A stretch of DNA of 55,664 nt from Candidatus Uhrbacteria bacterium GW2011_GWC2_41_11 (GTDB lineage: Bacteria > Patescibacteriota > Patescibacteriia > UBA9934 > GWF2-40-263). The DNA lies in NCBI GenBank assembly GCA_000996355.1, contig LCAH01000010.1, positions 1-55,664 on the forward strand, read 5' to 3'. This document shows positions 1-55,664 of this stretch, one piece after another; position 1 is the first letter of the stretch; every line of letters begins with the position of its first letter. Made by a program: the position numbers and the translations under genes. The notes under the pieces were generated by a model, which saw only the letters and a list, made by a program, of their open reading frames with translations, was not told the origin of the DNA and made no database searches.

Positions 1-24
1 GGGTTGTCCGATAAGACGTTCTCG

Positions 25-112
25 TGGCGGAGAGGGAGGGATTCGAACCCTCGATACCTTGCGGCATACGCGCTTTCCAAGCGCGCGCAATCGACCACTA
101 TGCGACCTCTCC
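25..112 (-). tRNA. tRNA-Ser(GGA), CCA end encoded
   Basis: The reverse complement reads GGAGAGGTCGCATAGTGGTCGATTGCGCGCGCTT-GGA-AAGCGCGTATGCCGCAAGGTATCGAGGGTTCGAATCCCTCCCTCTCCGCCA. It has an acceptor stem, a GGA anticodon, a long variable arm, a TTCGAAT T-loop and CCA. Confidence 0.97.
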
Positions 113-200
113 ACAACGAGCCGCATTATATCCAAGGATCAAAAAATTGCCAATAGAGCCAGAAATAAGTAAAATTCTCTTATCTTAACAAAAAAGTTTT

Positions 201-488
201 ATGGAACATCAAAAATCTCATTCATCTCTCGAATCTACAAACAAAAGTGAACAAGAAAAAAAAGAACAAGAAATAAGAGATGTTATGCAAGACATCTTGG
301 CCAATGCAAATTCTAAAAAAGAAGCTGAAAATCAAATTCAAGTAGAACTTCGAAAAAAAGGTTATTCTGTCTTAGGTCCAATGCTGATATGGGACGAAAC
401 AACAAAATTTCGAAGTGCACTTGTCACAGTTCGCTCGCACCCAGGCAATGGATTTCAAATCGAGGCTACATATCAAGCTTACAAATAG
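201..488 (+). CDS. hypothetical protein (95 aa)
   Basis: ATG-started ORF with an AT-rich leader; charged N-terminus; no recognised motif. Confidence 0.6.
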   Translation: MEHQKSHSSLESTNKSEQEKKEQEIRDVMQDILANANSKKEAENQIQVELRKKGYSVLGPMLIWDETTKFRSALVTVRSHPGNGFQIEATYQAYK

Positions 489-501
489 ATCGATTTGTCT
501 T

Positions 502-879
502 ATGAAACACTTCATTCCTGGTCATCTCCCGGACAATGCACGCAATCTCTTACGTCGCCTAGGTTATGGCGAACATATTGGCCATGGTGGGCAAACCAGT
601 TTTTCCAAACGTTTAAGTGGAGCAGACTTCCCTCGTTTTCACGTTTATGTGGAAGAAAATGCGCAAGGTCTTCAAATCAATCTGCATTTAGACCAGAAAC
701 CTGTAAACTTGGGAGGTGGATCAGTTCACGGAGGAGAATATGAGGGGACACTCGTTGAGCGTGAAATGAATGCAATCATATCCGGCATAAAATCCATGGA
801 AATTCCGGAACAGGAAAATGATTCAAAATCGTCTTCCAGACCAAAAAAAGGGTTTTGGGGTTCGTTTTTCGGCACGTAA
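502..879 (+). CDS. hypothetical protein (MKHFIPGHLPDNARNLLRRLGYGEH...)
   Basis: The ATG at 502 follows the upstream stop. The product looks globular (RFHVYV, INLHLDQ) and ends in a KKGFWGSFFG tail. The track start at 415 overlaps the previous gene. Confidence 0.7.
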   Translation: MKHFIPGHLPDNARNLLRRLGYGEHIGHGGQTSFSKRLSGADFPRFHVYVEENAQGLQINLHLDQKPVNLGGGSVHGGEYEGTLVEREMNAIISGIKSMEIPEQENDSKSSSRPKKGFWGSFFGT

Positions 880-932
880 TTTTCCTCCCTTTCAAAAATC
901 GTCTACAAATGACGATTTTTTGTTATATTCTA

Positions 933-961
933 TTGACAATAATGTATTTTATTGCTACTTT
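933..961 (+). promoter_or_regulatory. sigma70-like promoter of the accessory operon
   Basis: TTGACA (933-938), 17-nt spacer, TACTTT (956-961). Confidence 0.5.
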
Positions 962-1029
962 AACAAGTCAAATTTTGTCAAAACAAAATTTGTGATCTTT
1001 TTCAAAACCCAAACGCAGGAGAAGTGTAC

Positions 1030-1584
1030 ATGGAAATGGAATACGTCAGACAATCTGCACGCGACACGACCTATACCATGTTTCAAGGGAAGGACGTGGA
1101 AACATTTGATCCTGAAAAACTTCACGTGATTCAACGAGCGAACATGGAGATTCGATCGTTAGGAGTCCACATTGATGCGGCGATTATTGGCGAAAGCCAC
1201 TTTGTCCGCATTGAAAAAAATGGACAATTGATTTTGGTCGAAATGCTCGCCTGTGTAAATTTGGATGAGCTTGGATTCAAGACGGAGAGATCCTGGCAAC
1301 TCAGCCGAATCAATGATCACCTCATCTCCATGTATTTCTGCCGAGATTACACAATCACAACGAATGTGCACATTCTCGAACCGAGAACATGGCATACTAC
1401 GATCTAGAAAAGAGCAAAACGAATGCTCTTTTTGAAAGAAGTATTTCCCGGACATGAAAGTCCGGCAACCGAGATCGGTATTATGGCATACGGATTGGAA
1501 ATTTCCATTGCCACCGTCCATGAATACGCCTTGGGTGATGGTCGAATAGAGCCGATCATCACACATACTTCCATTGTGTTTTAA
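1030..1584 (+). pseudogene. DUF2617-like protein interrupted by one in-frame TAG (1405-1407); nonsense allele, sequencing error or readthrough
   Basis: SD AGGAG at 1017-1021 and ATG at 1030. After the TAG the same frame continues KRAKRMLFLKEVFPGHESPATEIGIMAYGLEISIATVHEYALGDGRIEPIITHTSIVF to TAA at 1582-1584. The IIGESH and FPG...T.HEY...THT motifs resemble DUF2617 (recalled). Confidence 0.7.
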
Positions 1585-1595
1585 AGGAGAAAAAA

Positions 1596-3260
1596 ATGAA
1601 ACGATGGATTCTATGTTTGATCGTGTTTGGTCTGTCATTTCTGACAGGTTGTAGTATGGACAAGTTCATACTACTCGAGGCGGAACAGCTTCCAAATAAA
1701 GTGGCAGAGACCGAGAAATTTCTCTCCATTGTGCGAGTGGATTATGACACCGCGATTTCCGCGTCAAAAATTCCGAATCTTGCTGGTATTACCACGCGCG
1801 AAAAACTTGCGGAAAATTTCAACAAAGCAGATGCAAGTATGAAGCGTGGCAAACGCATTGCTTCCGAAGTCGCGGAACTCGCGAAACAGAATCGGCATGC
1901 GGATGAAGCCGTAACAAAAGCAAAGATCGCGAATTGCAAACGCACATTGACTGAGGTCAAACAGCTTGCGTCGATCCCTGGAGAACGACTGTGGGAATGG
2001 GAGGGCATCTTCGCAAACGCGAAACCACGAAGCGCAGTGGCTACAAAACGCGTCGAGGAGATGAATCATGAAATCGATGCCAACCTGGTTGGAAAAGGCC
2101 CGGTGAAGTTACGCGTTCAGGTGCAGTCGAAATCCTATCCGAATAAGGAGAAAGATCTCACCGCACGAGTGGACGACATCTTCAAGACAAAAGAGGAATT
2201 GAATGGATTCCTGAAAACCGTCCAGACGCAGTCCGCGCTCATTGAGCACGGCTCCGCTGAAACGGACATCGTTGTCCTTCTCAATGCTCTGGACAACGTA
2301 GACGAAACCGTCGAAGTTATTACCATGGCTCTCGAGGATCTCAAAGAAAAACTTGAGGAACTCGACGAGACATACGAAACAGTTCTCATCCGACTCCAAA
2401 AAATCCCCACATTCAAAATTCACCTGAGTAAATGGAATTGGGGGAGTGAAGAATATGGAGATGGAACAGAGACAGCTCTAGGCTGGCAAGATGTTTCAGA
2501 AGATGAATGGTTCTCTGAGCAATATGCGGAAGATGTGGTCGTAGAATCATCTGGATCAGAATTCTACAGTGGAAGTTCCACCGAAGTTTCGGATAAGGAC
2601 ATCATCTATCGCTACCTTGCCACAACCTTCGAACGGAAGAATGGGCAAGAAGGAGAACCTATTGAAAGTGAAATCGAGGAAGAACTTTACGAGGATTACC
2701 TTGAGATCGTTCGCAAACTCCATGCCTTGTTTCCAGATAACGGCGTCATCGGTCGTGAAGAATCCTCAAATCACATGGATCCAGAAGACAATGAGTCTAT
2801 TCGGCAAGATTTGCAGGTTCGCGTCGTGACTGAGATGAAAGTCCCTGGTCAATACGAGGAAGAGGCAAACGACAGCCCGAGCCCTGACGGCGTTCCGCTC
2901 GGACTCGTTGGTAATCCAGAATACGGGCAGTGGCAGAATGGGATGGATGGAGTACAAACATGGCACTGGCATGATTACATGCTGGGACACTTCCATTCAC
3001 ACCATGTATTCATCACCTATTGGAATCCGTATCCATACAGTCTGTATTCTCCGTATTCATCCTGGCGACGGGAAATAGGGTATGGGAACTGCTACGACAG
3101 TTTTGGAAATTATACCTGCCGCGGCGCGCATACTCGCGGAATGTACCGCAGTGCCTATCGAACATCCAGAGACACAAACATGTCGCCAAATAGTGCTCGA
3201 GGTATTCGTGGTGCAGGTCCTGGTGCGCGAGCACGTGGTGCAGGTGGTGGTGGAAAATAA
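1596..3260 (+). CDS. large lipoprotein: coiled-coil body, acidic region, aromatic/His-rich segment and Arg/Gly tail
   Basis: Signal peptide with lipobox LTGC; SD AAGGAG; ends RGAGPGARARGAGGGGK. Confidence 0.85.
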   Translation: MKRWILCLIVFGLSFLTGCSMDKFILLEAEQLPNKVAETEKFLSIVRVDYDTAISASKIPNLAGITTREKLAENFNKADASMKRGKRIASEVAELAKQNRHADEAVTKAKIANCKRTLTEVKQLASIPGERLWEWEGIFANAKPRSAVATKRVEEMNHEIDANLVGKGPVKLRVQVQSKSYPNKEKDLTARVDDIFKTKEELNGFLKTVQTQSALIEHGSAETDIVVLLNALDNVDETVEVITMALEDLKEKLEELDETYETVLIRLQKIPTFKIHLSKWNWGSEEYGDGTETALGWQDVSEDEWFSEQYAEDVVVESSGSEFYSGSSTEVSDKDIIYRYLATTFERKNGQEGEPIESEIEEELYEDYLEIVRKLHALFPDNGVIGREESSNHMDPEDNESIRQDLQVRVVTEMKVPGQYEEEANDSPSPDGVPLGLVGNPEYGQWQNGMDGVQTWHWHDYMLGHFHSHHVFITYWNPYPYSLYSPYSSWRREIGYGNCYDSFGNYTCRGAHTRGMYRSAYRTSRDTNMSPNSARGIRGAGPGARARGAGGGGK

Positions 3261-3281
3261 CTGAAAAAAAGGAGAAACGTT

Positions 3282-4196
3282 ATGGATATACTCATGATGA
3301 GTCTGAATGTCCTCACTTTTTTCGTCGACCTCTTTTCTTCTATCCCATACATCCTCCTGGTTCTGATCCTCGTTCCGACTATTGGATTCCTCCTGATTGA
3401 CAAGGTCATGACCAGTGGAATCAACATGCGCGCTGCCCTGTTTGAACAGGATAATCCAGTTGCCGGGTTCGAGTTCGGAGGACAGATCATCCTGCTTATC
3501 TACGCCGGATTCTGTGCGATCATGGGTCCGACCGTCGGATCATTTGGCACAGACTTCCTGGTCGCGGGCGGATGGATTATTGGCAGCATGGTCACGATCA
3601 CAGTTGTCCGTGGCATTCTCGGCTACATGGTCAAAACCCACAATGGCGGCAACGATCTGAACCACGAGATCTTCGTACAGAGAAATTGGGCCGCCGGTTG
3701 CTACAGTTTAGCCCTCACGATCGGAATCGTGAGCGGACTCACGGAAGAAGACATGTTCGGATCTGCGCCTTTGCGTGATCTTGCGATCGCCGCGACTGTA
3801 CTCGGATTCGGACTTTCCGTTGGATGGCTTTTTCGGATCACACACCTTCATGGACGAAGTGCATTTCATGCCATGTTCACGGAGGACAATTCGGCAGCGG
3901 GCGTAAGTCTGCTCGGATTCGCTGTTGCGGCAAATATCATTTTTGCCAAAGCCGCGGATCTTGTCCGCCTCATGGAAAACGGAATCGGTATGACCATCGG
4001 ATGCGTCATATTCTATTCCTTCTTCCTGCTTGCTCTCATGAGTTTGTTGAGAACAGGGATGGAGTACGGACTCCGACTGACTCTCAAGGTCGACATTACA
4101 GATGAAACTTTTGCACAAAAAAATGTGGGTGCAGGATTCATTGATGCAAGTGTGACCATCGGGGTTGCCCTGCTTCTCACAGGCGCCATCTCCTAA
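3282..4196 (+). CDS. DUF350 family multi-pass membrane protein (tandem DUF350-like repeats)
   Basis: Repeated motifs LFEQDNPVAG, EIFVQRNWAAG, MFTEDNSAAG and ETFAQKNVGAG, each followed by hydrophobic helices; SD present. Confidence 0.8.
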   Translation: MDILMMSLNVLTFFVDLFSSIPYILLVLILVPTIGFLLIDKVMTSGINMRAALFEQDNPVAGFEFGGQIILLIYAGFCAIMGPTVGSFGTDFLVAGGWIIGSMVTITVVRGILGYMVKTHNGGNDLNHEIFVQRNWAAGCYSLALTIGIVSGLTEEDMFGSAPLRDLAIAATVLGFGLSVGWLFRITHLHGRSAFHAMFTEDNSAAGVSLLGFAVAANIIFAKAADLVRLMENGIGMTIGCVIFYSFFLLALMSLLRTGMEYGLRLTLKVDITDETFAQKNVGAGFIDASVTIGVALLLTGAIS

Positions 4197-4202
4197 ACCA
4201 TT

Positions 4203-4242
4203 GGCTGTTCCCTTCTCTTCTCGGGAATAGAACAGCCCTTTT
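4203..4242 (+). terminator. hairpin with short U-tract between the DUF350 gene and speE
   Basis: GGCTGTTC (4203-4210) pairs with GAACAGCC (4230-4237), followed by CTTTT. Confidence 0.5.
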
Positions 4243-4319
4243 CGAGAGACTAGAAGTCTTCATTGATTTCTGGATTCTCGATCAGTTTCTTTCACAATCA
4301 AAAAAACTTCGGAGGATTC

Positions 4320-5861
4320 ATGAATTTTCGAAAATCCATTTTGTATCTCGCCATCTTTGCCGCAGGTTTCTGTGGCATGGTCACGGAAAATTCTATTTCC
4401 ACGGCCATGAGCTATCTTGAAGAAAATACAGCTGCGGCATACGCGGTCGTGATCGGGACATTCATGTTGTCCCTTGGTGTCGGTGGATACGCGAGCCAAT
4501 TCATGCGAAGTGGGAAGGAACTCGGAATGTTCGTTCTGATCGAACTCGTCCTTTCGATTCTCACAGCTGCTTCCGTCATTCTTATGATGGAAGCTGCGGT
4601 TGTGGAACTTGATTGGACTGCTGGACTTATCCTTACCTTCGCGATCGGCGTGCTCGTCGGACTTGAGCTTCCGCTCATCATCCGGATCAATGAAACCCAA
4701 CAGGTCGCGCTCAAGGACAACATCGCGAAGATGCTCTGGGCCGATTATCTAGGCGGATTTCTCGCTGGAATTAGTTTCTGCTGGCTTCTGCCCAAACTCG
4801 ATATTGTTCATATTCCCATTCTTGCTGGAGCAATCAATCTCGGCATTGGCGCGGCTGTAGCCATTGGTTTCCGGTCCGAACTTCGCATGCGGACATTTGC
4901 ACCAGCCCTGGGCGCCGGAGCTCTCGCGCTTGGAATAATCTGGATCCTGGCCGGCCGCACGGTCGCAATCGCGGAGCAAGCCCAATTCGAGGACCCTATC
5001 ATCTTCCATGAGCAAACCGTGTACCAACGCATCGTAATTACGAAACAGGATGTACGCAATATTTGTTTATATCTGAATGGACAGACCCAGTTCTGTACTG
5101 TAGATGAAGCGCGGTACCATGAGTCACTCGTGCATCCGGCATTCGGACTGAACCCGTCTGCCAAACGGATCCTGATCCTTGGCGGCGGAGACGGCATGGC
5201 CGCACGAGAAATTCTGAAGTATCCGGACACGACAATCACTCTCGTGGATCTTGATCCGCACATGGTGGAACTGTGTCGAACGTATCCGCGACTCGTTTGG
5301 GCAAACAACGGATCCCTGAATGATTTGCGCGTGCAAATAGTTTCTGCGGATGCCTACAAATGGATCCAAAAAAATTTGGATTTGTGGGATATTATTTTCA
5401 TCGACCTGCCGGATCCAAGCCATCCAGCGCTTGCGAAACTGTATAGCGTTGAGTTCTACCGCATGGTGGCCAGCCGTCTGGCTCCAGATGGTGTCATGGT
5501 AACGCAATCCACGTCTCCGATTCACGCACCAGAGGTGTTTGTCGCGATTTGGAAAACCATGAAGACGACCGGACTTTCTGTGATCCCCTACCGAACGAAT
5601 GTTCCGACGTTCGGCGATTGGGGATTCAATCTCGGTATGCGACCGAAAGACAAAACGGAACGGGAAATTCTGGACGCGCTTGAGACGTTCGTCCCGGATC
5701 GTCTGGTTGAGACGAAATACTTGAACCAACCAGCCATGCAAGCCGCACTCCGATTTGAAAAAGGAATTTTTCCGGCTAACCTGGACAAGGTTGAAGCCAG
5801 TCGGATCATCAAACCCACGGTTCTCACGGCGTATGAAATGTCGTGGGACAAAATCGAATAA
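4320..5861 (+). CDS. speE: polyamine aminopropyltransferase (spermidine synthase family) with N-terminal multi-TM domain
   Basis: Motifs LYLNGQTQF, DEARYHESLVHP, ILILGGGDGMAAREIL, VDLDP, IDLPDP and VPTFGDWGF; about 7 TM helices at the N-terminus; SD GGAGG before the ATG at 4320. Confidence 0.92.
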   Translation: MNFRKSILYLAIFAAGFCGMVTENSISTAMSYLEENTAAAYAVVIGTFMLSLGVGGYASQFMRSGKELGMFVLIELVLSILTAASVILMMEAAVVELDWTAGLILTFAIGVLVGLELPLIIRINETQQVALKDNIAKMLWADYLGGFLAGISFCWLLPKLDIVHIPILAGAINLGIGAAVAIGFRSELRMRTFAPALGAGALALGIIWILAGRTVAIAEQAQFEDPIIFHEQTVYQRIVITKQDVRNICLYLNGQTQFCTVDEARYHESLVHPAFGLNPSAKRILILGGGDGMAAREILKYPDTTITLVDLDPHMVELCRTYPRLVWANNGSLNDLRVQIVSADAYKWIQKNLDLWDIIFIDLPDPSHPALAKLYSVEFYRMVASRLAPDGVMVTQSTSPIHAPEVFVAIWKTMKTTGLSVIPYRTNVPTFGDWGFNLGMRPKDKTEREILDALETFVPDRLVETKYLNQPAMQAALRFEKGIFPANLDKVEASRIIKPTVLTAYEMSWDKIE

Positions 5862-5876
5862 CAAAAGGAGGATGAC

Positions 5877-6497
5877 ATGGAACTTCTCATATTGTTGGGA
5901 ATCGGTGGAATCGGTTTAAGTATTGCATTCGTCGTCTCCCGGCTACGGCGCCACACTCCTCGCATCTCCAAATTGGAGAGCAAAAAAGTGGCTGCAAACC
6001 CCGCTTCGCTCAAGGTTGGCAGCACTGTGTACCTGGACGATGCGGATGATACATTCGATGTCCAGGCTGTTTCCCGTTACGAAGTCAAAAACGAACCAGA
6101 CGATTTCTGGTACGAATTCGAGATCTTCGATTCAATCGGAAACCGCACATCCTACCTCGCCTGCGAACGTGACGAAGAAGATCGCTGGCGCTGGAGCACG
6201 CACCGAAAGTTGAACACCGGTGATGTCGCGAATCCACTTGACGCAAACGGAAAACCGTTCCGTGAATTCACCATCGAGGGTCGCACATGGCGTGTTGCCC
6301 CTGATTGTTTCAACTACCAAACTCACTCAAAGGGTACACGTATCGATCGTCCGGAAGAAGTACAGGAAACAGTCCGCATCACGGATTATGTTCCGACGGA
6401 CGGATCCGCGCATGAATTGAGTATCGAAGTGTGGAAGGGTGGCATGTGTGTGACTATTGGTCAGGCATGTCAAAGCAAAATCCTCGTTCTTTCCTAA
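5877..6497 (+). CDS. DUF4178-like protein with N-terminal TM anchor
   Basis: N-terminal hydrophobic helix, then LKVG...FDV...RY...WYEF...YLACE...W; SD AAGGAGG; operon context. Confidence 0.7.
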   Translation: MELLILLGIGGIGLSIAFVVSRLRRHTPRISKLESKKVAANPASLKVGSTVYLDDADDTFDVQAVSRYEVKNEPDDFWYEFEIFDSIGNRTSYLACERDEEDRWRWSTHRKLNTGDVANPLDANGKPFREFTIEGRTWRVAPDCFNYQTHSKGTRIDRPEEVQETVRITDYVPTDGSAHELSIEVWKGGMCVTIGQACQSKILVLS

Positions 6498-6512
6498 ACC
6501 AAAGGAGATCGC

Positions 6513-7055
6513 ATGAATCGATTTATCAATCTTGTGAAAGATCTTCTCAGTTCCAAAAAAGAAACACTTGCTAACCCGTTTCGTATCCATGAAAATGATT
6601 GGATACGACTCTCGGATCCGAGGATTGATGTTCAGGTGTATGGCATTCTCCGATCCGAAATAACTGATTCAAACGGTATACGGGTTGGAAGTTTACACTA
6701 TTTCCATTGTTTCGATCATGAGACAACAAGGAATATCGATCTTGTCACTGTTGTAACAGAAGATGAAAACGGAAATACCTGGAAATGGTTTTCTGTCACG
6801 ACTCTTCCAAGAAACCGGATTTCATTCGAGGGTCATCTTCCTCGAATGTTCCGATATAAGGAACAGGTCTGGATTTCCAAAGACAAAAGAGTAAGTATTC
6901 CTGTGTGGCGAGAAGGAGTCAAATTCTCAATGCCACCCATGGAAACATATAGTTGTTTCAATCAAAATTTTCTCATCTGGATTCCGATTGATGAGACAGA
7001 AAAACCTGTCTTTGGCCAAGCCTGCATCAGTCAGGTGCTTGTGGTCAAAGGATAA
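6513..7055 (+). CDS. second DUF4178-like paralogue without TM anchor
   Basis: Shares its layout and C-terminal GQAC motif with the upstream gene (GQACQSKILVL vs GQACISQVLVV); SD AAGGAG. Confidence 0.6.
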   Translation: MNRFINLVKDLLSSKKETLANPFRIHENDWIRLSDPRIDVQVYGILRSEITDSNGIRVGSLHYFHCFDHETTRNIDLVTVVTEDENGNTWKWFSVTTLPRNRISFEGHLPRMFRYKEQVWISKDKRVSIPVWREGVKFSMPPMETYSCFNQNFLIWIPIDETEKPVFGQACISQVLVVKG

Positions 7056-7062
7056 AAACTTG

Positions 7063-7087
7063 CAGAGCTTCACGGCTCTGTTTTTTT
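7063..7087 (+). terminator. intrinsic terminator closing the accessory operon
   Basis: CAGAGC-TTCACG-GCTCTG followed by T7. Confidence 0.8.
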
Positions 7088-7837
7088 CTGTCGAAATTTC
7101 CAAAAAAGAAAACATCCGTATGTAATCATTCCCAGACTCGCATACTGAGCCGGCGTAAGGAACAAATATCGTGTATCAACAATAGGTCCGCTTGTGGCGC
7201 GAAGAAAATCTAAAAAGAAACGAGAGATCCCATACCAAAGTAAAAACGTGACAAGATACATTCCTTGCCGGACTCGATATTTTACAAGTAAAAGAAAAAT
7301 AGCAAATAAAAGAAAGCCATTTAAAAAAAGATACAACCCAAGATCATGCCGAATCATTCCATCCGGATATCGAATGCCGAGAAAAAAATCTGTGGCTGTT
7401 CCTGGATGATCATGTATAAAAAAACATCCGATCCGACCAATTCCATATCCGAGAGGCAATCCAAAAATCGCTGCATCTGCATATTTCCAAACATCGACGT
7501 GTCGACGACGCAAGAACCAAATACTTGCAATCACGGCACCCGCGAATCCACCCATACTCGACATACCTCCATTCCAAATCGCCATGATTTCAAATGGATG
7601 AGCGAAATAATACGACGGCTCATAAAATAGGATATGAAAAAGCCGCGCTCCAACCATGGAAGCAATCAAAATCCACACAAGAAGATCCCAGAGCATTACC
7701 GCATCAAGTCCTTGTTTTTTTATCATGCGGGCGGAGACTGTGGCACCAATCAAAAAACCAAGAGCGACCATAAGACCCCATACCTGAATGGTAAGCGGTC
7801 CAACGGAAAAATGCGGAAAATAAATGTACGGAATCAT
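7070..7837 (-). CDS. lgt: prolipoprotein diacylglyceryl transferase
   Basis: Motifs GARLFHILFY, WNGGMSSMGG and GIGRIGCFFIHDHPG. The start at 7837 overlaps the gatA stop (ATGA). Confidence 0.93.
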   Translation of the reverse strand: MIPYIYFPHFSVGPLTIQVWGLMVALGFLIGATVSARMIKKQGLDAVMLWDLLVWILIASMVGARLFHILFYEPSYYFAHPFEIMAIWNGGMSSMGGFAGAVIASIWFLRRRHVDVWKYADAAIFGLPLGYGIGRIGCFFIHDHPGTATDFFLGIRYPDGMIRHDLGLYLFLNGFLLFAIFLLLVKYRVRQGMYLVTFLLWYGISRFFLDFLRATSGPIVDTRYLFLTPAQYASLGMITYGCFLFWKFRQKKTEP

Positions 7838-9294
7838 ACGTTCTTTTCCGGACGTTTTGTATGCCAATCTGTTTTTGTTTGATAATGCTTCCCAAGACGG
7901 AAAAGAGTTTCTTCTCCAAATGGTCGACCCATGAGTTGAAGTCCTACAGGTAATCCATCCACAAAACCGCACGGAAGAGACATAGCTGGAATCGCGGCCA
8001 AGTTCGCGGAAATCGTATAAATATCCGAAAGATACATGGTAAGCGGATCATCAAACTTTTCTCCAATATTCCAAGCAACGGAAGGCGAAGTTGGTGTAAG
8101 AATCGCATCAACATGCTTAAATACTTCGTCAAAATCACGACGAATGAGCATACGAACCTGAAGCGCTTTTTTGTAATACGCATCATAATATCCTTTTGAA
8201 AGTGCATAACTTCCAAGCATGATACGACGTTTTACTTCAGACCCGAATCCTTCTCCGCGACTGCGTTCATACGTTTCCATAAGCGTACGACCTGAGGAAG
8301 CCGCATATCCGTAACGCATTCCATCAAATCGCCCCAAGTTTGAACTGGATTCACATGGCATAATGATGTAATACGCTGCAAGCGCATATTCCGCATGCGG
8401 AAGCGAAATTTCATGTACGTCCGCTCCACCTTGTTGCAAAACTTCCACAGCTTGAAAAACAGATGTGCGAATACGTTCATCCATTCCTTCAAGAAAATAT
8501 TCTTTTGGAAGACCAATGCGCAACCCGGCAACATCTTCTGAAATCAATTCTGCCACTGTCGTATCTCCCCCTGCCACAGTTGTTGCATCTTTTGGATCAT
8601 CTCCTTCCACTACTTGAAGAAGAAGAGCTGCATCTTCAACCGTTCTTGCAAAAGGACCTATTTGATCAAGACTCGATGCCATGGCCATCAAACCATACCG
8701 GCTCACACGACCATATGTTGGTTTGAGTCCAACCACACCACAAAGAGAAGCAGGCTGTCGAATAGAACCACCTGTATCTGAACCAAACGCTCCAGGTACA
8801 AAATCCGCAGCAACCGCCGCGGCAGATCCGCCACTTGAACCACCTGGCACTTTTGTCTGATTCCAAGGATTATGTGTTTGACCAAAATGAGATGTTTCTG
8901 TGGAAGACCCCATGGCAAATTCATCCATGTTGGTGACTCCAAGAATAATGGCTCCGGCTGCTCGTAATCGTTCAACAACCGTTGCATCGTATGGAGCAAC
9001 ATAATTTTCCAAAATACGTGATCCTGCAGTGGCTTTTAATCCTTTTGCCAACATGTTTGCTTTCACAGCAATCGGAATTCCGGCTAATACCCCAAGTTCT
9101 TGTCCACCAGCCGCACGTTTTACATCAATCGATTCTGCTTCTTTCAATGCTGTTTCTGAGATCTGAATAAAAGCATTCAATGCCCCATTTTGTTTTTTAA
9201 TGCGTTCAAGACACGCTTCTGTTAATGCTTTGCTTGTGATCTCTCCTGCAGCTATTTTTTGTTTCGCTTCGATGATTGTGAAACTTTGTATCAT
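7834..9294 (-). CDS. gatA: Asp/Glu-tRNA amidotransferase subunit A
   Basis: Amidase signature: [39 protein letters not shown]. Confidence 0.98.
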
Positions 9295-9297
9295 ACA

Positions 9298-9603
9298 TTA
9301 TTCTGTTCTCTCTTCAAAAACCGCTTGAACTTGGAGCAAATCTCCTTCTCGATGCGGAAAAGCCTCAAGGAAACTAGCACGGTTTATTTTATCTGAAGAA
9401 GTAACTTCATCTGTGCGCCAGACATTTGAAAGACCTGATCCATGAGCCAGTTCAGGAACTCCTTCCGTATCCAATGATTGAAGTTTAGCAACATATTCTA
9501 AAATAGAACCGATCTGAACGCGATATCGTTCTGCTTCTTCCTCTGTGATTTGCAAACGTGCCAACCTGGCAATGTGGTGAACCTCTTCAATAGTCAATGA
9601 CAT
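9298..9603 (-). CDS. gatC: Asp/Glu-tRNA amidotransferase subunit C
   Basis: EEVHHIARLARL, ILEYVAKL and WRTDEV motifs; directly upstream of gatA. Confidence 0.95.
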   Translation of the reverse strand: MSLTIEEVHHIARLARLQITEEEAERYRVQIGSILEYVAKLQSLDTEGVPELAHGSGLSNVWRTDEVTSSDKINRASFLEAFPHREGDLLQVQAVFEERTE

Positions 9604-9610
9604 AATTTTA

Positions 9611-9735
9611 TAGGACCTTTCTCGTTTTGCCCATTTTGGGCTTACCATGCACCATCTGGTGCATGGCTTACGGGGACCCCAGTTTTTCTCGCTGTACTTG
9701 ATTGAGTACAGCTCGATAAAACTGAGAAAGTTCTA
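9611..9735. repeat. MITE-like structured element, copy A (125 bp)
   Basis: Ends TAGGACCTTTCTC ... GAGAAAGTTCTA; flanked by TTTTA on both sides; core TCGCTGTAC..TGAGTACAGCTC shared with 30576-30699. Confidence 0.7.
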
Positions 9736-9737
9736 TT

Positions 9738-11792
<2,055 letters not shown>

Positions 11793-11909
11793 TCAAAATA
11801 TTCCTAGATATCGATTAAGAAGCGACTCTCCAAAAAATAAGGAAGAAGCATGACATCTCGTAAAAAAACAGGAAAATAAAAAATCCAAACACCGGAATCA
11901 TAAACCCGG

Positions 11910-12419
11910 TCATGGAGTTGAAACAGGAGGACACGCGCCTGCTTTCATACCGTCAGGCGTTGCACAATTTAATCCTCGAGAAAGTTTTGTAAGTGGCACG
12001 GTATTTTCAAGCTCAAATTGAATGGTATAGGTAGCTCCTTCCTGAACATTCGTATAGCAAAAAGCGTTTGTCACTCCTCCACAAGAAGAATATCCTTTTA
12101 ATCCAGAAGAAAGTTGAGCTGGAACAACCCGAAGAATAACATTTGTTGCAGCGACATCACAGACCCCTTGGAAATCGTCTGTAGCAAGACAGACCGCCTG
12201 AGCATTTCCAAGTGGAATAGATTGACCGGTCGGATATCGATTATTCTCCACAAAAAAATCCTCCACAGCAGATTGAATCTGACGGACATTGGAAAGTCGT
12301 GCCGCATCCCGCTGTTTGGAACGAGCGGCATCTACTGCAACAACGGCCAAGGTACCGACAAGTCCAATCACAAAAAAAACAACTAGAAATTCGATCAAAG
12401 TAAAACCTTTGCGTGACAT
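11910..12419 (-). CDS. type IV pilin / pseudopilin
   Basis: KG-FTLIE cleavage/methylation motif, hydrophobic helix, RDAARLSNVRQIQ and C-terminal Cys pairs. Confidence 0.92.
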   Translation of the reverse strand: MSRKGFTLIEFLVVFFVIGLVGTLAVVAVDAARSKQRDAARLSNVRQIQSAVEDFFVENNRYPTGQSIPLGNAQAVCLATDDFQGVCDVAATNVILRVVPAQLSSGLKGYSSCGGVTNAFCYTNVQEGATYTIQFELENTVPLTKLSRGLNCATPDGMKAGACPPVSTP

Positions 12420-12486
12420 AGAAAAAATTCAAATATCAGAATATGGTTTAGTATAAACCGTTCTTCTTTTTGAGGCTAGGGTTACG

Positions 12487-12876
12487 TTAACTCTCTTTTC
12501 TTTCTTCAAGAGCATGCATGATCCCCTGTGTTAATTCATGCGGAGTAAATGTTCCTTTGATAAAAAAAGCGTCTATTCCTTGTTTTAAAGCTGTTTGAAT
12601 TTGAACATGATTTCCTTCACGTATAATGACAATAATCGATATTCCGGAAGATGGATGTTCTATACGAAATGTGTGAAGAAATGCAAATCCGTTTTCTTCT
12701 TCAGAAGATACATCCAGAATAAGAGCCTCCGGGGTAAGACGCTGCAAACGTTTCCGCACATCTTCTATGGAAAAGACACTTTTGACCTCATAACCACACG
12801 CTTTCAAATGTCGTATATAAATTCCAGCAAGATATGCATCTTTTTCCAAAATAATAACCACAGGTTTACGTCGCAT
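12487..12876 (-). CDS. stand-alone receiver (REC) domain protein, atypical
   Basis: CheY-like layout: VIILEKD, ALILDV, FFIKGTFTP. Confidence 0.8.
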   Translation of the reverse strand: MRRKPVVIILEKDAYLAGIYIRHLKACGYEVKSVFSIEDVRKRLQRLTPEALILDVSSEEENGFAFLHTFRIEHPSSGISIIVIIREGNHVQIQTALKQGIDAFFIKGTFTPHELTQGIMHALEERKES

Positions 12877-12879
12877 ACA

Positions 12880-14007
12880 TCATTCCATTTCACGCATGGC
12901 TAATCCAACAGCCACAGCAAGACGCGGACCAACTTCATCTAACACTGCACGTAAATCCGGAGGAAAAATGACACGTGCCCACGGATCTCCGCGATACACA
13001 TTCATCTGCAGTGTCTGAGACAAAAATTCGGGAAGATGCGGCAAATGAGCTGATCCTCCCGTCAAAATAATTTTTTCAACCCGTTTATTATCTGTCAATT
13101 CAATGCGACTATAAATATCAAAGGCATAACGAATCTCATTTAAAATGGGATGAGTGATGGATTCCAAAATAGCAGGAATTCCTTCTGTTAATGACAGTGC
13201 ATCTGGAGGCAATGTGCCAAGATCATATTTCATTTGTTCTGCCTGTTCTTCAGAAAGACCAAGTTGGGTCATGATCTTTTTTGTTAAAGCAGCCCCTCCA
13301 ACATTGATACTTCTGGTCAAAAATGGAATTCCCTTTTCCACAATCGTCATGTTTGTCCGTAAAGAACCAATATCCAGAATCATTACGGTACTTTTATCTT
13401 TTCCAACCAGGGAACGAATCAAGGCAAACGACTCTGTATCCAGTGCTTGAATTTCAAGTTTTGCTCCTTTGAATGTTTCAATATATTTTTGAACCAATGA
13501 TTTGGCTGTTCCCGTCACAAGAACACGAATGTATTCTTTTTTCTTGATTGAATCATTTGGAGAACGATTCGAAACAGGAATGGATGTTCCATCAGACATT
13601 TTTGATCCTTTGAGCGGATCAATAAATGTGGAATAAGTAATCATTTCCTCAAGCGGCATGGGGGTCAGTTTACGCACTTGGGACTGAACGGTTTCCCGGA
13701 TCACTTTTTCATCTTTTTCCCGCGGAACCGTAATCAATGTGGAAAACACACTTGCCAACGGCAAACTTGCAACTGCTTTCACCGAAGTTGTTCCTGCGCG
13801 TTTGCATACGTTTACAAGAAGATTCGCTGCTGTTTTTGGGTCATCCAAAAGAGGAAGTGTGAGGTCGCCTGGCCGACGTTCTGAATATCCATATGTCAAA
13901 AGCCTTGCTCGTCCTTTTTCATTCAAAAGTTCAACAACTTTAATCCCGCTGGAACCAATATCCACGCCCAAAAAACTTTTTTTTGTTGAACCTCCAAACC
14001 ATCCCAT
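12880..14007 (-). CDS. pilM: type IV pilus assembly protein PilM
   Basis: Actin-like motifs LGVDIGSSGIKVVEL, ILDIGSLRT, ILTGGSAHL and LAVAVGLAMR. Confidence 0.93.
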   Translation of the reverse strand: MGWFGGSTKKSFLGVDIGSSGIKVVELLNEKGRARLLTYGYSERRPGDLTLPLLDDPKTAANLLVNVCKRAGTTSVKAVASLPLASVFSTLITVPREKDEKVIRETVQSQVRKLTPMPLEEMITYSTFIDPLKGSKMSDGTSIPVSNRSPNDSIKKKEYIRVLVTGTAKSLVQKYIETFKGAKLEIQALDTESFALIRSLVGKDKSTVMILDIGSLRTNMTIVEKGIPFLTRSINVGGAALTKKIMTQLGLSEEQAEQMKYDLGTLPPDALSLTEGIPAILESITHPILNEIRYAFDIYSRIELTDNKRVEKIILTGGSAHLPHLPEFLSQTLQMNVYRGDPWARVIFPPDLRAVLDEVGPRLAVAVGLAMREME

Positions 14008-14077
14008 ATATGAGTGATAAAGACATGGAGTCTTTATGATGAATAGGAACAGTATAACACAAAAGAAAAGATCCGTT

Positions 14078-15145
14078 CTATTTCTCTCTCAAATTCAATT
14101 CTTCTAATAACTGCCGTTCACGTTTAGAAACATGACGCGGTGTAGAGAGCTGGACCGTAACTATATGATCACCTCGACGATTTCCGTGAGGCACTCCTTT
14201 TCCCCGTAAACGAAACTCTGTTCCGGATTGCGTTCCTGCAGGAATTTCTAGTTCAACAGAACCATCAATGGTTTCCACATCAATCGAATCCCCAAGAACA
14301 GCTTGAGTGAATCCAATGTGAACCGTTGAAAACAATTGCATTCCTTCCCGCTCAAATCGAACATCGGATTTTACATGCAAACGCAAAAAGAGATCTCCAT
14401 TTTTTCCTCCCTTTACTGCTTCTCCTTCTTCTCTTAATCGCAAAATAGACCCATCTTCTACTGCCGAAGGGATATCAACGGAAAGGTTTCGCTTGGTTCG
14501 AACCACTCCTTGTCCATGACATGATCCGCATGGTTTTGTTGGAATCTTTCCTTCACCATGACAGGATTCACACACAACTCTTGCCTGCATGGCGCCAAAA
14601 AGTGTCCGCTGAACAGTCACACGTGAACCAGATCCACCACACGTTTTGCATGTATCCACAGGAGCTCCTGGCTCAGAACCTGTTCCATGACAATGTTCAC
14701 ACGCGCATATTTTCTGAACATGAATATCTTTTCGAATGCCAAAAATACTTTCTTTAAATGAAAGATCCACATCCATTTCAATGTCATTTCCTTTTCGTAC
14801 GCGAGATCCTTGTCTTGTTCCACCCCCAAATCCAAATAAATCTCCAAAAATATCTCCCAAATCTCCAAATCCAGACGCACCTGAAAAATCAAATCCATTA
14901 AATCCCGCCCCTCCTTGTTGAAATCCGCCATCAAAAGCCCCGGATCCAAACTGATCATATTTTTGACGTTTTTCCGGATCACTCAATACTTGATATGCTT
15001 CATTGATTTCCTTAAATTTTTCTTCATTTCCCCCTGGTTTATCCGGATGATATTTATGTGCCAGAGTTCGAAAAGCACGCTTCACATCTTCTGGGGAAGC
15101 ATTTCGTTCAAGACCGAGAGATTGGTAATAATCTTTTCCTGACAC
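14078..15145 (-). CDS. dnaJ: chaperone DnaJ
   Basis: J domain with HPD, G/F-rich region and four CxxCxGxG repeats; GTG start. Confidence 0.98.
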   Translation of the reverse strand: MSGKDYYQSLGLERNASPEDVKRAFRTLAHKYHPDKPGGNEEKFKEINEAYQVLSDPEKRQKYDQFGSGAFDGGFQQGGAGFNGFDFSGASGFGDLGDIFGDLFGFGGGTRQGSRVRKGNDIEMDVDLSFKESIFGIRKDIHVQKICACEHCHGTGSEPGAPVDTCKTCGGSGSRVTVQRTLFGAMQARVVCESCHGEGKIPTKPCGSCHGQGVVRTKRNLSVDIPSAVEDGSILRLREEGEAVKGGKNGDLFLRLHVKSDVRFEREGMQLFSTVHIGFTQAVLGDSIDVETIDGSVELEIPAGTQSGTEFRLRGKGVPHGNRRGDHIVTVQLSTPRHVSKRERQLLEELNLREK

Positions 15146-15154
15146 AAATAATAT

Positions 15155-15373
15155 TTATTCTTTTTTTTCAAATGTTAACTTGAAAAAAGCAAGTATTCCC
15201 ATCACAACAAAAATGACAGTCATGATATGCCACGAAGCAACCATGGTCGCAATCTGAATCGCTCGCGGACATGTTTGAGGTGGAGGAAATAAAAGAGTCT
15301 CAGTACACCGGCTCTCAATCGCTATGGTTGAGACCACAAATTCTTCAATTGTTTTCGGAGGGTTTGTCTTCAT
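15155..15373 (-). CDS. possible small membrane protein (72 aa) between dnaK and dnaJ
   Basis: [14 protein letters not shown]...[32 protein letters not shown] fills the dnaK-dnaJ gap and has one TM-like helix. It overlaps the dnaK end. Confidence 0.4.
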
Positions 15374-17270
15374 TCTTTTCTTTAAATTCTGCATCAATCG
15401 GTTCCTCCGTACCCCCTTGTCCTCCCTGCGTCCCATGAGCCTCTTGTCCTCCCTGCGCCCCCTGACCCTCCTGAGACGCATACATCTTTGCCCCAACTTT
15501 CTGAGCAGATTCAGATAGTTCATCAGCAGCTTTTTTAATGACCGCATGATCATCACCTTCCATTACTTGTTTCAATGCAGTTATTTTTTCTTCAACTTCC
15601 TTACGCTCTTCTGCAGTCACCTTCTCTCCTGCATCACGAAGCATTTTTTCTGCGGTATAAATCATGGTTTCGGCAATATTGCGATGTTCGATGTATTCGC
15701 GCTTCTTTTCATCTTCCTGTGCATGCATTTCTGCTTCTTTTTTCATGCGTTCGATTTCATCTTTAGAAAGACCTGTTGAGGCTGTAATGGTGATTTCTTG
15801 TTTTTTGTTTGTTGCTTTATCTGTTGCAGACACATGCAAAATACCGTTTGCATCAATATCAAATTTCACTTCAATTTGCGGAAGACCACGAGGAGATGGA
15901 GGAATATCCGAAAGAATAAATCGCCCAAGCGTCTTGTTATCTGTTGCCATGGGACGTTCTCCTTGAAGAACATGAATTTCGACAGATGTCTGACCATCCG
16001 CTGCTGTTGAAAAAATTTGAGATTTATTTGTAGGAACCGTTGTGTTACGAGCAATAAGAACGGTCATCACACTTCCCAATGTTTCAATACCAAGAGAAAG
16101 CGGTGTCACATCCAAAAGAAGAACATCGCGAACTTCTCCAGCAAGCACTCCTCCTTGAACTGCAGCTCCCAAAGCAACGACCTCATCCGGATTCACACTC
16201 ACATTTGGTTTTTTCCCAAAAAAATCTTCAACTTTTTTCTGAATAAGTGGCATGCGGGTCATTCCTCCCACCATCACAATTTCCTGAATATCTTCTTTTC
16301 CAAGTTTTGCATCTTGAAGAGCAGATCGAACTGGACCAAATGTTTTTTCTACAAGGTCTCCAACAATTTCCTCAAGTTTTGATCGAGTAAGCGTTAAGGT
16401 CAAATGTTTTGGACCATTTGCATCACTACTGATAAATGGTTGATTGACTTCGGTTTGTTGTGTGGTTGATAATTCGATTTTGGCTTTTTCTGCCGCATCC
16501 TTAATGCGCTGAAGAGCGAGCGGATCTTTTCCCAAATCCATTCCTTCTTGCTTTTTGAATTCTGCAATAATCCATTCAATAATTCGACGATCAAAATCAT
16601 CTCCTCCTAAATGGGTATCTCCATTTGTGGCTTTGACTTCTACCGTATCTTCGGAAACATCCAAAACCGAAACATCAAAGGTTCCGCCACCAAGATCGTA
16701 CACAAGAATTTTCTGTCCAACTTTTTTGTCGAACCCGTAGGCAAGCGCTGCTGCTGTTGGTTCATTGATAATACGGCGAACATTCAAACCTGCAATTTCT
16801 CCTGCCACTTTTGTCGCATTGCGTTGAGCATCATCAAAATATGCTGGAACTGTAATCACGGCTTCCGTGACTTTTTCTCCAAGACGTTCTTCTGCATCTT
16901 CTTTGAGTTTCCGAAGAATCATGGCAGAAATTTCTTCTGGTGTGTGTTCTTTGTCTCCAAGTCGAATAGCAACACCATCTCCATGTTTCACGATTTTATA
17001 CGGCATGAACGCAAGGTCACGTTGTACTTCCGGATCATCCCAACGGCGACCGATCAATCGTTTCACGGAAAAAAGGGTGTGTTCTGGATTCGTGACTGCC
17101 TGGCGTTTGGCTGATGCACCCACAAGCCTCTCTCCATTTTTTGCAAGTGCGGTCATAGAAGGCGTTGTGCGCGCTCCTTCTTTGTTTTCAATCACCTTTG
17201 GCTGTCCGCCTTCAATAACAGACATACAAGAGTTTGTTGTTCCAAGATCGATTCCAAGTATTTTAGACAT
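15345..17270 (-). CDS. dnaK: chaperone DnaK
   Basis: [23 protein letters not shown] and NPDEVVA motifs. Confidence 0.99.
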
Positions 17271-17292
17271 AAAAAAATAAATTCATTTTTTG

Positions 17293-17811
17293 TTAGGCAT
17301 TCGTAGTTTCTACATGTATATTAATAATCACATTTGCCGGACGAACAATTCGTTCTTTTATTTTCCACCCGCGTTGAAGTACTTCAAGAATCGATTGGTC
17401 AGGATATACTGCATCCGAACGTGAACCAGCAGATTCATGCATGCTTGGATCAAATATCTCTCCAGACTGTCCAAATGGTTCGGCTCCAAGCGAGCGTAAG
17501 ACATCTTCCAATTGTGTACGAACAAGAAGCACGCCTTTGATCCAATTTTGCAAGGCAGGATCTTCATTTTTTGGTTGATATCGAAGCGCTTGGTCAAAAT
17601 GATCAACAAGAGGAAACAGTCGAAGCAAAACTCCTTCATGCAAAATATTTCTCAAACTTTCTTTTTCCTCTCCCAATGTTTTTTTCAAGTTGTCATAATC
17701 CGCAAGGGCTCGTTTCCATCCAGTCAAATATTCTTCACATTGATGCTCGATCGTGGATTCCTCCCCTTTTTCTTGTATTGGTTCGGATAACGGTTGATCA
17801 TTTTGTGACAT
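17293..17811 (-). CDS. grpE: nucleotide exchange factor GrpE
   Basis: RALADYDN, FDPSMHES, GWKIKERIVRPA; operon position. Confidence 0.95.
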   Translation of the reverse strand: MSQNDQPLSEPIQEKGEESTIEHQCEEYLTGWKRALADYDNLKKTLGEEKESLRNILHEGVLLRLFPLVDHFDQALRYQPKNEDPALQNWIKGVLLVRTQLEDVLRSLGAEPFGQSGEIFDPSMHESAGSRSDAVYPDQSILEVLQRGWKIKERIVRPANVIINIHVETTNA

Positions 17812-17820
17812 ACAAAACAG

Positions 17821-18525
17821 TTAAGCGACCATTCGGTCGATGGCTTCTCTCGCCTCCTGCACAAGAGCCATATTTTTTGCATAATTCATACGCATGGGTC
17901 CAACAAGGCCAATCAGTCCGTACACATGATTTGAAAGACGATATTTAATAATAACAGCAGCAATGTCTTGTCCAAATGGATTTTCTTGCCCTAAAAATAC
18001 TTTTGGTTCTTGTATGGAAACTGCATGAAAAATCTGACAAACAACATCATCGAACCGATCAACAAGTTCAGAAATATTCTGCACATTTTCTGTATCCTGA
18101 AAATCTGGCTTTTGAAACAAATTTGAAACACCTGTGTAATAACTCCAATCTGGCCCAAAGGCAACAATCGCTGTTTCACCGGAAAGAATCACAAGTGTTT
18201 TTGCAAGTGTTTTTAATGCAGTTTCATCACTTGAAGCATTTTTGATTGCAGCACTCAGACGCCCTGTCTCTTCTACGGTTCGTTTATCTTCCATAAAATG
18301 GCGCAGATAATACTCATATCCCTTTTCAGTTGGAATACGTCCAGCAGATGGATGCGGCGAACGAATGTATCCTTCATCCTCCAAAAGAACCATATCATTG
18401 CGAACAGTGGCTGATGAAACATCTAAACAATATTTTACAGCCAAAAACTTCGATCCAACTGGTTCAGCGGTTCGAATATATTCTTCAACAATCCATCGCA
18501 ATATTTGTTCTTGACGGGCTTCCAT
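17821..18525 (-). CDS. hrcA: heat-inducible transcription repressor HrcA (short form)
   Basis: EYIRTAEPVGSK, SSATVRNDM, GRIPTEKGY and GPMRMNY motifs. Confidence 0.95.
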   Translation of the reverse strand: MEARQEQILRWIVEEYIRTAEPVGSKFLAVKYCLDVSSATVRNDMVLLEDEGYIRSPHPSAGRIPTEKGYEYYLRHFMEDKRTVEETGRLSAAIKNASSDETALKTLAKTLVILSGETAIVAFGPDWSYYTGVSNLFQKPDFQDTENVQNISELVDRFDDVVCQIFHAVSIQEPKVFLGQENPFGQDIAAVIIKYRLSNHVYGLIGLVGPMRMNYAKNMALVQEAREAIDRMVA

Positions 18526-18532
18526 ATAAATA

Positions 18533-18559
18533 CTAGCACTCCATATTATAGAGTGCTAA
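18533..18559 (-). promoter_or_regulatory. CIRCE operator
   Basis: The minus strand reads TTAGCACTC-N9-GAGTGCTAG (one mismatch to consensus), 7 nt upstream of hrcA. Confidence 0.95.
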
Positions 18560-18572
18560 TTTATCTTGTCAA
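18545..18572 (-). promoter_or_regulatory. sigma70 promoter overlapping CIRCE
   Basis: TTGACA, 16-nt spacer, TATAAT; the -10 element lies in the CIRCE spacer. Confidence 0.85.
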
Positions 18573-18587
18573 GTAAAATAGCGTACC

Positions 18588-18617
18588 AAAAACCCTGGTA
18601 TTTTCACCAGGGTTTTT
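18588..18617. terminator. intrinsic terminator
   Basis: AAAAACCCTGGT-ATTTTC-ACCAGGGTTTTT. Confidence 0.85.
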
Positions 18618-18634
18618 CTCCAAATAGACAATAA

Positions 18635-19393
18635 TTAGGAGGCAAGATCCTCAATTTGTTCCTCACAAGCATCCACAACCTCTTTCACTTCTTTTACAAG
18701 ATTCGGAGCAACATCCGCCATTTGTTTCATAAGACTCTTGGCTTCTTCAACATCTTCATCATCGACAGCTATTTTTAAATCAGCTGCTAAAGCATTCAAA
18801 TCTTCAAGTTGAGATTCAATGGATTCGATGGTTGTTTTTTCATCTGGACAACTGATTTTCAAAAGTTCCAAAATAGATTCCACTTTAATCTTAATCTGTT
18901 CGGCTCTTTTCTCCGCTTCTGCGGCAACCACAAGAACACTCTCTTGAATGGCAGTTTTAATCGCATCTTTATTCGCTTTTAAATCAGCTACAATTTGTTT
19001 ATTGATTCCTTCAAGATCATCCATGGAATCAGCGTTGTTGGTCTGCGTCTTATACGTCTGCAATTTACCTTCTAAAGCGGACAAGGCATCCAAAATTTCA
19101 TCTTCCGTTACATCACTAATGTACTCATTCCCTTCAATCGTTTCCTCTGCTGTATCAAGTTTATCAATCGCGAGTTCCAAAATTTGAACCAACTTTTCTT
19201 GGTATTGGGTAAAGGTCACACCAAGTTCTTCAGCTTTTTGAATAGCTGTATCTTTCGCTGCCTCTGCCTCCGCTTGTAATTCCGCCTTTTCCTCCTCAGT
19301 CATCTCTGATGGTTTTGTGATAGCTGCTTGAACCTGAGCAAACGGTAAAACCAACAAAGAAAGAAGAGCAAAAATATGAATAAAATTCTTCAT
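18635..19393 (-). CDS. secreted acidic alpha-helical protein
   Basis: Signal peptide ending QVQA; E/A/K-rich helical composition. Confidence 0.8.
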   Translation of the reverse strand: MKNFIHIFALLSLLVLPFAQVQAAITKPSEMTEEEKAELQAEAEAAKDTAIQKAEELGVTFTQYQEKLVQILELAIDKLDTAEETIEGNEYISDVTEDEILDALSALEGKLQTYKTQTNNADSMDDLEGINKQIVADLKANKDAIKTAIQESVLVVAAEAEKRAEQIKIKVESILELLKISCPDEKTTIESIESQLEDLNALAADLKIAVDDEDVEEAKSLMKQMADVAPNLVKEVKEVVDACEEQIEDLAS

Positions 19394-19420
19394 AATAAAT
19401 CAATTTTAAGCCCAATATAT

Positions 19421-19702
19421 TTAGAGTTCCGCACTGGATTTTTCCAGTTCGCCATTGCTTTCATCCATGCCTTCAAGATCGTCTGATAAGGATTCAAGAT
19501 CCTCGATCACGGCATCATAATCTTCTTTTGATGACTCTTTTGAAAGATCCGGGACTCCTTCCTCAACCGGTTCTTTTGTTTGTTGTTGTGCTGTATTTGT
19601 TTTTCCTTTTTGGTTCGTCTGATTGGTTGTTGAACCACCAAAACATCCGGCACCGGTCAAAACCAAAGTAAAAAGGGTAACAGCAAGGGCTGTTTTGAAC
19701 AT
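19421..19702 (-). CDS. small lipoprotein
   Basis: Lipobox LTGAGC followed by a T/Q/N linker and an acidic helix. Confidence 0.8.
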   Translation of the reverse strand: MFKTALAVTLFTLVLTGAGCFGGSTTNQTNQKGKTNTAQQQTKEPVEEGVPDLSKESSKEDYDAVIEDLESLSDDLEGMDESNGELEKSSAEL

Positions 19703-19785
19703 AATAAATAGACGTCATGAATTAGGATAAAAAAAGTATAACATATTTTCTATGCAAAAGGCAATCATCTTGTCCACAAAATCAA

Positions 19786-20850
19786 TCAGTCTTTACTGTT
19801 TTCCCAAGGAAATTCAGATTTTCCAAAATGTCCGTACACAGCTGTTTGACGAAAAATCGGACGAGATAAACCAAGCGTTTCGCGGATAGCCACAGGACGA
19901 AAATTAAATGCTTTTTCTTGAAGAAAAGAAGAGAGATCTTTTCCTTGTTCATCAACTGCCCGAAGCATAAGGGGCTCTGCTTTTCCAATGGCATAAGCAA
20001 CAGAAACAAGACATTGGTTGGCTCTTCCGCTCGCAACAATCTGTTTCGCCGTAAAACGCGCCATGTATGCTGCACAGCGATCAACTTTTGTCGCATCTTT
20101 TCCAGAAAAACATCCGCCTCCGTGTGGAAGAAGACCGCCGTATGTATCAACCATAATCTTCCGACCTGTGAGACCTGTGTCTGCCTCGAATCCGCCACGC
20201 ACAAAAGAACCGGTTGGATTCACAAACACATCAGAAACCGTCTTAAACGAAAAATGATATTCTTCTAAGATTGGTTTCACGATCTGTTCAAGAATACTTG
20301 CCCGAATCTCGTTTTGTAAAACAGACACATCATGCTGACAGCTGACAAGAATACATGTTGGTCGTCCATGTTCCATGGTGACTTGTGTTTTTCCATCTGG
20401 TCTCAACCATGGAATCTGTCCATTTTTTCGAAGAGTATCCAATCGCTTGGCCATAGCATGAACAAGAACGACCCCGACAGGAAGCATCTCCGGAGTTTCA
20501 TTCGTAGCAAATCCATACATAATTCCTTGATCCCCTGCTCCACCTTGATCTACTCCACACGCAATATCCGAAGACTGCTCAGAGACATTAACAAGAACAC
20601 GAGGTTCATCCTCATATCCGATGTTCTTATAAACCATTCGAGCGATCTTTTCGTAATTGACGCGCGCGAGGCTTGTCACTTCTCCACCAATCACAATCAT
20701 ACCGTGACTGCCAAATGTCTCGACTGCTACGCGGCTTCCAGGATCCTCCGCAAGACAGGCATCGAGAATAGCATCGGATATCTGATCACACACTTTGTCA
20801 GGATGACCGGAAGTCACGCTTTCAACTGTATAGATAGAAGGGATGTACAT
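19786..20850 (-). CDS. metK: S-adenosylmethionine synthetase
   Basis: ESVTSGHPDK, GAGDQG, DTGLTGRKI and GGGCFSGKD motifs. Confidence 0.98.
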   Translation of the reverse strand: MYIPSIYTVESVTSGHPDKVCDQISDAILDACLAEDPGSRVAVETFGSHGMIVIGGEVTSLARVNYEKIARMVYKNIGYEDEPRVLVNVSEQSSDIACGVDQGGAGDQGIMYGFATNETPEMLPVGVVLVHAMAKRLDTLRKNGQIPWLRPDGKTQVTMEHGRPTCILVSCQHDVSVLQNEIRASILEQIVKPILEEYHFSFKTVSDVFVNPTGSFVRGGFEADTGLTGRKIMVDTYGGLLPHGGGCFSGKDATKVDRCAAYMARFTAKQIVASGRANQCLVSVAYAIGKAEPLMLRAVDEQGKDLSSFLQEKAFNFRPVAIRETLGLSRPIFRQTAVYGHFGKSEFPWENSKD

Positions 20851-20920
20851 AGGACAAAAGAAAGAATAATGTGTGTAAGCTTACCTTATTGCGAATTTTT
20901 TACAGAATACGGAAATTCTT

Positions 20921-21868
20921 ATGTCAAAACAAATGGGAAAACTTCCGGATGTCTTTTTTCAACGTCTGGAACAACAGTTCGGACGTTCTGCCACAGATCG
21001 CATCTGTGCGGCATTTGAATCTTCACGCTTTCCAACATTACGTACAAATACGATCAAAACAACTGATGCTGCTATCATGGAAACTTTTCGTACAGATAGA
21101 ATTGCATTTGAACGTATCCGTGATATTTCGCATGCCTTTCGCATCAAAAATCGAACAGATGCTGAAATACTTACTCATCCATTATGCACAAATGGACATA
21201 TTTATCTTCAAGGTATTGCATCCATGCTTCCACCTATTATTCTGGATCCACAACCTGGAGAAACGATTTTGGATCTTTGCGCCGCGCCCGGAAGTAAAAC
21301 AACACAACTTGCCGCACTCATGAAAAATCAAGGTCACATTATTGCATGCGAAAATGATGAAGTACGCTTTCAAAAACTCCTTCATACCTTACGCCTTCAA
21401 TCCGCAACGATTGTGGAACCAAAATGTATGGATGCGGCTCTTTTGCGCCACGAGGCACAGGAAAAATTTGATCGCATTCTTGCCGATGTCCCCTGCTCTG
21501 CCGAAGGGCGTATTCGTCTAGACGAACCACGAACATATCGTTTTTGGTCTCCAAATAACGCAAGTACTTGTGCCAAAATTCAACGCCGACTTTTGCGTGC
21601 AGCTGCTGAATGTCTTAAACCGAGCGGAACACTTGTGTACTCAACCTGTACTCTTGCACCTGAAGAAGATGAAAACATGATTTCTTGGTTCCTTGAGACG
21701 TTTCCGAATTTCAAATCTATTCCTTTTGACCTTCCCTTGTCTGAAATTCGAAAAACATCAACAGGTGGCACTTACGTGTTTCCAAGTCGGGAACATGAAG
21801 GTTTTTTTCTGGCAAAAATGCAAAAAATGTTTATATCGCCTGTCCCCCAAACTCTCGCAGTAAAGTAG
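20921..21868 (+). CDS. RsmB/RsmF/NOP2 family RNA m5C methyltransferase
   Basis: ILDLCAAPGSKT, ILADVPCS and LVYSTCT motifs. Confidence 0.93.
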   Translation: MSKQMGKLPDVFFQRLEQQFGRSATDRICAAFESSRFPTLRTNTIKTTDAAIMETFRTDRIAFERIRDISHAFRIKNRTDAEILTHPLCTNGHIYLQGIASMLPPIILDPQPGETILDLCAAPGSKTTQLAALMKNQGHIIACENDEVRFQKLLHTLRLQSATIVEPKCMDAALLRHEAQEKFDRILADVPCSAEGRIRLDEPRTYRFWSPNNASTCAKIQRRLLRAAAECLKPSGTLVYSTCTLAPEEDENMISWFLETFPNFKSIPFDLPLSEIRKTSTGGTYVFPSREHEGFFLAKMQKMFISPVPQTLAVK

Positions 21869-23426
21869 AAACCGCATCATCCCCCTCAAGTGCCGTACTT
21901 TCCTGAGTATGAACTGCACGAATATACATGGTTTTTCCAAGAACTTTTTTTAAAATTTCTTCAATAAGACGACGATTTTTGTCACGATTAACGGTTTCTG
22001 CATGCAAAGAATAAGCAAATCGAAGTTCAACCGTATTCCCTTCAACCCCGACTAAATCTCCACTTCGAACTATAAGCGGAAGTGACGCATTGCATTCCTG
22101 AATTTTTTGAAATACTTCTGGCCACTTTTTTCGCACTTCTTCCACATCAATAACAGGAATATCTCCAAAGACAACAGGCTCGGAAGAGGCAGATGTGTTC
22201 AAAGAAATATTTTCTGCAACAAGAGGCGATGGTGGATGAAGATCATCTGATTTTTTTGGTGGTTTTGAAATGGAAATTTCTTCCTTTACAGCAGCAGGCG
22301 GAATCGTCGAACATAGATCAATCACAGCCAATTCAGTCGAAAGCTGCGGAATGACATCCATTTTGCTTGTACGCCGTGCATCAAGAAACCGTTCAATCGC
22401 TTGAGAAAGACGGGCAGTATTCCATGTTTTTCCAAGTGTCATAACACGACCAGCTGTTTCTTCATCAAATGTTGTTTGGAATCGCTCCAATCCTCCTCCA
22501 AGTAAACCTAAAAGAGCAGTTCGAAGCAAAAGAACCGTCTCATCTAAAAAGGAAGATATTTCAATTCCCTCTTCTAAAGAGGAATTCAAGAGACCAATCG
22601 CGCCTGAAACATCTCCACGTACGAGTGCATCCAAAAAATCCAAACTGATTTGTGTTGGAGTAATAGGAAGGACAAGCGAGGCTTCGTCAAACCCGATTTC
22701 CTGTTCTCCAAGCGCCAACAACTGACCAAGCATACTTTCCGCATCGCGTTCACACCCTTCTGTCTGACGTGCAATTTGACGAAGGACTTCCTCAGCCACT
22801 TTTACTTGTTCTTCTGCACATAAAATTTGAAGACGTGCAACTGTTTCATCCGCAGTCAAACGACGAAAATCAAAACGCTGACAACGGCTAATAATCGTTG
22901 CCGGCACTTTGTGTATCTCAGTTGTTGCAAGAATAAATAAGACGTGTGCAGGAGGTTCTTCAAGTGTTTTTAAAAGCGCATTGAATGCGGAAGGAGAAAG
23001 CATGTGTACTTCATCAATGATATACACCTTGTATCGTCCATGAACCGGAGTAAAACGAACGTGTTCAATAATATTTTCCCGCACATGATCCACACCTGTA
23101 TTTGATGCCGCATCCATTTCATACACATCCAAAAATGAACCAGCTGTTATCTCACGGCAAGCAGCACAAACATTGCATGGTTCAAAAGAAAGAAGCATGG
23201 ATGGATCTTTTGTCAAAACCTCCGAATGCCATTGTTCGCAATTAACGGTTTTAGCAAGCAAACGAGCGGTTGTGGTTTTTCCAACCCCGCGCGAACCAGT
23301 AAAAAGGTAGGCGTGAGCTACTTTTCCGTGTTTCAACTGGTTCTGAATCGTCCGTTTGATATGTTCTTGACCTGTGACATCGGCAAATGTCTGAGGTCGG
23401 TATTTGCGATAAATGGTCTGCGACAT
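21831..23426 (-). CDS. dnaX: DNA polymerase III subunit gamma/tau
   Basis: YRKYRPQTF, GSRGVGKTT, IIDEVHML, LKTLEEPP and SRCQRF motifs. Confidence 0.98.
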   Translation of the reverse strand: MSQTIYRKYRPQTFADVTGQEHIKRTIQNQLKHGKVAHAYLFTGSRGVGKTTTARLLAKTVNCEQWHSEVLTKDPSMLLSFEPCNVCAACREITAGSFLDVYEMDAASNTGVDHVRENIIEHVRFTPVHGRYKVYIIDEVHMLSPSAFNALLKTLEEPPAHVLFILATTEIHKVPATIISRCQRFDFRRLTADETVARLQILCAEEQVKVAEEVLRQIARQTEGCERDAESMLGQLLALGEQEIGFDEASLVLPITPTQISLDFLDALVRGDVSGAIGLLNSSLEEGIEISSFLDETVLLLRTALLGLLGGGLERFQTTFDEETAGRVMTLGKTWNTARLSQAIERFLDARRTSKMDVIPQLSTELAVIDLCSTIPPAAVKEEISISKPPKKSDDLHPPSPLVAENISLNTSASSEPVVFGDIPVIDVEEVRKKWPEVFQKIQECNASLPLIVRSGDLVGVEGNTVELRFAYSLHAETVNRDKNRRLIEEILKKVLGKTMYIRAVHTQESTALEGDDAVSTLLREFGGQAI

Positions 23427-23514
23427 ATGTCGGTTGACTAGGATTCATTTGACGTCCCACACTATACCGCATTCCAATCCTGTACAAAACCCCTGCAACA
23501 GGAATCACTTGTGT

Positions 23515-23561
23515 AAAAAATAAAAAAGACCCTGCATGGCATTGTTGCCACAAGGGGTCTT
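23515..23561 (-). terminator. long-stem intrinsic terminator after the 23594-24043 gene
   Basis: The minus strand reads AAGACCC..TGGCA-ACAA-TGCCA..GGGTCTT followed by a T-tract. Confidence 0.7.
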
Positions 23562-23593
23562 GATGTCTGATCGAGTGGGGGCTAAGAGTCGAA

Positions 23594-24043
23594 TTAGGAA
23601 ATTCCGAGCTCTTTCGCCTGTTTTTCGGAAACGACTCGGAATCCTTGCTCAACAAGGATCTTTTTGAGAAGATCGACTCGATCTTTCAGGGTCTCGATTG
23701 CTCGATCCCTTCGATTCCGTTCCTCCTCTTCACGAACCGTACGCCACTCGTTCCAGTGGCGGAAGTCGTACAGAGATGCCTCACTCGCCCCACTCCATTC
23801 ATTGTGAAGCTTGACGAGATTTCCCTCTTCATCCCTCACGACGTAATAACCATCTGTTGTTCCTTCGACCTTCTCCACGATCGTGAAGACGGATGGATGG
23901 GAATACTTCGCAAGTGGGTACTTGCTGAAATCCGGATTCTCACCATAACTCACATAGTCGAGCACGACCATCTGGCCGATACGGCCATTTTGATAGATGC
24001 CAGAATACTTGATCTCTTTTCCATTTTTCCAAAATTCCAACAT
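23594..24043 (-). CDS. hypothetical protein (149 aa) with C-terminal coiled coil
   Basis: SD GGAGG, own terminator, no recognised motif. Confidence 0.75.
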   Translation of the reverse strand: MLEFWKNGKEIKYSGIYQNGRIGQMVVLDYVSYGENPDFSKYPLAKYSHPSVFTIVEKVEGTTDGYYVVRDEEGNLVKLHNEWSGASEASLYDFRHWNEWRTVREEEERNRRDRAIETLKDRVDLLKKILVEQGFRVVSEKQAKELGIS

Positions 24044-24290
24044 TTTTACCTCCGTTTTCCCAGAGAATCACCTGAATCTCCGGGTCTATTTTTGACCATG
24101 TACGTAAATGAACAGTGTGTTATTTTAATCATATTTAACCTATTTTGTCAAGATATTTTGTCAACAAAAAATTCTTCCATCAAAAAATGCCAACTAAACT
24201 TGACAAAAACTCTAAAATTTGATAAAAAACTGTCACGTTTCGTTGTTTAAAAACCAAGTCTGAGTCATTTTTTGGCTCTGGAGGAGAACC

Positions 24291-24728
24291 ATGCGCTACA
24301 GTGCATTTAGATACACCTGGAAAGATGATATATTTGGTTATATCTTCTTACTCGGGGTTGTAGTCGGATGCGGATTTCTCTTTGCAAAGTGTGTGGAAAC
24401 GAATCCACTTCCTGACAAAAAAGTAGAAGTGGATCGCGTCTTCATGAACGAAGCGCATCAATATACTTTCTACGTCGCAAGCGAAGAAGGTGTATTTTTC
24501 CAACCTGTCACTTATGATGATGGGTATTTAAACAGAAAACCTGTTCGAATTTTCGCGGATGTTCCAGAAGGAGAAAAATCCTGGATCCTCCTAAAAGGGG
24601 AAACGAGCTTCATCGACGGAAACCGTTTCAAGATCGTGGAAATTCATGTCCATGACCTCAAAGTCCTCGAAGGAGGCGGTTGGAACCACGGCAAGTTTGG
24701 CCAGGGTCAAACCATACCCATCGAGTAA
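24291..24728 (+). CDS. hypothetical single-TM protein (145 aa)
   Basis: SD GGAGGAG, N-terminal hydrophobic helix and a beta-rich body. Confidence 0.75.
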   Translation: MRYSAFRYTWKDDIFGYIFLLGVVVGCGFLFAKCVETNPLPDKKVEVDRVFMNEAHQYTFYVASEEGVFFQPVTYDDGYLNRKPVRIFADVPEGEKSWILLKGETSFIDGNRFKIVEIHVHDLKVLEGGGWNHGKFGQGQTIPIE

Positions 24729-24743
24729 CTCGCGCGTTCGAAC

Positions 24744-24783
24744 AAAAAAATTGCGTCCTGCATTCTTCTGCCGGACGTTTTTT
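24744..24783. terminator. bidirectional terminator between convergent genes
   Basis: CGTCC..GCA/TGC..GGACG with A7 before and T6 after. Confidence 0.65.
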
Positions 24784-24828
24784 CTTTGAAGAGACCTTGT
24801 TTCTAAGGATCTCTGAAAAGTTGATGGA

Positions 24829-24911
24829 TTTTTGGTGCATGGGCTGTTGAACCCAGCGGACCCTACTACAGGTAGGGAGAGCGGGATCAACGGGTGCCCA
24901 TAAGCCAAAAA
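24829..24911. other. 83-nt rod-like inverted-repeat element (C)
   Basis: Nested stems TTTTTGG/CCAAAAA, ATGGGC/GCCCAT, GTTGA/TCAAC and CCCTAC/GTAGGG. Confidence 0.6.
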
Positions 24912-24934
24912 GACGCAATTTTGCAGAGGTCCCT

Positions 24935-25588
24935 TTACTTTTTCACAATATTTTCCACAGCCGCCCAGACACTTGGGGTTGTTTTTGGAACAAGAATCAC
25001 GGCTTCATCTCCCAATTCTCCTCGATAATACGTGACACTCGCTTGAAGCACATGGAATCGTTGCTCTCCACAAAGAACCACATGATTTCCTGCAGACGCA
25101 TCGAAAGCCAACAATCCAACTAATCGACGACGTTCCATGGGACTAATCTGTTTAAACAAAAACGTTCCATCTGACCTAATCGTCAATTTCAAAATATCTC
25201 CCTCAACCAATCGTGATTTTGATGCATAATTTGGAGGAACCGAATAACGTCTTCCATCCGACCCAACCATTTGTTGGCCATCAAATACCCCTTCAACCAC
25301 ACGCGACCCTGAAATATCTTCTAAATGTTTTTCCATTTCTTTTTTTGCTGTCACAAGTTGAGCAAGTGTGGTTGTTTCTTTACTATCCGAGGATGGATTT
25401 TCCAAAAGAGCAATGACGCTTTCTAAATTTTCCTGCATCTGACGCAAAATTTTTTTTGCCATGTCAAACCGACGGTCAGCAATGACCGGAGCTGCATGTC
25501 GTCCAGCTTCTTCGGGTTCAGGTTCAAACAGATTCTCCTCATCCTGAAACTCGAAAGATTCGTCAAGAAAAGGATTTGTCATACTCAA
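24935..25588 (-). CDS. conserved hypothetical protein (VVEGVFDGQQMVGSDGRRYSVPPNYASKSRLVEGD)
   Basis: Long ORF coupled to the upstream ATPase by an ATGA-type overlap; OB-like beta-rich C-terminus (inference). Confidence 0.8.
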   Translation of the reverse strand: MSMTNPFLDESFEFQDEENLFEPEPEEAGRHAAPVIADRRFDMAKKILRQMQENLESVIALLENPSSDSKETTTLAQLVTAKKEMEKHLEDISGSRVVEGVFDGQQMVGSDGRRYSVPPNYASKSRLVEGDILKLTIRSDGTFLFKQISPMERRRLVGLLAFDASAGNHVVLCGEQRFHVLQASVTYYRGELGDEAVILVPKTTPSVWAAVENIVKK

Positions 25589-28158
25589 AATGAAGTTTCA
25601 CCCATTGGTGGACCTTGAAATGCTTCAGACCCGCCCAATTGTGAACGTTCAAGAATATCTGCTTCCACAAGGGCTTTGTCACGTCCATATTTTAATCGCG
25701 ATAATTGATAGACCGCATCTGCAAGTTCACGATCCCCATTTGGAGGTGCCACTGTTTTCATGGTAAATGGTTTTGCTTGCGAATTATCGATAATCATTTT
25801 GACATACCAGGTATACATATCAGAGTTGATCATGTCATACCCGGAAAATGTTGGTGTATACACTTTTTCCAAAATTTCCGTGTCTTCTGGACCAACACGA
25901 GACACAAACATCGTTCCCACGTTTCCCAAAACTGCATCACGCACTTCGGTTTTTCCACCAGATTCGACAAGTTGCCCCATATACTGGTGAGCCATGGTAA
26001 GATCCAGACGATATTTACGTGCTTCGGACAAAATCGTTGCGATTGAATTTGTCACGTAGTTTTGAAACTCGTCAATGTACAAGAAAAAATCTCTGCGTTC
26101 TTCTTCAGGCAAATCTGCTCGACCCATCGCAGCCATCTGGAGTTTGGAAACCATAATCAAACCAAGTAAACTCGCATTTACTTCTCCAGTTTTTCCTTTC
26201 GAAAGATTCACAAGAAGAATTTTTTGCTTGTCCATGACTTCACGAAAATCAAAGCTCGAATGATTTTGCCCAATAATATTGCGCATCATTTCATTTTCCA
26301 CAAAACGACCAACTTTGGAAATCAAATATCCCAACATTTCCGATTTGTGAAAGTCGCTTGTTTTTGCCATTTCTTTTTCCCAGTAGGCACGCACCACAGG
26401 ATCTTTCACTTTTGCAATCCAAGAATCCGCAAAATCCTGATCAGAAAACATGCGCGGAATCTCTGCAATCGTCCCTGGATTTTCCGGGTCAGACATGAGG
26501 GTCAACATCACATTGCGCATGTTGTGCTCGAACATCGGACCGATCATTTCCGGCGGGAATAATTTATAAAAAATCGAAATCATTTCCTGTACGGCAAAAT
26601 CTTTCAAATTTTCATTTTTTACTTCCAACATGTTCAATCCAAATGGACGATCCGTATCAGACGGATTAAACACGATCACATCATCAATACGATGTCGTGG
26701 AATATTGGCCAAAACCAGTTCAACCAAATCTCCGTGTGGATCAAGCACACACACCCCTTCTCCATTTTGAATATCTTGAATAATCATGCTCGCCAAAAAT
26801 TTGGATTTTCCAGACCCAGATTTTCCAATCAAATACATGTGGCGTTGACGATCTGGACGCTTAATGTGAATGGGAACTTTTCGACCACGAAACACATTGT
26901 ATCCAAGAAAGATTCCTTCTCCGGGACCAGGAACATTCACCGGAGCCGGAGCACGCCGCGCACCAAGCCATTGAATATTTGGAGTTTCTGTTGTCGGCAA
27001 TGGCAAATGCCACAAACTCGACATTTCTTCCGTATTCAAATTGATCTTATAAAACTCATCAAAGGTTCGATAAATAAATCGACGAATCAAACGTTTTTTG
27101 GAAGGAGGAACCGCTTTATCAAAAACATTTCCAAACTGGTACGAATTGTATTGAGAAAAAGCACTGAGCAAATTGGTCATGGTTGTTTGCGCCGCATCAG
27201 GATTTTCCGAAGAAACAACAAGCCGAATATTTACATCAAGTCCTGCTTTGCTTGCCTTTTGTTCAAGCCCTTTTACACTCTCTTCTTCCATGGGAGACAA
27301 CCGGTACGATTCTGGCTGTTCTGGCGGTTTAACTGTTCCTCCACTAAAAATTAAACTCATCCATCCATTTTTCTTCGTACGATCCTTTCCCTGCAGCACA
27401 TCCTCAAGCTTCATTCCTTGTTGCATACGTCTGGCAATTCCAAGCCCTTTGGATCGCCATTCTCTGCGCGCAGAACGAATTACATACTGAATCGCAGCCC
27501 CTTCTTCTATTCCAAGTTTGGATAATGCGTTTGTGAGCGCATTCAAAGGATCCGCATCTAATTTTTGATACGTCTTAATCGGAAAAGCGCTTGGTCGCTT
27601 GAAAATAAGATAACTTCCCAAAATCACGCCTGTTGGACGGAAAATATTATAATCTTCGACTTCTTCAATATGCGCATCCGAATAGGTAGACGACAACTGT
27701 TGTTCGACATGTGTCTGCATTTTTTTCGAAACCGCAATATAAAAATAAATGAGTCCATTTCGCACCACAATTTCAAATGACATTTCATCTGTACGGCCAA
27801 ACAACCACGCCTTCAACCCACGCTGAGCTTTCAAACCGCCCATGGTCGAAAAAAAACTGTCTGCAATCGCAATCGATTGCCGAATTTGTTCAATGGATGT
27901 TTCGCGCGTCACATCCTCAGCGCGTCTAAATTTCGGAAGGGTTATCTGAAGAACCGTTCGTTCAAATCCGCCATGTCGCCCACGTGCCTGGCGACGAAAG
28001 AAAAATCGCAAAATAAAAAGAAGAGCAATTCCAACCAAAAGCAAAACAACCGCCCCGAGAATCACGGTCGGTAAAAAAAGATCTCCTCCCATGTCTATTG
28101 GCTGGGAGAATGACTCTTCTTCAACAAGAAAATTCGTCTGCAAAAAGGGCAACACCAT
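25585..28158 (-). CDS. VirD4/TraG/HerA-like P-loop ATPase (type IV coupling protein-like) with N-terminal TM
   Basis: RQRHMYLIGKSGSGKS (Walker A), LDPHGDL, LYIDEFQN (Walker B) and LSEARKY. Confidence 0.88.
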   Translation of the reverse strand: MVLPFLQTNFLVEEESFSQPIDMGGDLFLPTVILGAVVLLLVGIALLFILRFFFRRQARGRHGGFERTVLQITLPKFRRAEDVTRETSIEQIRQSIAIADSFFSTMGGLKAQRGLKAWLFGRTDEMSFEIVVRNGLIYFYIAVSKKMQTHVEQQLSSTYSDAHIEEVEDYNIFRPTGVILGSYLIFKRPSAFPIKTYQKLDADPLNALTNALSKLGIEEGAAIQYVIRSARREWRSKGLGIARRMQQGMKLEDVLQGKDRTKKNGWMSLIFSGGTVKPPEQPESYRLSPMEEESVKGLEQKASKAGLDVNIRLVVSSENPDAAQTTMTNLLSAFSQYNSYQFGNVFDKAVPPSKKRLIRRFIYRTFDEFYKINLNTEEMSSLWHLPLPTTETPNIQWLGARRAPAPVNVPGPGEGIFLGYNVFRGRKVPIHIKRPDRQRHMYLIGKSGSGKSKFLASMIIQDIQNGEGVCVLDPHGDLVELVLANIPRHRIDDVIVFNPSDTDRPFGLNMLEVKNENLKDFAVQEMISIFYKLFPPEMIGPMFEHNMRNVMLTLMSDPENPGTIAEIPRMFSDQDFADSWIAKVKDPVVRAYWEKEMAKTSDFHKSEMLGYLISKVGRFVENEMMRNIIGQNHSSFDFREVMDKQKILLVNLSKGKTGEVNASLLGLIMVSKLQMAAMGRADLPEEERRDFFLYIDEFQNYVTNSIATILSEARKYRLDLTMAHQYMGQLVESGGKTEVRDAVLGNVGTMFVSRVGPEDTEILEKVYTPTFSGYDMINSDMYTWYVKMIIDNSQAKPFTMKTVAPPNGDRELADAVYQLSRLKYGRDKALVEADILERSQLGGSEAFQGPPMGETSF

Positions 28159-28169
28159 GTAAGTCGGTC

Positions 28170-28691
28170 TTAATGTTTGCGTTGATTCGCAGCATCAAGA
28201 ATTTTATCGGTTTTGATTTTTGCTTCTTGTTCGAGAAAAAAACGGTTCACGCCCGGAATCATTTTTAACCAAGAGCGAATCAAATCCAATACTTTTCTTG
28301 CATTCACTTTAGCTACGATCAAAAGCTCTCGAATCTTTCCAGCTGTTTCTTCTCCTTTTTCTCTAAACAATTCCTGTTGACTCGGCGTCATTTTCAAATA
28401 AAGATCCGTCAAATCTTCAGCCAAAATATCTTCAATCTCTTGAGTCAGTGTATCCTTGGTGACAACCTGGGTTACTGGCAAGGAAACTGGAATGGGACGA
28501 AGAACCTGTTCTGAAATTTGTTTATCTCTTGTTTCAGATGGGGTTTCCTTTGCTCCTTCTGCAAACTGTTCTGGCGTTCGAATCACTTCCGGAGAGACTC
28601 GTTCTTCAGCTGATTTTTCCGTTTCAGACCGAAGGGTTCCTTCTGAAACAGTTGCTGGTTTTTCTTTCTGGGGCGGTCGCAACAAAGGCAT
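28170..28691 (-). CDS. hypothetical protein (173 aa)
   Basis: Co-oriented ORF; low-complexity N-terminus; conserved-looking C-terminus WLKMIPGVNRFFLEQEAKIK. Confidence 0.8.
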   Translation of the reverse strand: MPLLRPPQKEKPATVSEGTLRSETEKSAEERVSPEVIRTPEQFAEGAKETPSETRDKQISEQVLRPIPVSLPVTQVVTKDTLTQEIEDILAEDLTDLYLKMTPSQQELFREKGEETAGKIRELLIVAKVNARKVLDLIRSWLKMIPGVNRFFLEQEAKIKTDKILDAANQRKH

Positions 28692-28714
28692 ACGTAAAAT
28701 AGTATATCATAACC

Positions 28715-30124
28715 TTATTGTGTCCGCACTTTTGACCCTTCAGTCGTATCCTCCACTACAAATCCGCTCAATTCAATTTCTGCACGCAGACGATCTGATT
28801 CCTCCCATTTTTTTTCTTTTCGCGCTTGTTCACGTTTTTTTGCAAGCTCCTGAATTTCCACAGGAATTTCTAATGGCTGTCCAACATATTTTTCTAATTG
28901 CAATCCAAATACTTTATCAAACAAAAGAAGAGATTGAGCCCGAGCAGAGGAAGGCAACGTGGTATCTCCAACCATTTCCCACATAATGGCAAGTGCTTGA
29001 GAGGTATTCAAATCATCATTGATTGCCTGAAGAAATCGTTCTTCATACTTTGTACAATCAACCGTTGGCGCGTCCCATTCACGAACTATATTATACAACC
29101 GATGCAATGCATTTTGGGCGGCTTCAAGTGCTTCAAATGTAAAATCGAGTTTGGTTCGATAATGCGCTTGAAGAACAAGATACCGATATGCAAGCGGGTC
29201 ATATCCTTTTTGTATCAAATCTTCCACGGTATAAAGATTGCCGAGCGACTTACTCATCTTCCCTCCACCTACAGTCAAAAATTCTGCATGCATCCAAATA
29301 TTTGCTTCAAGCACATCATCTGCTCCAGAGGTTTGAGCAATTTCATTTTCATGATGCACGGGAATCAAATCAATCGCTCCGGTATGAATATCAAATGGCA
29401 CACCCAAATACTTTTTTGCCATAGCAGAACATTCAATATGCCATCCAGGAAATCCGTCTCCCCAAGGAGATTCCCATTCCATTTGACGCTGTTTAACAAC
29501 ATCATCCTGTGCAGGATCAAATGATCTCCCATTTGAATACGAAAACTTCCAAAGCGCAAAATCAGATACAGATTTTTTTTCTCCCATATCTACACGCGCT
29601 CCGCCCATTTTTTCTTCTATTTTTTGACCAGAAAGACGGCCATATTCCGGAAGTTTCGATGTGTCAAAATAGATCCCATCCGATGTGTGATACGTATATC
29701 CTTTTGCCTCAAGTGTCCGAACCATCGCTATTTGTTCCGTAATATGTTCTGTGGCTTTTGGATAGACATCTGCTGAGATGATATTCAGCCATTTTAAATC
29801 TTGAAAAAATGTTTGCGTGTAAAATTCAGCGATTTCGTATGCGGTCTTTCCTTCTCGTCGCATGGCTGTCAGCATTTTGTCTTCTCCATCATCCCCATCC
29901 CCGACCAAATGCCCAACATCTGTGATATTGATAATATGTTTTACTTGAAAACTATTGTACGCAAGTGAACGAACCAACACATCTTCAAAAAGAAATCGCC
30001 GCATGTTTCCGATATGGGCAAACCAATAAACAGTCGGTCCGCAACCGTACACTCCAGCTTGTCCTGGGTGAAGAGGAATAAATTCCTCTTTTTGACGAGT
30101 CAACGTATTAAAAAAAGAAATCAT
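28715..30124 (-). CDS. cysS: cysteine--tRNA ligase
   Basis: CGPTVY, HIGN, GWHIECS and KMSKS motifs. Confidence 0.98.
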   Translation of the reverse strand: MISFFNTLTRQKEEFIPLHPGQAGVYGCGPTVYWFAHIGNMRRFLFEDVLVRSLAYNSFQVKHIINITDVGHLVGDGDDGEDKMLTAMRREGKTAYEIAEFYTQTFFQDLKWLNIISADVYPKATEHITEQIAMVRTLEAKGYTYHTSDGIYFDTSKLPEYGRLSGQKIEEKMGGARVDMGEKKSVSDFALWKFSYSNGRSFDPAQDDVVKQRQMEWESPWGDGFPGWHIECSAMAKKYLGVPFDIHTGAIDLIPVHHENEIAQTSGADDVLEANIWMHAEFLTVGGGKMSKSLGNLYTVEDLIQKGYDPLAYRYLVLQAHYRTKLDFTFEALEAAQNALHRLYNIVREWDAPTVDCTKYEERFLQAINDDLNTSQALAIMWEMVGDTTLPSSARAQSLLLFDKVFGLQLEKYVGQPLEIPVEIQELAKKREQARKEKKWEESDRLRAEIELSGFVVEDTTEGSKVRTQ

Positions 30125-30136
30125 ATATTTTCCACA

Positions 30137-30568
30137 TTATGACAAACGCAGATGTTCATCAATCGCCGCATTCACAAGTGCATCTGCTTCTTTATTGCGT
30201 TCACGAGGAATATGTTGAATACGCACGTGTTTAAATGCACACATAAGATTTCGAACCTCAAGAAATCGTTTTGCAAGTTCTGGATTCTTCACTCGATATT
30301 CTCCTTTAAGTTGTTTCGCAGCAAGCTCTGAATCCATATAGAGTTCAACGTGCTCAACCTCAAGCTCTTTTGCTCGAGTCAGTCCCATCACGATGGCTTG
30401 ATATTCTGCCTGATTATTTGTTGTTTCTCCCACGTACGCATGCAAGGCAGCAAGAATTTCTCCTTCTGTTCCATCTTCATGAAGAAATTTAATGACAGCT
30501 CCGGATCCTGCGGGACCTGGATTTCCTCGCGCTCCACCATCTGTGTAAATACGTACGTGTTTGATCAT
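30137..30568 (-). CDS. rnhA: ribonuclease HI family protein
   Basis: YTDGGARGNPGPAG, TNNQAEY, DSEL and NKEADALVN motifs; start set to the ATG at 30568. Confidence 0.92.
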   Translation of the reverse strand: MIKHVRIYTDGGARGNPGPAGSGAVIKFLHEDGTEGEILAALHAYVGETTNNQAEYQAIVMGLTRAKELEVEHVELYMDSELAAKQLKGEYRVKNPELAKRFLEVRNLMCAFKHVRIQHIPRERNKEADALVNAAIDEHLRLS

Positions 30569-30575
30569 AGATTTA

Positions 30576-30699
30576 TAGGACTTTCTTATTTGGCGCATAC
30601 CTTTGTCGAAATCTGCGTTTTTTGTTCGCTGTACCTGTGAGTACAGCTCACAAAAAGCCTCGATTTCTCCTTGGTCTGCATCCAAATGCGAAAGTCCTC
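30576..30699. repeat. MITE-like structured element, copy B (124 bp)
   Basis: Ends TAGGACTTTC ... GAAAGTCCTC; flanked by ATTTA on both sides; folds as one rod; same core hairpin as copy A. Confidence 0.7.
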
Positions 30700-30714
30700 A
30701 TTTAGATAAAAAGA

Positions 30715-32451
30715 TCAGGTGTTAGGGACAAGATCCACTACTTTCAACTGAATTTCTCGATTCCCTTTCCATTCATTCAAACCAACTTCATACGCCACGT
30801 CAACATGCATGCCAACAGAAAATGTTTGCGCAAGAGTTCCAAAACCAAATGCCACAAATCGTTTCATCATTCCATTTGCATTCTTTAAAAGAAAACGAGC
30901 ATGTTTTTCATCTTTTCCCATGTATTCGATGGCTACCATTTCAAGATTTCGCGTGCAAAAAATAGGAACTCGATTTCCTTCTCCAAATGGTTCAAATCGT
31001 TGGAGATCTTGAAATAAAGGCCAACCAATTTCTTCCAAGTTCACCTCGGCCTCAATCAAAAGCTGGGGAGTAAGTTCTGTATGCGAAAGTATTTCATCTG
31101 CACAAGCCGTCATCACCTCTACGGCTCGAAGGAAACGATCTTCCCCTGTTGTGGAAAATCCGCATGCTTGCGGGTGCCCGCCAAAACGATCCAAGTGTTC
31201 TGCCGCTGCCTGCAATGCTTGTGTAATATCAAATCCAGGAATACTGCGTCCGGATGCAACAAATTTTTCCCCATCCTTTCCAACAACAAACACAGGACGA
31301 TGAAATTCATAGAGTAACTTTCCAGCCACGAGTCCAACCAATCCGGCAGACCATCCTTCCTCAACAGCCACAAGCAAATTTTTTCCCGTCATTTCTGTGA
31401 GTTTTGCACGCGCTGTTTGATACATTTGTTCACTCGCTTTTTGGCGAGCAAGATTGGTTTCGTGAAGTTCTCCTGCCAAACGTGTTGCCTCTGCCGAATC
31501 TTCACTTAATAAAAGTTCAAGGGCAACAGATGCATGATGCATGCGTCCTGCTGCATTTAAACGCGGACCGATTTGAAATCCAATGGTCCATGTATCAATT
31601 TTCCCCGGGATAATTCCTGCGACCTCAAACAATTTTTGTAAACCAATACGACGTGTTTTGTTTAAAACCAATAATCCAAACATTTCGAGCACGCGATTTT
31701 CTCCTTGTAAAGGCATCACATCCGTCACGGTCGCAATCGCAACCAAATCCAATAACCACTTCTCGTATCCTTCCGGAAAATCAGCTCCGTGTTTTCGTGC
31801 TTCAGAAAAAAGAGCACTCACAAATTTAAATGCCACTCCTGTTCCGCACAAATGCTTATTTGGAAATATTTCTCCCGGAACAAGAGGATGAAGAAGAATC
31901 GCTTCCTGAGGAATGAGGTCCGGCACTGTATGATGATCACAAATAATAGTATCGATGCCCAGTGCTTTTGCACGAGCAATCGCTGGCGCATTACTGATTC
32001 CGCAGTCGACCGTGATAATCAAATTTGCTTTTTCTTGTTCATACAAATGTTCGGCTGTTTCTGGAGAAAATCCATATCCCTCTTTTTCCCGATGAGGAAT
32101 ATAAAAAGAGAGCTGATGTTCGTCAAATCCGCATGCCCGGCAAATATCACGCAAACCGGATAAAAGCACTGCGGATCCGCACACGCCATCTGCATCATAA
32201 TCTCCATGAATCACAATTTTTTCTCCTTGTTCAAGAGCCGTAAATGTTCGTTCAACCGCACGCGAAATGTGTTGAAATAAAAATGGATCGCATGTATCTC
32301 GATTCCAGTCCGGACCCAAAAAAATATCCATGCAATCTTGTGTTTGCTGATTCCGATTCCAGAGCAATTGCAAAAGAACGGAAGAATATTCCGGAAATGA
32401 TAAACGAACATCTTCCGAAATCGTCTCGGCAACACACCAACGTTTCGTCAT
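30715..32451 (-). CDS. recJ: ssDNA exonuclease RecJ
   Basis: HGDYDADG, TVDCG, CDHH, TVTDVM, NAAGR and GGHPQACG motifs. Confidence 0.97.
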   Translation of the reverse strand: MTKRWCVAETISEDVRLSFPEYSSVLLQLLWNRNQQTQDCMDIFLGPDWNRDTCDPFLFQHISRAVERTFTALEQGEKIVIHGDYDADGVCGSAVLLSGLRDICRACGFDEHQLSFYIPHREKEGYGFSPETAEHLYEQEKANLIITVDCGISNAPAIARAKALGIDTIICDHHTVPDLIPQEAILLHPLVPGEIFPNKHLCGTGVAFKFVSALFSEARKHGADFPEGYEKWLLDLVAIATVTDVMPLQGENRVLEMFGLLVLNKTRRIGLQKLFEVAGIIPGKIDTWTIGFQIGPRLNAAGRMHHASVALELLLSEDSAEATRLAGELHETNLARQKASEQMYQTARAKLTEMTGKNLLVAVEEGWSAGLVGLVAGKLLYEFHRPVFVVGKDGEKFVASGRSIPGFDITQALQAAAEHLDRFGGHPQACGFSTTGEDRFLRAVEVMTACADEILSHTELTPQLLIEAEVNLEEIGWPLFQDLQRFEPFGEGNRVPIFCTRNLEMVAIEYMGKDEKHARFLLKNANGMMKRFVAFGFGTLAQTFSVGMHVDVAYEVGLNEWKGNREIQLKVVDLVPNT

Positions 32452-32452
32452 A

Positions 32453-34246
32453 CTATCCGCGTTTCAACAAATTTAAATAGGCGTCGGATGGAATATCCAC
32501 GCTTCCTTTTCCGTATTCAGCCATTTTTGCTTTTCCTTTTTTCTGTTTCTCAAGTAGTTTACGCTTACGCGTCACGTCTCCTCCATACAATTTTGCGGTC
32601 ACATCTTTTCGTAAGGCGGAAATGCGATCTGCTGCCACGATTTTCCCTCCAACCGCTGCCTGAATTTTGACCACAAACCAATGTTTTGGAATAGACTCTT
32701 TCAATGTTTCTACCATTTGCCGACCGACCCGTTCAGCTTCGTCGCGATACACAAGCGTCGCAAATGCATCCACCATATCTTCGGCAACCAAAATATCGAG
32801 ACGAACAACATCTGCTTCGCGCTCTGCAAAAAATTCATAATTGAACGAAGCATATCCGGAAGAAATACTTTTCAACTTGTCATAAAAATCCACAATCACG
32901 GTTGCGAGCGGAATTTCATAATGCAAAATCGCACGGCTGTCTGAAAGATATTCTGTATTCAAATACATACCGCGCCGTTCCTGGGCAAGAGTCATAATGG
33001 CGCCAATCGACTCTTTTGGCGTCACAATATCTGCTTTGACCCATGGTTCTTTGATGGATTGAATATGGGTTGGATCAGGAAGTTGAAGTGGACTTTTAAT
33101 CACGGTCTCTTCCCCGCTATTTGTGATCAATCGATACGCAACTGATGGTGTGGTCACGAGCACTTCCATTCCATATTCCCGTTGCAATCGCTCTTTGACA
33201 ATTTCCAAATGAAGCATGCCAAGAAGCCCACAACGAAATCCATATCCCATCGCAGGAGAATGTTCTGGTTCATAACTCAAAGCCGCATCATTTAATTTCA
33301 ATTTTTCCATGCCTTCACGCAATCGCTGGTAATCATTTCCTTCTTTTGGAAAAATACCCGCAAACACCATAGGACGCACCTCACGATATCCAGACAATGG
33401 TTCTGTTGCTGCATGTTCCGCAGAGGTAAGCGTGTCACCAACTCGACAAGACAATAAATCTTTGAGTCCAGTGACAACATATCCAATTTGACCTGTTTCA
33501 AGCTGGGACAATGGCATGTATCCACCAGGACCAAGCGCACCTAATTCCAAAATCTCTCCTTCGCTTCCTGTAGCAATCATGTGAATACGATCTCCGGTTT
33601 TTAATCCACCGTCTGTCACACGCACATACGCCACAACACCTTTGTAGTCGTCGTATTTTGAATCAAAAACCAATGCTCGCGATGAATCAACAGGATGACC
33701 GGACGGAGGAGGAATGTGTTTCAGAACTGCATCCAATAATTCAGGAACACCTTGTCCTGTTTTTCCGCTCACGCTCAAAATCTCCGACGGATCACATCCA
33801 AGCAAACGAACAATTTCCTCTGTTCGCCGCGGAATATCTGCAGCCGGAAGATCGATTTTATTTAAAACGGGAATAATAGCGAGATCTTCCGCAACAGCCA
33901 AAAAAAGATTTCCAACCGTTTGTGCCTGCACGCCTTGAGTTGCATCAACTAAAAGAATAGCCCCTTCGACGGCAGCCAATGATCGAGAAACCTCGTAATT
34001 AAAATCCACATGTCCGGGAGTATCAATCAAATTCAATGTGTAGTCTTTGTAATTCATTCGAGCCGGAGCAAGCTTAATCGTAATACCGCGCTCACGCTCC
34101 AAATCCATCGAATCGAGCATTTGCTCTTTCATTTTACGCTTTTCGACTGCACCTGTAATTTCAAGCAACCGATCAGCAAGTGTGGACTTGCCATGGTCAA
34201 TATGAGCAATAATACAAAAATTGCGGATATGAGACTGGTCCGTCAT
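32453..34246 (-). CDS. lepA: elongation factor 4
   Basis: AHIDHGKSTL, RERGITIK, DTPGH, GFRCGLLGMLH and KDVTAKLYGGD motifs. Confidence 0.99.
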   Translation of the reverse strand: MTDQSHIRNFCIIAHIDHGKSTLADRLLEITGAVEKRKMKEQMLDSMDLERERGITIKLAPARMNYKDYTLNLIDTPGHVDFNYEVSRSLAAVEGAILLVDATQGVQAQTVGNLFLAVAEDLAIIPVLNKIDLPAADIPRRTEEIVRLLGCDPSEILSVSGKTGQGVPELLDAVLKHIPPPSGHPVDSSRALVFDSKYDDYKGVVAYVRVTDGGLKTGDRIHMIATGSEGEILELGALGPGGYMPLSQLETGQIGYVVTGLKDLLSCRVGDTLTSAEHAATEPLSGYREVRPMVFAGIFPKEGNDYQRLREGMEKLKLNDAALSYEPEHSPAMGYGFRCGLLGMLHLEIVKERLQREYGMEVLVTTPSVAYRLITNSGEETVIKSPLQLPDPTHIQSIKEPWVKADIVTPKESIGAIMTLAQERRGMYLNTEYLSDSRAILHYEIPLATVIVDFYDKLKSISSGYASFNYEFFAEREADVVRLDILVAEDMVDAFATLVYRDEAERVGRQMVETLKESIPKHWFVVKIQAAVGGKIVAADRISALRKDVTAKLYGGDVTRKRKLLEKQKKGKAKMAEYGKGSVDIPSDAYLNLLKRG

Positions 34247-34323
34247 GTGCCAGAAAGTGTAGGCGAAAAAAGAATGAATGTCGAGAGAACAAAAAAACCG
34301 TGGAAGAGATCCACGGAATATGA

Positions 34324-34967
34324 TTATTTTCTGTCTCCAAACAAATCAAGAAGACGCAAGAAAATATTTGCGATGTCAAGATAGATCCCAACCGCGGCAT
34401 CGATGGCATTATCATGTGTCCGCTCGATCCGCATGGCTTGATTCAGATCAAAAATCACGAGTCCGCCAAACAAGAACACGCCAATCCAATCAAGTGCTGT
34501 CATGGCTCCCTCAATCGGAATACCGATCATTCCAGCAAACAGGACGATGAAGGATCCCACAACAAACATACCGAGCGCACCCAAGAGAAAAATCCCCCAG
34601 CTTTCAAGACTCTGTGGATGGTGACCATACCAAGCGTTACCCAAAGAATCTTGAACACACTCGCCGTCGTATACAGTGCCACAACCGGCCCAGTGACGAG
34701 TCCGAATGGAATGGTTACCATCATATACCCGACAAGCGAAACCAAGGGATTCTTGCTGCCGTGTGCAATAAACACACCGGCAATCGAAACGACGAGAACG
34801 CCGATGATTCCCCAAACATCCACATGCCAATCTCTGGCAATGTATGTGGCGGTCGCGCTCGCAAAAATTCCCACCACTGTCCAGAAACAAACCAAAAATG
34901 CAAAAAGATTCCTGGACATGGCATGGTCATCTCCAACACGTTTCCAAACATCTGATGCGATCTTCAT
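34324..34967 (-). pseudogene. Bax inhibitor-1/YccA family membrane protein, frameshifted near 34613-34622
   Basis: The N-half frame ends ...LWVTLGMVTI; the C-half in another frame reads PQSLESWG...FDLNQA...AVGIYLDIANIFLRLL, a BI-1 signature. Confidence 0.85.
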
Positions 34968-35069
34968 GCTTTCCCCTGTTGAAAAGAACCTCGCTAAACA
35001 CCTTGTTCAGCCGAATAAACAAACCACAAAAAAACAAAATTGTCAATAGATTATAGCAAAATCCACATT

Positions 35070-36437
35070 CTAAACCTCATGCACACTATATACTTCGGGA
35101 ATCACAATTTCTGTATGCAATTCTTCGCGCAAATGTGCGGCAAAAATTTCCTTGGCTTCTAAATCTCCATGAACAAGAAAAATCTTTTGCGGAATTTTTC
35201 CATCTTCTGGATGTAACCAACGAGTCAATTTATTCATATCTCCATGCGCGGAAAAAGCACCAATGGCTTTAATTTGCGCCCGAACAGAAATACGTTGACC
35301 ATAGATAAATACCTCATTGGCTCCTTCATACAATTTACGCCCAAGGGTTCCGTGACCCTGATATCCAATGATAAGAACCATACTATTTCGATCTCCCAGA
35401 TAACGCAGGAGGTGGTGCATAATGCGCCCACCAGACATCATACCAGAACCGGCAATAATAATTTTTGGAGCGGGAATATCATTGATGGTCTTTGATTCAT
35501 CTACCGTCAATGTCTCACGCAAATTCGGAAAGCTGAAAAAATCACGATCCGGATCGGAAAGAATGGATTCATCAAATTGAAGATACTCCTTAAAATGTCG
35601 ATACACTTCGGTTGCTTTGATAGCCATGGGACTGTCCAAAAAAATCGGAACGTCCGTTTTTAATTCATGAAGCAAAATTTGATTGAGCTCGTACAATAAT
35701 TCCTGTGTACGTTCAATAGAAAAGGAAGGAATCATAAGCACGCCTTTTTCACGAATGGTTCCAACAAGATATTCTTTCAATCGTTCACTTCGCTCTCCTT
35801 TTCCTTCATGAACACGATCGCCATAGGTAGACTCACACACCACAATGTCGGCTGTGGAAATAGATTCGGTATCTGCCAAAATAGGCACGTCATCATTCCC
35901 AATGTCCCCAGAAAAAACAATTCGTTTTCCTTCTGCCTCGACAGAAATAAATGCAGATCCAAGGACGTGCCCGGCATCATGAAACATAACAGTCACTCCT
36001 GGCGCAACAGTGATAGATTCGTGATAATTCACAGACGTACAATGATTCACCACAGATTCCACATCTTCTTTTTGATACAAAAGTGGCTCTTGAGAACGTC
36101 GCGCATTTTCTTCCATGATGTGATAGGCATCTTCAAGCACAAGCCGCGTAAGTGACAGACATGGATGTGTCATGGTAATCGGACCACGATATCCTTGATG
36201 CAGAAGCGATGGGAGTCGACCTGTATGATCTGCATGAGGATGTGTCACGAAAACAGCATCGATCGTTTCCACATCAAAAACAAACGGCTCTGCGTTACGT
36301 TCGTCCGCAAACCGTTCTCCTTGAAACATGCCACAATCAATAAGCAGACGATGTTGAGCATTGTCTGTATCATGAACCGTTAGTAAAATACACGACCCAG
36401 TAACTTCCCGTGCCGCTCCGTGAAAAGCAATTTTCAT
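35070..36437 (-). CDS. metallo-beta-lactamase/beta-CASP ribonuclease
   Basis: GAAREVTGSC, THPHADHTG, GHVLGS, CESTYG and FSAHGD motifs; start set to the ATG at 36437. Confidence 0.93.
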   Translation of the reverse strand: MKIAFHGAAREVTGSCILLTVHDTDNAQHRLLIDCGMFQGERFADERNAEPFVFDVETIDAVFVTHPHADHTGRLPSLLHQGYRGPITMTHPCLSLTRLVLEDAYHIMEENARRSQEPLLYQKEDVESVVNHCTSVNYHESITVAPGVTVMFHDAGHVLGSAFISVEAEGKRIVFSGDIGNDDVPILADTESISTADIVVCESTYGDRVHEGKGERSERLKEYLVGTIREKGVLMIPSFSIERTQELLYELNQILLHELKTDVPIFLDSPMAIKATEVYRHFKEYLQFDESILSDPDRDFFSFPNLRETLTVDESKTINDIPAPKIIIAGSGMMSGGRIMHHLLRYLGDRNSMVLIIGYQGHGTLGRKLYEGANEVFIYGQRISVRAQIKAIGAFSAHGDMNKLTRWLHPEDGKIPQKIFLVHGDLEAKEIFAAHLREELHTEIVIPEVYSVHEV

Positions 36438-36441
36438 ACGT

Positions 36442-36687
36442 TCAAAATGTTGGATGACTTTCATCAACTCCAAGTGCTTCGCGATATTCTGACCATCGTA
36501 GACGAAGTGCTTCAGCCATGGATTGATATGAGGTATCATCATGAATCTCCCCCATACCGCGATGTTCTTCAATCACCGCATCAATGAGTTCGTGATACCC
36601 TTCCTCATCCGAAACTCCTTCTTCTCGTCCACGCTCCACGATTTCTTCGAAAAGACCTTCGCGGTCTACGTCTAAAAATTCGACCAT
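36442..36687 (-). CDS. small acidic hypothetical protein
   Basis: 81-aa ORF ending 4 nt before the next start. Confidence 0.7.
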   Translation of the reverse strand: MVEFLDVDREGLFEEIVERGREEGVSDEEGYHELIDAVIEEHRGMGEIHDDTSYQSMAEALRLRWSEYREALGVDESHPTF

Positions 36688-36777
36688 AAAAAAAGAAAAA
36701 AATCACCTAAATTCAGTATAACACATTTTTATTTCCTTGATTCAAACCACAAAATTCGCTAGACTTGGCGCATTCTT

Positions 36778-37692
36778 ATGAATATTGGTATTCTCATTTT
36801 TTCCAAACCAAAACAGGCACTGGAACAAGCACTCCCTGGAACTGCTGCTCTTGTGCGAGCTGGAAAACAACATGGACACGTCATCCACCTTTTTTATGAA
36901 CCTCTTTTAACTATTCGCCCTGGTAACAACTCAAAAGGAATCGAGGTTTTATATGAAAACAAACCTTTTCCCGTTTGTGATGCCGTTATTCCACGTCCAA
37001 ATTTTCTTGAAGAACCTAGTTTACATATAACAACAATTGAAGCTTTGACACATATAGGAGTTCCTCTTCTCAATGGAAAAGAAGGATTTTTGCCATCAAA
37101 AAATAAACTGGCTCAAAAGTTGACATTTACCAAGGCAGGAATTCCTGTTCCTCCGTGGAGTATTGTTCGTGCACCGGAATGTGCAGCTGATGCGGCGACC
37201 GTTCTCGGATTTCCTCTTATTTTAAAAGTTCCATTTGGTCGTGGAGGCAAAGGGGTTTTTTATGTAGAAAATCAAGAAACCCTTCTTCCTCTCATTGATT
37301 ATTTAAATATTCGAGACCGTAATCCAGTCATCATGGAAACCTTTATCAAAGAAGCAGGACGTTCGGACCGTCGGGCATTTGTGATTGGAGGACGTATTAT
37401 TGCTGCCATGGAACGCACGGCAAAATCCTGGGATATTCGTGCAAATATCCATTCAGGTGGAAGTGCACAACCCATCATCCTTTCTCCTGAAGAAGAAACG
37501 CTTGCTATTCGCGCCGCAGCTGCATTTGATCTTGAAATCGCTGGAGTAGATTTAATTCCGTCCAAACACGGATCTCTTATTCTTGAGGTAAATCCGCATC
37601 CTGGATTTGAAACATTGAGTGAAGTGACAGGTATTGATGTTGCAGATGCTATTATAAAATATGTCGAACAACGTTTCATCCATGTTTCTTGA
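36778..37692 (+). CDS. RimK family ATP-grasp ligase
   Basis: KVPFGRGGKGV, RANIHSGG, AGVDL and LEVNPHPG motifs. Confidence 0.9.
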   Translation: MNIGILIFSKPKQALEQALPGTAALVRAGKQHGHVIHLFYEPLLTIRPGNNSKGIEVLYENKPFPVCDAVIPRPNFLEEPSLHITTIEALTHIGVPLLNGKEGFLPSKNKLAQKLTFTKAGIPVPPWSIVRAPECAADAATVLGFPLILKVPFGRGGKGVFYVENQETLLPLIDYLNIRDRNPVIMETFIKEAGRSDRRAFVIGGRIIAAMERTAKSWDIRANIHSGGSAQPIILSPEEETLAIRAAAAFDLEIAGVDLIPSKHGSLILEVNPHPGFETLSEVTGIDVADAIIKYVEQRFIHVS

Positions 37693-37694
37693 AT

Positions 37695-38522
37695 ATGACT
37701 CACATCATCAATGGACGAAAACTTGCTGTAAAAATTCGCATGCAAGTAAAAAAACGTATTTCCTCTCTTGCACACATTCCGGGATTGGCTGTGCTTCTTG
37801 TGGGAGATGATCCGGCTTCACATACATACGTCAGGCTCAAAGAAAAAGCATGCAAAGAAGCGGGAATTTTTTTCGAAAAACATTTATACCCTTCAAACGT
37901 CAAAGAAGAAAATATTTTATCCGATATTGCAACCTTAAATGAACGAACGGATATTCACGGCATTCTTGTTCAACTTCCACTTCCACATCAAAATACAGAT
38001 CGCATGATTGCAGCCATTGATCCGCAAAAAGATGTGGATGGATTCCATCCGGAAAATATCCGACGACTTGATACAGACAAACCGGGAATTATTTCTCCTG
38101 TGGCACTCGGCATCATGAAATTGATCACATCAACAGAAAAATCATTCCAAGGATGCTCTGCCGTCATTATTGCAAGTCCTTTATTTGCCCACCCTATTGA
38201 AGTTCTGCTTCGTGAATATGGAATCGTTTCAACGATTGTTTCTGCACAAGATCCATTGTTAAAAGAAAAAACAAAAACAGCAGACATTTTAATTGTTGCT
38301 GTTGGAAAACCAAATCTCATCACTAGAGACTATATAAAATCTGGAGCTGTTGTCATTGATGTTGGAACGACTCGTGTAGACAATCATATTGTCGGAGATG
38401 TTGATCGAACTTCCGTAGAGTCTATTGCCGGATGGCTTACTCCTGTTCCCGGAGGAGTTGGTCCTATGACCGTGGCTCTGTTGCTTGTGAGTATTTTAAA
38501 GGCGTATCAGTTGCAAAAGTGA
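37695..38522 (+). CDS. folD: bifunctional methylene-THF dehydrogenase/cyclohydrolase
   Basis: GILVQLPLP, KDVDGFHP, VIDVG and TPVPGGVGPMTVA motifs. Confidence 0.97.
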   Translation: MTHIINGRKLAVKIRMQVKKRISSLAHIPGLAVLLVGDDPASHTYVRLKEKACKEAGIFFEKHLYPSNVKEENILSDIATLNERTDIHGILVQLPLPHQNTDRMIAAIDPQKDVDGFHPENIRRLDTDKPGIISPVALGIMKLITSTEKSFQGCSAVIIASPLFAHPIEVLLREYGIVSTIVSAQDPLLKEKTKTADILIVAVGKPNLITRDYIKSGAVVIDVGTTRVDNHIVGDVDRTSVESIAGWLTPVPGGVGPMTVALLLVSILKAYQLQK

Positions 38523-38544
38523 AAAAATGTAGAAAATGTATTTT

Positions 38545-38958
38545 TTATTCAAAATACGGAATCGTCTGCATTTTCATTCCAGCTTCGGTTTCAAAACGTC
38601 TTACAATACGATAAATTTTTCTTAAATCATCTCTGTGTTCTAGAGATTTTTTTAATTCAGCAACAAGATCATCAATAATCTTTTCCATTTTGATAATATA
38701 CTCACTTTGCTTATCTGGTCGTCGAAGACGACGTAATTCACAATATCTTTTAAGATATTGTTCCACATCTTTTATAAAGTCCTTGTTTGTTTTTGCAAAA
38801 AATTTCTCTCGATTCCACACACCATCTGCCACAAGATTAAGATGCGACAAAACATACAGAGCAGAGTGTTGAGGATAATCTTCAAGAAGAAGTTTTTCAA
38901 ATACATCTGTTGTCAACTGTTCCGTTTTAATTTCTTCATGATTTTCAAACTCTCTCAT
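38545..38958 (-). CDS. hypothetical helical protein
   Basis: 137-aa ATG ORF; no recognised motif. Confidence 0.6.
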   Translation of the reverse strand: MREFENHEEIKTEQLTTDVFEKLLLEDYPQHSALYVLSHLNLVADGVWNREKFFAKTNKDFIKDVEQYLKRYCELRRLRRPDKQSEYIIKMEKIIDDLVAELKKSLEHRDDLRKIYRIVRRFETEAGMKMQTIPYFE

Positions 38959-38988
38959 AAAAATTTTTCTTTAGGAATTCACTTTCTT

Positions 38989-39381
38989 TTATTCAGATAT
39001 AATTGTTTTACGTTTCAACGCCACATATCCTGCCACAAGGATCGCGAAAAAATTTACCGTCTCAATCAGATAGGAAGCCGTCGTAAACATATCTGAAGGA
39101 CTGACACCGTCCAAAATCGCAAGTAAAGCCATCCCACCTAAAAAATCGAGCATGATCCACACGATAGCAACTTTTAAACGATCAGAAACTTGTGCAGCAA
39201 ATCCTCCACGAAAATATAGCCATCCAAATAAAAGATAAATAAGCGGCGCATTCATCATGCCAATCATGAGGAAAATATTATTATAGGAAAATAAAGTCCA
39301 AGCTGTTACGGCTAAAATATTCGTCACATATACCAAAGCAAACCCAGCAAACCAGAAAAAAAGAAGACGTTTGATGCGCAT
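38989..39381 (-). CDS. hypothetical 4-TM membrane protein
   Basis: Four hydrophobic segments. Confidence 0.7.
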   Translation of the reverse strand: MRIKRLLFFWFAGFALVYVTNILAVTAWTLFSYNNIFLMIGMMNAPLIYLLFGWLYFRGGFAAQVSDRLKVAIVWIMLDFLGGMALLAILDGVSPSDMFTTASYLIETVNFFAILVAGYVALKRKTIISE

Positions 39382-39399
39382 AAAAATAAGTGGAAGGTG

Positions 39400-40569
39400 T
39401 TAGAAGTGAGGAAATAAAACTTGAAAAATGGTATACAACATTCCACTTGCGAGGATGAGAACCAATCCCCAGCTCACTGCATGCGGAACATTCAAACATC
39501 GATGATTGATACAAACAGGACTATGACGCATTCTCTCATACGCAGCAATGAGTAAAATACCAAGAACCCCTCCAAATACAGCCCCGAGAAATCCAATCAG
39601 ATCAATAAACTCACGCACTCCAAAAAGAAAACAAAGAATCGGAACAGTCATGACCACACCCCACGCCTTTCGCAAACTCCAGTGATAATCAAATCGAAGC
39701 GTTCCTTGAAGTTCGATACTGAGTAAAGAAAAAATCGATGCAACCGTGAGTACACCAAGGAGAGATCCAACGATCATAAATGTTGAACCTAAAATAGGCA
39801 CTAATCCTTGAAAGGCATTTTCCACTGTTCCCTCACCTGTCACCCCAACAACCGCAAACGTAAATATGGCATACAACAAAGTGACAATAACCTGCCCGGC
39901 CACCACTGCATACGGAAGTTTCATCATTTGTTTTCCAAGTACATCTTTCATTTCAGGAACCACTCCCAACCCAGACAAAGCAAACAATACAACTCCGTAT
40001 GGAAGAAACCATTTCTCCGGATGAAACAAAGAAAGATTAGGCACATGGACATGCGGAAGCGCCGCAAGACTCATAAACACAAACAGAAACAAAAGTGCGC
40101 ACACAATCACTAATTCCATTTTTGCCAAATATCGAATGCCCCGAAATGTAAGCCATGCAACAACAACAGCAAGGCTAAGCTGATACCAAAATTCAGAACC
40201 TCCTAAAAGAGGAGAAAGAAGGATGTGAAGAAATCCTCCACCAACAATCATATATGCAATCATGGCTCCCCAGGTATACACCGCAAAAAGAACAGCCGTA
40301 ACACGATCCCATGGATGTCCAAGATATTGTTTGATGTATCCAACAATACGATGATTCCCTGGCGTCTGAATGGCAATCTCGGCATACATAAGCTGTAAAA
40401 CCAGAAGAAACCCACTAACAAAAAAAAGTTCAAGTAATCCAACCACATATCCGCTTTGCGCAAACGCATACGGAAGCCCAAAAACCCCGACTCCAACAAC
40501 AGAACCGATCATGGTTCCAATTGCACGATACCAAGGCAGGTTTGGATGACCAGCAGGTTGTCTCAGCAT
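39400..40569 (-). CDS. amino acid permease (aromatic/APC-like family)
   Basis: IGTMIGSVVGVGVFGLPYAF motif and about 11 TM helices; start set to the ATG at 40569. Confidence 0.88.
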   Translation of the reverse strand: MLRQPAGHPNLPWYRAIGTMIGSVVGVGVFGLPYAFAQSGYVVGLLELFFVSGFLLVLQLMYAEIAIQTPGNHRIVGYIKQYLGHPWDRVTAVLFAVYTWGAMIAYMIVGGGFLHILLSPLLGGSEFWYQLSLAVVVAWLTFRGIRYLAKMELVIVCALLFLFVFMSLAALPHVHVPNLSLFHPEKWFLPYGVVLFALSGLGVVPEMKDVLGKQMMKLPYAVVAGQVIVTLLYAIFTFAVVGVTGEGTVENAFQGLVPILGSTFMIVGSLLGVLTVASIFSLLSIELQGTLRFDYHWSLRKAWGVVMTVPILCFLFGVREFIDLIGFLGAVFGGVLGILLIAAYERMRHSPVCINHRCLNVPHAVSWGLVLILASGMLYTIFQVLFPHF

Positions 40570-40635
40570 ATGCACAATTATATCACAACCTGACCCTTGA
40601 ACCCCCTTCCTCCCAAAGGTAAGATACGCAACGTT

Positions 40636-42072
40636 ATGGCTCTTGAACGCATTCCCCCACAAAATCTCGAAGCAGAACAATCTCTTCTTGGCAGCCTTCT
40701 CATTGACCAGGATGCATTTTTTAAGGTCGCGGATGTCGTACGACCTGATGATTTTTATCGAGAAAATCACCGAATTCTCTATGAAACCATGATCGAATTG
40801 AACTCCAGACATGAACCAATTGATATTTTGACCCTTGGTAACCGTTTGGAAGAATTTGGCAAACTTCCACACATTGGTGGACGCGCATATCTGGTTGAAC
40901 TTGCAAATACAGTTTCCACTGCAGCGAATGTTATTTACTACGCGCAAATCATTCAAAAAAAAGCAACATTGCGCCGTCTCCTTCATGCCGCAGCTGAAAT
41001 TGCAGAACTTGGATATAATGAGGCGGAAGACGTTGATGTTGTACTTGATACAGCCGAGCGCAATCTGTTCGGCGTTTCACAACAATTTCTTCAAAATACA
41101 TTTATCCCCATCAAAAACGTACTTGCAGATGCGTTTGAACGCATTGATGAGCTTCATCAAGACAAAGGAAAATTACGCGGTGTTCCGAGCGGTTTTACTG
41201 AACTCGATAATCTTCTCGCCGGACTCCAGCGTTCTGATCTCGTGATTCTCGCGGCTCGCCCGTCTGTTGGAAAAACAAGTTTTGCGATTGATATTGCAAG
41301 ACACGTTGCGGTCAAACAAAAAATTCCTGTTGGTATCTTTTCTCTTGAAATGTCAAAAGAACAGCTTGTTGATCGTATGATCTGTGCGGAAGCTGGAGTG
41401 GATATTTGGAAATTGCGTACGGGCCGCCTTTCAGAACGTGATGATGAATTTCCACGTATTGGTCATGCGCTCGGTAAACTTTCCGAAGCACCTATTTTCA
41501 TTGATGACTCTCCGGTCATGAACATCATGCAAATTCGTGCAAAGTGTCGACGTCTCCAATCTGAACATGGACTCGGACTCATCATTCTTGACTATCTTCA
41601 ATTACTTGAAGGTCGAACCCATGGCAGCAGTGACAATCGTGTAAATGAAATCTCTGAAATCAGCCGTGCTTTAAAACAAGTTGCCCGTGAATTAAATATT
41701 CCTGTTCTTGCCCTTTCCCAGCTTTCACGTGCGGTTGAACAAAGCAAACCGGCTATTCCAAAACTTTCTCATTTGCGTGAATCTGGTTCTATTGAACAAG
41801 ATGCGGACGTTGTTCTCTTCATCTATCGCAAAGCAGCAGACATGAACTACCGTGAAGAAGATCTAGCTCCGGAAGAAAAAAATCTCGCAGAAGTGTACAT
41901 TGCCAAACACCGTAATGGCCCTACGGGCATGGTTCGACTCTTTTTCGATGGTCAACGCACCTCATTCCGCAATCTTGATATGCGTCGAGCCGCTTCACCT
42001 CCGTCTGGCGCCATGCCTCCGCCTCCAATGTCTGCACCTCCACCGATTGATCAAATGGGCAACATACACTAA
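40636..42072 (+). CDS. dnaB: replicative DNA helicase
   Basis: PPQNLEAEQS, AARPSVGKT, FSLEMS, DYLQL and LRESGSIEQDAD motifs; Pro-rich tail. Confidence 0.98.
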   Translation: MALERIPPQNLEAEQSLLGSLLIDQDAFFKVADVVRPDDFYRENHRILYETMIELNSRHEPIDILTLGNRLEEFGKLPHIGGRAYLVELANTVSTAANVIYYAQIIQKKATLRRLLHAAAEIAELGYNEAEDVDVVLDTAERNLFGVSQQFLQNTFIPIKNVLADAFERIDELHQDKGKLRGVPSGFTELDNLLAGLQRSDLVILAARPSVGKTSFAIDIARHVAVKQKIPVGIFSLEMSKEQLVDRMICAEAGVDIWKLRTGRLSERDDEFPRIGHALGKLSEAPIFIDDSPVMNIMQIRAKCRRLQSEHGLGLIILDYLQLLEGRTHGSSDNRVNEISEISRALKQVARELNIPVLALSQLSRAVEQSKPAIPKLSHLRESGSIEQDADVVLFIYRKAADMNYREEDLAPEEKNLAEVYIAKHRNGPTGMVRLFFDGQRTSFRNLDMRRAASPPSGAMPPPPMSAPPPIDQMGNIH

Positions 42073-42117
42073 AAATCAACAAACAAATCTTTAACTCCTA
42101 TCCTCTCATCATCACCT

Positions 42118-42417
42118 ATGTTCAATAAAATTAAAGCCATTAAAGATCTTCGTGATCAGGCAAAAAAAATGCAACATGGACTTGCAGAAATTTCTGCAGA
42201 AGGATCTGCCGCTTGGGGAAAAATCAAAATTGTGATTGACGGCAATCAACAGGTGTTAAGTGTGGAAATCGATCAAGAACTTCTTACAGACAAAACAAAA
42301 CTGCAGGATGGATTAAAAGAAGCATTCAATGATGCCATTAAAAATATTCAGCGCAAAATGGCTATAAAAATGAAAGATATGGGCGGATTTGAAGCATTGA
42401 AAAATCTTGGCATATAA
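42118..42417 (+). CDS. ybaB: YbaB/EbfC nucleoid-associated protein
   Basis: GKIKIVIDGNQQVLSVEID; adjacent to recR. Confidence 0.88.
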   Translation: MFNKIKAIKDLRDQAKKMQHGLAEISAEGSAAWGKIKIVIDGNQQVLSVEIDQELLTDKTKLQDGLKEAFNDAIKNIQRKMAIKMKDMGGFEALKNLGI

Positions 42418-42419
42418 GT

Positions 42420-43025
42420 ATGCGCCGTTTCCCCGAACCGATTCAGAATTTAGCGAGTGCTTTCACAAAATTACCAGGAGTCGGGTCGAAGACATCGTTG
42501 CGATATGTATTTGAATTGTTAAAAATGCCGAAATACGATCTGGAACAAATGGCTCGACTCATTCTTGATCTTGCAGAACAGGTCAAAATTTGTCATTCCT
42601 GTTTCACTTATACTCAGGGCGAATCTCTTTGTTCTTTTTGTCAGGATCCAAAACGAGATTCTCGGCTCCTTTGTGTGGTAGAAACTCCGCGCGACATTTC
42701 AACCATTGAAGCAACAGAAGTGTATCAAGGAAGATATTTTGTTCTGGGAGGAACATTAAACCCTTTAGAAGGTTCAACTCCGGAAACTCTTCACGTTCGC
42801 GCTCTTCTCGAAAAGATACGTGCATCAACAAATATTCAAGAAATCATTCTTGGATTCTCTCCGGATGTTCATGGAGAGACAACCATGATGTTTCTTTCCA
42901 AACAACTTGTTCCACTCGGTCGTCGTGTTACACGTCTTGCCCGCGGTCTTCCAACTGGTGCTACTCTTGAATTTGCAGATGAAATTACACTTGGAGATGC
43001 TCTCCGTGGTCGTCGCGAAACATAA
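42420..43025 (+). CDS. recR: recombination protein RecR
   Basis: LPGVGSKT, C4 zinc finger, YFVLGG and TRLARGLP motifs. Confidence 0.97.
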   Translation: MRRFPEPIQNLASAFTKLPGVGSKTSLRYVFELLKMPKYDLEQMARLILDLAEQVKICHSCFTYTQGESLCSFCQDPKRDSRLLCVVETPRDISTIEATEVYQGRYFVLGGTLNPLEGSTPETLHVRALLEKIRASTNIQEIILGFSPDVHGETTMMFLSKQLVPLGRRVTRLARGLPTGATLEFADEITLGDALRGRRET

Positions 43026-43037
43026 AGAAATCTCTAA

Positions 43038-43069
43038 AAAAAATCACTGCGATTAAGCAGTGATTTTTT
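43038..43069. terminator. bidirectional terminator (recR / rplU)
   Basis: AAAAAATCACTGC-GATTAA-GCAGTGATTTTTT. Confidence 0.88.
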
Positions 43070-43367
43070 CAATTTTTATTTTTGTGAATGGCTGGCGGTG
43101 ACCAACATTACGGCGATATCGAGATTTGGCCTTGTACTTGACCACGGATACTTTATCCGCTTTGCCGTGTTCAAGAACTTTTGCCTTTACTTTGGCTCCG
43201 CTAACCAATGGGGTTCCGACTTTCACATCTTTCCCTTCTTCGTCAGCTAATAGCAGAACATCGAATTCCATAGTTGCCCCAACTTCAAGTTCGAGTTTTT
43301 CGATTTTGAGTTCCTGGCCTTCCTGGACTTCATACTGCTTGCCTCCTGTACGGATAATAGCAAACAT
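43053..43367 (-). CDS. rplU: 50S ribosomal protein L21
   Basis: [12 protein letters not shown] and GHRQPFT motifs. Confidence 0.98.
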
Positions 43368-43518
43368 ACAATACATGCACTCGCGGCTCCTGGAAAAAAC
43401 CAGTATGCCAGCGATCTTCTTTTACAAATTAAGTGGCTGTATCCTACCTCATCTATATAAAAAATGTCAATCCTAAAATCGTTTCAAAACGATTTTAAAA
43501 TTAAACATCTTTCTAAAT

Positions 43519-43592
43519 AAAAAAACGCGCCATGCAACAGAAGTATGAGACACCCGCGTGTTTGGGTGTATCTTTCCGTTGTATTGAGCGCG
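43519..43592 (-). terminator. long imperfect hairpin plus T-tract after the receiver gene
   Basis: CGCGC/GCGCG, CAAC/GTTG and ACACCC/GGGTGT stems, with an A-run on the plus strand. Confidence 0.55.
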
Positions 43593-44018
43593 CAAGCTAT
43601 CGAAACAGGTTCTCCAGTGCCTGCCCAAAATTTTTGGTCATGTCTTCCGTCAAACGGGCATAGAGGAATATAACCTTAGCCTCGTTGACCATGAACGATT
43701 TCCCATGGAACCAGTCCATAGTAGCCACGACTGGATGCTGGTGGTGGTTGCCATCAGTGATTACAGCGATTCGCTTGATTCCACACAGTGCCATGGCAAA
43801 GACCATTGGATACCCGATCCCGATCTCACGACCGAGATGCTCTGCCTGAGCCTCAGTCCCGAGCATGTAGGCCTCTGCTGGCATCATAAGATCGAGGAGA
43901 GCTGCATCGAATATCTCTTCCTGAACCCTATGAAGAGCCTCTCCATAAGTGCTGACAGCCACAACATCATGACCGAGAACCTCAAGTTGGCGCTTGCCCG
44001 CCCGGCGGTGCTTCGGTG

Positions 44019-45189
44019 GTCACCGTTCGGTTTTTGGCGCCTGGATTCCAGGAATCTGAGGCCAAGGGATTCCATCCTTGATTGTTATTTGAAGAGGGGA
44101 TTTCCCGTTCAGATGTTTGAAGGGACGGTCACAGTCGGTGAAGGGACTCGTCCTTCGACGGAGAAGCCAAGCGTTCAGAAAGGTTCGTGCCGAGAGGAAT
44201 GTTTGAAACCCTTTCATGGTTTTGAGTCTTCCTTTGAGGTGTGAATTGAATGATTCGATGATATTGTTCGTTGCTGGACAATCGGGAATCGATTGATAGA
44301 CAAACAAGGTCTCTTCATGATTCCGGATATGGAGGAGGATTCCTTCGAGGAGAAGATCCCCTTTGGCGTATTTATGAAAGAGATGAGCGAAACCAAGTTC
44401 TCGCTCCTCTTTTGTTTTTGGAAGGCGGAAGATCCACTTCACGAGGGAATGAAAGAAATGACGATATGTCGGATCTGTCCTCGTATTCAGGAGTTTGCGA
44501 ATGTTCTCAAGATAATGGGTATGACAGAGTTGGATCTTGGCTTCTGGAAATATCTGAAACAGGGCTGATTGCAGAGGAAATACCGAGTCGCAGACGACGA
44601 CCTTCAAGGGATAATCCATCTTTTTGAGTTGTTGAAAATATCGGAGGAATGCTTTCTCATCTTCCGAAGAAACAAGAAGACCGAGTGGAAAATCATGGGA
44701 CGAAAAATCGACCCCCCAGAGCCAAGGGATCGATTTTTTGTTTGGAGATTTGATCGAGAGTATCTTCACATACTTCCCGTCGAGGTTCAGAATCCCTGAC
44801 CACTTCGATGGGTCACAGAATTGTTTTGAAATCTCTGTATTGGAAGGAAGGGATTCCATCTCCCGAAGCACACGAGCAAATGTCTGAGCCGGAGACAGAC
44901 ACTCCTCCTGTCCCAACTTGCGAAACGGGAGACCGTCAACATACGGAATCCAAAAAGGAGAAGAAGAAACTCGATGATCAACAGAGAATCTTCCCCCGCA
45001 TGTTTTACACAGAAAGCGATTGATTCCATTCCGCACCCCTTTCTTTATTGTCTCGAATGAACCGCACTCAGGACACGTTGGATTCCTTTTTTTGGGGTCA
45101 TACAGAGCATTTAACCAGTTAAAGACCTGTATCTTAGCTCAACACAAACAAAAAAACACCTTTTCAGGCGCCAATTTCCGAACGGTCTC
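44019..45189 (-). mobile_element. insertion sequence, IS256/Mutator-like superfamily, 1171 bp
   Basis: 9-bp direct repeat GCTTCGGTG at 44010-44018 and 45190-45198; 27-bp imperfect terminal inverted repeats (21/27 identical). Confidence 0.93.
44020..45036 (-). CDS. DDE transposase (true start lies further upstream, ~45101-45105)
   Basis: LNLDGKY (D), VVCDS (D), QLCHTH (CxxH) and TNNIIESFNSHLK (E). The zinc ribbon CPECGS...CKTC begins upstream of 45036 in the same frame. Confidence 0.9.
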   Translation of the reverse strand: MRNGINRFLCKTCGGRFSVDHRVSSSPFWIPYVDGLPFRKLGQEECLSPAQTFARVLREMESLPSNTEISKQFCDPSKWSGILNLDGKYVKILSIKSPNKKSIPWLWGVDFSSHDFPLGLLVSSEDEKAFLRYFQQLKKMDYPLKVVVCDSVFPLQSALFQIFPEAKIQLCHTHYLENIRKLLNTRTDPTYRHFFHSLVKWIFRLPKTKEERELGFAHLFHKYAKGDLLLEGILLHIRNHEETLFVYQSIPDCPATNNIIESFNSHLKGRLKTMKGFQTFLSARTFLNAWLLRRRTSPFTDCDRPFKHLNGKSPLQITIKDGIPWPQIPGIQAPKTER

Positions 45190-45225
45190 GCTTCGGTGTG
45201 TCGTCGATAAGAAGGATTTTCACTG

Positions 45226-45570
45226 TCAGTCCTCCTTCTTCATATCACAGGCGAGGTCGATAAGCGCGGTGCCGAACTCCAGAAACCATACGGCACGGAC
45301 ACGTGCGGAAAAACGAGAAGCAAAAGCCTTCGCAACCAACCCATCCTCCTTGGTCAAGTAACTGATCAGCACGATGGTCTTCTCCGTCTCGCTGATGACC
45401 TTCTGGGCAATTCCGGCGTCATCCACAATGGCGACGTCCGCCTCCGTCTCATCATCTCTTACGAGTTGATCGACTAATTCCGCATCGAGCAGATGTATAC
45501 CAACCTGCACAACCGCTTTAGTTAAAGGGTTGTCTTTCCCTTTGCGATATTCGACGTAAAGTGTCGACAT
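45226..45570 (-). CDS. hypothetical protein, possibly a degenerate receiver-like fold
   Basis: SD AGGAGG; its stop lies 2 nt before the GTG of the receiver gene; ADVAIVDD and IVLISY strands. Confidence 0.75.
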   Translation of the reverse strand: MSTLYVEYRKGKDNPLTKAVVQVGIHLLDAELVDQLVRDDETEADVAIVDDAGIAQKVISETEKTIVLISYLTKEDGLVAKAFASRFSARVRAVWFLEFGTALIDLACDMKKED

Positions 45571-45727
45571 TTTCTTCCTCCTGAAGAATAGTTTTGGTGA
45601 AAAGATCTATCCCGGCTTTACCAAGCTGTTCGAAATATTATGAGAACAAAACTTCCAAAAGACCAAACAAATTCATCATAAATTAGCTAACTTGTCAATA
45701 ACGCCGTTGTAGATATTGAAACAAATA

Positions 45728-46174
45728 TTATTTTATCTTCACTTCATCTCCTTCTCGAAGACCATGTTCAGATACAAATCCATCTGGCAATTCCAAAACC
45801 TCACTCGCTAACACATCTGGTCGAAAAGTCGGAATAGACTCTCCCAAAACAGGAATAGGAGCATGTTCAACCATGGAAACAATTTTCCCTTCTCGTAACC
45901 ACAAAATATCAATGGAAAACCACATCCCTTTCATCCAAATTCCTCTTTGTTGTGGCTCATCAAAAAGAAATAGCATCCCGTGATTTTTTTGAAGAGTTTT
46001 TCTTCCAGAAAGACCTTTTTCTCTTGTCTGTTCTGTACGAACAATTTCTGCCTGAATCTGTGAACCATCTGAAAAAGTAATCGTTGTTTGATTTGAAACA
46101 GGAAAGAAAAAAAAGATACTCATGATAAACACTCCTGTCATCAAACAAAAAATCCAAAGAGAGGACGTGTTCAT
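45728..46174 (-). CDS. DUF192 family protein with N-terminal TM
   Basis: REKGLSGR, GMLFLF, IWMKGMWFSIDILW and VLELPDG motifs. Confidence 0.9.
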   Translation of the reverse strand: MNTSSLWIFCLMTGVFIMSIFFFFPVSNQTTITFSDGSQIQAEIVRTEQTREKGLSGRKTLQKNHGMLFLFDEPQQRGIWMKGMWFSIDILWLREGKIVSMVEHAPIPVLGESIPTFRPDVLASEVLELPDGFVSEHGLREGDEVKIK

Positions 46175-46179
46175 AATTT

Positions 46180-47253
46180 TTATTCTTGCTTTCCTTTTGA
46201 TTCCTTCCACACAAAAAAAATTGCGAGAAGAATCATGAAAAGAATCATCCCTCCAAATGCAACGAGTTTTTGCCCACTCTGTAAAAAAAGTGTGAGTATT
46301 CCAAATGTTCCTGCAAAAATATAATAGAAAAAAACGACTTGTCGCTGACTGAATCCTGCATCAAGTAATCGATGATGCAGATGTTTTCGATCTCCCTTAA
46401 AAATAGAGGTGAATCCGTTTTGTCGCCAACGACGCAAAACAACCCAGACAATATCCAAAAGTGGAATCCCTAAAACAAGCAATGCAACCGCAAGTTTTCC
46501 TCCGGAAATAATAGCCAATGTTCCAAGTAAATATCCCACAAACGTACTTCCTCCTTCCCCAAGAAACATCGAGGCTGGAAAAAAATTCCAAGGAAGAAAT
46601 CCGATGAGTGCTCCAAATGCCATCGCAGAAAAAAAGACAATGTCTGGTTGAAAATAGGCAAGCGAAGAAGCAAAAAGCAAAATAATTCCCGTTCCAATCG
46701 CAGAGACACCGGTTGCGAGTCCATCAAGACCATCCAAAATTTTCGTCGTGTAGGTCACAATAAACAACCAACTAAATACAAGGATGTCGGATTGCCATGA
46801 TTCCAAAAAAATAATGCCACCAAACGGATTGGTGAGTTTCTCAATTTGAATCCCTCCAAGAACAGCGGCAAAGGCTGCGACAAGAGGCGCAAGAATAGCC
46901 AGATGAGGCGGAAGCCGATACCGATCATCAAGATACCCTCCAATAAGAAGAAAAAAACCGCCAATGAAAAACCCGACATAATGTCGCGTGTTGATCTCAC
47001 CCGCGGTCAAAATATTCCCTGTTTGAAGAAGAAGAAAAAAACAAATCAAAATCGCAAAATAGATCACCAATCCTCCTCCAAATGCAATAGGTTTCTCGTG
47101 AAGCCTTCGTTTTTCATCTGGACAATCAACGAGGCCAATACGAAGAAATCCTATTCGAATAAATGGAACACATACACACGAAATCAAAGCCGCAATAAAC
47201 ATCCACGGGAGAGCAGAAACAAGAGTCGAAAGAGAAAATGTGGTAGAAATCAT
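46180..47253 (-). CDS. MraY/WecA/TagO family polyprenyl-phosphate sugar-1-phosphate transferase
   Basis: GYLDDRY, LDGLDGLA, FLGEGGS and HLHHRLL motifs. Confidence 0.92.
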   Translation of the reverse strand: MISTTFSLSTLVSALPWMFIAALISCVCVPFIRIGFLRIGLVDCPDEKRRLHEKPIAFGGGLVIYFAILICFFLLLQTGNILTAGEINTRHYVGFFIGGFFLLIGGYLDDRYRLPPHLAILAPLVAAFAAVLGGIQIEKLTNPFGGIIFLESWQSDILVFSWLFIVTYTTKILDGLDGLATGVSAIGTGIILLFASSLAYFQPDIVFFSAMAFGALIGFLPWNFFPASMFLGEGGSTFVGYLLGTLAIISGGKLAVALLVLGIPLLDIVWVVLRRWRQNGFTSIFKGDRKHLHHRLLDAGFSQRQVVFFYYIFAGTFGILTLFLQSGQKLVAFGGMILFMILLAIFFVWKESKGKQE

Positions 47254-48818
47254 ATTTTCATGGATCGTGTAAGAGGAATTCCTGTTTTTCTCGCAAGAAT
47301 ACGTGCGACATCCTCTCCGGTCACAAAGGTATTTACTCCTTTTGTATTTCGTCCAGTCACAGCCGCTTCTTTCAAGAGTTCAATGGCTTTTTGTGGTAAA
47401 TGCGTTTCGTGCAAATAACGATCGGAAAGAGCAACCGCTTTCTCAAGCGCATCAAAAGAAAAAAGCACACCGTGTTCATTTTCTATCGAGGCACTTTTAC
47501 TTTCTAAAATTTGAATCGATGTATCTTGATCTGGTTCGTTGAGAATCACCTTTTGAAATGATTGACTCAAAGACGATGATTCAATACGGGAAAAATACGC
47601 TTCAGGTGTTGTGGTTGCCACCATCAACAAAATACCGCGACGTGCAACATCTGCAAGAAGAGCAGTGAGATCCGCCCCTTCACCTTCCGCAGAAAAATCG
47701 GCGAGTTGTTCAATGTGCGAAATAGCAAGAACAACATTTCCTGCTTGTACTGCCTCAGCTAAAACAGTGACTAAACGTTCCTGTGCCTCTGAAAAAGAAA
47801 CACCGGAAAGAAGAGCAGGAATCGAAAGCATGACGAAACGTTTATCTTCAAGAAGGGCAGGAACTTGCTCCTCTACCATCCGTTCCGCAATTCCAGCAAG
47901 AAGCGTTTCTTTTCCCACTCCATTTGCTCCCACTAAAAGAATACCTGTATTTCGTCCTTCCCATAAACGAAACATTTCATCCATTTCCTTTTCTCGACCA
48001 ATGAGAAGGGGTAAACGTCCGTACACCGCATGAGTGGTCAAATCTTCTGTTACTTGATCCAAAAAAGGAGTGACCACCGCTGTCATGGAACGATTCATAG
48101 CCCCCACAGGTTTTCGTGCGGCTGCATGACGAAATCGTTCGTATCGCTCACGGAGTTTACCTTGAATACGAACCCAAGCAACGGCGTTGTGAAATCGCGA
48201 AGGGTTCACTTCCTTACTTTCAAACCAATCTTGAATAAACACATTTCGACGATAACTTTCTTCTCCAAGTTCCAAAACAGAAACATACTGATTCCCTTGT
48301 TCATACGCTGTACCACACACAGAAAGAAGTACCTCTTCTATATCCACAGAAAAAATAGGGGTATTCCCTTTTGGAAGTTCTTTTAATTTTGTTAAAAATG
48401 ATTTTTCTAAACCATCAATATTGACTCCAAGTCTCGCAAACACAATACGGATTCGGTCTGCAACAAGACAGCTCATAAAAAGATGAAGCGTGGTCACTTC
48501 TGCATGACCAAAACGTTCTGCTAACGCATATGCTTCCTCTACTGCTTTTTTTGCGTCTGTATCAAAAACATGAATCGCATGGATGAAATGTTTTCCTTCA
48601 GTGACGGCATCAACAAAAACAGGAGGAGAAGATTTATAATCTTTTACAGGCAAAGAAAGACATTTTTTTGTTTTCGTTTTGCAATGAAAACAAAAAAACT
48701 GGTTAGAATGATCAAAATTTTCATTCCAAACATACCTCGTTTGCCCAATCATGATTGCTTTTCCAGAACGACCAACAGAAAAAGCTGAATGAAAAAACGA
48801 AAAAGAAATCATAAACAA
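47250..48818 (-). pseudogene. ClpA/B-like AAA+ protein truncated after the first AAA module
   Basis: Clp-N repeats, EDLTTHA...LIGREKEM, GANGVGKE and RYLHETHLPQKAIELL. It ends VARILARKTGIPLTRSMKI where the second AAA module would begin. Confidence 0.65.
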
Positions 48819-48824
48819 AACGAT

Positions 48825-49964
<1,140 letters not shown>

Positions 49965-49993
49965 TTACGATATCGCCTGTCTTTGTACAAAAT

Positions 49994-50017
49994 AAAAACC
50001 CCGGAGAAGGGGTTTTT
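49994..50017. terminator. intrinsic terminator
   Basis: AAAAACCCC-GGAGAA-GGGGTTTTT. Confidence 0.8.
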
Positions 50018-50102
50018 ACATACGGATTCTTTTTATGTTGATTTTGTTCTCAAACGCTACACGAAGACCACTGTGGAAAGCGGTCCTTGTACAACGTCTG
50101 GT

Positions 50103-50456
50103 TTAACGGTGAAAGGAAAGCGCTGCGGCATCTGATCCAACATAATGGGTCTGATCTGTCTTTACCATGCCGAGCATTTGGACTTTGCGGTGAACCGTCT
50201 CCATGGATCGCTGTTCTGCCGCTGTTGTTTCAAGAACTTGTGTTTCTAATTTTAATTGGCTAATGTGTTTTTCCAATTCTCGAATTTGATACCCTTTTGT
50301 TGCCGCTCGATTCACCTGGATAATCGAAAGAAGAATCAAAAGAACCATGCATCCAAGACATGCCACATTCAACGAAACAATATGCTGTCCAATCGCGGCA
50401 AAAAAAGAACGCGTACGACGAACAGAAGAAAACATGGTTTGAGAAAATTTGGACAT
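50103..50456 (-). CDS. FtsL-like cell division protein
   Basis: TM helix plus coiled coil (KGYQIRELEK), directly after rsmH. Confidence 0.7.
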   Translation of the reverse strand: MSKFSQTMFSSVRRTRSFFAAIGQHIVSLNVACLGCMVLLILLSIIQVNRAATKGYQIRELEKHISQLKLETQVLETTAAEQRSMETVHRKVQMLGMVKTDQTHYVGSDAAALSFHR

Positions 50457-50459
50457 ACG

Positions 50460-51341
50460 TCAGATCCGCTCGGCCACTCGAAGTTTTGCGCTCCGAGCAC
50501 GGGGATTTATTTTTATTTCTTGAGGACTCGGGATAACAACATGTTTCGTCACGAGTCGAAAAAAATGACTTGCTTCTTTTTTAAAAAATCGTTTCACGAT
50601 TCCATCCTCAAGTGAGTGGAAAGAAATCACAACTAATCGCCCACCTGTTCGAAGAAGTTTTGCTGCTTGAGGAAGAACTTGCTTTAATCCACCCAGTTCA
50701 TCATTCACGGCAATACGAAGCGCCTGAAACACTCGTGTAGCCGGATGTATTTTTCCATGTCGTGGAACCACATCTTCAATCAATTGTCCTAATTCAGATG
50801 TTGTAGCAAAAAGTTGTTCGCGTCGCATGTTTACAATGGCATCTGCAATGCGAGATGCGAGATGTTCTTCTCCATACACACGAAAAATACGAACAAGCTC
50901 ATCTTTTGACCACTCATTCACCACATGAGCTGCGGTCAAATCCTGTGTACGATCGTATCGCATATCGAGTGGTCCCTCTCCTTGAAAAGAAAATCCGCGA
51001 GAAGGATCGTCCACATGCGCAGAAGAAAATCCGAGATCAAGTAAGATACCCGAAGCACCTAAAAATCCTTCTTCTGCCGCATACTGAGACATGCGAATAT
51101 AGGAATCCCGTATAAACGTCACCTGATGCCCGAAACGAGCTAATCGTTTACGTGCAATGGCGAGATTATCTGCATCGCGATCAATCGCGAGCAGACGCCC
51201 GCCAGGAAGGACCCGCTCAAGAATGCGTTCAGCGTGTCCTCCCTGTCCCACCGTAGCGTCAATGAAATGTTCTCCCGGTTTGGGATCGAGATACTGAAGA
51301 ACTTCTTCAAGAAGGACAGGGACATGAGAAACATCGTCCAT
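50460..51341 (-). CDS. rsmH: 16S rRNA m4C1402 methyltransferase
   Basis: HVPVLL, DATVGQGGH, LDMRYD, ISFHSLED and NPRARSAKLR motifs. Confidence 0.98.
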   Translation of the reverse strand: MDDVSHVPVLLEEVLQYLDPKPGEHFIDATVGQGGHAERILERVLPGGRLLAIDRDADNLAIARKRLARFGHQVTFIRDSYIRMSQYAAEEGFLGASGILLDLGFSSAHVDDPSRGFSFQGEGPLDMRYDRTQDLTAAHVVNEWSKDELVRIFRVYGEEHLASRIADAIVNMRREQLFATTSELGQLIEDVVPRHGKIHPATRVFQALRIAVNDELGGLKQVLPQAAKLLRTGGRLVVISFHSLEDGIVKRFFKKEASHFFRLVTKHVVIPSPQEIKINPRARSAKLRVAERI

Positions 51342-51343
51342 AG

Positions 51344-51775
51344 TTATACGCCAAGCTGACCTAATTGTTCTGCGATACGCTCAGCATCATCTTCCGCTGT
51401 CTTCTTGTATTGCTCCCAGCGTTCACTGTCCCAAATCTCCATCCGGTTGTATAACCCAGCCACTACCGTATTTTTTCGGATCCCGGCATACGTACGGAGG
51501 TATTCCGGAATCATAACTCTTCCCTGTTTGTCCAGTTCTACGTCCATAGCGCCCGCAAGCATGAGTCGGGCGAAAGCGCGATTATTGGACTGCCCCAGGG
51601 GCAAATTGGCTAATTTCTCTGCCAACTTGTCCCACTCCTCCTTGGGGAACAGAAAAAGAGAAGTATCGAGCCCTCGGGTAATGACGGCCCCTTTCACAAG
51701 GTCTCCACGAAACTTGACTGGAACAGCCAACCGGCCTTTCTCATCAAGCGTGTGTTTGTATTCCCCGATAAACAT
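51344..51775 (-). CDS. mraZ: division/cell wall cluster transcriptional repressor MraZ
   Basis: MFIGEYKHTLDEKGRL and ELDKQGRVMIP motifs. Confidence 0.98.
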   Translation of the reverse strand: MFIGEYKHTLDEKGRLAVPVKFRGDLVKGAVITRGLDTSLFLFPKEEWDKLAEKLANLPLGQSNNRAFARLMLAGAMDVELDKQGRVMIPEYLRTYAGIRKNTVVAGLYNRMEIWDSERWEQYKKTAEDDAERIAEQLGQLGV

Positions 51776-51843
51776 GTAGTGGCTTTATGTAGGTGAAAAT
51801 GCTTCTAATAAAATATGAGCATCGGACCTATTTGATCCAATCC

Positions 51844-51894
51844 CCACTTTTCTCCACCTATAACCACTATATTCCACTTTATGACATGCGTCAA
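51844..51894 (-). promoter_or_regulatory. mraZ promoter with four MraZ-type GTGG boxes
   Basis: CCAC at 51844, 51854, 51864 and 51874 (exact 10-bp period); TTGACG-17-TATAGT overlaps the boxes. Confidence 0.85.
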
Positions 51895-51957
51895 TTTAAA
51901 AAGAAAGAGATAAAAAATGGCTAAAATAAAAAGAAAAAGAACTATACACATCCAAAC

Positions 51958-51981
51958 TGTGGATAATTTTGATTCCCCACA
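51958..51981. promoter_or_regulatory. DnaA box plus degenerate inverted partner
   Basis: TGTGGATAA (reverse complement TTATCCACA), 6 nt, then TTCCCCACA. Confidence 0.55.
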
Positions 51982-51991
51982 AAAAAACAAA

Positions 51992-52022
51992 AACCGGCTC
52001 TTGGTGAACCCAAGAACCGGTT
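51992..52022 (-). terminator. intrinsic terminator
   Basis: The minus strand reads AACCGGTTCTTGG-GTTCA-CCAAGAGCCGGTT followed by a T-tract. Confidence 0.8.
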
Positions 52023-52027
52023 AGTGG

Positions 52028-52735
52028 TTAGGTGGAGGTCTTCTCTATGACCTCCATCATTTTCTCTTTCCGTCTGGCAATGGTTCGATCAACCAAGACT
52101 AGAAGCGGATAGGAGACAAGCACCGAAATAAGTGGCGTGAAGAAGTAGCATACCAACAACATCAACGAAAGCGAAGTCGTGAACTCCACAGGGTCTAACT
52201 TCGGAACCATACCATAGAAAACAATGAGAATACTGACCATAATACTAGAAACGATCCAAAAACGGGTATGTCTATTAACATAAACCCACCCAAGACCGGA
52301 AAAAATGGCCACAAAAAAGGATAAACAGAACATTCCTGGATCTGGTATCAAAGGTACCCCAGACCATACGATAATCCGAAAAATCAAGAAGGCACCCAAG
52401 ACACCACCTAGAAATAGCCGTCCGAAATCCAGACGGACGATCTCCTCCATCCGATTCCGAATCCCCACATTTCCTTCAACAATAGGAGCGTATTTTCTTA
52501 CAAGGAGATTCAGGAAAATCTCCGGGATGACGAATATCAGGGAACAAAGTCCGATCCAGAGTTCCAACTGTTGCAAGAAAAAATGGTACCATAGGACTTC
52601 GGATGGCCAGATGATGGCCGGCAACCCATAAACCATGAACACAAAAATTGTAATCCCAGACCAGACAAGACCGACAGATTTTGTCGTTTTTTTCAGGTTC
52701 TTCACTCTTTTCCCTCTCCTGTTTTGAACGGACAA
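52028..52735 (-). CDS. hypothetical multi-pass membrane protein
   Basis: About 6 TM segments; the true start may be the GTG at 52705 after AGGGGA. Confidence 0.75.
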   Translation of the reverse strand: MSVQNRRGKRVKNLKKTTKSVGLVWSGITIFVFMVYGLPAIIWPSEVLWYHFFLQQLELWIGLCSLIFVIPEIFLNLLVRKYAPIVEGNVGIRNRMEEIVRLDFGRLFLGGVLGAFLIFRIIVWSGVPLIPDPGMFCLSFFVAIFSGLGWVYVNRHTRFWIVSSIMVSILIVFYGMVPKLDPVEFTTSLSLMLLVCYFFTPLISVLVSYPLLVLVDRTIARRKEKMMEVIEKTST

Positions 52736-52814
52736 CCTAGAACCAATGCTTCCGAAATGAAGCCAGTGATACCTTAGCTAAAAAATACAAAATTGTCAAT
52801 AGTTTTAAACAAAA

Positions 52815-54689
52815 CTACCAATTTATCATTCCATCCAATAAATCATCACTGATATTTGCATCACTCCATGAACTTACCCGACGAAGTGTTACATCTTTTT
52901 CCGCATCAGTCACCGTTCTTGGAAAACTTCCCTTAATACGCATGGGAATAAGCTCTAATGTTCGTTCTTTTCCCTTCCAATTTATTTTTGCAACCATTGT
53001 TTCATTTTCATCTTCACCAATTTGATCAAAAATAAAATTTCCAAGCGAATATAAAATCAATCCATCTTTATATTTCTCTACACCTTGCAACACATGCGGA
53101 TGATGACCAATCACAAGATCTGCTCCTGCATCAATGGCTACATGAGCCAAATTTATCTGATCTGTATTTGGTTCATGTTCATATTCCGCACCCCAATGAA
53201 AAGAAACAATCATAATACTCCCAAGTTTGGATGCTGTTTGAATTTGAGAAATGACCACTTTTGGATCAAGTGGTCGAATCAAATCTTCAAACGCCAAAAA
53301 AATAACTTGATGACCTTTTTCATTCCACACAACAGGTTCACCATCATTGCGATATCCTCCTACCGGTTCTATGTCTGATGTTTGTAAATATTGCGAGGAT
53401 TCTTTCCATGCAGCTTCCCCATAATCTCCTATATGATTATTGGAAACAGAAAGATGAGTAAATCCCAACAATTTCAAAACATCTGTCCGAGCAGGATCTG
53501 CTTTAAATCGTATTTCCTTTGGAATATCAACACTCGAAGAAGACAAAACACTTTCTAAATTTCCAAAGAGAAGATCACTTCCGGAAAGAATTTCCTGACT
53601 TGCCGCAAATGCTGTTTCCACTGTCGTTTTTGCAAGACGACTTGCTACTGCTCTCGCCAACATCACATCTCCCACAGCCGTAAGTGTGAGATTTTTGGAA
53701 ATAGGCTCTGCAAAAAAAACAAAATAACTTGTTCCAGGTTCATGAACCTTTCCAGTTAAAGATCCACTTGATTCATGCCAAATAAGATTTTCTTTCTGAT
53801 TACGCAAATCAATCCATTTCAAAAAAACATCCAATGCAAATGGAGAATCCAAATAATCTGCATGAAGTCCGTCAATCTTTGTATACAAGCGTTCTTGAAT
53901 GAGATCCAATGTCTCTTTATCGCGAAGATCGCTTTGAGCAACAGGTAAATAATGAGAAAAATCAATACTCGAAACCACAAGCGCATCATCCGGAAGTGTA
54001 CGATTTAAGATATCAACAAGGGCGGCGGCTCGCTCTTCGCCCGCTGGCGCTTTCGCAATGATTGGCAAAAGAGGTACACCCGGAAACAAGCGGGCGATAT
54101 ACGGAACATGTGTTCCTATGCTTTGCTCCTGTTCAAAAGACGCGGGCTCGTAAGCCGCCGCCCCACTTGCCACCAAATCTGATACAAGAGCATTATCTGT
54201 TTTGACCTTTCCCCCAGGAAACGACCAAACACCTGTTGTTGTCTGCACAAGCGCTTGCCCTTGATTTTGATGGGCGGGTCCAACAAGTACAATCACTGAT
54301 GGCTTTTTTCCAACAGCAAACTGCTTCCAAAAATTTCCAAGTTCATCTGCAAGTAATGTGTGATGTGGAAGAATGGCTGCTCGAATTGGTTCATTTCCTG
54401 CATCTTTCTCTTCATTCACAATAGACAGATTTGCCGATACATCCATGACTCCATTGATTCCGGAAATTTCTTCAAGGGTAAATTGAGGTTGAAGTTTAAA
54501 AAAAGATATTTTTTTATTGATTTCAGAAATAACTTGTTGAGAGGAATGATTTTTCTGAAACAATTTCTTTCCTGTCATTGGCGCTCCATATATGAATGCC
54601 ATCACAAAAACAATACCCAATACCAAGAGAGGGACGCCAAGCGCCCCTCTCATTATCCATTTCATCTTTTTTTCAAAAACATTTTTCAT
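52815..54689 (-). CDS. fusion of a MEMO1/AmmeMemoRadiSam-B-like domain and a CapA/PgsA metallophosphatase-like domain
   Basis: AILPHH, VGPAH and SSIDFSHY; then VGDVML, NLES, NNHIGDYG, SFHWG, IGHHPHV and YSLGNFIFDQ; N-terminal TM. Confidence 0.88.
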   Translation of the reverse strand: MKNVFEKKMKWIMRGALGVPLLVLGIVFVMAFIYGAPMTGKKLFQKNHSSQQVISEINKKISFFKLQPQFTLEEISGINGVMDVSANLSIVNEEKDAGNEPIRAAILPHHTLLADELGNFWKQFAVGKKPSVIVLVGPAHQNQGQALVQTTTGVWSFPGGKVKTDNALVSDLVASGAAAYEPASFEQEQSIGTHVPYIARLFPGVPLLPIIAKAPAGEERAAALVDILNRTLPDDALVVSSIDFSHYLPVAQSDLRDKETLDLIQERLYTKIDGLHADYLDSPFALDVFLKWIDLRNQKENLIWHESSGSLTGKVHEPGTSYFVFFAEPISKNLTLTAVGDVMLARAVASRLAKTTVETAFAASQEILSGSDLLFGNLESVLSSSSVDIPKEIRFKADPARTDVLKLLGFTHLSVSNNHIGDYGEAAWKESSQYLQTSDIEPVGGYRNDGEPVVWNEKGHQVIFLAFEDLIRPLDPKVVISQIQTASKLGSIMIVSFHWGAEYEHEPNTDQINLAHVAIDAGADLVIGHHPHVLQGVEKYKDGLILYSLGNFIFDQIGEDENETMVAKINWKGKERTLELIPMRIKGSFPRTVTDAEKDVTLRRVSSWSDANISDDLLDGMINW

Positions 54690-54691
54690 GT

Positions 54692-55498
54692 TTATTCTGT
54701 TATCTTCACGGTAGTTTCAGGCGAATGATTTGAAATTTCTGGATCACGACTTGAACGAATATATACAGATTCTGCTTCGTATGTTCCAGGCGTCACCACA
54801 CGTGCATAGTACGTCAATGTATTATCCCCACAAGCTGCATCAACATAATAATCATTATTCACAACAAAAGAAACGCGTTGATCAATCACCTGATTTGGAT
54901 AATCAACACATCCTTTTGTTTCATGATAATATCCTGTGGACATAGAGCTCGTCACTGGAGTCAAACCGGAAGGAAGCACATCAGTAATTTCATAATTTTC
55001 CGTCAAAGAACCGGGGATTTCTGTTCCGGAAACATCAGCTGTCTGCTCTACAGGTTGAGACGGATCAATCTTTCGTCCGGAAGGTGGAACGGTATAGTGA
55101 ATATCCACCCGAATCAAATCTCCTTCTTTGAAACTCTCTGGACCTCTAAATGGCATTTCGTCCGAAATATTTCTGAGCGCATTTCTTAAAAATGAAAATG
55201 CTTGATTTTGGAAGAATTCAGAAGGATAAGATTCATTATGCTTTCCTTGATAGGTCATTGCCCAAACTGGCTTGCCTTTAAGAAAGACTACTTCTCTTCC
55301 AGGAGCCCAGTCTTGTCCTGCGTAAGAGTCATGATACTCCCAATCCCCTTCTTTGAAATCATAATCTTTATGACCTGCTAATATGGGTTGCTCGCATCTA
55401 TGTAGTCTTCTTACTTCTTTTGGCGCAGCATATGTATTTCTGTGAGCTTTCGCTATAAATTGGAGTAGTTCTTCTTTATTAACTTGCGTCGTTTCCAT
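54692..55498 (-). CDS. apparent chimera: DUF5680-like N-half joined to a bacterial alpha-2-macroglobulin C-terminal domain
   Basis: YHDSYAG...GREVV...PVWAMTYQG...PFRGP, then GDLIRVDI...ITDVLPSGL...TYYARVVTPGTYEAE; junction at FKEGD (~55119-55133). Confidence 0.65.
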   Translation of the reverse strand: METTQVNKEELLQFIAKAHRNTYAAPKEVRRLHRCEQPILAGHKDYDFKEGDWEYHDSYAGQDWAPGREVVFLKGKPVWAMTYQGKHNESYPSEFFQNQAFSFLRNALRNISDEMPFRGPESFKEGDLIRVDIHYTVPPSGRKIDPSQPVEQTADVSGTEIPGSLTENYEITDVLPSGLTPVTSSMSTGYYHETKGCVDYPNQVIDQRVSFVVNNDYYVDAACGDNTLTYYARVVTPGTYEAESVYIRSSRDPEISNHSPETTVKITE

Positions 55499-55576
55499 TG
55501 TTAAATTTCTCAGAATCTGACGTCTGAAGCGCCACCACCTATAAAACTGATTATGAGGTGGTTTAAAAAATCTCCT

Positions 55577-55598
55577 ATTTTGCGGGTGCCCGCAAAAT
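55577..55598. terminator. perfect palindromic hairpin
   Basis: ATTTTGCGGG-TG-CCCGCAAAAT. Confidence 0.55.
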
Positions 55599-55664
55599 TT
55601 CTAACTACTCTTCTTCTTGACTTTCTTTGTACTGAGCAAGCAGTTCTTGTCCTCGTCAGGAATC

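Follow-up and report, generated by a model that had tools for sequence, protein, structure and literature searches.

A putative envelope module of probable lateral origin, with a membrane-fused aminopropyltransferase and a Gly-Lys-ending lipoprotein, in a patescibacterial genome

The stretch of DNA analysed here (the window; 55,664 nucleotides) is from Candidatus Uhrbacteria bacterium GW2011_GWC2_41_11. At positions 1030-7087, six co-oriented ORFs lie on the + strand between two terminator hairpins, and a strong SD motif was read ahead of all six starts (Table 1); the initial annotation had described such a set of genes with a closing terminator, and both were found. The left hairpin ends an upstream two-ORF unit (201-879). 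The single promoter of that annotation is matched by sigma-70 consensus sites, but promoter-like sites were not commoner than in shuffled sequence (14 found vs. 10.2 expected). The operon is located on the 5' side of tRNA-Ser, so it does not occupy a tRNA 3'-end integration site; its borders showed neither an integrase or transposase gene nor flanking direct repeats. The right-hand neighbor lgt is the last gene of a convergent host unit, ligA-gatC-gatA-lgt (gene calls in L003-L011), and its presence indicates that the host is able to lipidate the gene 2 product. The module itself comprises five genes (1030-6497) between tRNA-Ser and this host unit, in the order DUF2617, lipoprotein, tandem DUF350, TM-fused aminopropyltransferase, and TM-anchored DUF4178; the ORF at 6513-7055 is appended to it. 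The spacer between genes 3 and 4 contains two stem-loops, the first followed by CUUUUC. Both are also present in L012, the closest relative of the locus, where the stem reads GUCC/GGAC instead of GUUC/GAAC. They matched no Rfam family, and may serve as an attenuator or as a processing or stabilising element.

Table 1. Features of the operon and its surroundings (positions in the window; SD motifs by direct reading)
Feature	Position	Strand	SD motif	Support or remark
tRNA-Ser(GGA)	25..112	-		ARAGORN; context only
Terminator-like hairpin, left edge of operon	894..920	+		-10.3 kcal/mol, z -4.6
Promoter-like sigma-70 consensus matches	902..989 (902-929, 960-989)	+		Consensus level only
Gene 1, DUF2617, in-frame TAG at 1405-1407	1030..1584	+	AGGAGA (ATG at 1030)	Pfam
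Gene 2, 554-aa lipoprotein, LTGC lipobox	1596..3260	+	AAAGGAGA	
Gene 3, tandem DUF350 (YjfL-type), ~8 TM helices	3282..4196	+	AAGGAGA	Pfam 54 bits
Two stem-loops, gene 3-gene 4 spacer	4203..4284	+		z -4.2 (window), -4.9 (L012)
Gene 4, 513-aa aminopropyltransferase with ~7 TM helices, PRK03612 type	4320..5861	+	GGAGGA	
Gene 5, N-terminal TM anchor and DUF4178	5877..6497	+	AAGGAGGA	Pfam 36.2 bits, cut-off 25
Gene 6, 180-aa soluble ORFan	6513..7055	+	AAAGGAGA	Host-like composition, GC3 0.37
Bidirectional terminator hairpin with T-run	7062..7088	.		z -3.4; hairpin plus T-run at 7062-7081; common to operon and convergent lgt
lgt (prolipoprotein diacylglyceryl transferase)	7070..7837	-		Pfam LGT 177 bits; context only

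Gene 1 belongs to DUF2617, as first annotated, when read through its stop codon (34.8 bits), but as encoded (127 aa) it is broken by the in-frame TAG and scores 19 bits, under the Pfam cut-off of 22.3. The stop leaves fragments of 125 and 53 aa. In the alignment, it sits in a variable linker between two conserved motif blocks, with IIGESH..E..C in the first fragment and FPG and TVHEY in the second. TAG was present in eight of nine sequences checked (the window and seven of eight other assemblies) and CAG in L005; a nonsense allele of gene 1 segregates in the population. The 53-aa remainder keeps a same-frame ATG, so a two-piece protein is conceivable. The assignment of the third gene to DUF350 was borne out, with Pfam matches in two stretches and eight hydropathy segments. 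Of the two DUF4178-like genes proposed to follow the enzyme gene, gene 5 is a member of the family; its homologues are present in L012-14 and L096-98, and the residues RLRRHTPR after its TM segment predict a cytoplasmic DUF4178 domain. Gene 6 matched no Pfam or NCBIfam family, and a HMMER scan of 1.84 billion representatives returned only the protein itself. It is not a detectable member of DUF4178 (3% probability in profile comparison), and a duplication of DUF4178 is not demonstrable. Gene 6 is absent from related operons, and its functional membership in the module is uncertain; both of its population SNPs (n = 2) are synonymous.

The large lipoprotein predicted as the second gene was confirmed by its lipobox, but it is no peculiarity of this variant, as had been supposed: eight further loci, whose hosts have 47-70% GC, carry homologues of 479-556 aa ahead of the enzyme gene or next to it. 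The N-terminal half is predicted to be helical, a conserved C-terminal region contains K415, GQY, SPSPDG and YGQW, and the Gly/Arg-rich tail ends in GGGGK-COOH. The protein had no match in Pfam, NCBIfam or PDB, and its AF2 model was poor. Across the nine homologues, with an overall identity of 24-74%, C19, G553 and K554 are invariant, and all nine end in GG(G)K, mostly as ...RGAGPxxRSRGxGGG(G)K. A distant operon (L002) encodes a 314-aa lipoprotein ending in GGGRGGK, whose similarity to gene 2 is not significant (BLASTP E 0.27), and two operons of the PspA/CesT type (L101, L102) encode short lipoproteins ending in FGK. A Gly-Lys-COOH terminus was found in 12 of 12 lipoprotein-containing operons examined. 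A six-frame survey of all non-redundant loci yielded 1664 ORFs of 100 aa or more, of which 10 ended in GGK; all 10 were these operon lipoproteins.

The TM-fused aminopropyltransferase of the initial annotation is gene 4, in which a Spermine_synth domain (Pfam, 129.6 bits) lies behind an N-terminal TM region; the protein is full-length and scored 515.6 bits (cut-off 472) on NCBIfam NF002956, named 'polyamine aminopropyltransferase'. In PDB alignments, the motifs YHE, GGGDG, VDLD and DLPDP are intact. The AF2 model (pLDDT 93) matched SpeE structures in Foldseek with TM-scores of at most 0.83 (target-normalised), and the closest solved structures were thermospermine and triamine/agmatine aminopropyltransferases. 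Gene 4 has an intact set of dcAdoMet-binding and catalytic motifs in a confidently predicted SpeE fold. Invariant residues include the second Asp of DLPDP and, in the TM region, E23, E116, R122 and D142. By positive-inside counts over 49 homologues, the N-terminus would be inside together with loops 4 and 6; loop 2 comes out close to neutral, its positive residues lying at the end of TM2. With the N-terminus inside and seven TM helices, the catalytic domain would lie outside, on the lipoprotein side and away from cytoplasmic dcAdoMet. In the AF2 model, residues 134-183 form one helix, which would give six passes and a cytoplasmic catalytic domain. No AdoMet decarboxylase gene was found from about -5.7 to +48.6 kb around the operon, and the aminopropyl donor may therefore be missing in the host; in L096 and L097, however, the homologous operon ends with an AdoMet_dc gene, which favors a dcAdoMet-dependent enzyme.

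GC is about 0.45-0.55 over 1650-6450 and about 0.41 in the flanks; GC3 is 0.48-0.58 in genes 1-5, compared with about 0.24-0.37 in most host genes (mean 0.33 over the remaining 38 window ORFs for which it was computed). The GC-rich region noticed at first sight was thus confirmed, but gene 6 is host-like, so the block ends at ~6450 and not at 7087. The locus was found in 19 independent groundwater contigs (NCBI, ENA, JGI and Logan assemblies). One contig, titled 'Patescibacteria group bacterium', is 99.87% identical, in agreement with the CPR-like host suggested earlier, and nine of these loci, aligned together with the Patescibacteria MAG contig L001, were 99.8-100% identical across the junctions that they cover; the locus is real and not a chimera. 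The closest relative, L012 (SpeE 80% identical), has a different right-hand context, and its operon has a GC3 of 0.59 vs. 0.23-0.44 in the flanks. The next relatives (43-54% identity) are found in unrelated contexts in hosts of 47-70% GC, one of them on a 6.9-Mb contig. The searches identified no donor lineage and no close sister genome without the operon. The foreign GC3, the recurrent locus and the GC-rich nearest relatives indicate lateral acquisition, which the initial annotation had proposed and which fits the GC3 contrast and the phyletic pattern; for genes 1-5 it is well supported. The identity of the module together with its lateral origin is held with high confidence.

Vertical inheritance, with gene-specific constraints causing the compositional contrast, is highly improbable. 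In its favor, membrane proteins make up three of the five gene products, the population is fixed for the locus, and there is no integrase, transposase or flanking repeat at the borders. However, the contrast lies in third codon positions and is also seen in the lipoprotein gene, whose product is largely soluble (GC3 0.48), and host membrane-protein genes in the window are not GC3-rich (lgt 0.35, an amino-acid transporter 0.41). The genomes of the relatives with 43-54% identity are much larger and richer in GC, and operon homologues occurred in none of the seven GatA-retrieved metagenome loci that keep ligA-gatA synteny (GatA 51-55% identical). It is also unlikely, though less so, that the operon was transferred, is non-functional in this host and persists only through its recent arrival. 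The gene 1 stop in most assemblies could signal such decay; the AdoMet decarboxylase gene found inside relatives' operons is absent nearby, and the wide gap remaining between the GC3 of the operon and that of the host suggests little amelioration. Against this, genes 2-6 are intact with strong SD sites, most SNPs in them are synonymous (8, against 2 missense; 8 of 11 over genes 1-6), and the gene 1 stop falls in the variable linker, where a split into two pieces is conceivable. The locus also recurs near-unchanged in assemblies of several projects and samples, including one labelled 2017, and L012 retains genes 1-5 intact. The mostly synonymous polymorphism argues that the module is still under selection.

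Operons of this kind have already been described, as the Rv2597-2601 and SO_3762-67 types (Ravi et al. 2024, PMC11237479). For M. tuberculosis Rv2597-Rv2601, the supplement tabulates TM+DUF4178, DUF2617, SIG+DUF4247, YjfL and TM+Spermine_synth, the same families that the initial annotation had named. Our locus shares with it DUF2617, DUF350, the TM-aminopropyltransferase and TM+DUF4178, a secreted or lipoprotein component between DUF2617 and DUF350, and the absence of a PspA/CesT dyad. It differs in its 554-aa lipoprotein without a DUF4247 match, DUF4178 in last instead of first place, DUF350 in tandem within one protein, the stop-split DUF2617, the extra ORFan at the end, and the Patescibacteria host. 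Shewanella oneidensis SO_3762-SO_3767 comprises LipoSIG+Ctha_1186+Low-comp, YjfL, TM+Spermine_synth, CesT/DUF2170, PspA, DUF4178 and RHH (PMC11237479). Both loci have a lipoprotein with a low-complexity tail followed by DUF350 and the TM-aminopropyltransferase, with DUF4178 downstream; a similar tail with the Gly-Lys terminus is found on the short lipoproteins of L101 and L102, the operons with the PspA/CesT set. Our locus lacks PspA, CesT and RHH, and has DUF2617.

In E. coli, yjfL (DUF350) adjoins yjfC, which agrees with the link of DUF350 to a glutathionylspermidine-synthetase-like gene given in the initial annotation. Similar to our locus, yjfIJKLMC places a DUF350 protein, a Cys-anchored envelope protein and a polyamine-handling enzyme side by side; ygiBC consists of lipoprotein and ligase, with no DUF350 gene in the stretch viewed. 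The YjfC/YgiC-type ATP-grasp ligase joins spermidine to a peptide carboxylate, according to Pederick et al. 2023 as cited in PMC11762307. GG is the C-terminus of the DUF1190 lipoproteins YjfM and YgiB, whose neighbors YjfC and YgiC carry the annotation peptide-spermidine ligase. The Gly/Arg/Ser-rich tails of YjfM (...TVSRGGYGRSSSARGHWGG) and gene 2 (...IRGAGPGARARGAGGGGK) are alike in style, but the E. coli tails end in Gly-Gly and that of gene 2 in Gly-Lys; gene 2 showed no detectable sequence homology to DUF1190, and gene 4 is an aminopropyltransferase rather than an ATP-grasp ligase. Fused MFS/spermidine synthases (NCBIfam NF037959) likewise join a membrane domain to a SpeE-like domain. Gene 4 was rejected as a member (29.7 bits vs. 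cut-off 40; 515.6 bits on PRK03612), and represents a different membrane-fusion family with ~7 TM helices. For the MFS-SpdSyn fusion, genomic linkage to AdoMet decarboxylase and DUF350 is reported, as is a proposal that it aminopropylates an acceptor other than putrescine. In PMC11237479, Li et al. 2019 (Biochem J) is cited for 'aminopropylation of other substrates'. The soluble aminopropyltransferases 1uir, 6bq2, 7xif and 1iy9 share with gene 4 the catalytic fold, YHE, GGG(D/E)G and D-x-x-D-P; they are stand-alone enzymes with free polyamine substrates, whereas gene 4 has ~220 TM-helix residues with invariant charges ahead of the domain and comes with a conserved set of partners. Homologues on proteobacterial chromids (34-38% identical) adjoin an FAD oxidoreductase, and no lipoprotein of the Gly-Lys kind was found near them.

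The best overall explanation, which we regard as moderately probable, is an acquired envelope module that aminopropylates a membrane-proximal acceptor. The TM domain would keep gene 4 at the membrane, where the enzyme, acting with the DUF350 protein, would move the aminopropyl group from decarboxylated S-adenosylmethionine to such an acceptor and not into bulk spermidine; aminopropylation of a non-canonical acceptor of this kind is about as likely as not. The preferred candidate would be the epsilon-amino group on the lysine that invariably ends the co-encoded lipoprotein, a tentative choice with a parallel in E. coli, where YjfC/YgiC could modify the Gly-Gly C-termini of the neighboring DUF1190 lipoproteins. 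The invariant second Asp of DLPDP, which anchors the diamine distal amine in solved spermidine synthase structures, fits a lysine with its alpha-carboxylate less well than a free polyamine. In Braun's lipoprotein, the terminal lysine attaches to the cell wall, and that of gene 2 could equally be such an attachment point. The missing AdoMet decarboxylase gene, the gene 1 stop, the two conflicting topologies and the chromid homologues also speak against the explanation.

Gene 4 might instead be an ordinary synthase that converts a diamine into free spermidine or a related polyamine; its TM domain, or else the DUF350 protein, would pass the product on to the cell surface to stabilise the membrane, and the lipoprotein would bind or sense it. 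We consider this possible but rather unlikely. All canonical SpeE catalytic and diamine-binding motifs are conserved, and the nearest structures and the NCBIfam name are those of polyamine enzymes; the invariant acidic TM residues would suit cation binding, an agmatine-deiminase-like gene (PAD_porph, weak Pfam match) lies ~3.5 kb upstream of the enzyme gene in L014, and the FAD oxidoreductase adjoins the proteobacterial versions. However, neither a diamine-producing nor an AdoMet decarboxylase gene is near in the host, and the invariant Gly-Lys terminus is left unexplained. E. coli deleted for spermidine synthase was reportedly not complemented by a related MFS-SpdSyn fusion, and bacteria encoding such fusions are said to be without spermidine; this argument is indirect, since gene 4 falls outside the MFS family.

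In sum, the five-gene module may have an envelope-modifying or sensing role. The Gly-Lys lipoprotein terminus, as judged from the compared sequences, is the new point of this study. Its invariance makes it a testable candidate for the acceptor of the aminopropyltransferase; if this is true, the surface lipoprotein would gain a polyamine-like C-terminal appendage.

The operon comprises six ORFs, all on the plus strand, bounded by a terminator-like hairpin upstream and by a hairpin with a T-run downstream, and a strong Shine-Dalgarno site can be read before each of them. The six co-oriented genes, strong ribosome-binding sites and closing terminator of the initial annotation were thus seen in the sequence. 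Its single promoter held only in part: promoter-like hexamers are present, but such sites are no commoner than in shuffled sequence. The start of gene 4 was placed at an ATG preceded by GGAGGA rather than at the upstream TTG of a mechanical ORF call. Gene 3 matched DUF350 (PF03994) at 54 bits against a gathering score of 26, in two stretches of its 304 aa, and has about eight hydrophobic segments. Gene 5 matched DUF4178 (PF13785) at 36.2 bits against 25, with residues 58-197 covering profile positions 11-133 of 136; because RLRRHTPR follows its single N-terminal TM segment, the DUF4178 domain is predicted to be cytoplasmic.

Features of the window and of the compared loci
Locus	Feature	Position	Observation
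Window	Upstream hairpin	894-920	operon boundary
Window	Promoter-like hexamers	902-989	
Window	Gene 1 frame (DUF2617)	1030-1584	
Window	In-frame stop of gene 1	1405-1407	TAG, the only one in the frame
Window	Gene 2 (lipoprotein)	1596-3260	
Window	Coding sequence of the gene 2 C-terminus	3207-3260	
Window	Gene 3 (DUF350)	3282-4196	
Window	Gene 3-gene 4 spacer stem-loops	4203-4284	z -4.2
Window	Gene 4 (TM-SpeE)	4320-5861	
Window	Gene 5 (DUF4178)	5877-6497	
Window	Gene 5-gene 6 spacer variant	~6500	8-bp difference in L004
Window	Gene 6	6513-7055	
Window	14-nt repeat, first copy	6551-6564	inside gene 6 5' end
Window	Hairpin and T-run	7062-7081	operon boundary
Window	14-nt repeat, second copy	7098-7111	past the terminator
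Window	gatC-ligA spacer	~9608-9723	length differs between contigs
Window	metK	19786-20850	
Window	ORF	23645-24250	GC3 0.47
Window	Coupling-protein-like gene	25585-28158	857 aa; T4SS-DNA_transf and TrwB domains
Window	ORF	34324-34890	GC3 0.47; Bax1-I family match
Window	RimK-like ATP-grasp ligase gene	36778-37692	134.8 bits
Window	ORF overlapping the transposase gene	43705-44244	
Window	Mutator-family transposase gene	44020-45036	GC3 0.475
Window	ORF	52028-52735	GC3 0.52
L012	Spacer stem-loops	3291-3419	z -4.9
L013	Spacer hairpin	8922-9000	14 bp, perfect
L014	TM-anchored protein after DUF4178	11104-11697	
L096	TM-anchored protein after DUF4178	10194-10718	
L096	AdoMet_dc (PF02675)	10715-11047	operon end
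L097	TM-anchored protein after DUF4178	10194-10727	
L097	AdoMet_dc (PF02675)	10724-11337	operon end
L099	yjfM (E. coli)	7388-8026	
L100	ygiB (E. coli)	2245-2916	

The locus recurs in other assemblies. A scan of a genome collection with gene 4 retrieved a 4,577-bp MAG contig (Patescibacteria group bacterium isolate SO_2017_GW1_224) that corresponds to window positions 4123-8699 at 99.87% identity, and an exact look-up of the gene 4 protein returned 19 contigs from NCBI (GCA_000996715.1), ENA, JGI and Logan groundwater assemblies. Nine of these loci and the SO_2017_GW1_224 contig were aligned to the window; they are 99.8-100% identical where they overlap and, small indels aside, jointly cover both operon junctions. 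An assembly chimera is excluded, since both junctions were found in independent, near-identical assemblies. Length differences include the 8 bp by which L004 departs from other assemblies of the same organism and the gatC-ligA spacer, with GatC called at 101, 111 or 118 aa. Population variants in genes 1-6 comprise eight synonymous changes, two missense changes, of which genes 2 and 3 have one apiece, and one nonsense/Gln change in gene 1; though few, they show the pattern of constrained genes.

The nonsense change concerns the DUF2617 gene. As encoded, the 127-aa ORF scores 19 bits against PF10936, below the gathering score of 22.3, and read-through of the TAG raises this to 34.8 bits over positions 30-148. 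TAG and CAG represent a segregating C/T polymorphism: TAG is shared by the window and seven other assemblies from this organism, and CAG (Gln) occurs in the further assembly L005, where an intact 184-aa DUF2617 protein is encoded. In an alignment of seven DUF2617 proteins, an IIGESH..E..C block lies 5' of the stop and an FPG..TVHEY block 3' of it, and the stop falls in the variable linker. The stop is real and polymorphic. The DUF2617-like assignment therefore stands on read-through, and gene 1 is not a short gene but a longer frame split by TAG. The conserved blocks on either side of the stop contain His, and the 53-aa remainder begins at an ATG in the same reading frame.

Gene 6 had been annotated as a duplicate of the DUF4178 gene, and this assignment could not be upheld: it has no PF13785 match, profile comparison with DUF4178 by hhalign gave a probability of 3.2%, and BLASTP against gene 5 found a 13-aa C-terminal match only (E 0.014). 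No other Pfam match (E up to 1) or NCBIfam match was found, and hydropathy revealed neither a TM segment nor a signal sequence. When 1.84 billion representative proteins were scanned exhaustively with HMMER, the only hits were gene 6 itself and one weak repeat match, P0144 (2138 aa), in which seven repeats resemble residues 35-67 (E 5e-5). Gene 6 was not found in any related operon examined, including L012, the closest relative, and its composition is host-like (GC 0.40, GC3 0.37). Given two weak colinear matches, it is possible that gene 6 is a very diverged DUF4178 duplicate; that a lineage-specific sixth ORF has been appended to the operon is securely established. In three high-GC relatives (L096, L097 and L014), a conserved TM-anchored protein of 174-197 aa without a Pfam match follows DUF4178 and occupies the position of gene 6. 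These proteins have in common with gene 6 no more than a short SHET.R..L..VV motif in the corresponding position (hhalign E 0.11, not significant).

The TM-fused aminopropyltransferase, gene 4, matched Pfam Spermine_synth at 129.6 bits over residues 283-462, after a hydrophobic N-terminal third, and NF002956 (PRK03612) end to end (515.6 bits against a cut-off of 472; residues 4-511 on profile positions 18-520 of 522). It aligned to PDB entries for thermospermine synthase, the Pyrobaculum and Thermus aminopropyltransferases and B. subtilis SpeE, and its YHESLVHPA, GGGDG, VDLD and DLPDP motifs line up with their counterparts, including those of 6bq2 and 7xif. In an alignment of 49 sequences, Y266-H267-E268, G288, G290-D291-G292, D310, D312, D362 and P364-D365-P366 are invariant, as are E23, G55, G110, G114, E116, P118, L119, R122, D142-Y143, G145, G170 and N173 in the membrane part. 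An AF2 model (pLDDT 93, pTM 0.85) places helices at 3-34, 37-61, 67-94, 98-127, 134-183 and 190-221 before an alpha/beta SpeE fold, and Foldseek matched the catalytic domain only, to 1uir, 6bq2 and 7xif at E of about 1e-15. On this model, gene 4 is an N-terminal multi-pass membrane domain joined to a SpeE fold in which the motifs for binding decarboxylated S-adenosylmethionine (dcAdoMet) and for catalysis (YHE, GGGDG, an acidic residue after beta-2 and D-x-x-D-P) are present. Searching the PDB with sequence profiles of genes 1, 2 and 5 gave no matches, and no solved relative was detectable by sequence for the folds of the gene 4 TM domain, DUF350, DUF4178 or DUF2617. Assignment of gene 4 to the fused MFS/spermidine synthases (NF037959) was rejected at 29.7 bits, below the curated cut-off of 40. 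Li et al. are said to have found in 2019 that a related MFS-SpdSyn fusion fails to complement a spermidine synthase deletion, and this fusion reportedly clusters with AdoMet decarboxylase and DUF350.

Gene 2 begins with the lipoprotein signal MKRWILCLIVFGLSFLTGC. It has no Pfam match, and DUF4247 was not matched at E up to 10 in gene 2 or four homologues; one homologue gave a sub-threshold PspA_IM30 match (E 0.008) that is too weak to use. Protein searches, whether with gene 2 alone or with a five-sequence profile, recovered just gene 2 itself and one further protein, P0142, and were probably limited by a word filter swamped by the low-complexity tail; homologues were instead collected by reading the neighbourhoods of SpeE relatives. 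The nine homologues (24-74% identity) share the lipobox Cys19, C114, W135, K184, D187 and R191, among other invariant positions that include K415-x-x-GQY, P428, P434, VG438-439, G444, W446, W456 and Y487 and end with G495, G550, G553 and the terminal K554. An AF2 model from a two-sequence alignment (pLDDT 37) has confidence of any kind for residues 23-125 only; the N-terminal half is predicted to be helical.

The composition of the operon differs from that of its surroundings. In 1-kb steps GC reaches 0.48-0.51 from 2 to 6 kb and is about 0.41 in the rest of the window, and a 300-bp profile delimits the GC-rich block to about 1650 to 6450. GC3 is 0.48, 0.48, 0.58, 0.56 and 0.54 in genes 1-5; the other 38 ORFs scored in the window average 0.33, most lying at 0.24-0.37, apart from a transposase gene, its overlapping opposite-strand ORF and a few unannotated ORFs. 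Because the contrast is at third codon positions and extends to the largely soluble gene 2, it is not an amino-acid effect of membrane proteins. The GC enrichment noted by eye therefore applies to genes 1-5, and not to the host-like gene 6. The transposase gene and its overlapping ORF form a second atypical patch.

A word-filtered search with gene 4 found 5,507 homologues among 8,000 candidates scored. In the closest non-self relative, L012, SpeE is 80% identical, the 554-aa lipoprotein 73%, DUF350 69% and DUF4178 70%, DUF2617 is present, and the right flank differs from that of the window. GC3 of its operon genes 2-5 is 0.58-0.59 against 0.23-0.44 in flanking genes; L012 repeats, at another site, the picture of a GC-rich module within an AT-rich host. 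At 43-54% identity, the next tier comprises L013 and L103, with the same architecture and 47-49% GC, and L014, L015, L096, L097 and L098, with 63-70% GC, one of them a 6.9-Mb contig. A gene-2 homologue of 479-556 aa stands beside the enzyme gene in all these next-tier loci, so the large lipoprotein, with 554 aa also in L012, is not the peculiarity of this variant that it had been taken for. More distant operons are arranged differently: in L002 (Gemmatimonadaceae, 36%) DUF2617 is followed by two DUF350 genes, SpeE and a 314-aa lipoprotein, and the Nitrospinae-type L101 and L102 (about 41%) have a short lipoprotein, DUF350 and SpeE with a divergent DUF4178-PspA-CesT set, L101 having DUF2617 too. 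Homologues on plasmids or chromids are a different sub-type beside an FAD oxidoreductase (annotated so in Ralstonia only). A metagenome scan with the host GatA gave nothing above 59% identity, with relatives from many phyla, and found no sister genome with an empty site; operon homologues occurred in none of the seven GatA loci keeping ligA-gatA synteny, which are too distant to be decisive. Together, the foreign GC3 of genes 1-5, the relatives in GC-richer hosts and the syntenic GatA loci without the operon support lateral acquisition of the operon genes by the Patescibacteria host, as had been proposed from the sequence.

A tRNA-targeted, integrase-borne island was rejected as the vehicle: no integrase was found in the window or in 5.7 kb upstream, flanking direct repeats around the operon were short, A-rich and at chance level, and it is the 5' side of tRNA-Ser, not its 3' end, that faces the operon. 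An exact, A-rich 14-nt repeat, TTCCAAAAAAGAAA, whose copies are 547 nt apart, is probably a chance match. The remainder of the window is housekeeping (gatCA, ligA, pilin, pilM, dnaKJ-grpE-hrcA, metK, dnaX, cysS, recJ, lepA, RNase J, folD, recR, tgt and rsmH). Amid these genes lie one for a protein with type IV secretion coupling-protein domains and, directly upstream of folD, one for a RimK-like ligase, another carboxylate-amine ligase. Within the operon, the spacer between genes 3 and 4 forms two strong stem-loops, which are kept in L012 with one compensatory pair change (GUUC/GAAC in the window, GUCC/GGAC in L012), and L013 has a perfect hairpin at the same DUF350-SpeE position. Rfam identified no known RNA across 850-7200, these stem-loops included; they may serve as an attenuator, or as an element for processing or stabilisation through which the upstream:downstream expression ratio is set.

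This kind of operon has been described by Ravi et al. 2024 (PMC11237479) in two forms, one with a CesT/Tir-PspA dyad (Shewanella SO_3762-67) and one with DUF4247 and DUF2617 instead (M. tuberculosis Rv2597-2601). They proposed that the systems monitor the concentration of polyamines, or the aminopropylation of another substrate, and alter membrane structure in response (PMC11237479). The resemblance to Rv2597-Rv2601 noted in the initial annotation extends to DUF2617, DUF350, TM-Spermine_synth and TM-DUF4178 in a set without PspA/CesT; unlike that type, the window operon has no SIG+DUF4247 component (Rv2599 in M. tuberculosis) and places DUF4178 last. [quoted passage not shown] The lipoprotein of that type has a Ctha_1186 domain and a low-complexity tail; in gene 2 a lipobox and a low-complexity C-terminal tail were observed. 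The operon thus pairs the DUF2617 of the M. tuberculosis type with a large, low-complexity-tailed lipoprotein, a combination that recurs in L012, L013 and L103. It is securely established that this operon was acquired laterally and that, in a Patescibacteria host, it adds a new member to a described, uncharacterised family, with a nonsense allele of gene 1 segregating.

The partner lipoproteins share their C-terminus. All 12 lipoproteins beside TM-aminopropyltransferase genes (window, L002, L012-15, L096-98 and L101-103) end in Gly-Lys. The nine gene-2 homologues end in GG(G)K-COOH, mostly ...RGAGPxxRSRGxGGG(G)K; the lipoprotein of L002, without significant similarity to gene 2 (BLASTP E 0.27), ends in ...GRGRSFGGGRGGK, and the short L101 and L102 lipoproteins terminate in ...RSRGFSFGK and ...RSSGGFGK, respectively. 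As a control, GGK termini were counted among 1,664 six-frame ORFs of at least 100 aa drawn from every non-redundant locus retrieved, 80 unrelated GatA loci among them; there are ten, and each belongs to one of these lipoproteins. In E. coli K-12, the DUF350 gene yjfL adjoins yjfM (DUF1190) and yjfC, and ygiB (DUF1190) adjoins ygiC; YjfC and YgiC bear the RefSeq name 'peptide--spermidine ligase', YjfM ends in ...ARGHWGG and YgiB in ...SSRSMGG. A 2025 review (PMC11762307) dates the demonstration of this ligase activity to 2023 and describes the physiological substrate as not established.

We infer that the operon module performs membrane-proximal aminopropylation. Gly-Lys occurs beside aminopropyltransferases and Gly-Gly beside carboxylate-amine ligases, a pattern that suggests the lipoprotein tail as the candidate substrate in both systems. 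Specifically, the TM-fused aminopropyltransferase would be a protein-modifying enzyme: at the invariant Gly-Lys C-terminus of the partner lipoprotein, it would attach at least one aminopropyl group to the epsilon-amine, a reaction that we consider rather unlikely. It would possibly occur on the outer face of the membrane, with dcAdoMet arriving via the TM domain of gene 4 or the DUF350 protein; YjfC and YgiC would analogously amidate the Gly-Gly C-termini of YjfM and YgiB to give a polyamine-tipped lipoprotein, and both routes would yield a polyamine-like C-terminal appendage.

Several points stand against lysine as the acceptor. The Asp of DLPDP that anchors the diamine is conserved, and no Gly-Lys-type lipoprotein was found near some proteobacterial homologues. 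The topology of gene 4 has two possible forms. By K/R counts across the family, the N-terminus and loops 4 and 6 lie inside, with loop 2 near neutral and its positive residues at the end of TM2; a conserved LLPxxG..TP turn within 134-183 would make seven passes, which with these counts would leave the catalytic domain outside. If 134-183 is a single helix, as assigned by DSSP on the model, there would be six passes and the domain would be cytoplasmic, where dcAdoMet is made. In addition, no AdoMet decarboxylase gene was found near the operon or in its 54 kb of surroundings; two high-GC genomes (L096 and L097) carry one at the operon end. By analogy, the terminal Lys could instead be a wall-attachment site, as the terminal lysine of Braun's lipoprotein is.

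The foreign composition of the module, its fixation in the population and its mostly intact state suggest an envelope-level benefit that can pass from one cell type to a very different one. Operons of this family are widespread, and their enzyme family includes the sole annotated 'spermidine synthase' of M. tuberculosis (SpeE, Rv2601). The Patescibacteria genome offers experiments a small natural setting, with few other polyamine genes expected to interfere, and the contrast between Gly-Lys and Gly-Gly provides a concrete substrate hypothesis for mass spectrometry. If the lysine-tail proposal is wrong, the locus stays an ordinary new member of a described, uncharacterised family. If it is true, it would mean a new post-translational modification, 'C-terminal polyamination' of envelope lipoproteins by two convergent chemistries, and an orphan enzyme family, to which M. 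tuberculosis SpeE belongs, would gain a substrate.

Follow-up and report, generated by a model that had tools for sequence, protein, structure and literature searches.

Two hairpin elements preceding gatC and rnhA in a groundwater Patescibacteria bacterium are probable MITE-like insertions of a widespread ERIC-like repeat family

Why should a strongly folding element of some 125 nt lie between two genes of an operon, just before a start codon, and why should this happen twice in the same DNA? The question arises in a window of 55,664 nt (the whole stretch of DNA analyzed) from a Patescibacteria (CPR) bacterium near Candidatus Uhrbacteria, found in groundwater metagenomes; the segment is also present in NCBI assembly GCA_000996715.1, whose contig LCAU01000004.1 carries copy A (defined below), and it recurs across many assemblies of groundwater metagenomes. 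Groundwater sequencing runs containing the organism include SRR6482222, SRR3989339, SRR29904084, and SRR3309152. The minus-strand gene order is ligA (9738-11789), gatC (9298-9603), gatA and, further along, recJ (30715-32451), rnhA (30137-30568), cysS, with the genes that are given coordinates here assigned by Pfam. One element lies in the ligA-gatC spacer (copy A) and one in the recJ-rnhA spacer (copy B). We consider it probable (roughly 70%) that both are non-autonomous, MITE-like insertions of a widespread family of ERIC-like hairpin repeats, which would be defined more by a conserved internal core than by its ends.

Sequence inspection and folding place the 125-nt form of copy A at 9611-9735, inside the spacer running from the ligA stop to the gatC start, and copy B (124 nt) at 30576-30699, inside that from the recJ stop to the rnhA start, both on the minus strand. 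Copy A is flanked by the direct repeat TTTTA. On the gatC side (9606-9610), the repeat and 2 further nt make up the 7-nt gap before the gatC start codon (9601-9603, minus strand; the N-terminus aligns with relatives' GatC); on the ligA side (9736-9740), it includes the ligA stop codon TAA (9738-9740, minus strand). Copy B lies between ATTTA repeats at 30571-30575 (rnhA side) and 30700-30704 (recJ side). Its end is likewise 7 nt from a start codon, that of rnhA (30566-30568, minus strand), and the recJ stop codon TGA (30715-30717, minus strand) stands 10 nt before the outer ATTTA. Read on the plus strand, the ends of copy A are TAGGACCTTTCTC...GAGAAAGTTCTA, matching at 11 of 12 positions with one indel, and the inverted ends of copy B (TAGGACTTTCTTATTTGG and GAGGACTTTCGCATTTGG) match at 15 of 18. 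The terminal dinucleotides are TAG.../...CTA in copy A and in a third copy described below (L096), copy B having G for T at one end; in all three, the 4-5-bp duplicated flank sits outside the terminal TA. The elements, 124-156 nt in size, contain no transposase gene.

Similarity between A and B is confined to the termini and one hairpin, the remainder being unalignable and the hairpin occupying a different position in each copy. In copy A this hairpin, GCTGTAC-N8-GTACAGC, is found at 9691-9712 (one match in the window versus 0.04 expected), and in copy B at 30628-30647. On the minus strand, it forms the center of a module flanked by GA on both sides: GA-GCUGUACU-CAAUCA-AGUACAGC-GA in copy A (9689-9714) and GA-GCUGUAC-UCACAG-GUACAGC-GA in copy B (30626-30649). 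Copy A also holds the perfect palindrome CCATGCACCA-TC-TGGTGCATGG (9646-9667), a 10-bp hairpin whose 5′ arm, CCAUGCACCA, aligns to a conserved AAUGCGCC block in the profile of the wider superfamily. Copy B has, on the minus strand, a 5′ core motif CGAGGC (30657-30662; superfamily consensus CRAGG) and a 3′ core motif AACGCAG (30613-30619; superfamily form ACGMAG). The coordinates, inverted ends, TTTTA and ATTTA repeats, shared hairpin, copy A palindrome, and 7-nt distance from the ATG that an earlier note on this DNA had listed are all present in the sequence.

The predicted folding energies are -57.8 kcal/mol for copy A (z = -8.7) and -56.9 kcal/mol for copy B (z = -8.4), with none of 200 shuffles as good in either case. 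Copy A is predicted to be multi-branched, with a terminal stem, the tip hairpin, and three more small hairpins, and copy B to form a single long imperfect hairpin. The last 7 nt before the AUG are left unpaired in the predicted fold. No Rfam 15 family was matched by A, by B, or by any of 20 related loci, whether gathering thresholds or permissive E-values were applied.

Comparison with relatives shows that, judged at the ligA-gatC junction, copies A and B are insertions. The ligA-gatC spacer measures 134-165 nt in the source organism versus 1, 1, 16, 9, and 4 nt in the five relatives read, all of which conserve the order ligA-gatC-gatA and are without an element between ligA and gatC. The earlier note had proposed looking for such empty sites, and five out of five were found. 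It had also pointed out that removal of copy A together with one repeat leaves the compact junction TAA-AATT-ATG, which falls within the relatives' 1-16-nt range. The relatives share 58-66% LigA identity with the source, none closer occurring among 5.8 billion proteins; since they are this distant (at most 66%), the insertions could be old. Each copy has a flanking duplication of its own: TTTTA/TTTTA for A, ATTTA/ATTTA for B, and ATTGG/ATTGA for L096. With three copies in AT-rich flanks, a chance origin of these repeats is unlikely, and the duplications, of 4-5 bp, look real. The inverted ends, the copy-specific flanking repeats, and the five empty sites together bear out the earlier description of the copies as non-autonomous and MITE-like.

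The enzyme that would mobilize such an element was sought in the window and in the wider family. The window's sole IS, an IS256-family element at 44022-45186, has ends (ACCGTTCGG...) unrelated to those of A and B, as the earlier note had said. Its suggested search for a transposase with the same ends produced none, either in this IS or in the repeats of the multi-copy genomes described below; no autonomous partner was found, and no Y1 transposase occurs among eight window proteins scanned.

The third copy of the sub-family, L096, comes from another Patescibacteria MAG and combines features of both window copies. Its ends, TAGAACTTTCTC/GAGAAAGTTCTA, are those of copy A, with inverted ends matching at 12 out of 12 positions, and its interior aligns with copy B over the full length (~85% identity by eye). 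The flanks, ATTGG and ATTGA, match at four of five positions. A small gene has its ATG 7 nt from the element's end, and the stop codon of the upstream kinase gene is the element's own terminal TAG. Relative to its genes, L096 is inverted compared with A and B, so the shared orientation that the earlier note had taken as a feature of the element is not a fixed one; the superfamily as a whole is also mixed. The 7-nt spacing to the ATG, present in all three sub-family copies (A, B, and L096), is therefore independent of orientation and not a property of the RNA. There was little alternative room for insertion at two of the three junctions, given a 4-nt spacer at A and overlapping ATGA genes at L096. 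We tentatively ascribe the spacing to a preference for AT-rich pentamer targets combined with selection. The targeting of SD-less leaders that had been suggested is indistinguishable from selection within tiny spacers: Most window genes lack a Shine-Dalgarno sequence and have AT-rich leaders, so the leader retained after insertion looks ordinary. Copies in Peregrinibacteria have related ends (TAGAACCTTTC... and GGAACCTCT...) and 3-4-bp flanking repeats, both read by eye.

Copy A is structurally unstable: Among genomes ~99.9% identical over 20 kb of flanks, it exists in three versions. One, of 156 nt, occurs in nine or more contigs. In the window, copy A has 125 nt and is missing a 31-nt hairpin toward the 5′ end (RNA sense); at the indel site, 9718-9719, most of the organism's other assemblies have the additional 31 nt (minus strand CGACCAGTTTGGGTGCACGGGGTGCAAGTTT, which makes a small hairpin flanked by AGTTT repeats). 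Copy A of the NCBI strain (L041) keeps the 5′ hairpin and lacks a different 31 nt, comprising the final hairpin together with all of the 3′ inverted end, in a deletion that reaches up to 8 nt before the ATG. Copy B is invariant across assemblies except for one SNP. Contigs end inside both elements, two in A and five in B, three of the latter at the same base just before the tip. The 31-nt variants are seen in assemblies and could be assembly artefacts; if they are real, the full structure of copy A, even the arm on the start-codon side, is dispensable.

No further copy of the element occurs in the window and 10 kb past its left end (~65 kb, two copies in total), and the strict hairpin pattern had no match with one genome per species in a collection that leaves out the source species. 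The search for further copies that the earlier note had called for thus failed near the window and succeeded elsewhere, in L096 and in a wider family. A metagenome scan, of samples other than those of the source, recovered a betaproteobacterial sub-family and a CPR copy in a 23S-5S spacer. Hairpin scans revealed elements of the same size and shape in other CPR lineages, a Bdellovibrionota genome, an unplaced GC-rich bacterium, and many Betaproteobacteria; they also returned chance matches in coding DNA. Motifs that the search did not require are common to all these elements: CRAGGC on the 5′ side, AACGMAG on the 3′ side, and a tip flanked by GA on both strands. The hairpin of the earlier note is the tip of a larger conserved core, composed of RAGGC, a stem, GA-GCNGUAC-loop-GUACNGC-GA, a stem, and ACGMAG.

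A wider core pattern (GAGCNGTAC, loop, GTACNGCGA, 8-30 nt, ACGMAG), applied to one genome per species, matched at least 120 loci versus ~19 expected by chance (our own estimate, which assumes uniform base composition). Among the matches listed, 56 are CPR loci (Saccharibacteria, Peregrinibacteria, Peribacteria, Paceibacterota, Harrisonbacteria, Gracilibacteria, and others) and 17 are from Myxococcales; the rest of those listed fall in Actinomycetota, Pseudomonas, Variovorax, Bdellovibrionales, and others. They include 77 non-redundant long hairpins (at least 28 pairs around the tip). When these members are aligned, CRAGG shows at least 90% conservation at its C, A, and G, none of which the search had demanded. 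Two resemblances were considered and rejected: that of the betaproteobacterial core to the 5S rRNA junction, the 5S model giving no match at E up to 1, and that of the tip to domain V of a group II intron (GAGCCGUA...), for which no intron family matched.

In several genomes the wider family behaves as a non-autonomous repeat that is dispersed and was amplified recently. At least nine copies, seven of them 98%-99% identical, occur in the Myxococcales MAG JBBRMA01; among the matches listed, the Actinomycetota MAG JAHIPE01 has five copies (95%-99% identical), a second Myxococcales MAG five, and a Peregrinibacteria MAG four. The repeat unit of the multi-copy genomes spans 110-185 nt with perfect inverted ends of at least 18 nt, contains no ORF, and often coincides with contig breaks. 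Minimum-free-energy boundaries overshot into the flanks, and the ends of selected copies were read by eye.

That A and B belong to this family follows from a profile (R3) built from 75 elements of other genomes, with no sequence from the source organism and with the close relative L096 included. R3 matches copy B over its full length (80.8 bits, E = 9e-21) and the 156-nt form of copy A also over its full length (20.1 bits, E = 4e-4); in the 125-nt form of copy A only the tip is matched (17.1 bits, E = 3e-3). Only the 7-bp tip is kept as consensus structure in the MAFFT alignment of the 75 members, so R3 is essentially a sequence profile. A second model, R1, made from the betaproteobacterial sub-family, gives copy B 25.4 bits over the full length, a score that the reverse strands of true members equal; R1 is thus not discriminating and mostly sees a long hairpin bearing the tip. 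The earlier idea of a new element family stands insofar as A and B are members of a real repeat family; it does not stand as an isolated family, since the 75-element profile finds copy B at 80.8 bits. A full-text literature search with the hairpin sequence yielded unrelated primers only, and one for ERIC-like or MITE elements in CPR bacteria found nothing relevant.

The internal core bears marks of a structure. Compensatory changes are seen at 22 of 36 predicted pairs in the betaproteobacterial sub-family, and the tip stem covaries at one pair: It reads GCUGUAC in most members and GCCGUAC in Ralstonia (U-A to C-G). Two Ralstonia species share the same 89-nt core at non-homologous loci and with different outer stems. 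Just 15 records contain this 89-nt core, each megaplasmid having a single copy. In 25 out of 26 elements, folding is better for the tip-sense strand than for the complementary one, an asymmetry that comes partly from the GA/GA mismatches themselves. Superfamily elements between co-directional genes number 14 antisense and four sense, a count that leaves out A and B (both sense, and scored as far/same by the ORF cut-off). Covariation, strand folding, and mixed orientation together suggest that the core behaves as a structure under selection rather than as part of a host mRNA. A core kept across phyla with variable ends is also the reverse of a typical MITE, and the core may have a function of its own.

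The closest known counterpart of copies A and B is the ERIC (IRU, RU-1) repeat. ERIC has been in use for strain typing for decades, and how it arose and spreads is an old question. At 127 bp, it is close in size to the 124-125 nt of A and B; both are long imperfect hairpins whose ends begin with TA (apart from the one end of copy B that has G for T), both are intergenic and often within operons, and in both the copies with indels keep a good fold. The ERIC plan was read from actual copies of E. coli, Klebsiella, Yersinia, and Salmonella. The consensus is TATACCC...GAGTTGCAGGAAGGCGGCAAG...CCCCAG-GA-GCTTAC-loop-GTAAGT-GA-CTGGGG...GCGCAGCCAACGCACCTGCAAC...GGGTATA, and the ERIC core, UGCAGGAAGGCGG ... 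GA-GCUUAC-loop-GUAAGU-GA ... ACGCAGCCAACGCAC, follows the same plan as that of the copies, UGCAGACCAAGG..CGAGGC ... GA-GCUGUAC-loop-GUACAGC-GA ... AACGCAG..UAUGCGCC. The end sequences, however, are unlike those of A and B, and ERIC has TA at its flanks whereas A and B have 4-5-bp duplications outside a terminal TA. ERIC is reported from Enterobacteriaceae and Vibrionaceae only (PMC10969869), whereas the host here belongs to the Patescibacteria. ERIC is described as a 127-bp MITE with TA termini that is co-transcribed with its neighbors, alters mRNA stability through an RNase E site in an orientation-dependent manner, and has no known transposase (PMC2229807, PMC3184786, PMC10969869).

Two kinds of search bear on the relation to ERIC. 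A descriptor written from non-enteric members (GA-hairpin-GA with RAGGC and AACGMAG) retrieved family members and E. coli ERIC only, with no false positive in 1.02 Mb. A covariance model of seven ERICs (R2), run over 52.6 kb with filters off, ranked the family member L055 first (26.1 bits, E = 2e-4), followed by L047 (E = 0.07) and copy B (E = 0.44), all with correct coordinates and strand; with default filters, R2 gave no matches. In the other direction, R3 gives ERIC only 5.7-6.9 bits (E = 2-4). The profile link between copy B and ERIC is not significant and runs through the intermediate L055. The copies are thus ERIC-like in architecture, and common descent with ERIC is plausible. More tentatively, and at somewhat less than even odds in our judgment, A and B may belong to an undescribed pan-bacterial superfamily of hairpin repeats with a conserved, strand-asymmetric core, of which ERIC would be the enterobacterial branch. 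Members were found in Patescibacteria, Myxococcota, Actinomycetota, Beta- and Gammaproteobacteria, Bdellovibrionota, and others. Within the limits of the searches made, we know of no earlier description of the elements with an ERIC-like core as one group.

Other small repeats resemble A and B less closely. REP and REPIN sequences are, like the copies, extragenic palindromes acting as hairpins, and intercistronic REP copies can stabilize upstream mRNA. REP units are 20-40 nt with a 5′ GTAG-type tetranucleotide, number in the hundreds, and are associated with a RAYT (Y1) gene; A and B are four times longer and have inverted ends and flanking duplications. Rickettsia palindromic elements (RPE) are likewise hairpin repeats of ~100-150 nt in small genomes, in or next to genes, and a similar trait is seen here in RNase H and GatC gene calls that read in frame through the elements; RPE typically lie inside coding regions and encode a conserved peptide. 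Correia elements have, unlike the copies, 24-26-bp inverted ends, a TA duplication, an IHF site, and promoters, and they contain words such as CAAGGCGACGAAGC. The Correia or NEMIS elements of Neisseria, MITEs of about 104-157 bp, are small and hairpin-forming with TA termini, and as with the copies, an internal segment distinguishes long forms from short ones; Correia elements are co-transcribed, and their hairpin is an RNase III substrate (PMC10969869, PMC2229807).

Could A and B instead act as RNA? They might be cis-acting modules for translational coupling or gating, or an intercistronic processing or stability site; in the coupling version, a ribosome at the upstream stop would melt the 5′ arm and so free the 3′ arm and the AUG. 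Several features agree with this: the GA-flanked tip lies on the mRNA strand in both copies; in the predicted copy A fold, the ligA stop stands at the 5′ foot, with the gatC AUG 7-8 nt past the 3′ foot; an SD-like GAAAGG is located in the 3′ arm of copy A; all three sub-family copies end 7 nt before an ATG; and ERIC in Yersinia changes the stability of neighboring transcripts according to its orientation (PMC2229807). We nevertheless find such a module quite unlikely. The relatives, which have spacers of 1-16 nt and lack the element, express these gene pairs as well, L096 stands inverted at an equal distance from its ATG, superfamily elements between co-directional genes are mostly antisense (14 versus four, A and B not counted), and no Rfam family matches. 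The earlier proposal of an RNA module affecting translation initiation is further weakened by the three copy A versions in ~99.9% identical strains, among which L041 is missing the final hairpin along with the 3′ arm, and the window form another 31 nt. That A and B are unrelated structured spacers with motifs shared by chance is the reading that would best suit their failure to align outside termini and tip and the only mild enrichment of AGGACTTTC-like words (24 matches in the window with at most one mismatch versus 15 expected). We regard it as already refuted, and its probability as negligible, given the 0.04 matches to the tip pattern expected in the window, the descriptor's lack of false positives in 1.02 Mb, the R3 E-values for copy B (9e-21) and the 156-nt copy A (4e-4), and the joining of A-type ends to a B-type interior in L096.

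A different mode of spread is also one that we judge unlikely: The core would be a strand-specific structured RNA or single-stranded DNA recognized by a conserved partner and spreading in a structure-specific way (by HUH/Y1 enzymes or an RNA route) rather than by a DDE transposase. Motifs conserved across phyla with variable ends, compensatory changes at 22 of 36 pairs with a covarying tip stem, the better folding of the tip-sense strand in 25 of 26 elements, and the common 89-nt core of the two Ralstonia species at different loci and with different outer stems all point this way, as does the fact that a transposase has never been linked to ERIC (PMC2229807). The 4-5-bp flanking duplications, on the other hand, fit staggered-cut (DDE-type) insertion. 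Hairpin-dependent HUH transposons (IS200/IS605) typically make no duplication. No partner has been identified, the strand asymmetry is partly automatic from the GA/GA mismatches, and the reverse strands of true members equal copy B against R1.

Under the preferred reading of A and B as MITE-like insertions, each copy would have inserted, at a very tight gene junction, into an AT-rich pentamer lying two bases before a start codon and duplicated it, presumably by means of an enzyme supplied in trans. Copy A would most likely be co-transcribed with ligA-gatC, and copy B with recJ-rnhA, each folding into a compact hairpin. Such an insert may be tolerated because the fold would reunite the stop codon upstream with the AU-rich leader and AUG downstream. 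If the element influences expression at all, this is probably incidental and not its reason to exist; by analogy with ERIC, effects on mRNA stability or coupling are possible. A TATAAA next to the ATG was considered as a promoter and rejected: It lies 3 nt from the start codon, and the transcript would start inside the gene.

CPR genomes are tiny and dense, and repeats within the 4-17-nt junctions of essential operons (here those of DNA ligase with Glu-tRNA amidotransferase genes and of RecJ with RNase H and CysRS) show a tolerance of selfish DNA. The inserts that survive would be those that fold compactly and spare the upstream stop, the downstream start, and a few leader bases. If the superfamily is real, a core shared across phyla implies a conserved recognizing partner or structure-dependent spread, and the 98%-99% identical copies of genomes such as JBBRMA01, JAHIPE01, and the Peregrinibacteria genome JACRIC01 would make the mechanism of ERIC-type mobilization directly searchable. 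Should the core plan truly be common to many phyla, the question of ERIC's origin would become open to comparative genomics.

The elements also affect annotation, with gene calls extended through them and several assemblies breaking inside. Record look-ups were empty for an alternative rnhA start (153 aa) and for the last window gene. Public gene calls run through both elements, lengthening RNase H to 182 aa (39 additional codons) and GatC to 111 aa (10-15 additional codons).

The family has a 116-nt betaproteobacterial sub-family, with members in Massilia, Janthinobacterium, Zoogloea, Rhodocyclaceae, and Ralstonia (loci L044, L048, L052, L053, L056, L057, L026, L028, L031, L032, and L037). 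It carries additional conserved loops (CCGUAGCGAGCG / GCGCAGUAGG), shows strong covariation (22 out of 36 pairs), and has no entry in Rfam. Ralstonia megaplasmids hold one copy each, at loci that differ between two species. In Pseudomonas, we find a single family copy in each of six species (L076, L090, L126, L139, L153, and L172), with similar flanks; these copies look like one site kept across the species and not like a repeat that has dispersed. A tandem pair, with copies 127 nt apart, occurs in a Bdellovibrionales metagenome-assembled genome (L122, 5548-5760).

Three family members adjoin stable-RNA genes (L036, 1649-1779; L088, about 6295-6426; and L142, 1583-1714). One of them is located in an rRNA operon from a CPR bacterium, between the 23S and 5S genes, and the 23S gene of this operon contains large insertions; a tmRNA gene adjoins one, and a tRNA-like sequence (taggctgggtagctcagttggt) lies directly against one.

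In nine CPR loci, eight of Saccharibacteria type and one from Peregrinibacteria (L069, L121, L124, L129, L135, L152, L160, L161, and L169), a long ORF passes uninterrupted through the element. These copies may be intragenic, in-frame insertions, as reported for ERIC and the Rickettsia palindromic element (RPE). Reading frames also run into both copies in the window: the rnhA frame has no stop through copy B (30569-30685), and the gatC frame none into copy A (9604-9648). Public gene calls, at loci L016-L020 and at L041 of the NCBI strain of the same organism, give an RNase H of 182 amino acids, with a TTG start within copy B, and a GatC of 111 amino acids; the N-termini of both are probably over-extended. 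Among all genes of the window, most starts have AT-rich leaders without a Shine-Dalgarno sequence, and a clear one (AAAGGAG at -12 to -8) is seen at a minority.

The window also contains an insertion sequence of the IS256/Mutator family (44022-45186), with 22-nt inverted ends (ACCGTTCGGTTTTTGGCGCCTG) that are 86% complementary. Its minus-strand ORF (44020-45036) encodes 338 amino acids and may be truncated, since IS256-family transposases are usually longer. In the closest relative, a fragment of a Y1 (IS200/IS605-type) transposase is located at a contig end (L038, 18080-18286), a few kilobases from the empty ligA-gatC site; we saw no tie between this fragment and the elements.

A separate AT-rich repeat of 33-40 nt, containing TTGACAAT (TTTTGTTATATTCTATTGACAATA...), is present three times in the window, at 918-957 on the plus strand and at 35029-35061 and 52775-52814 on the minus strand, and looks like a promoter or operator region common to the three sites.
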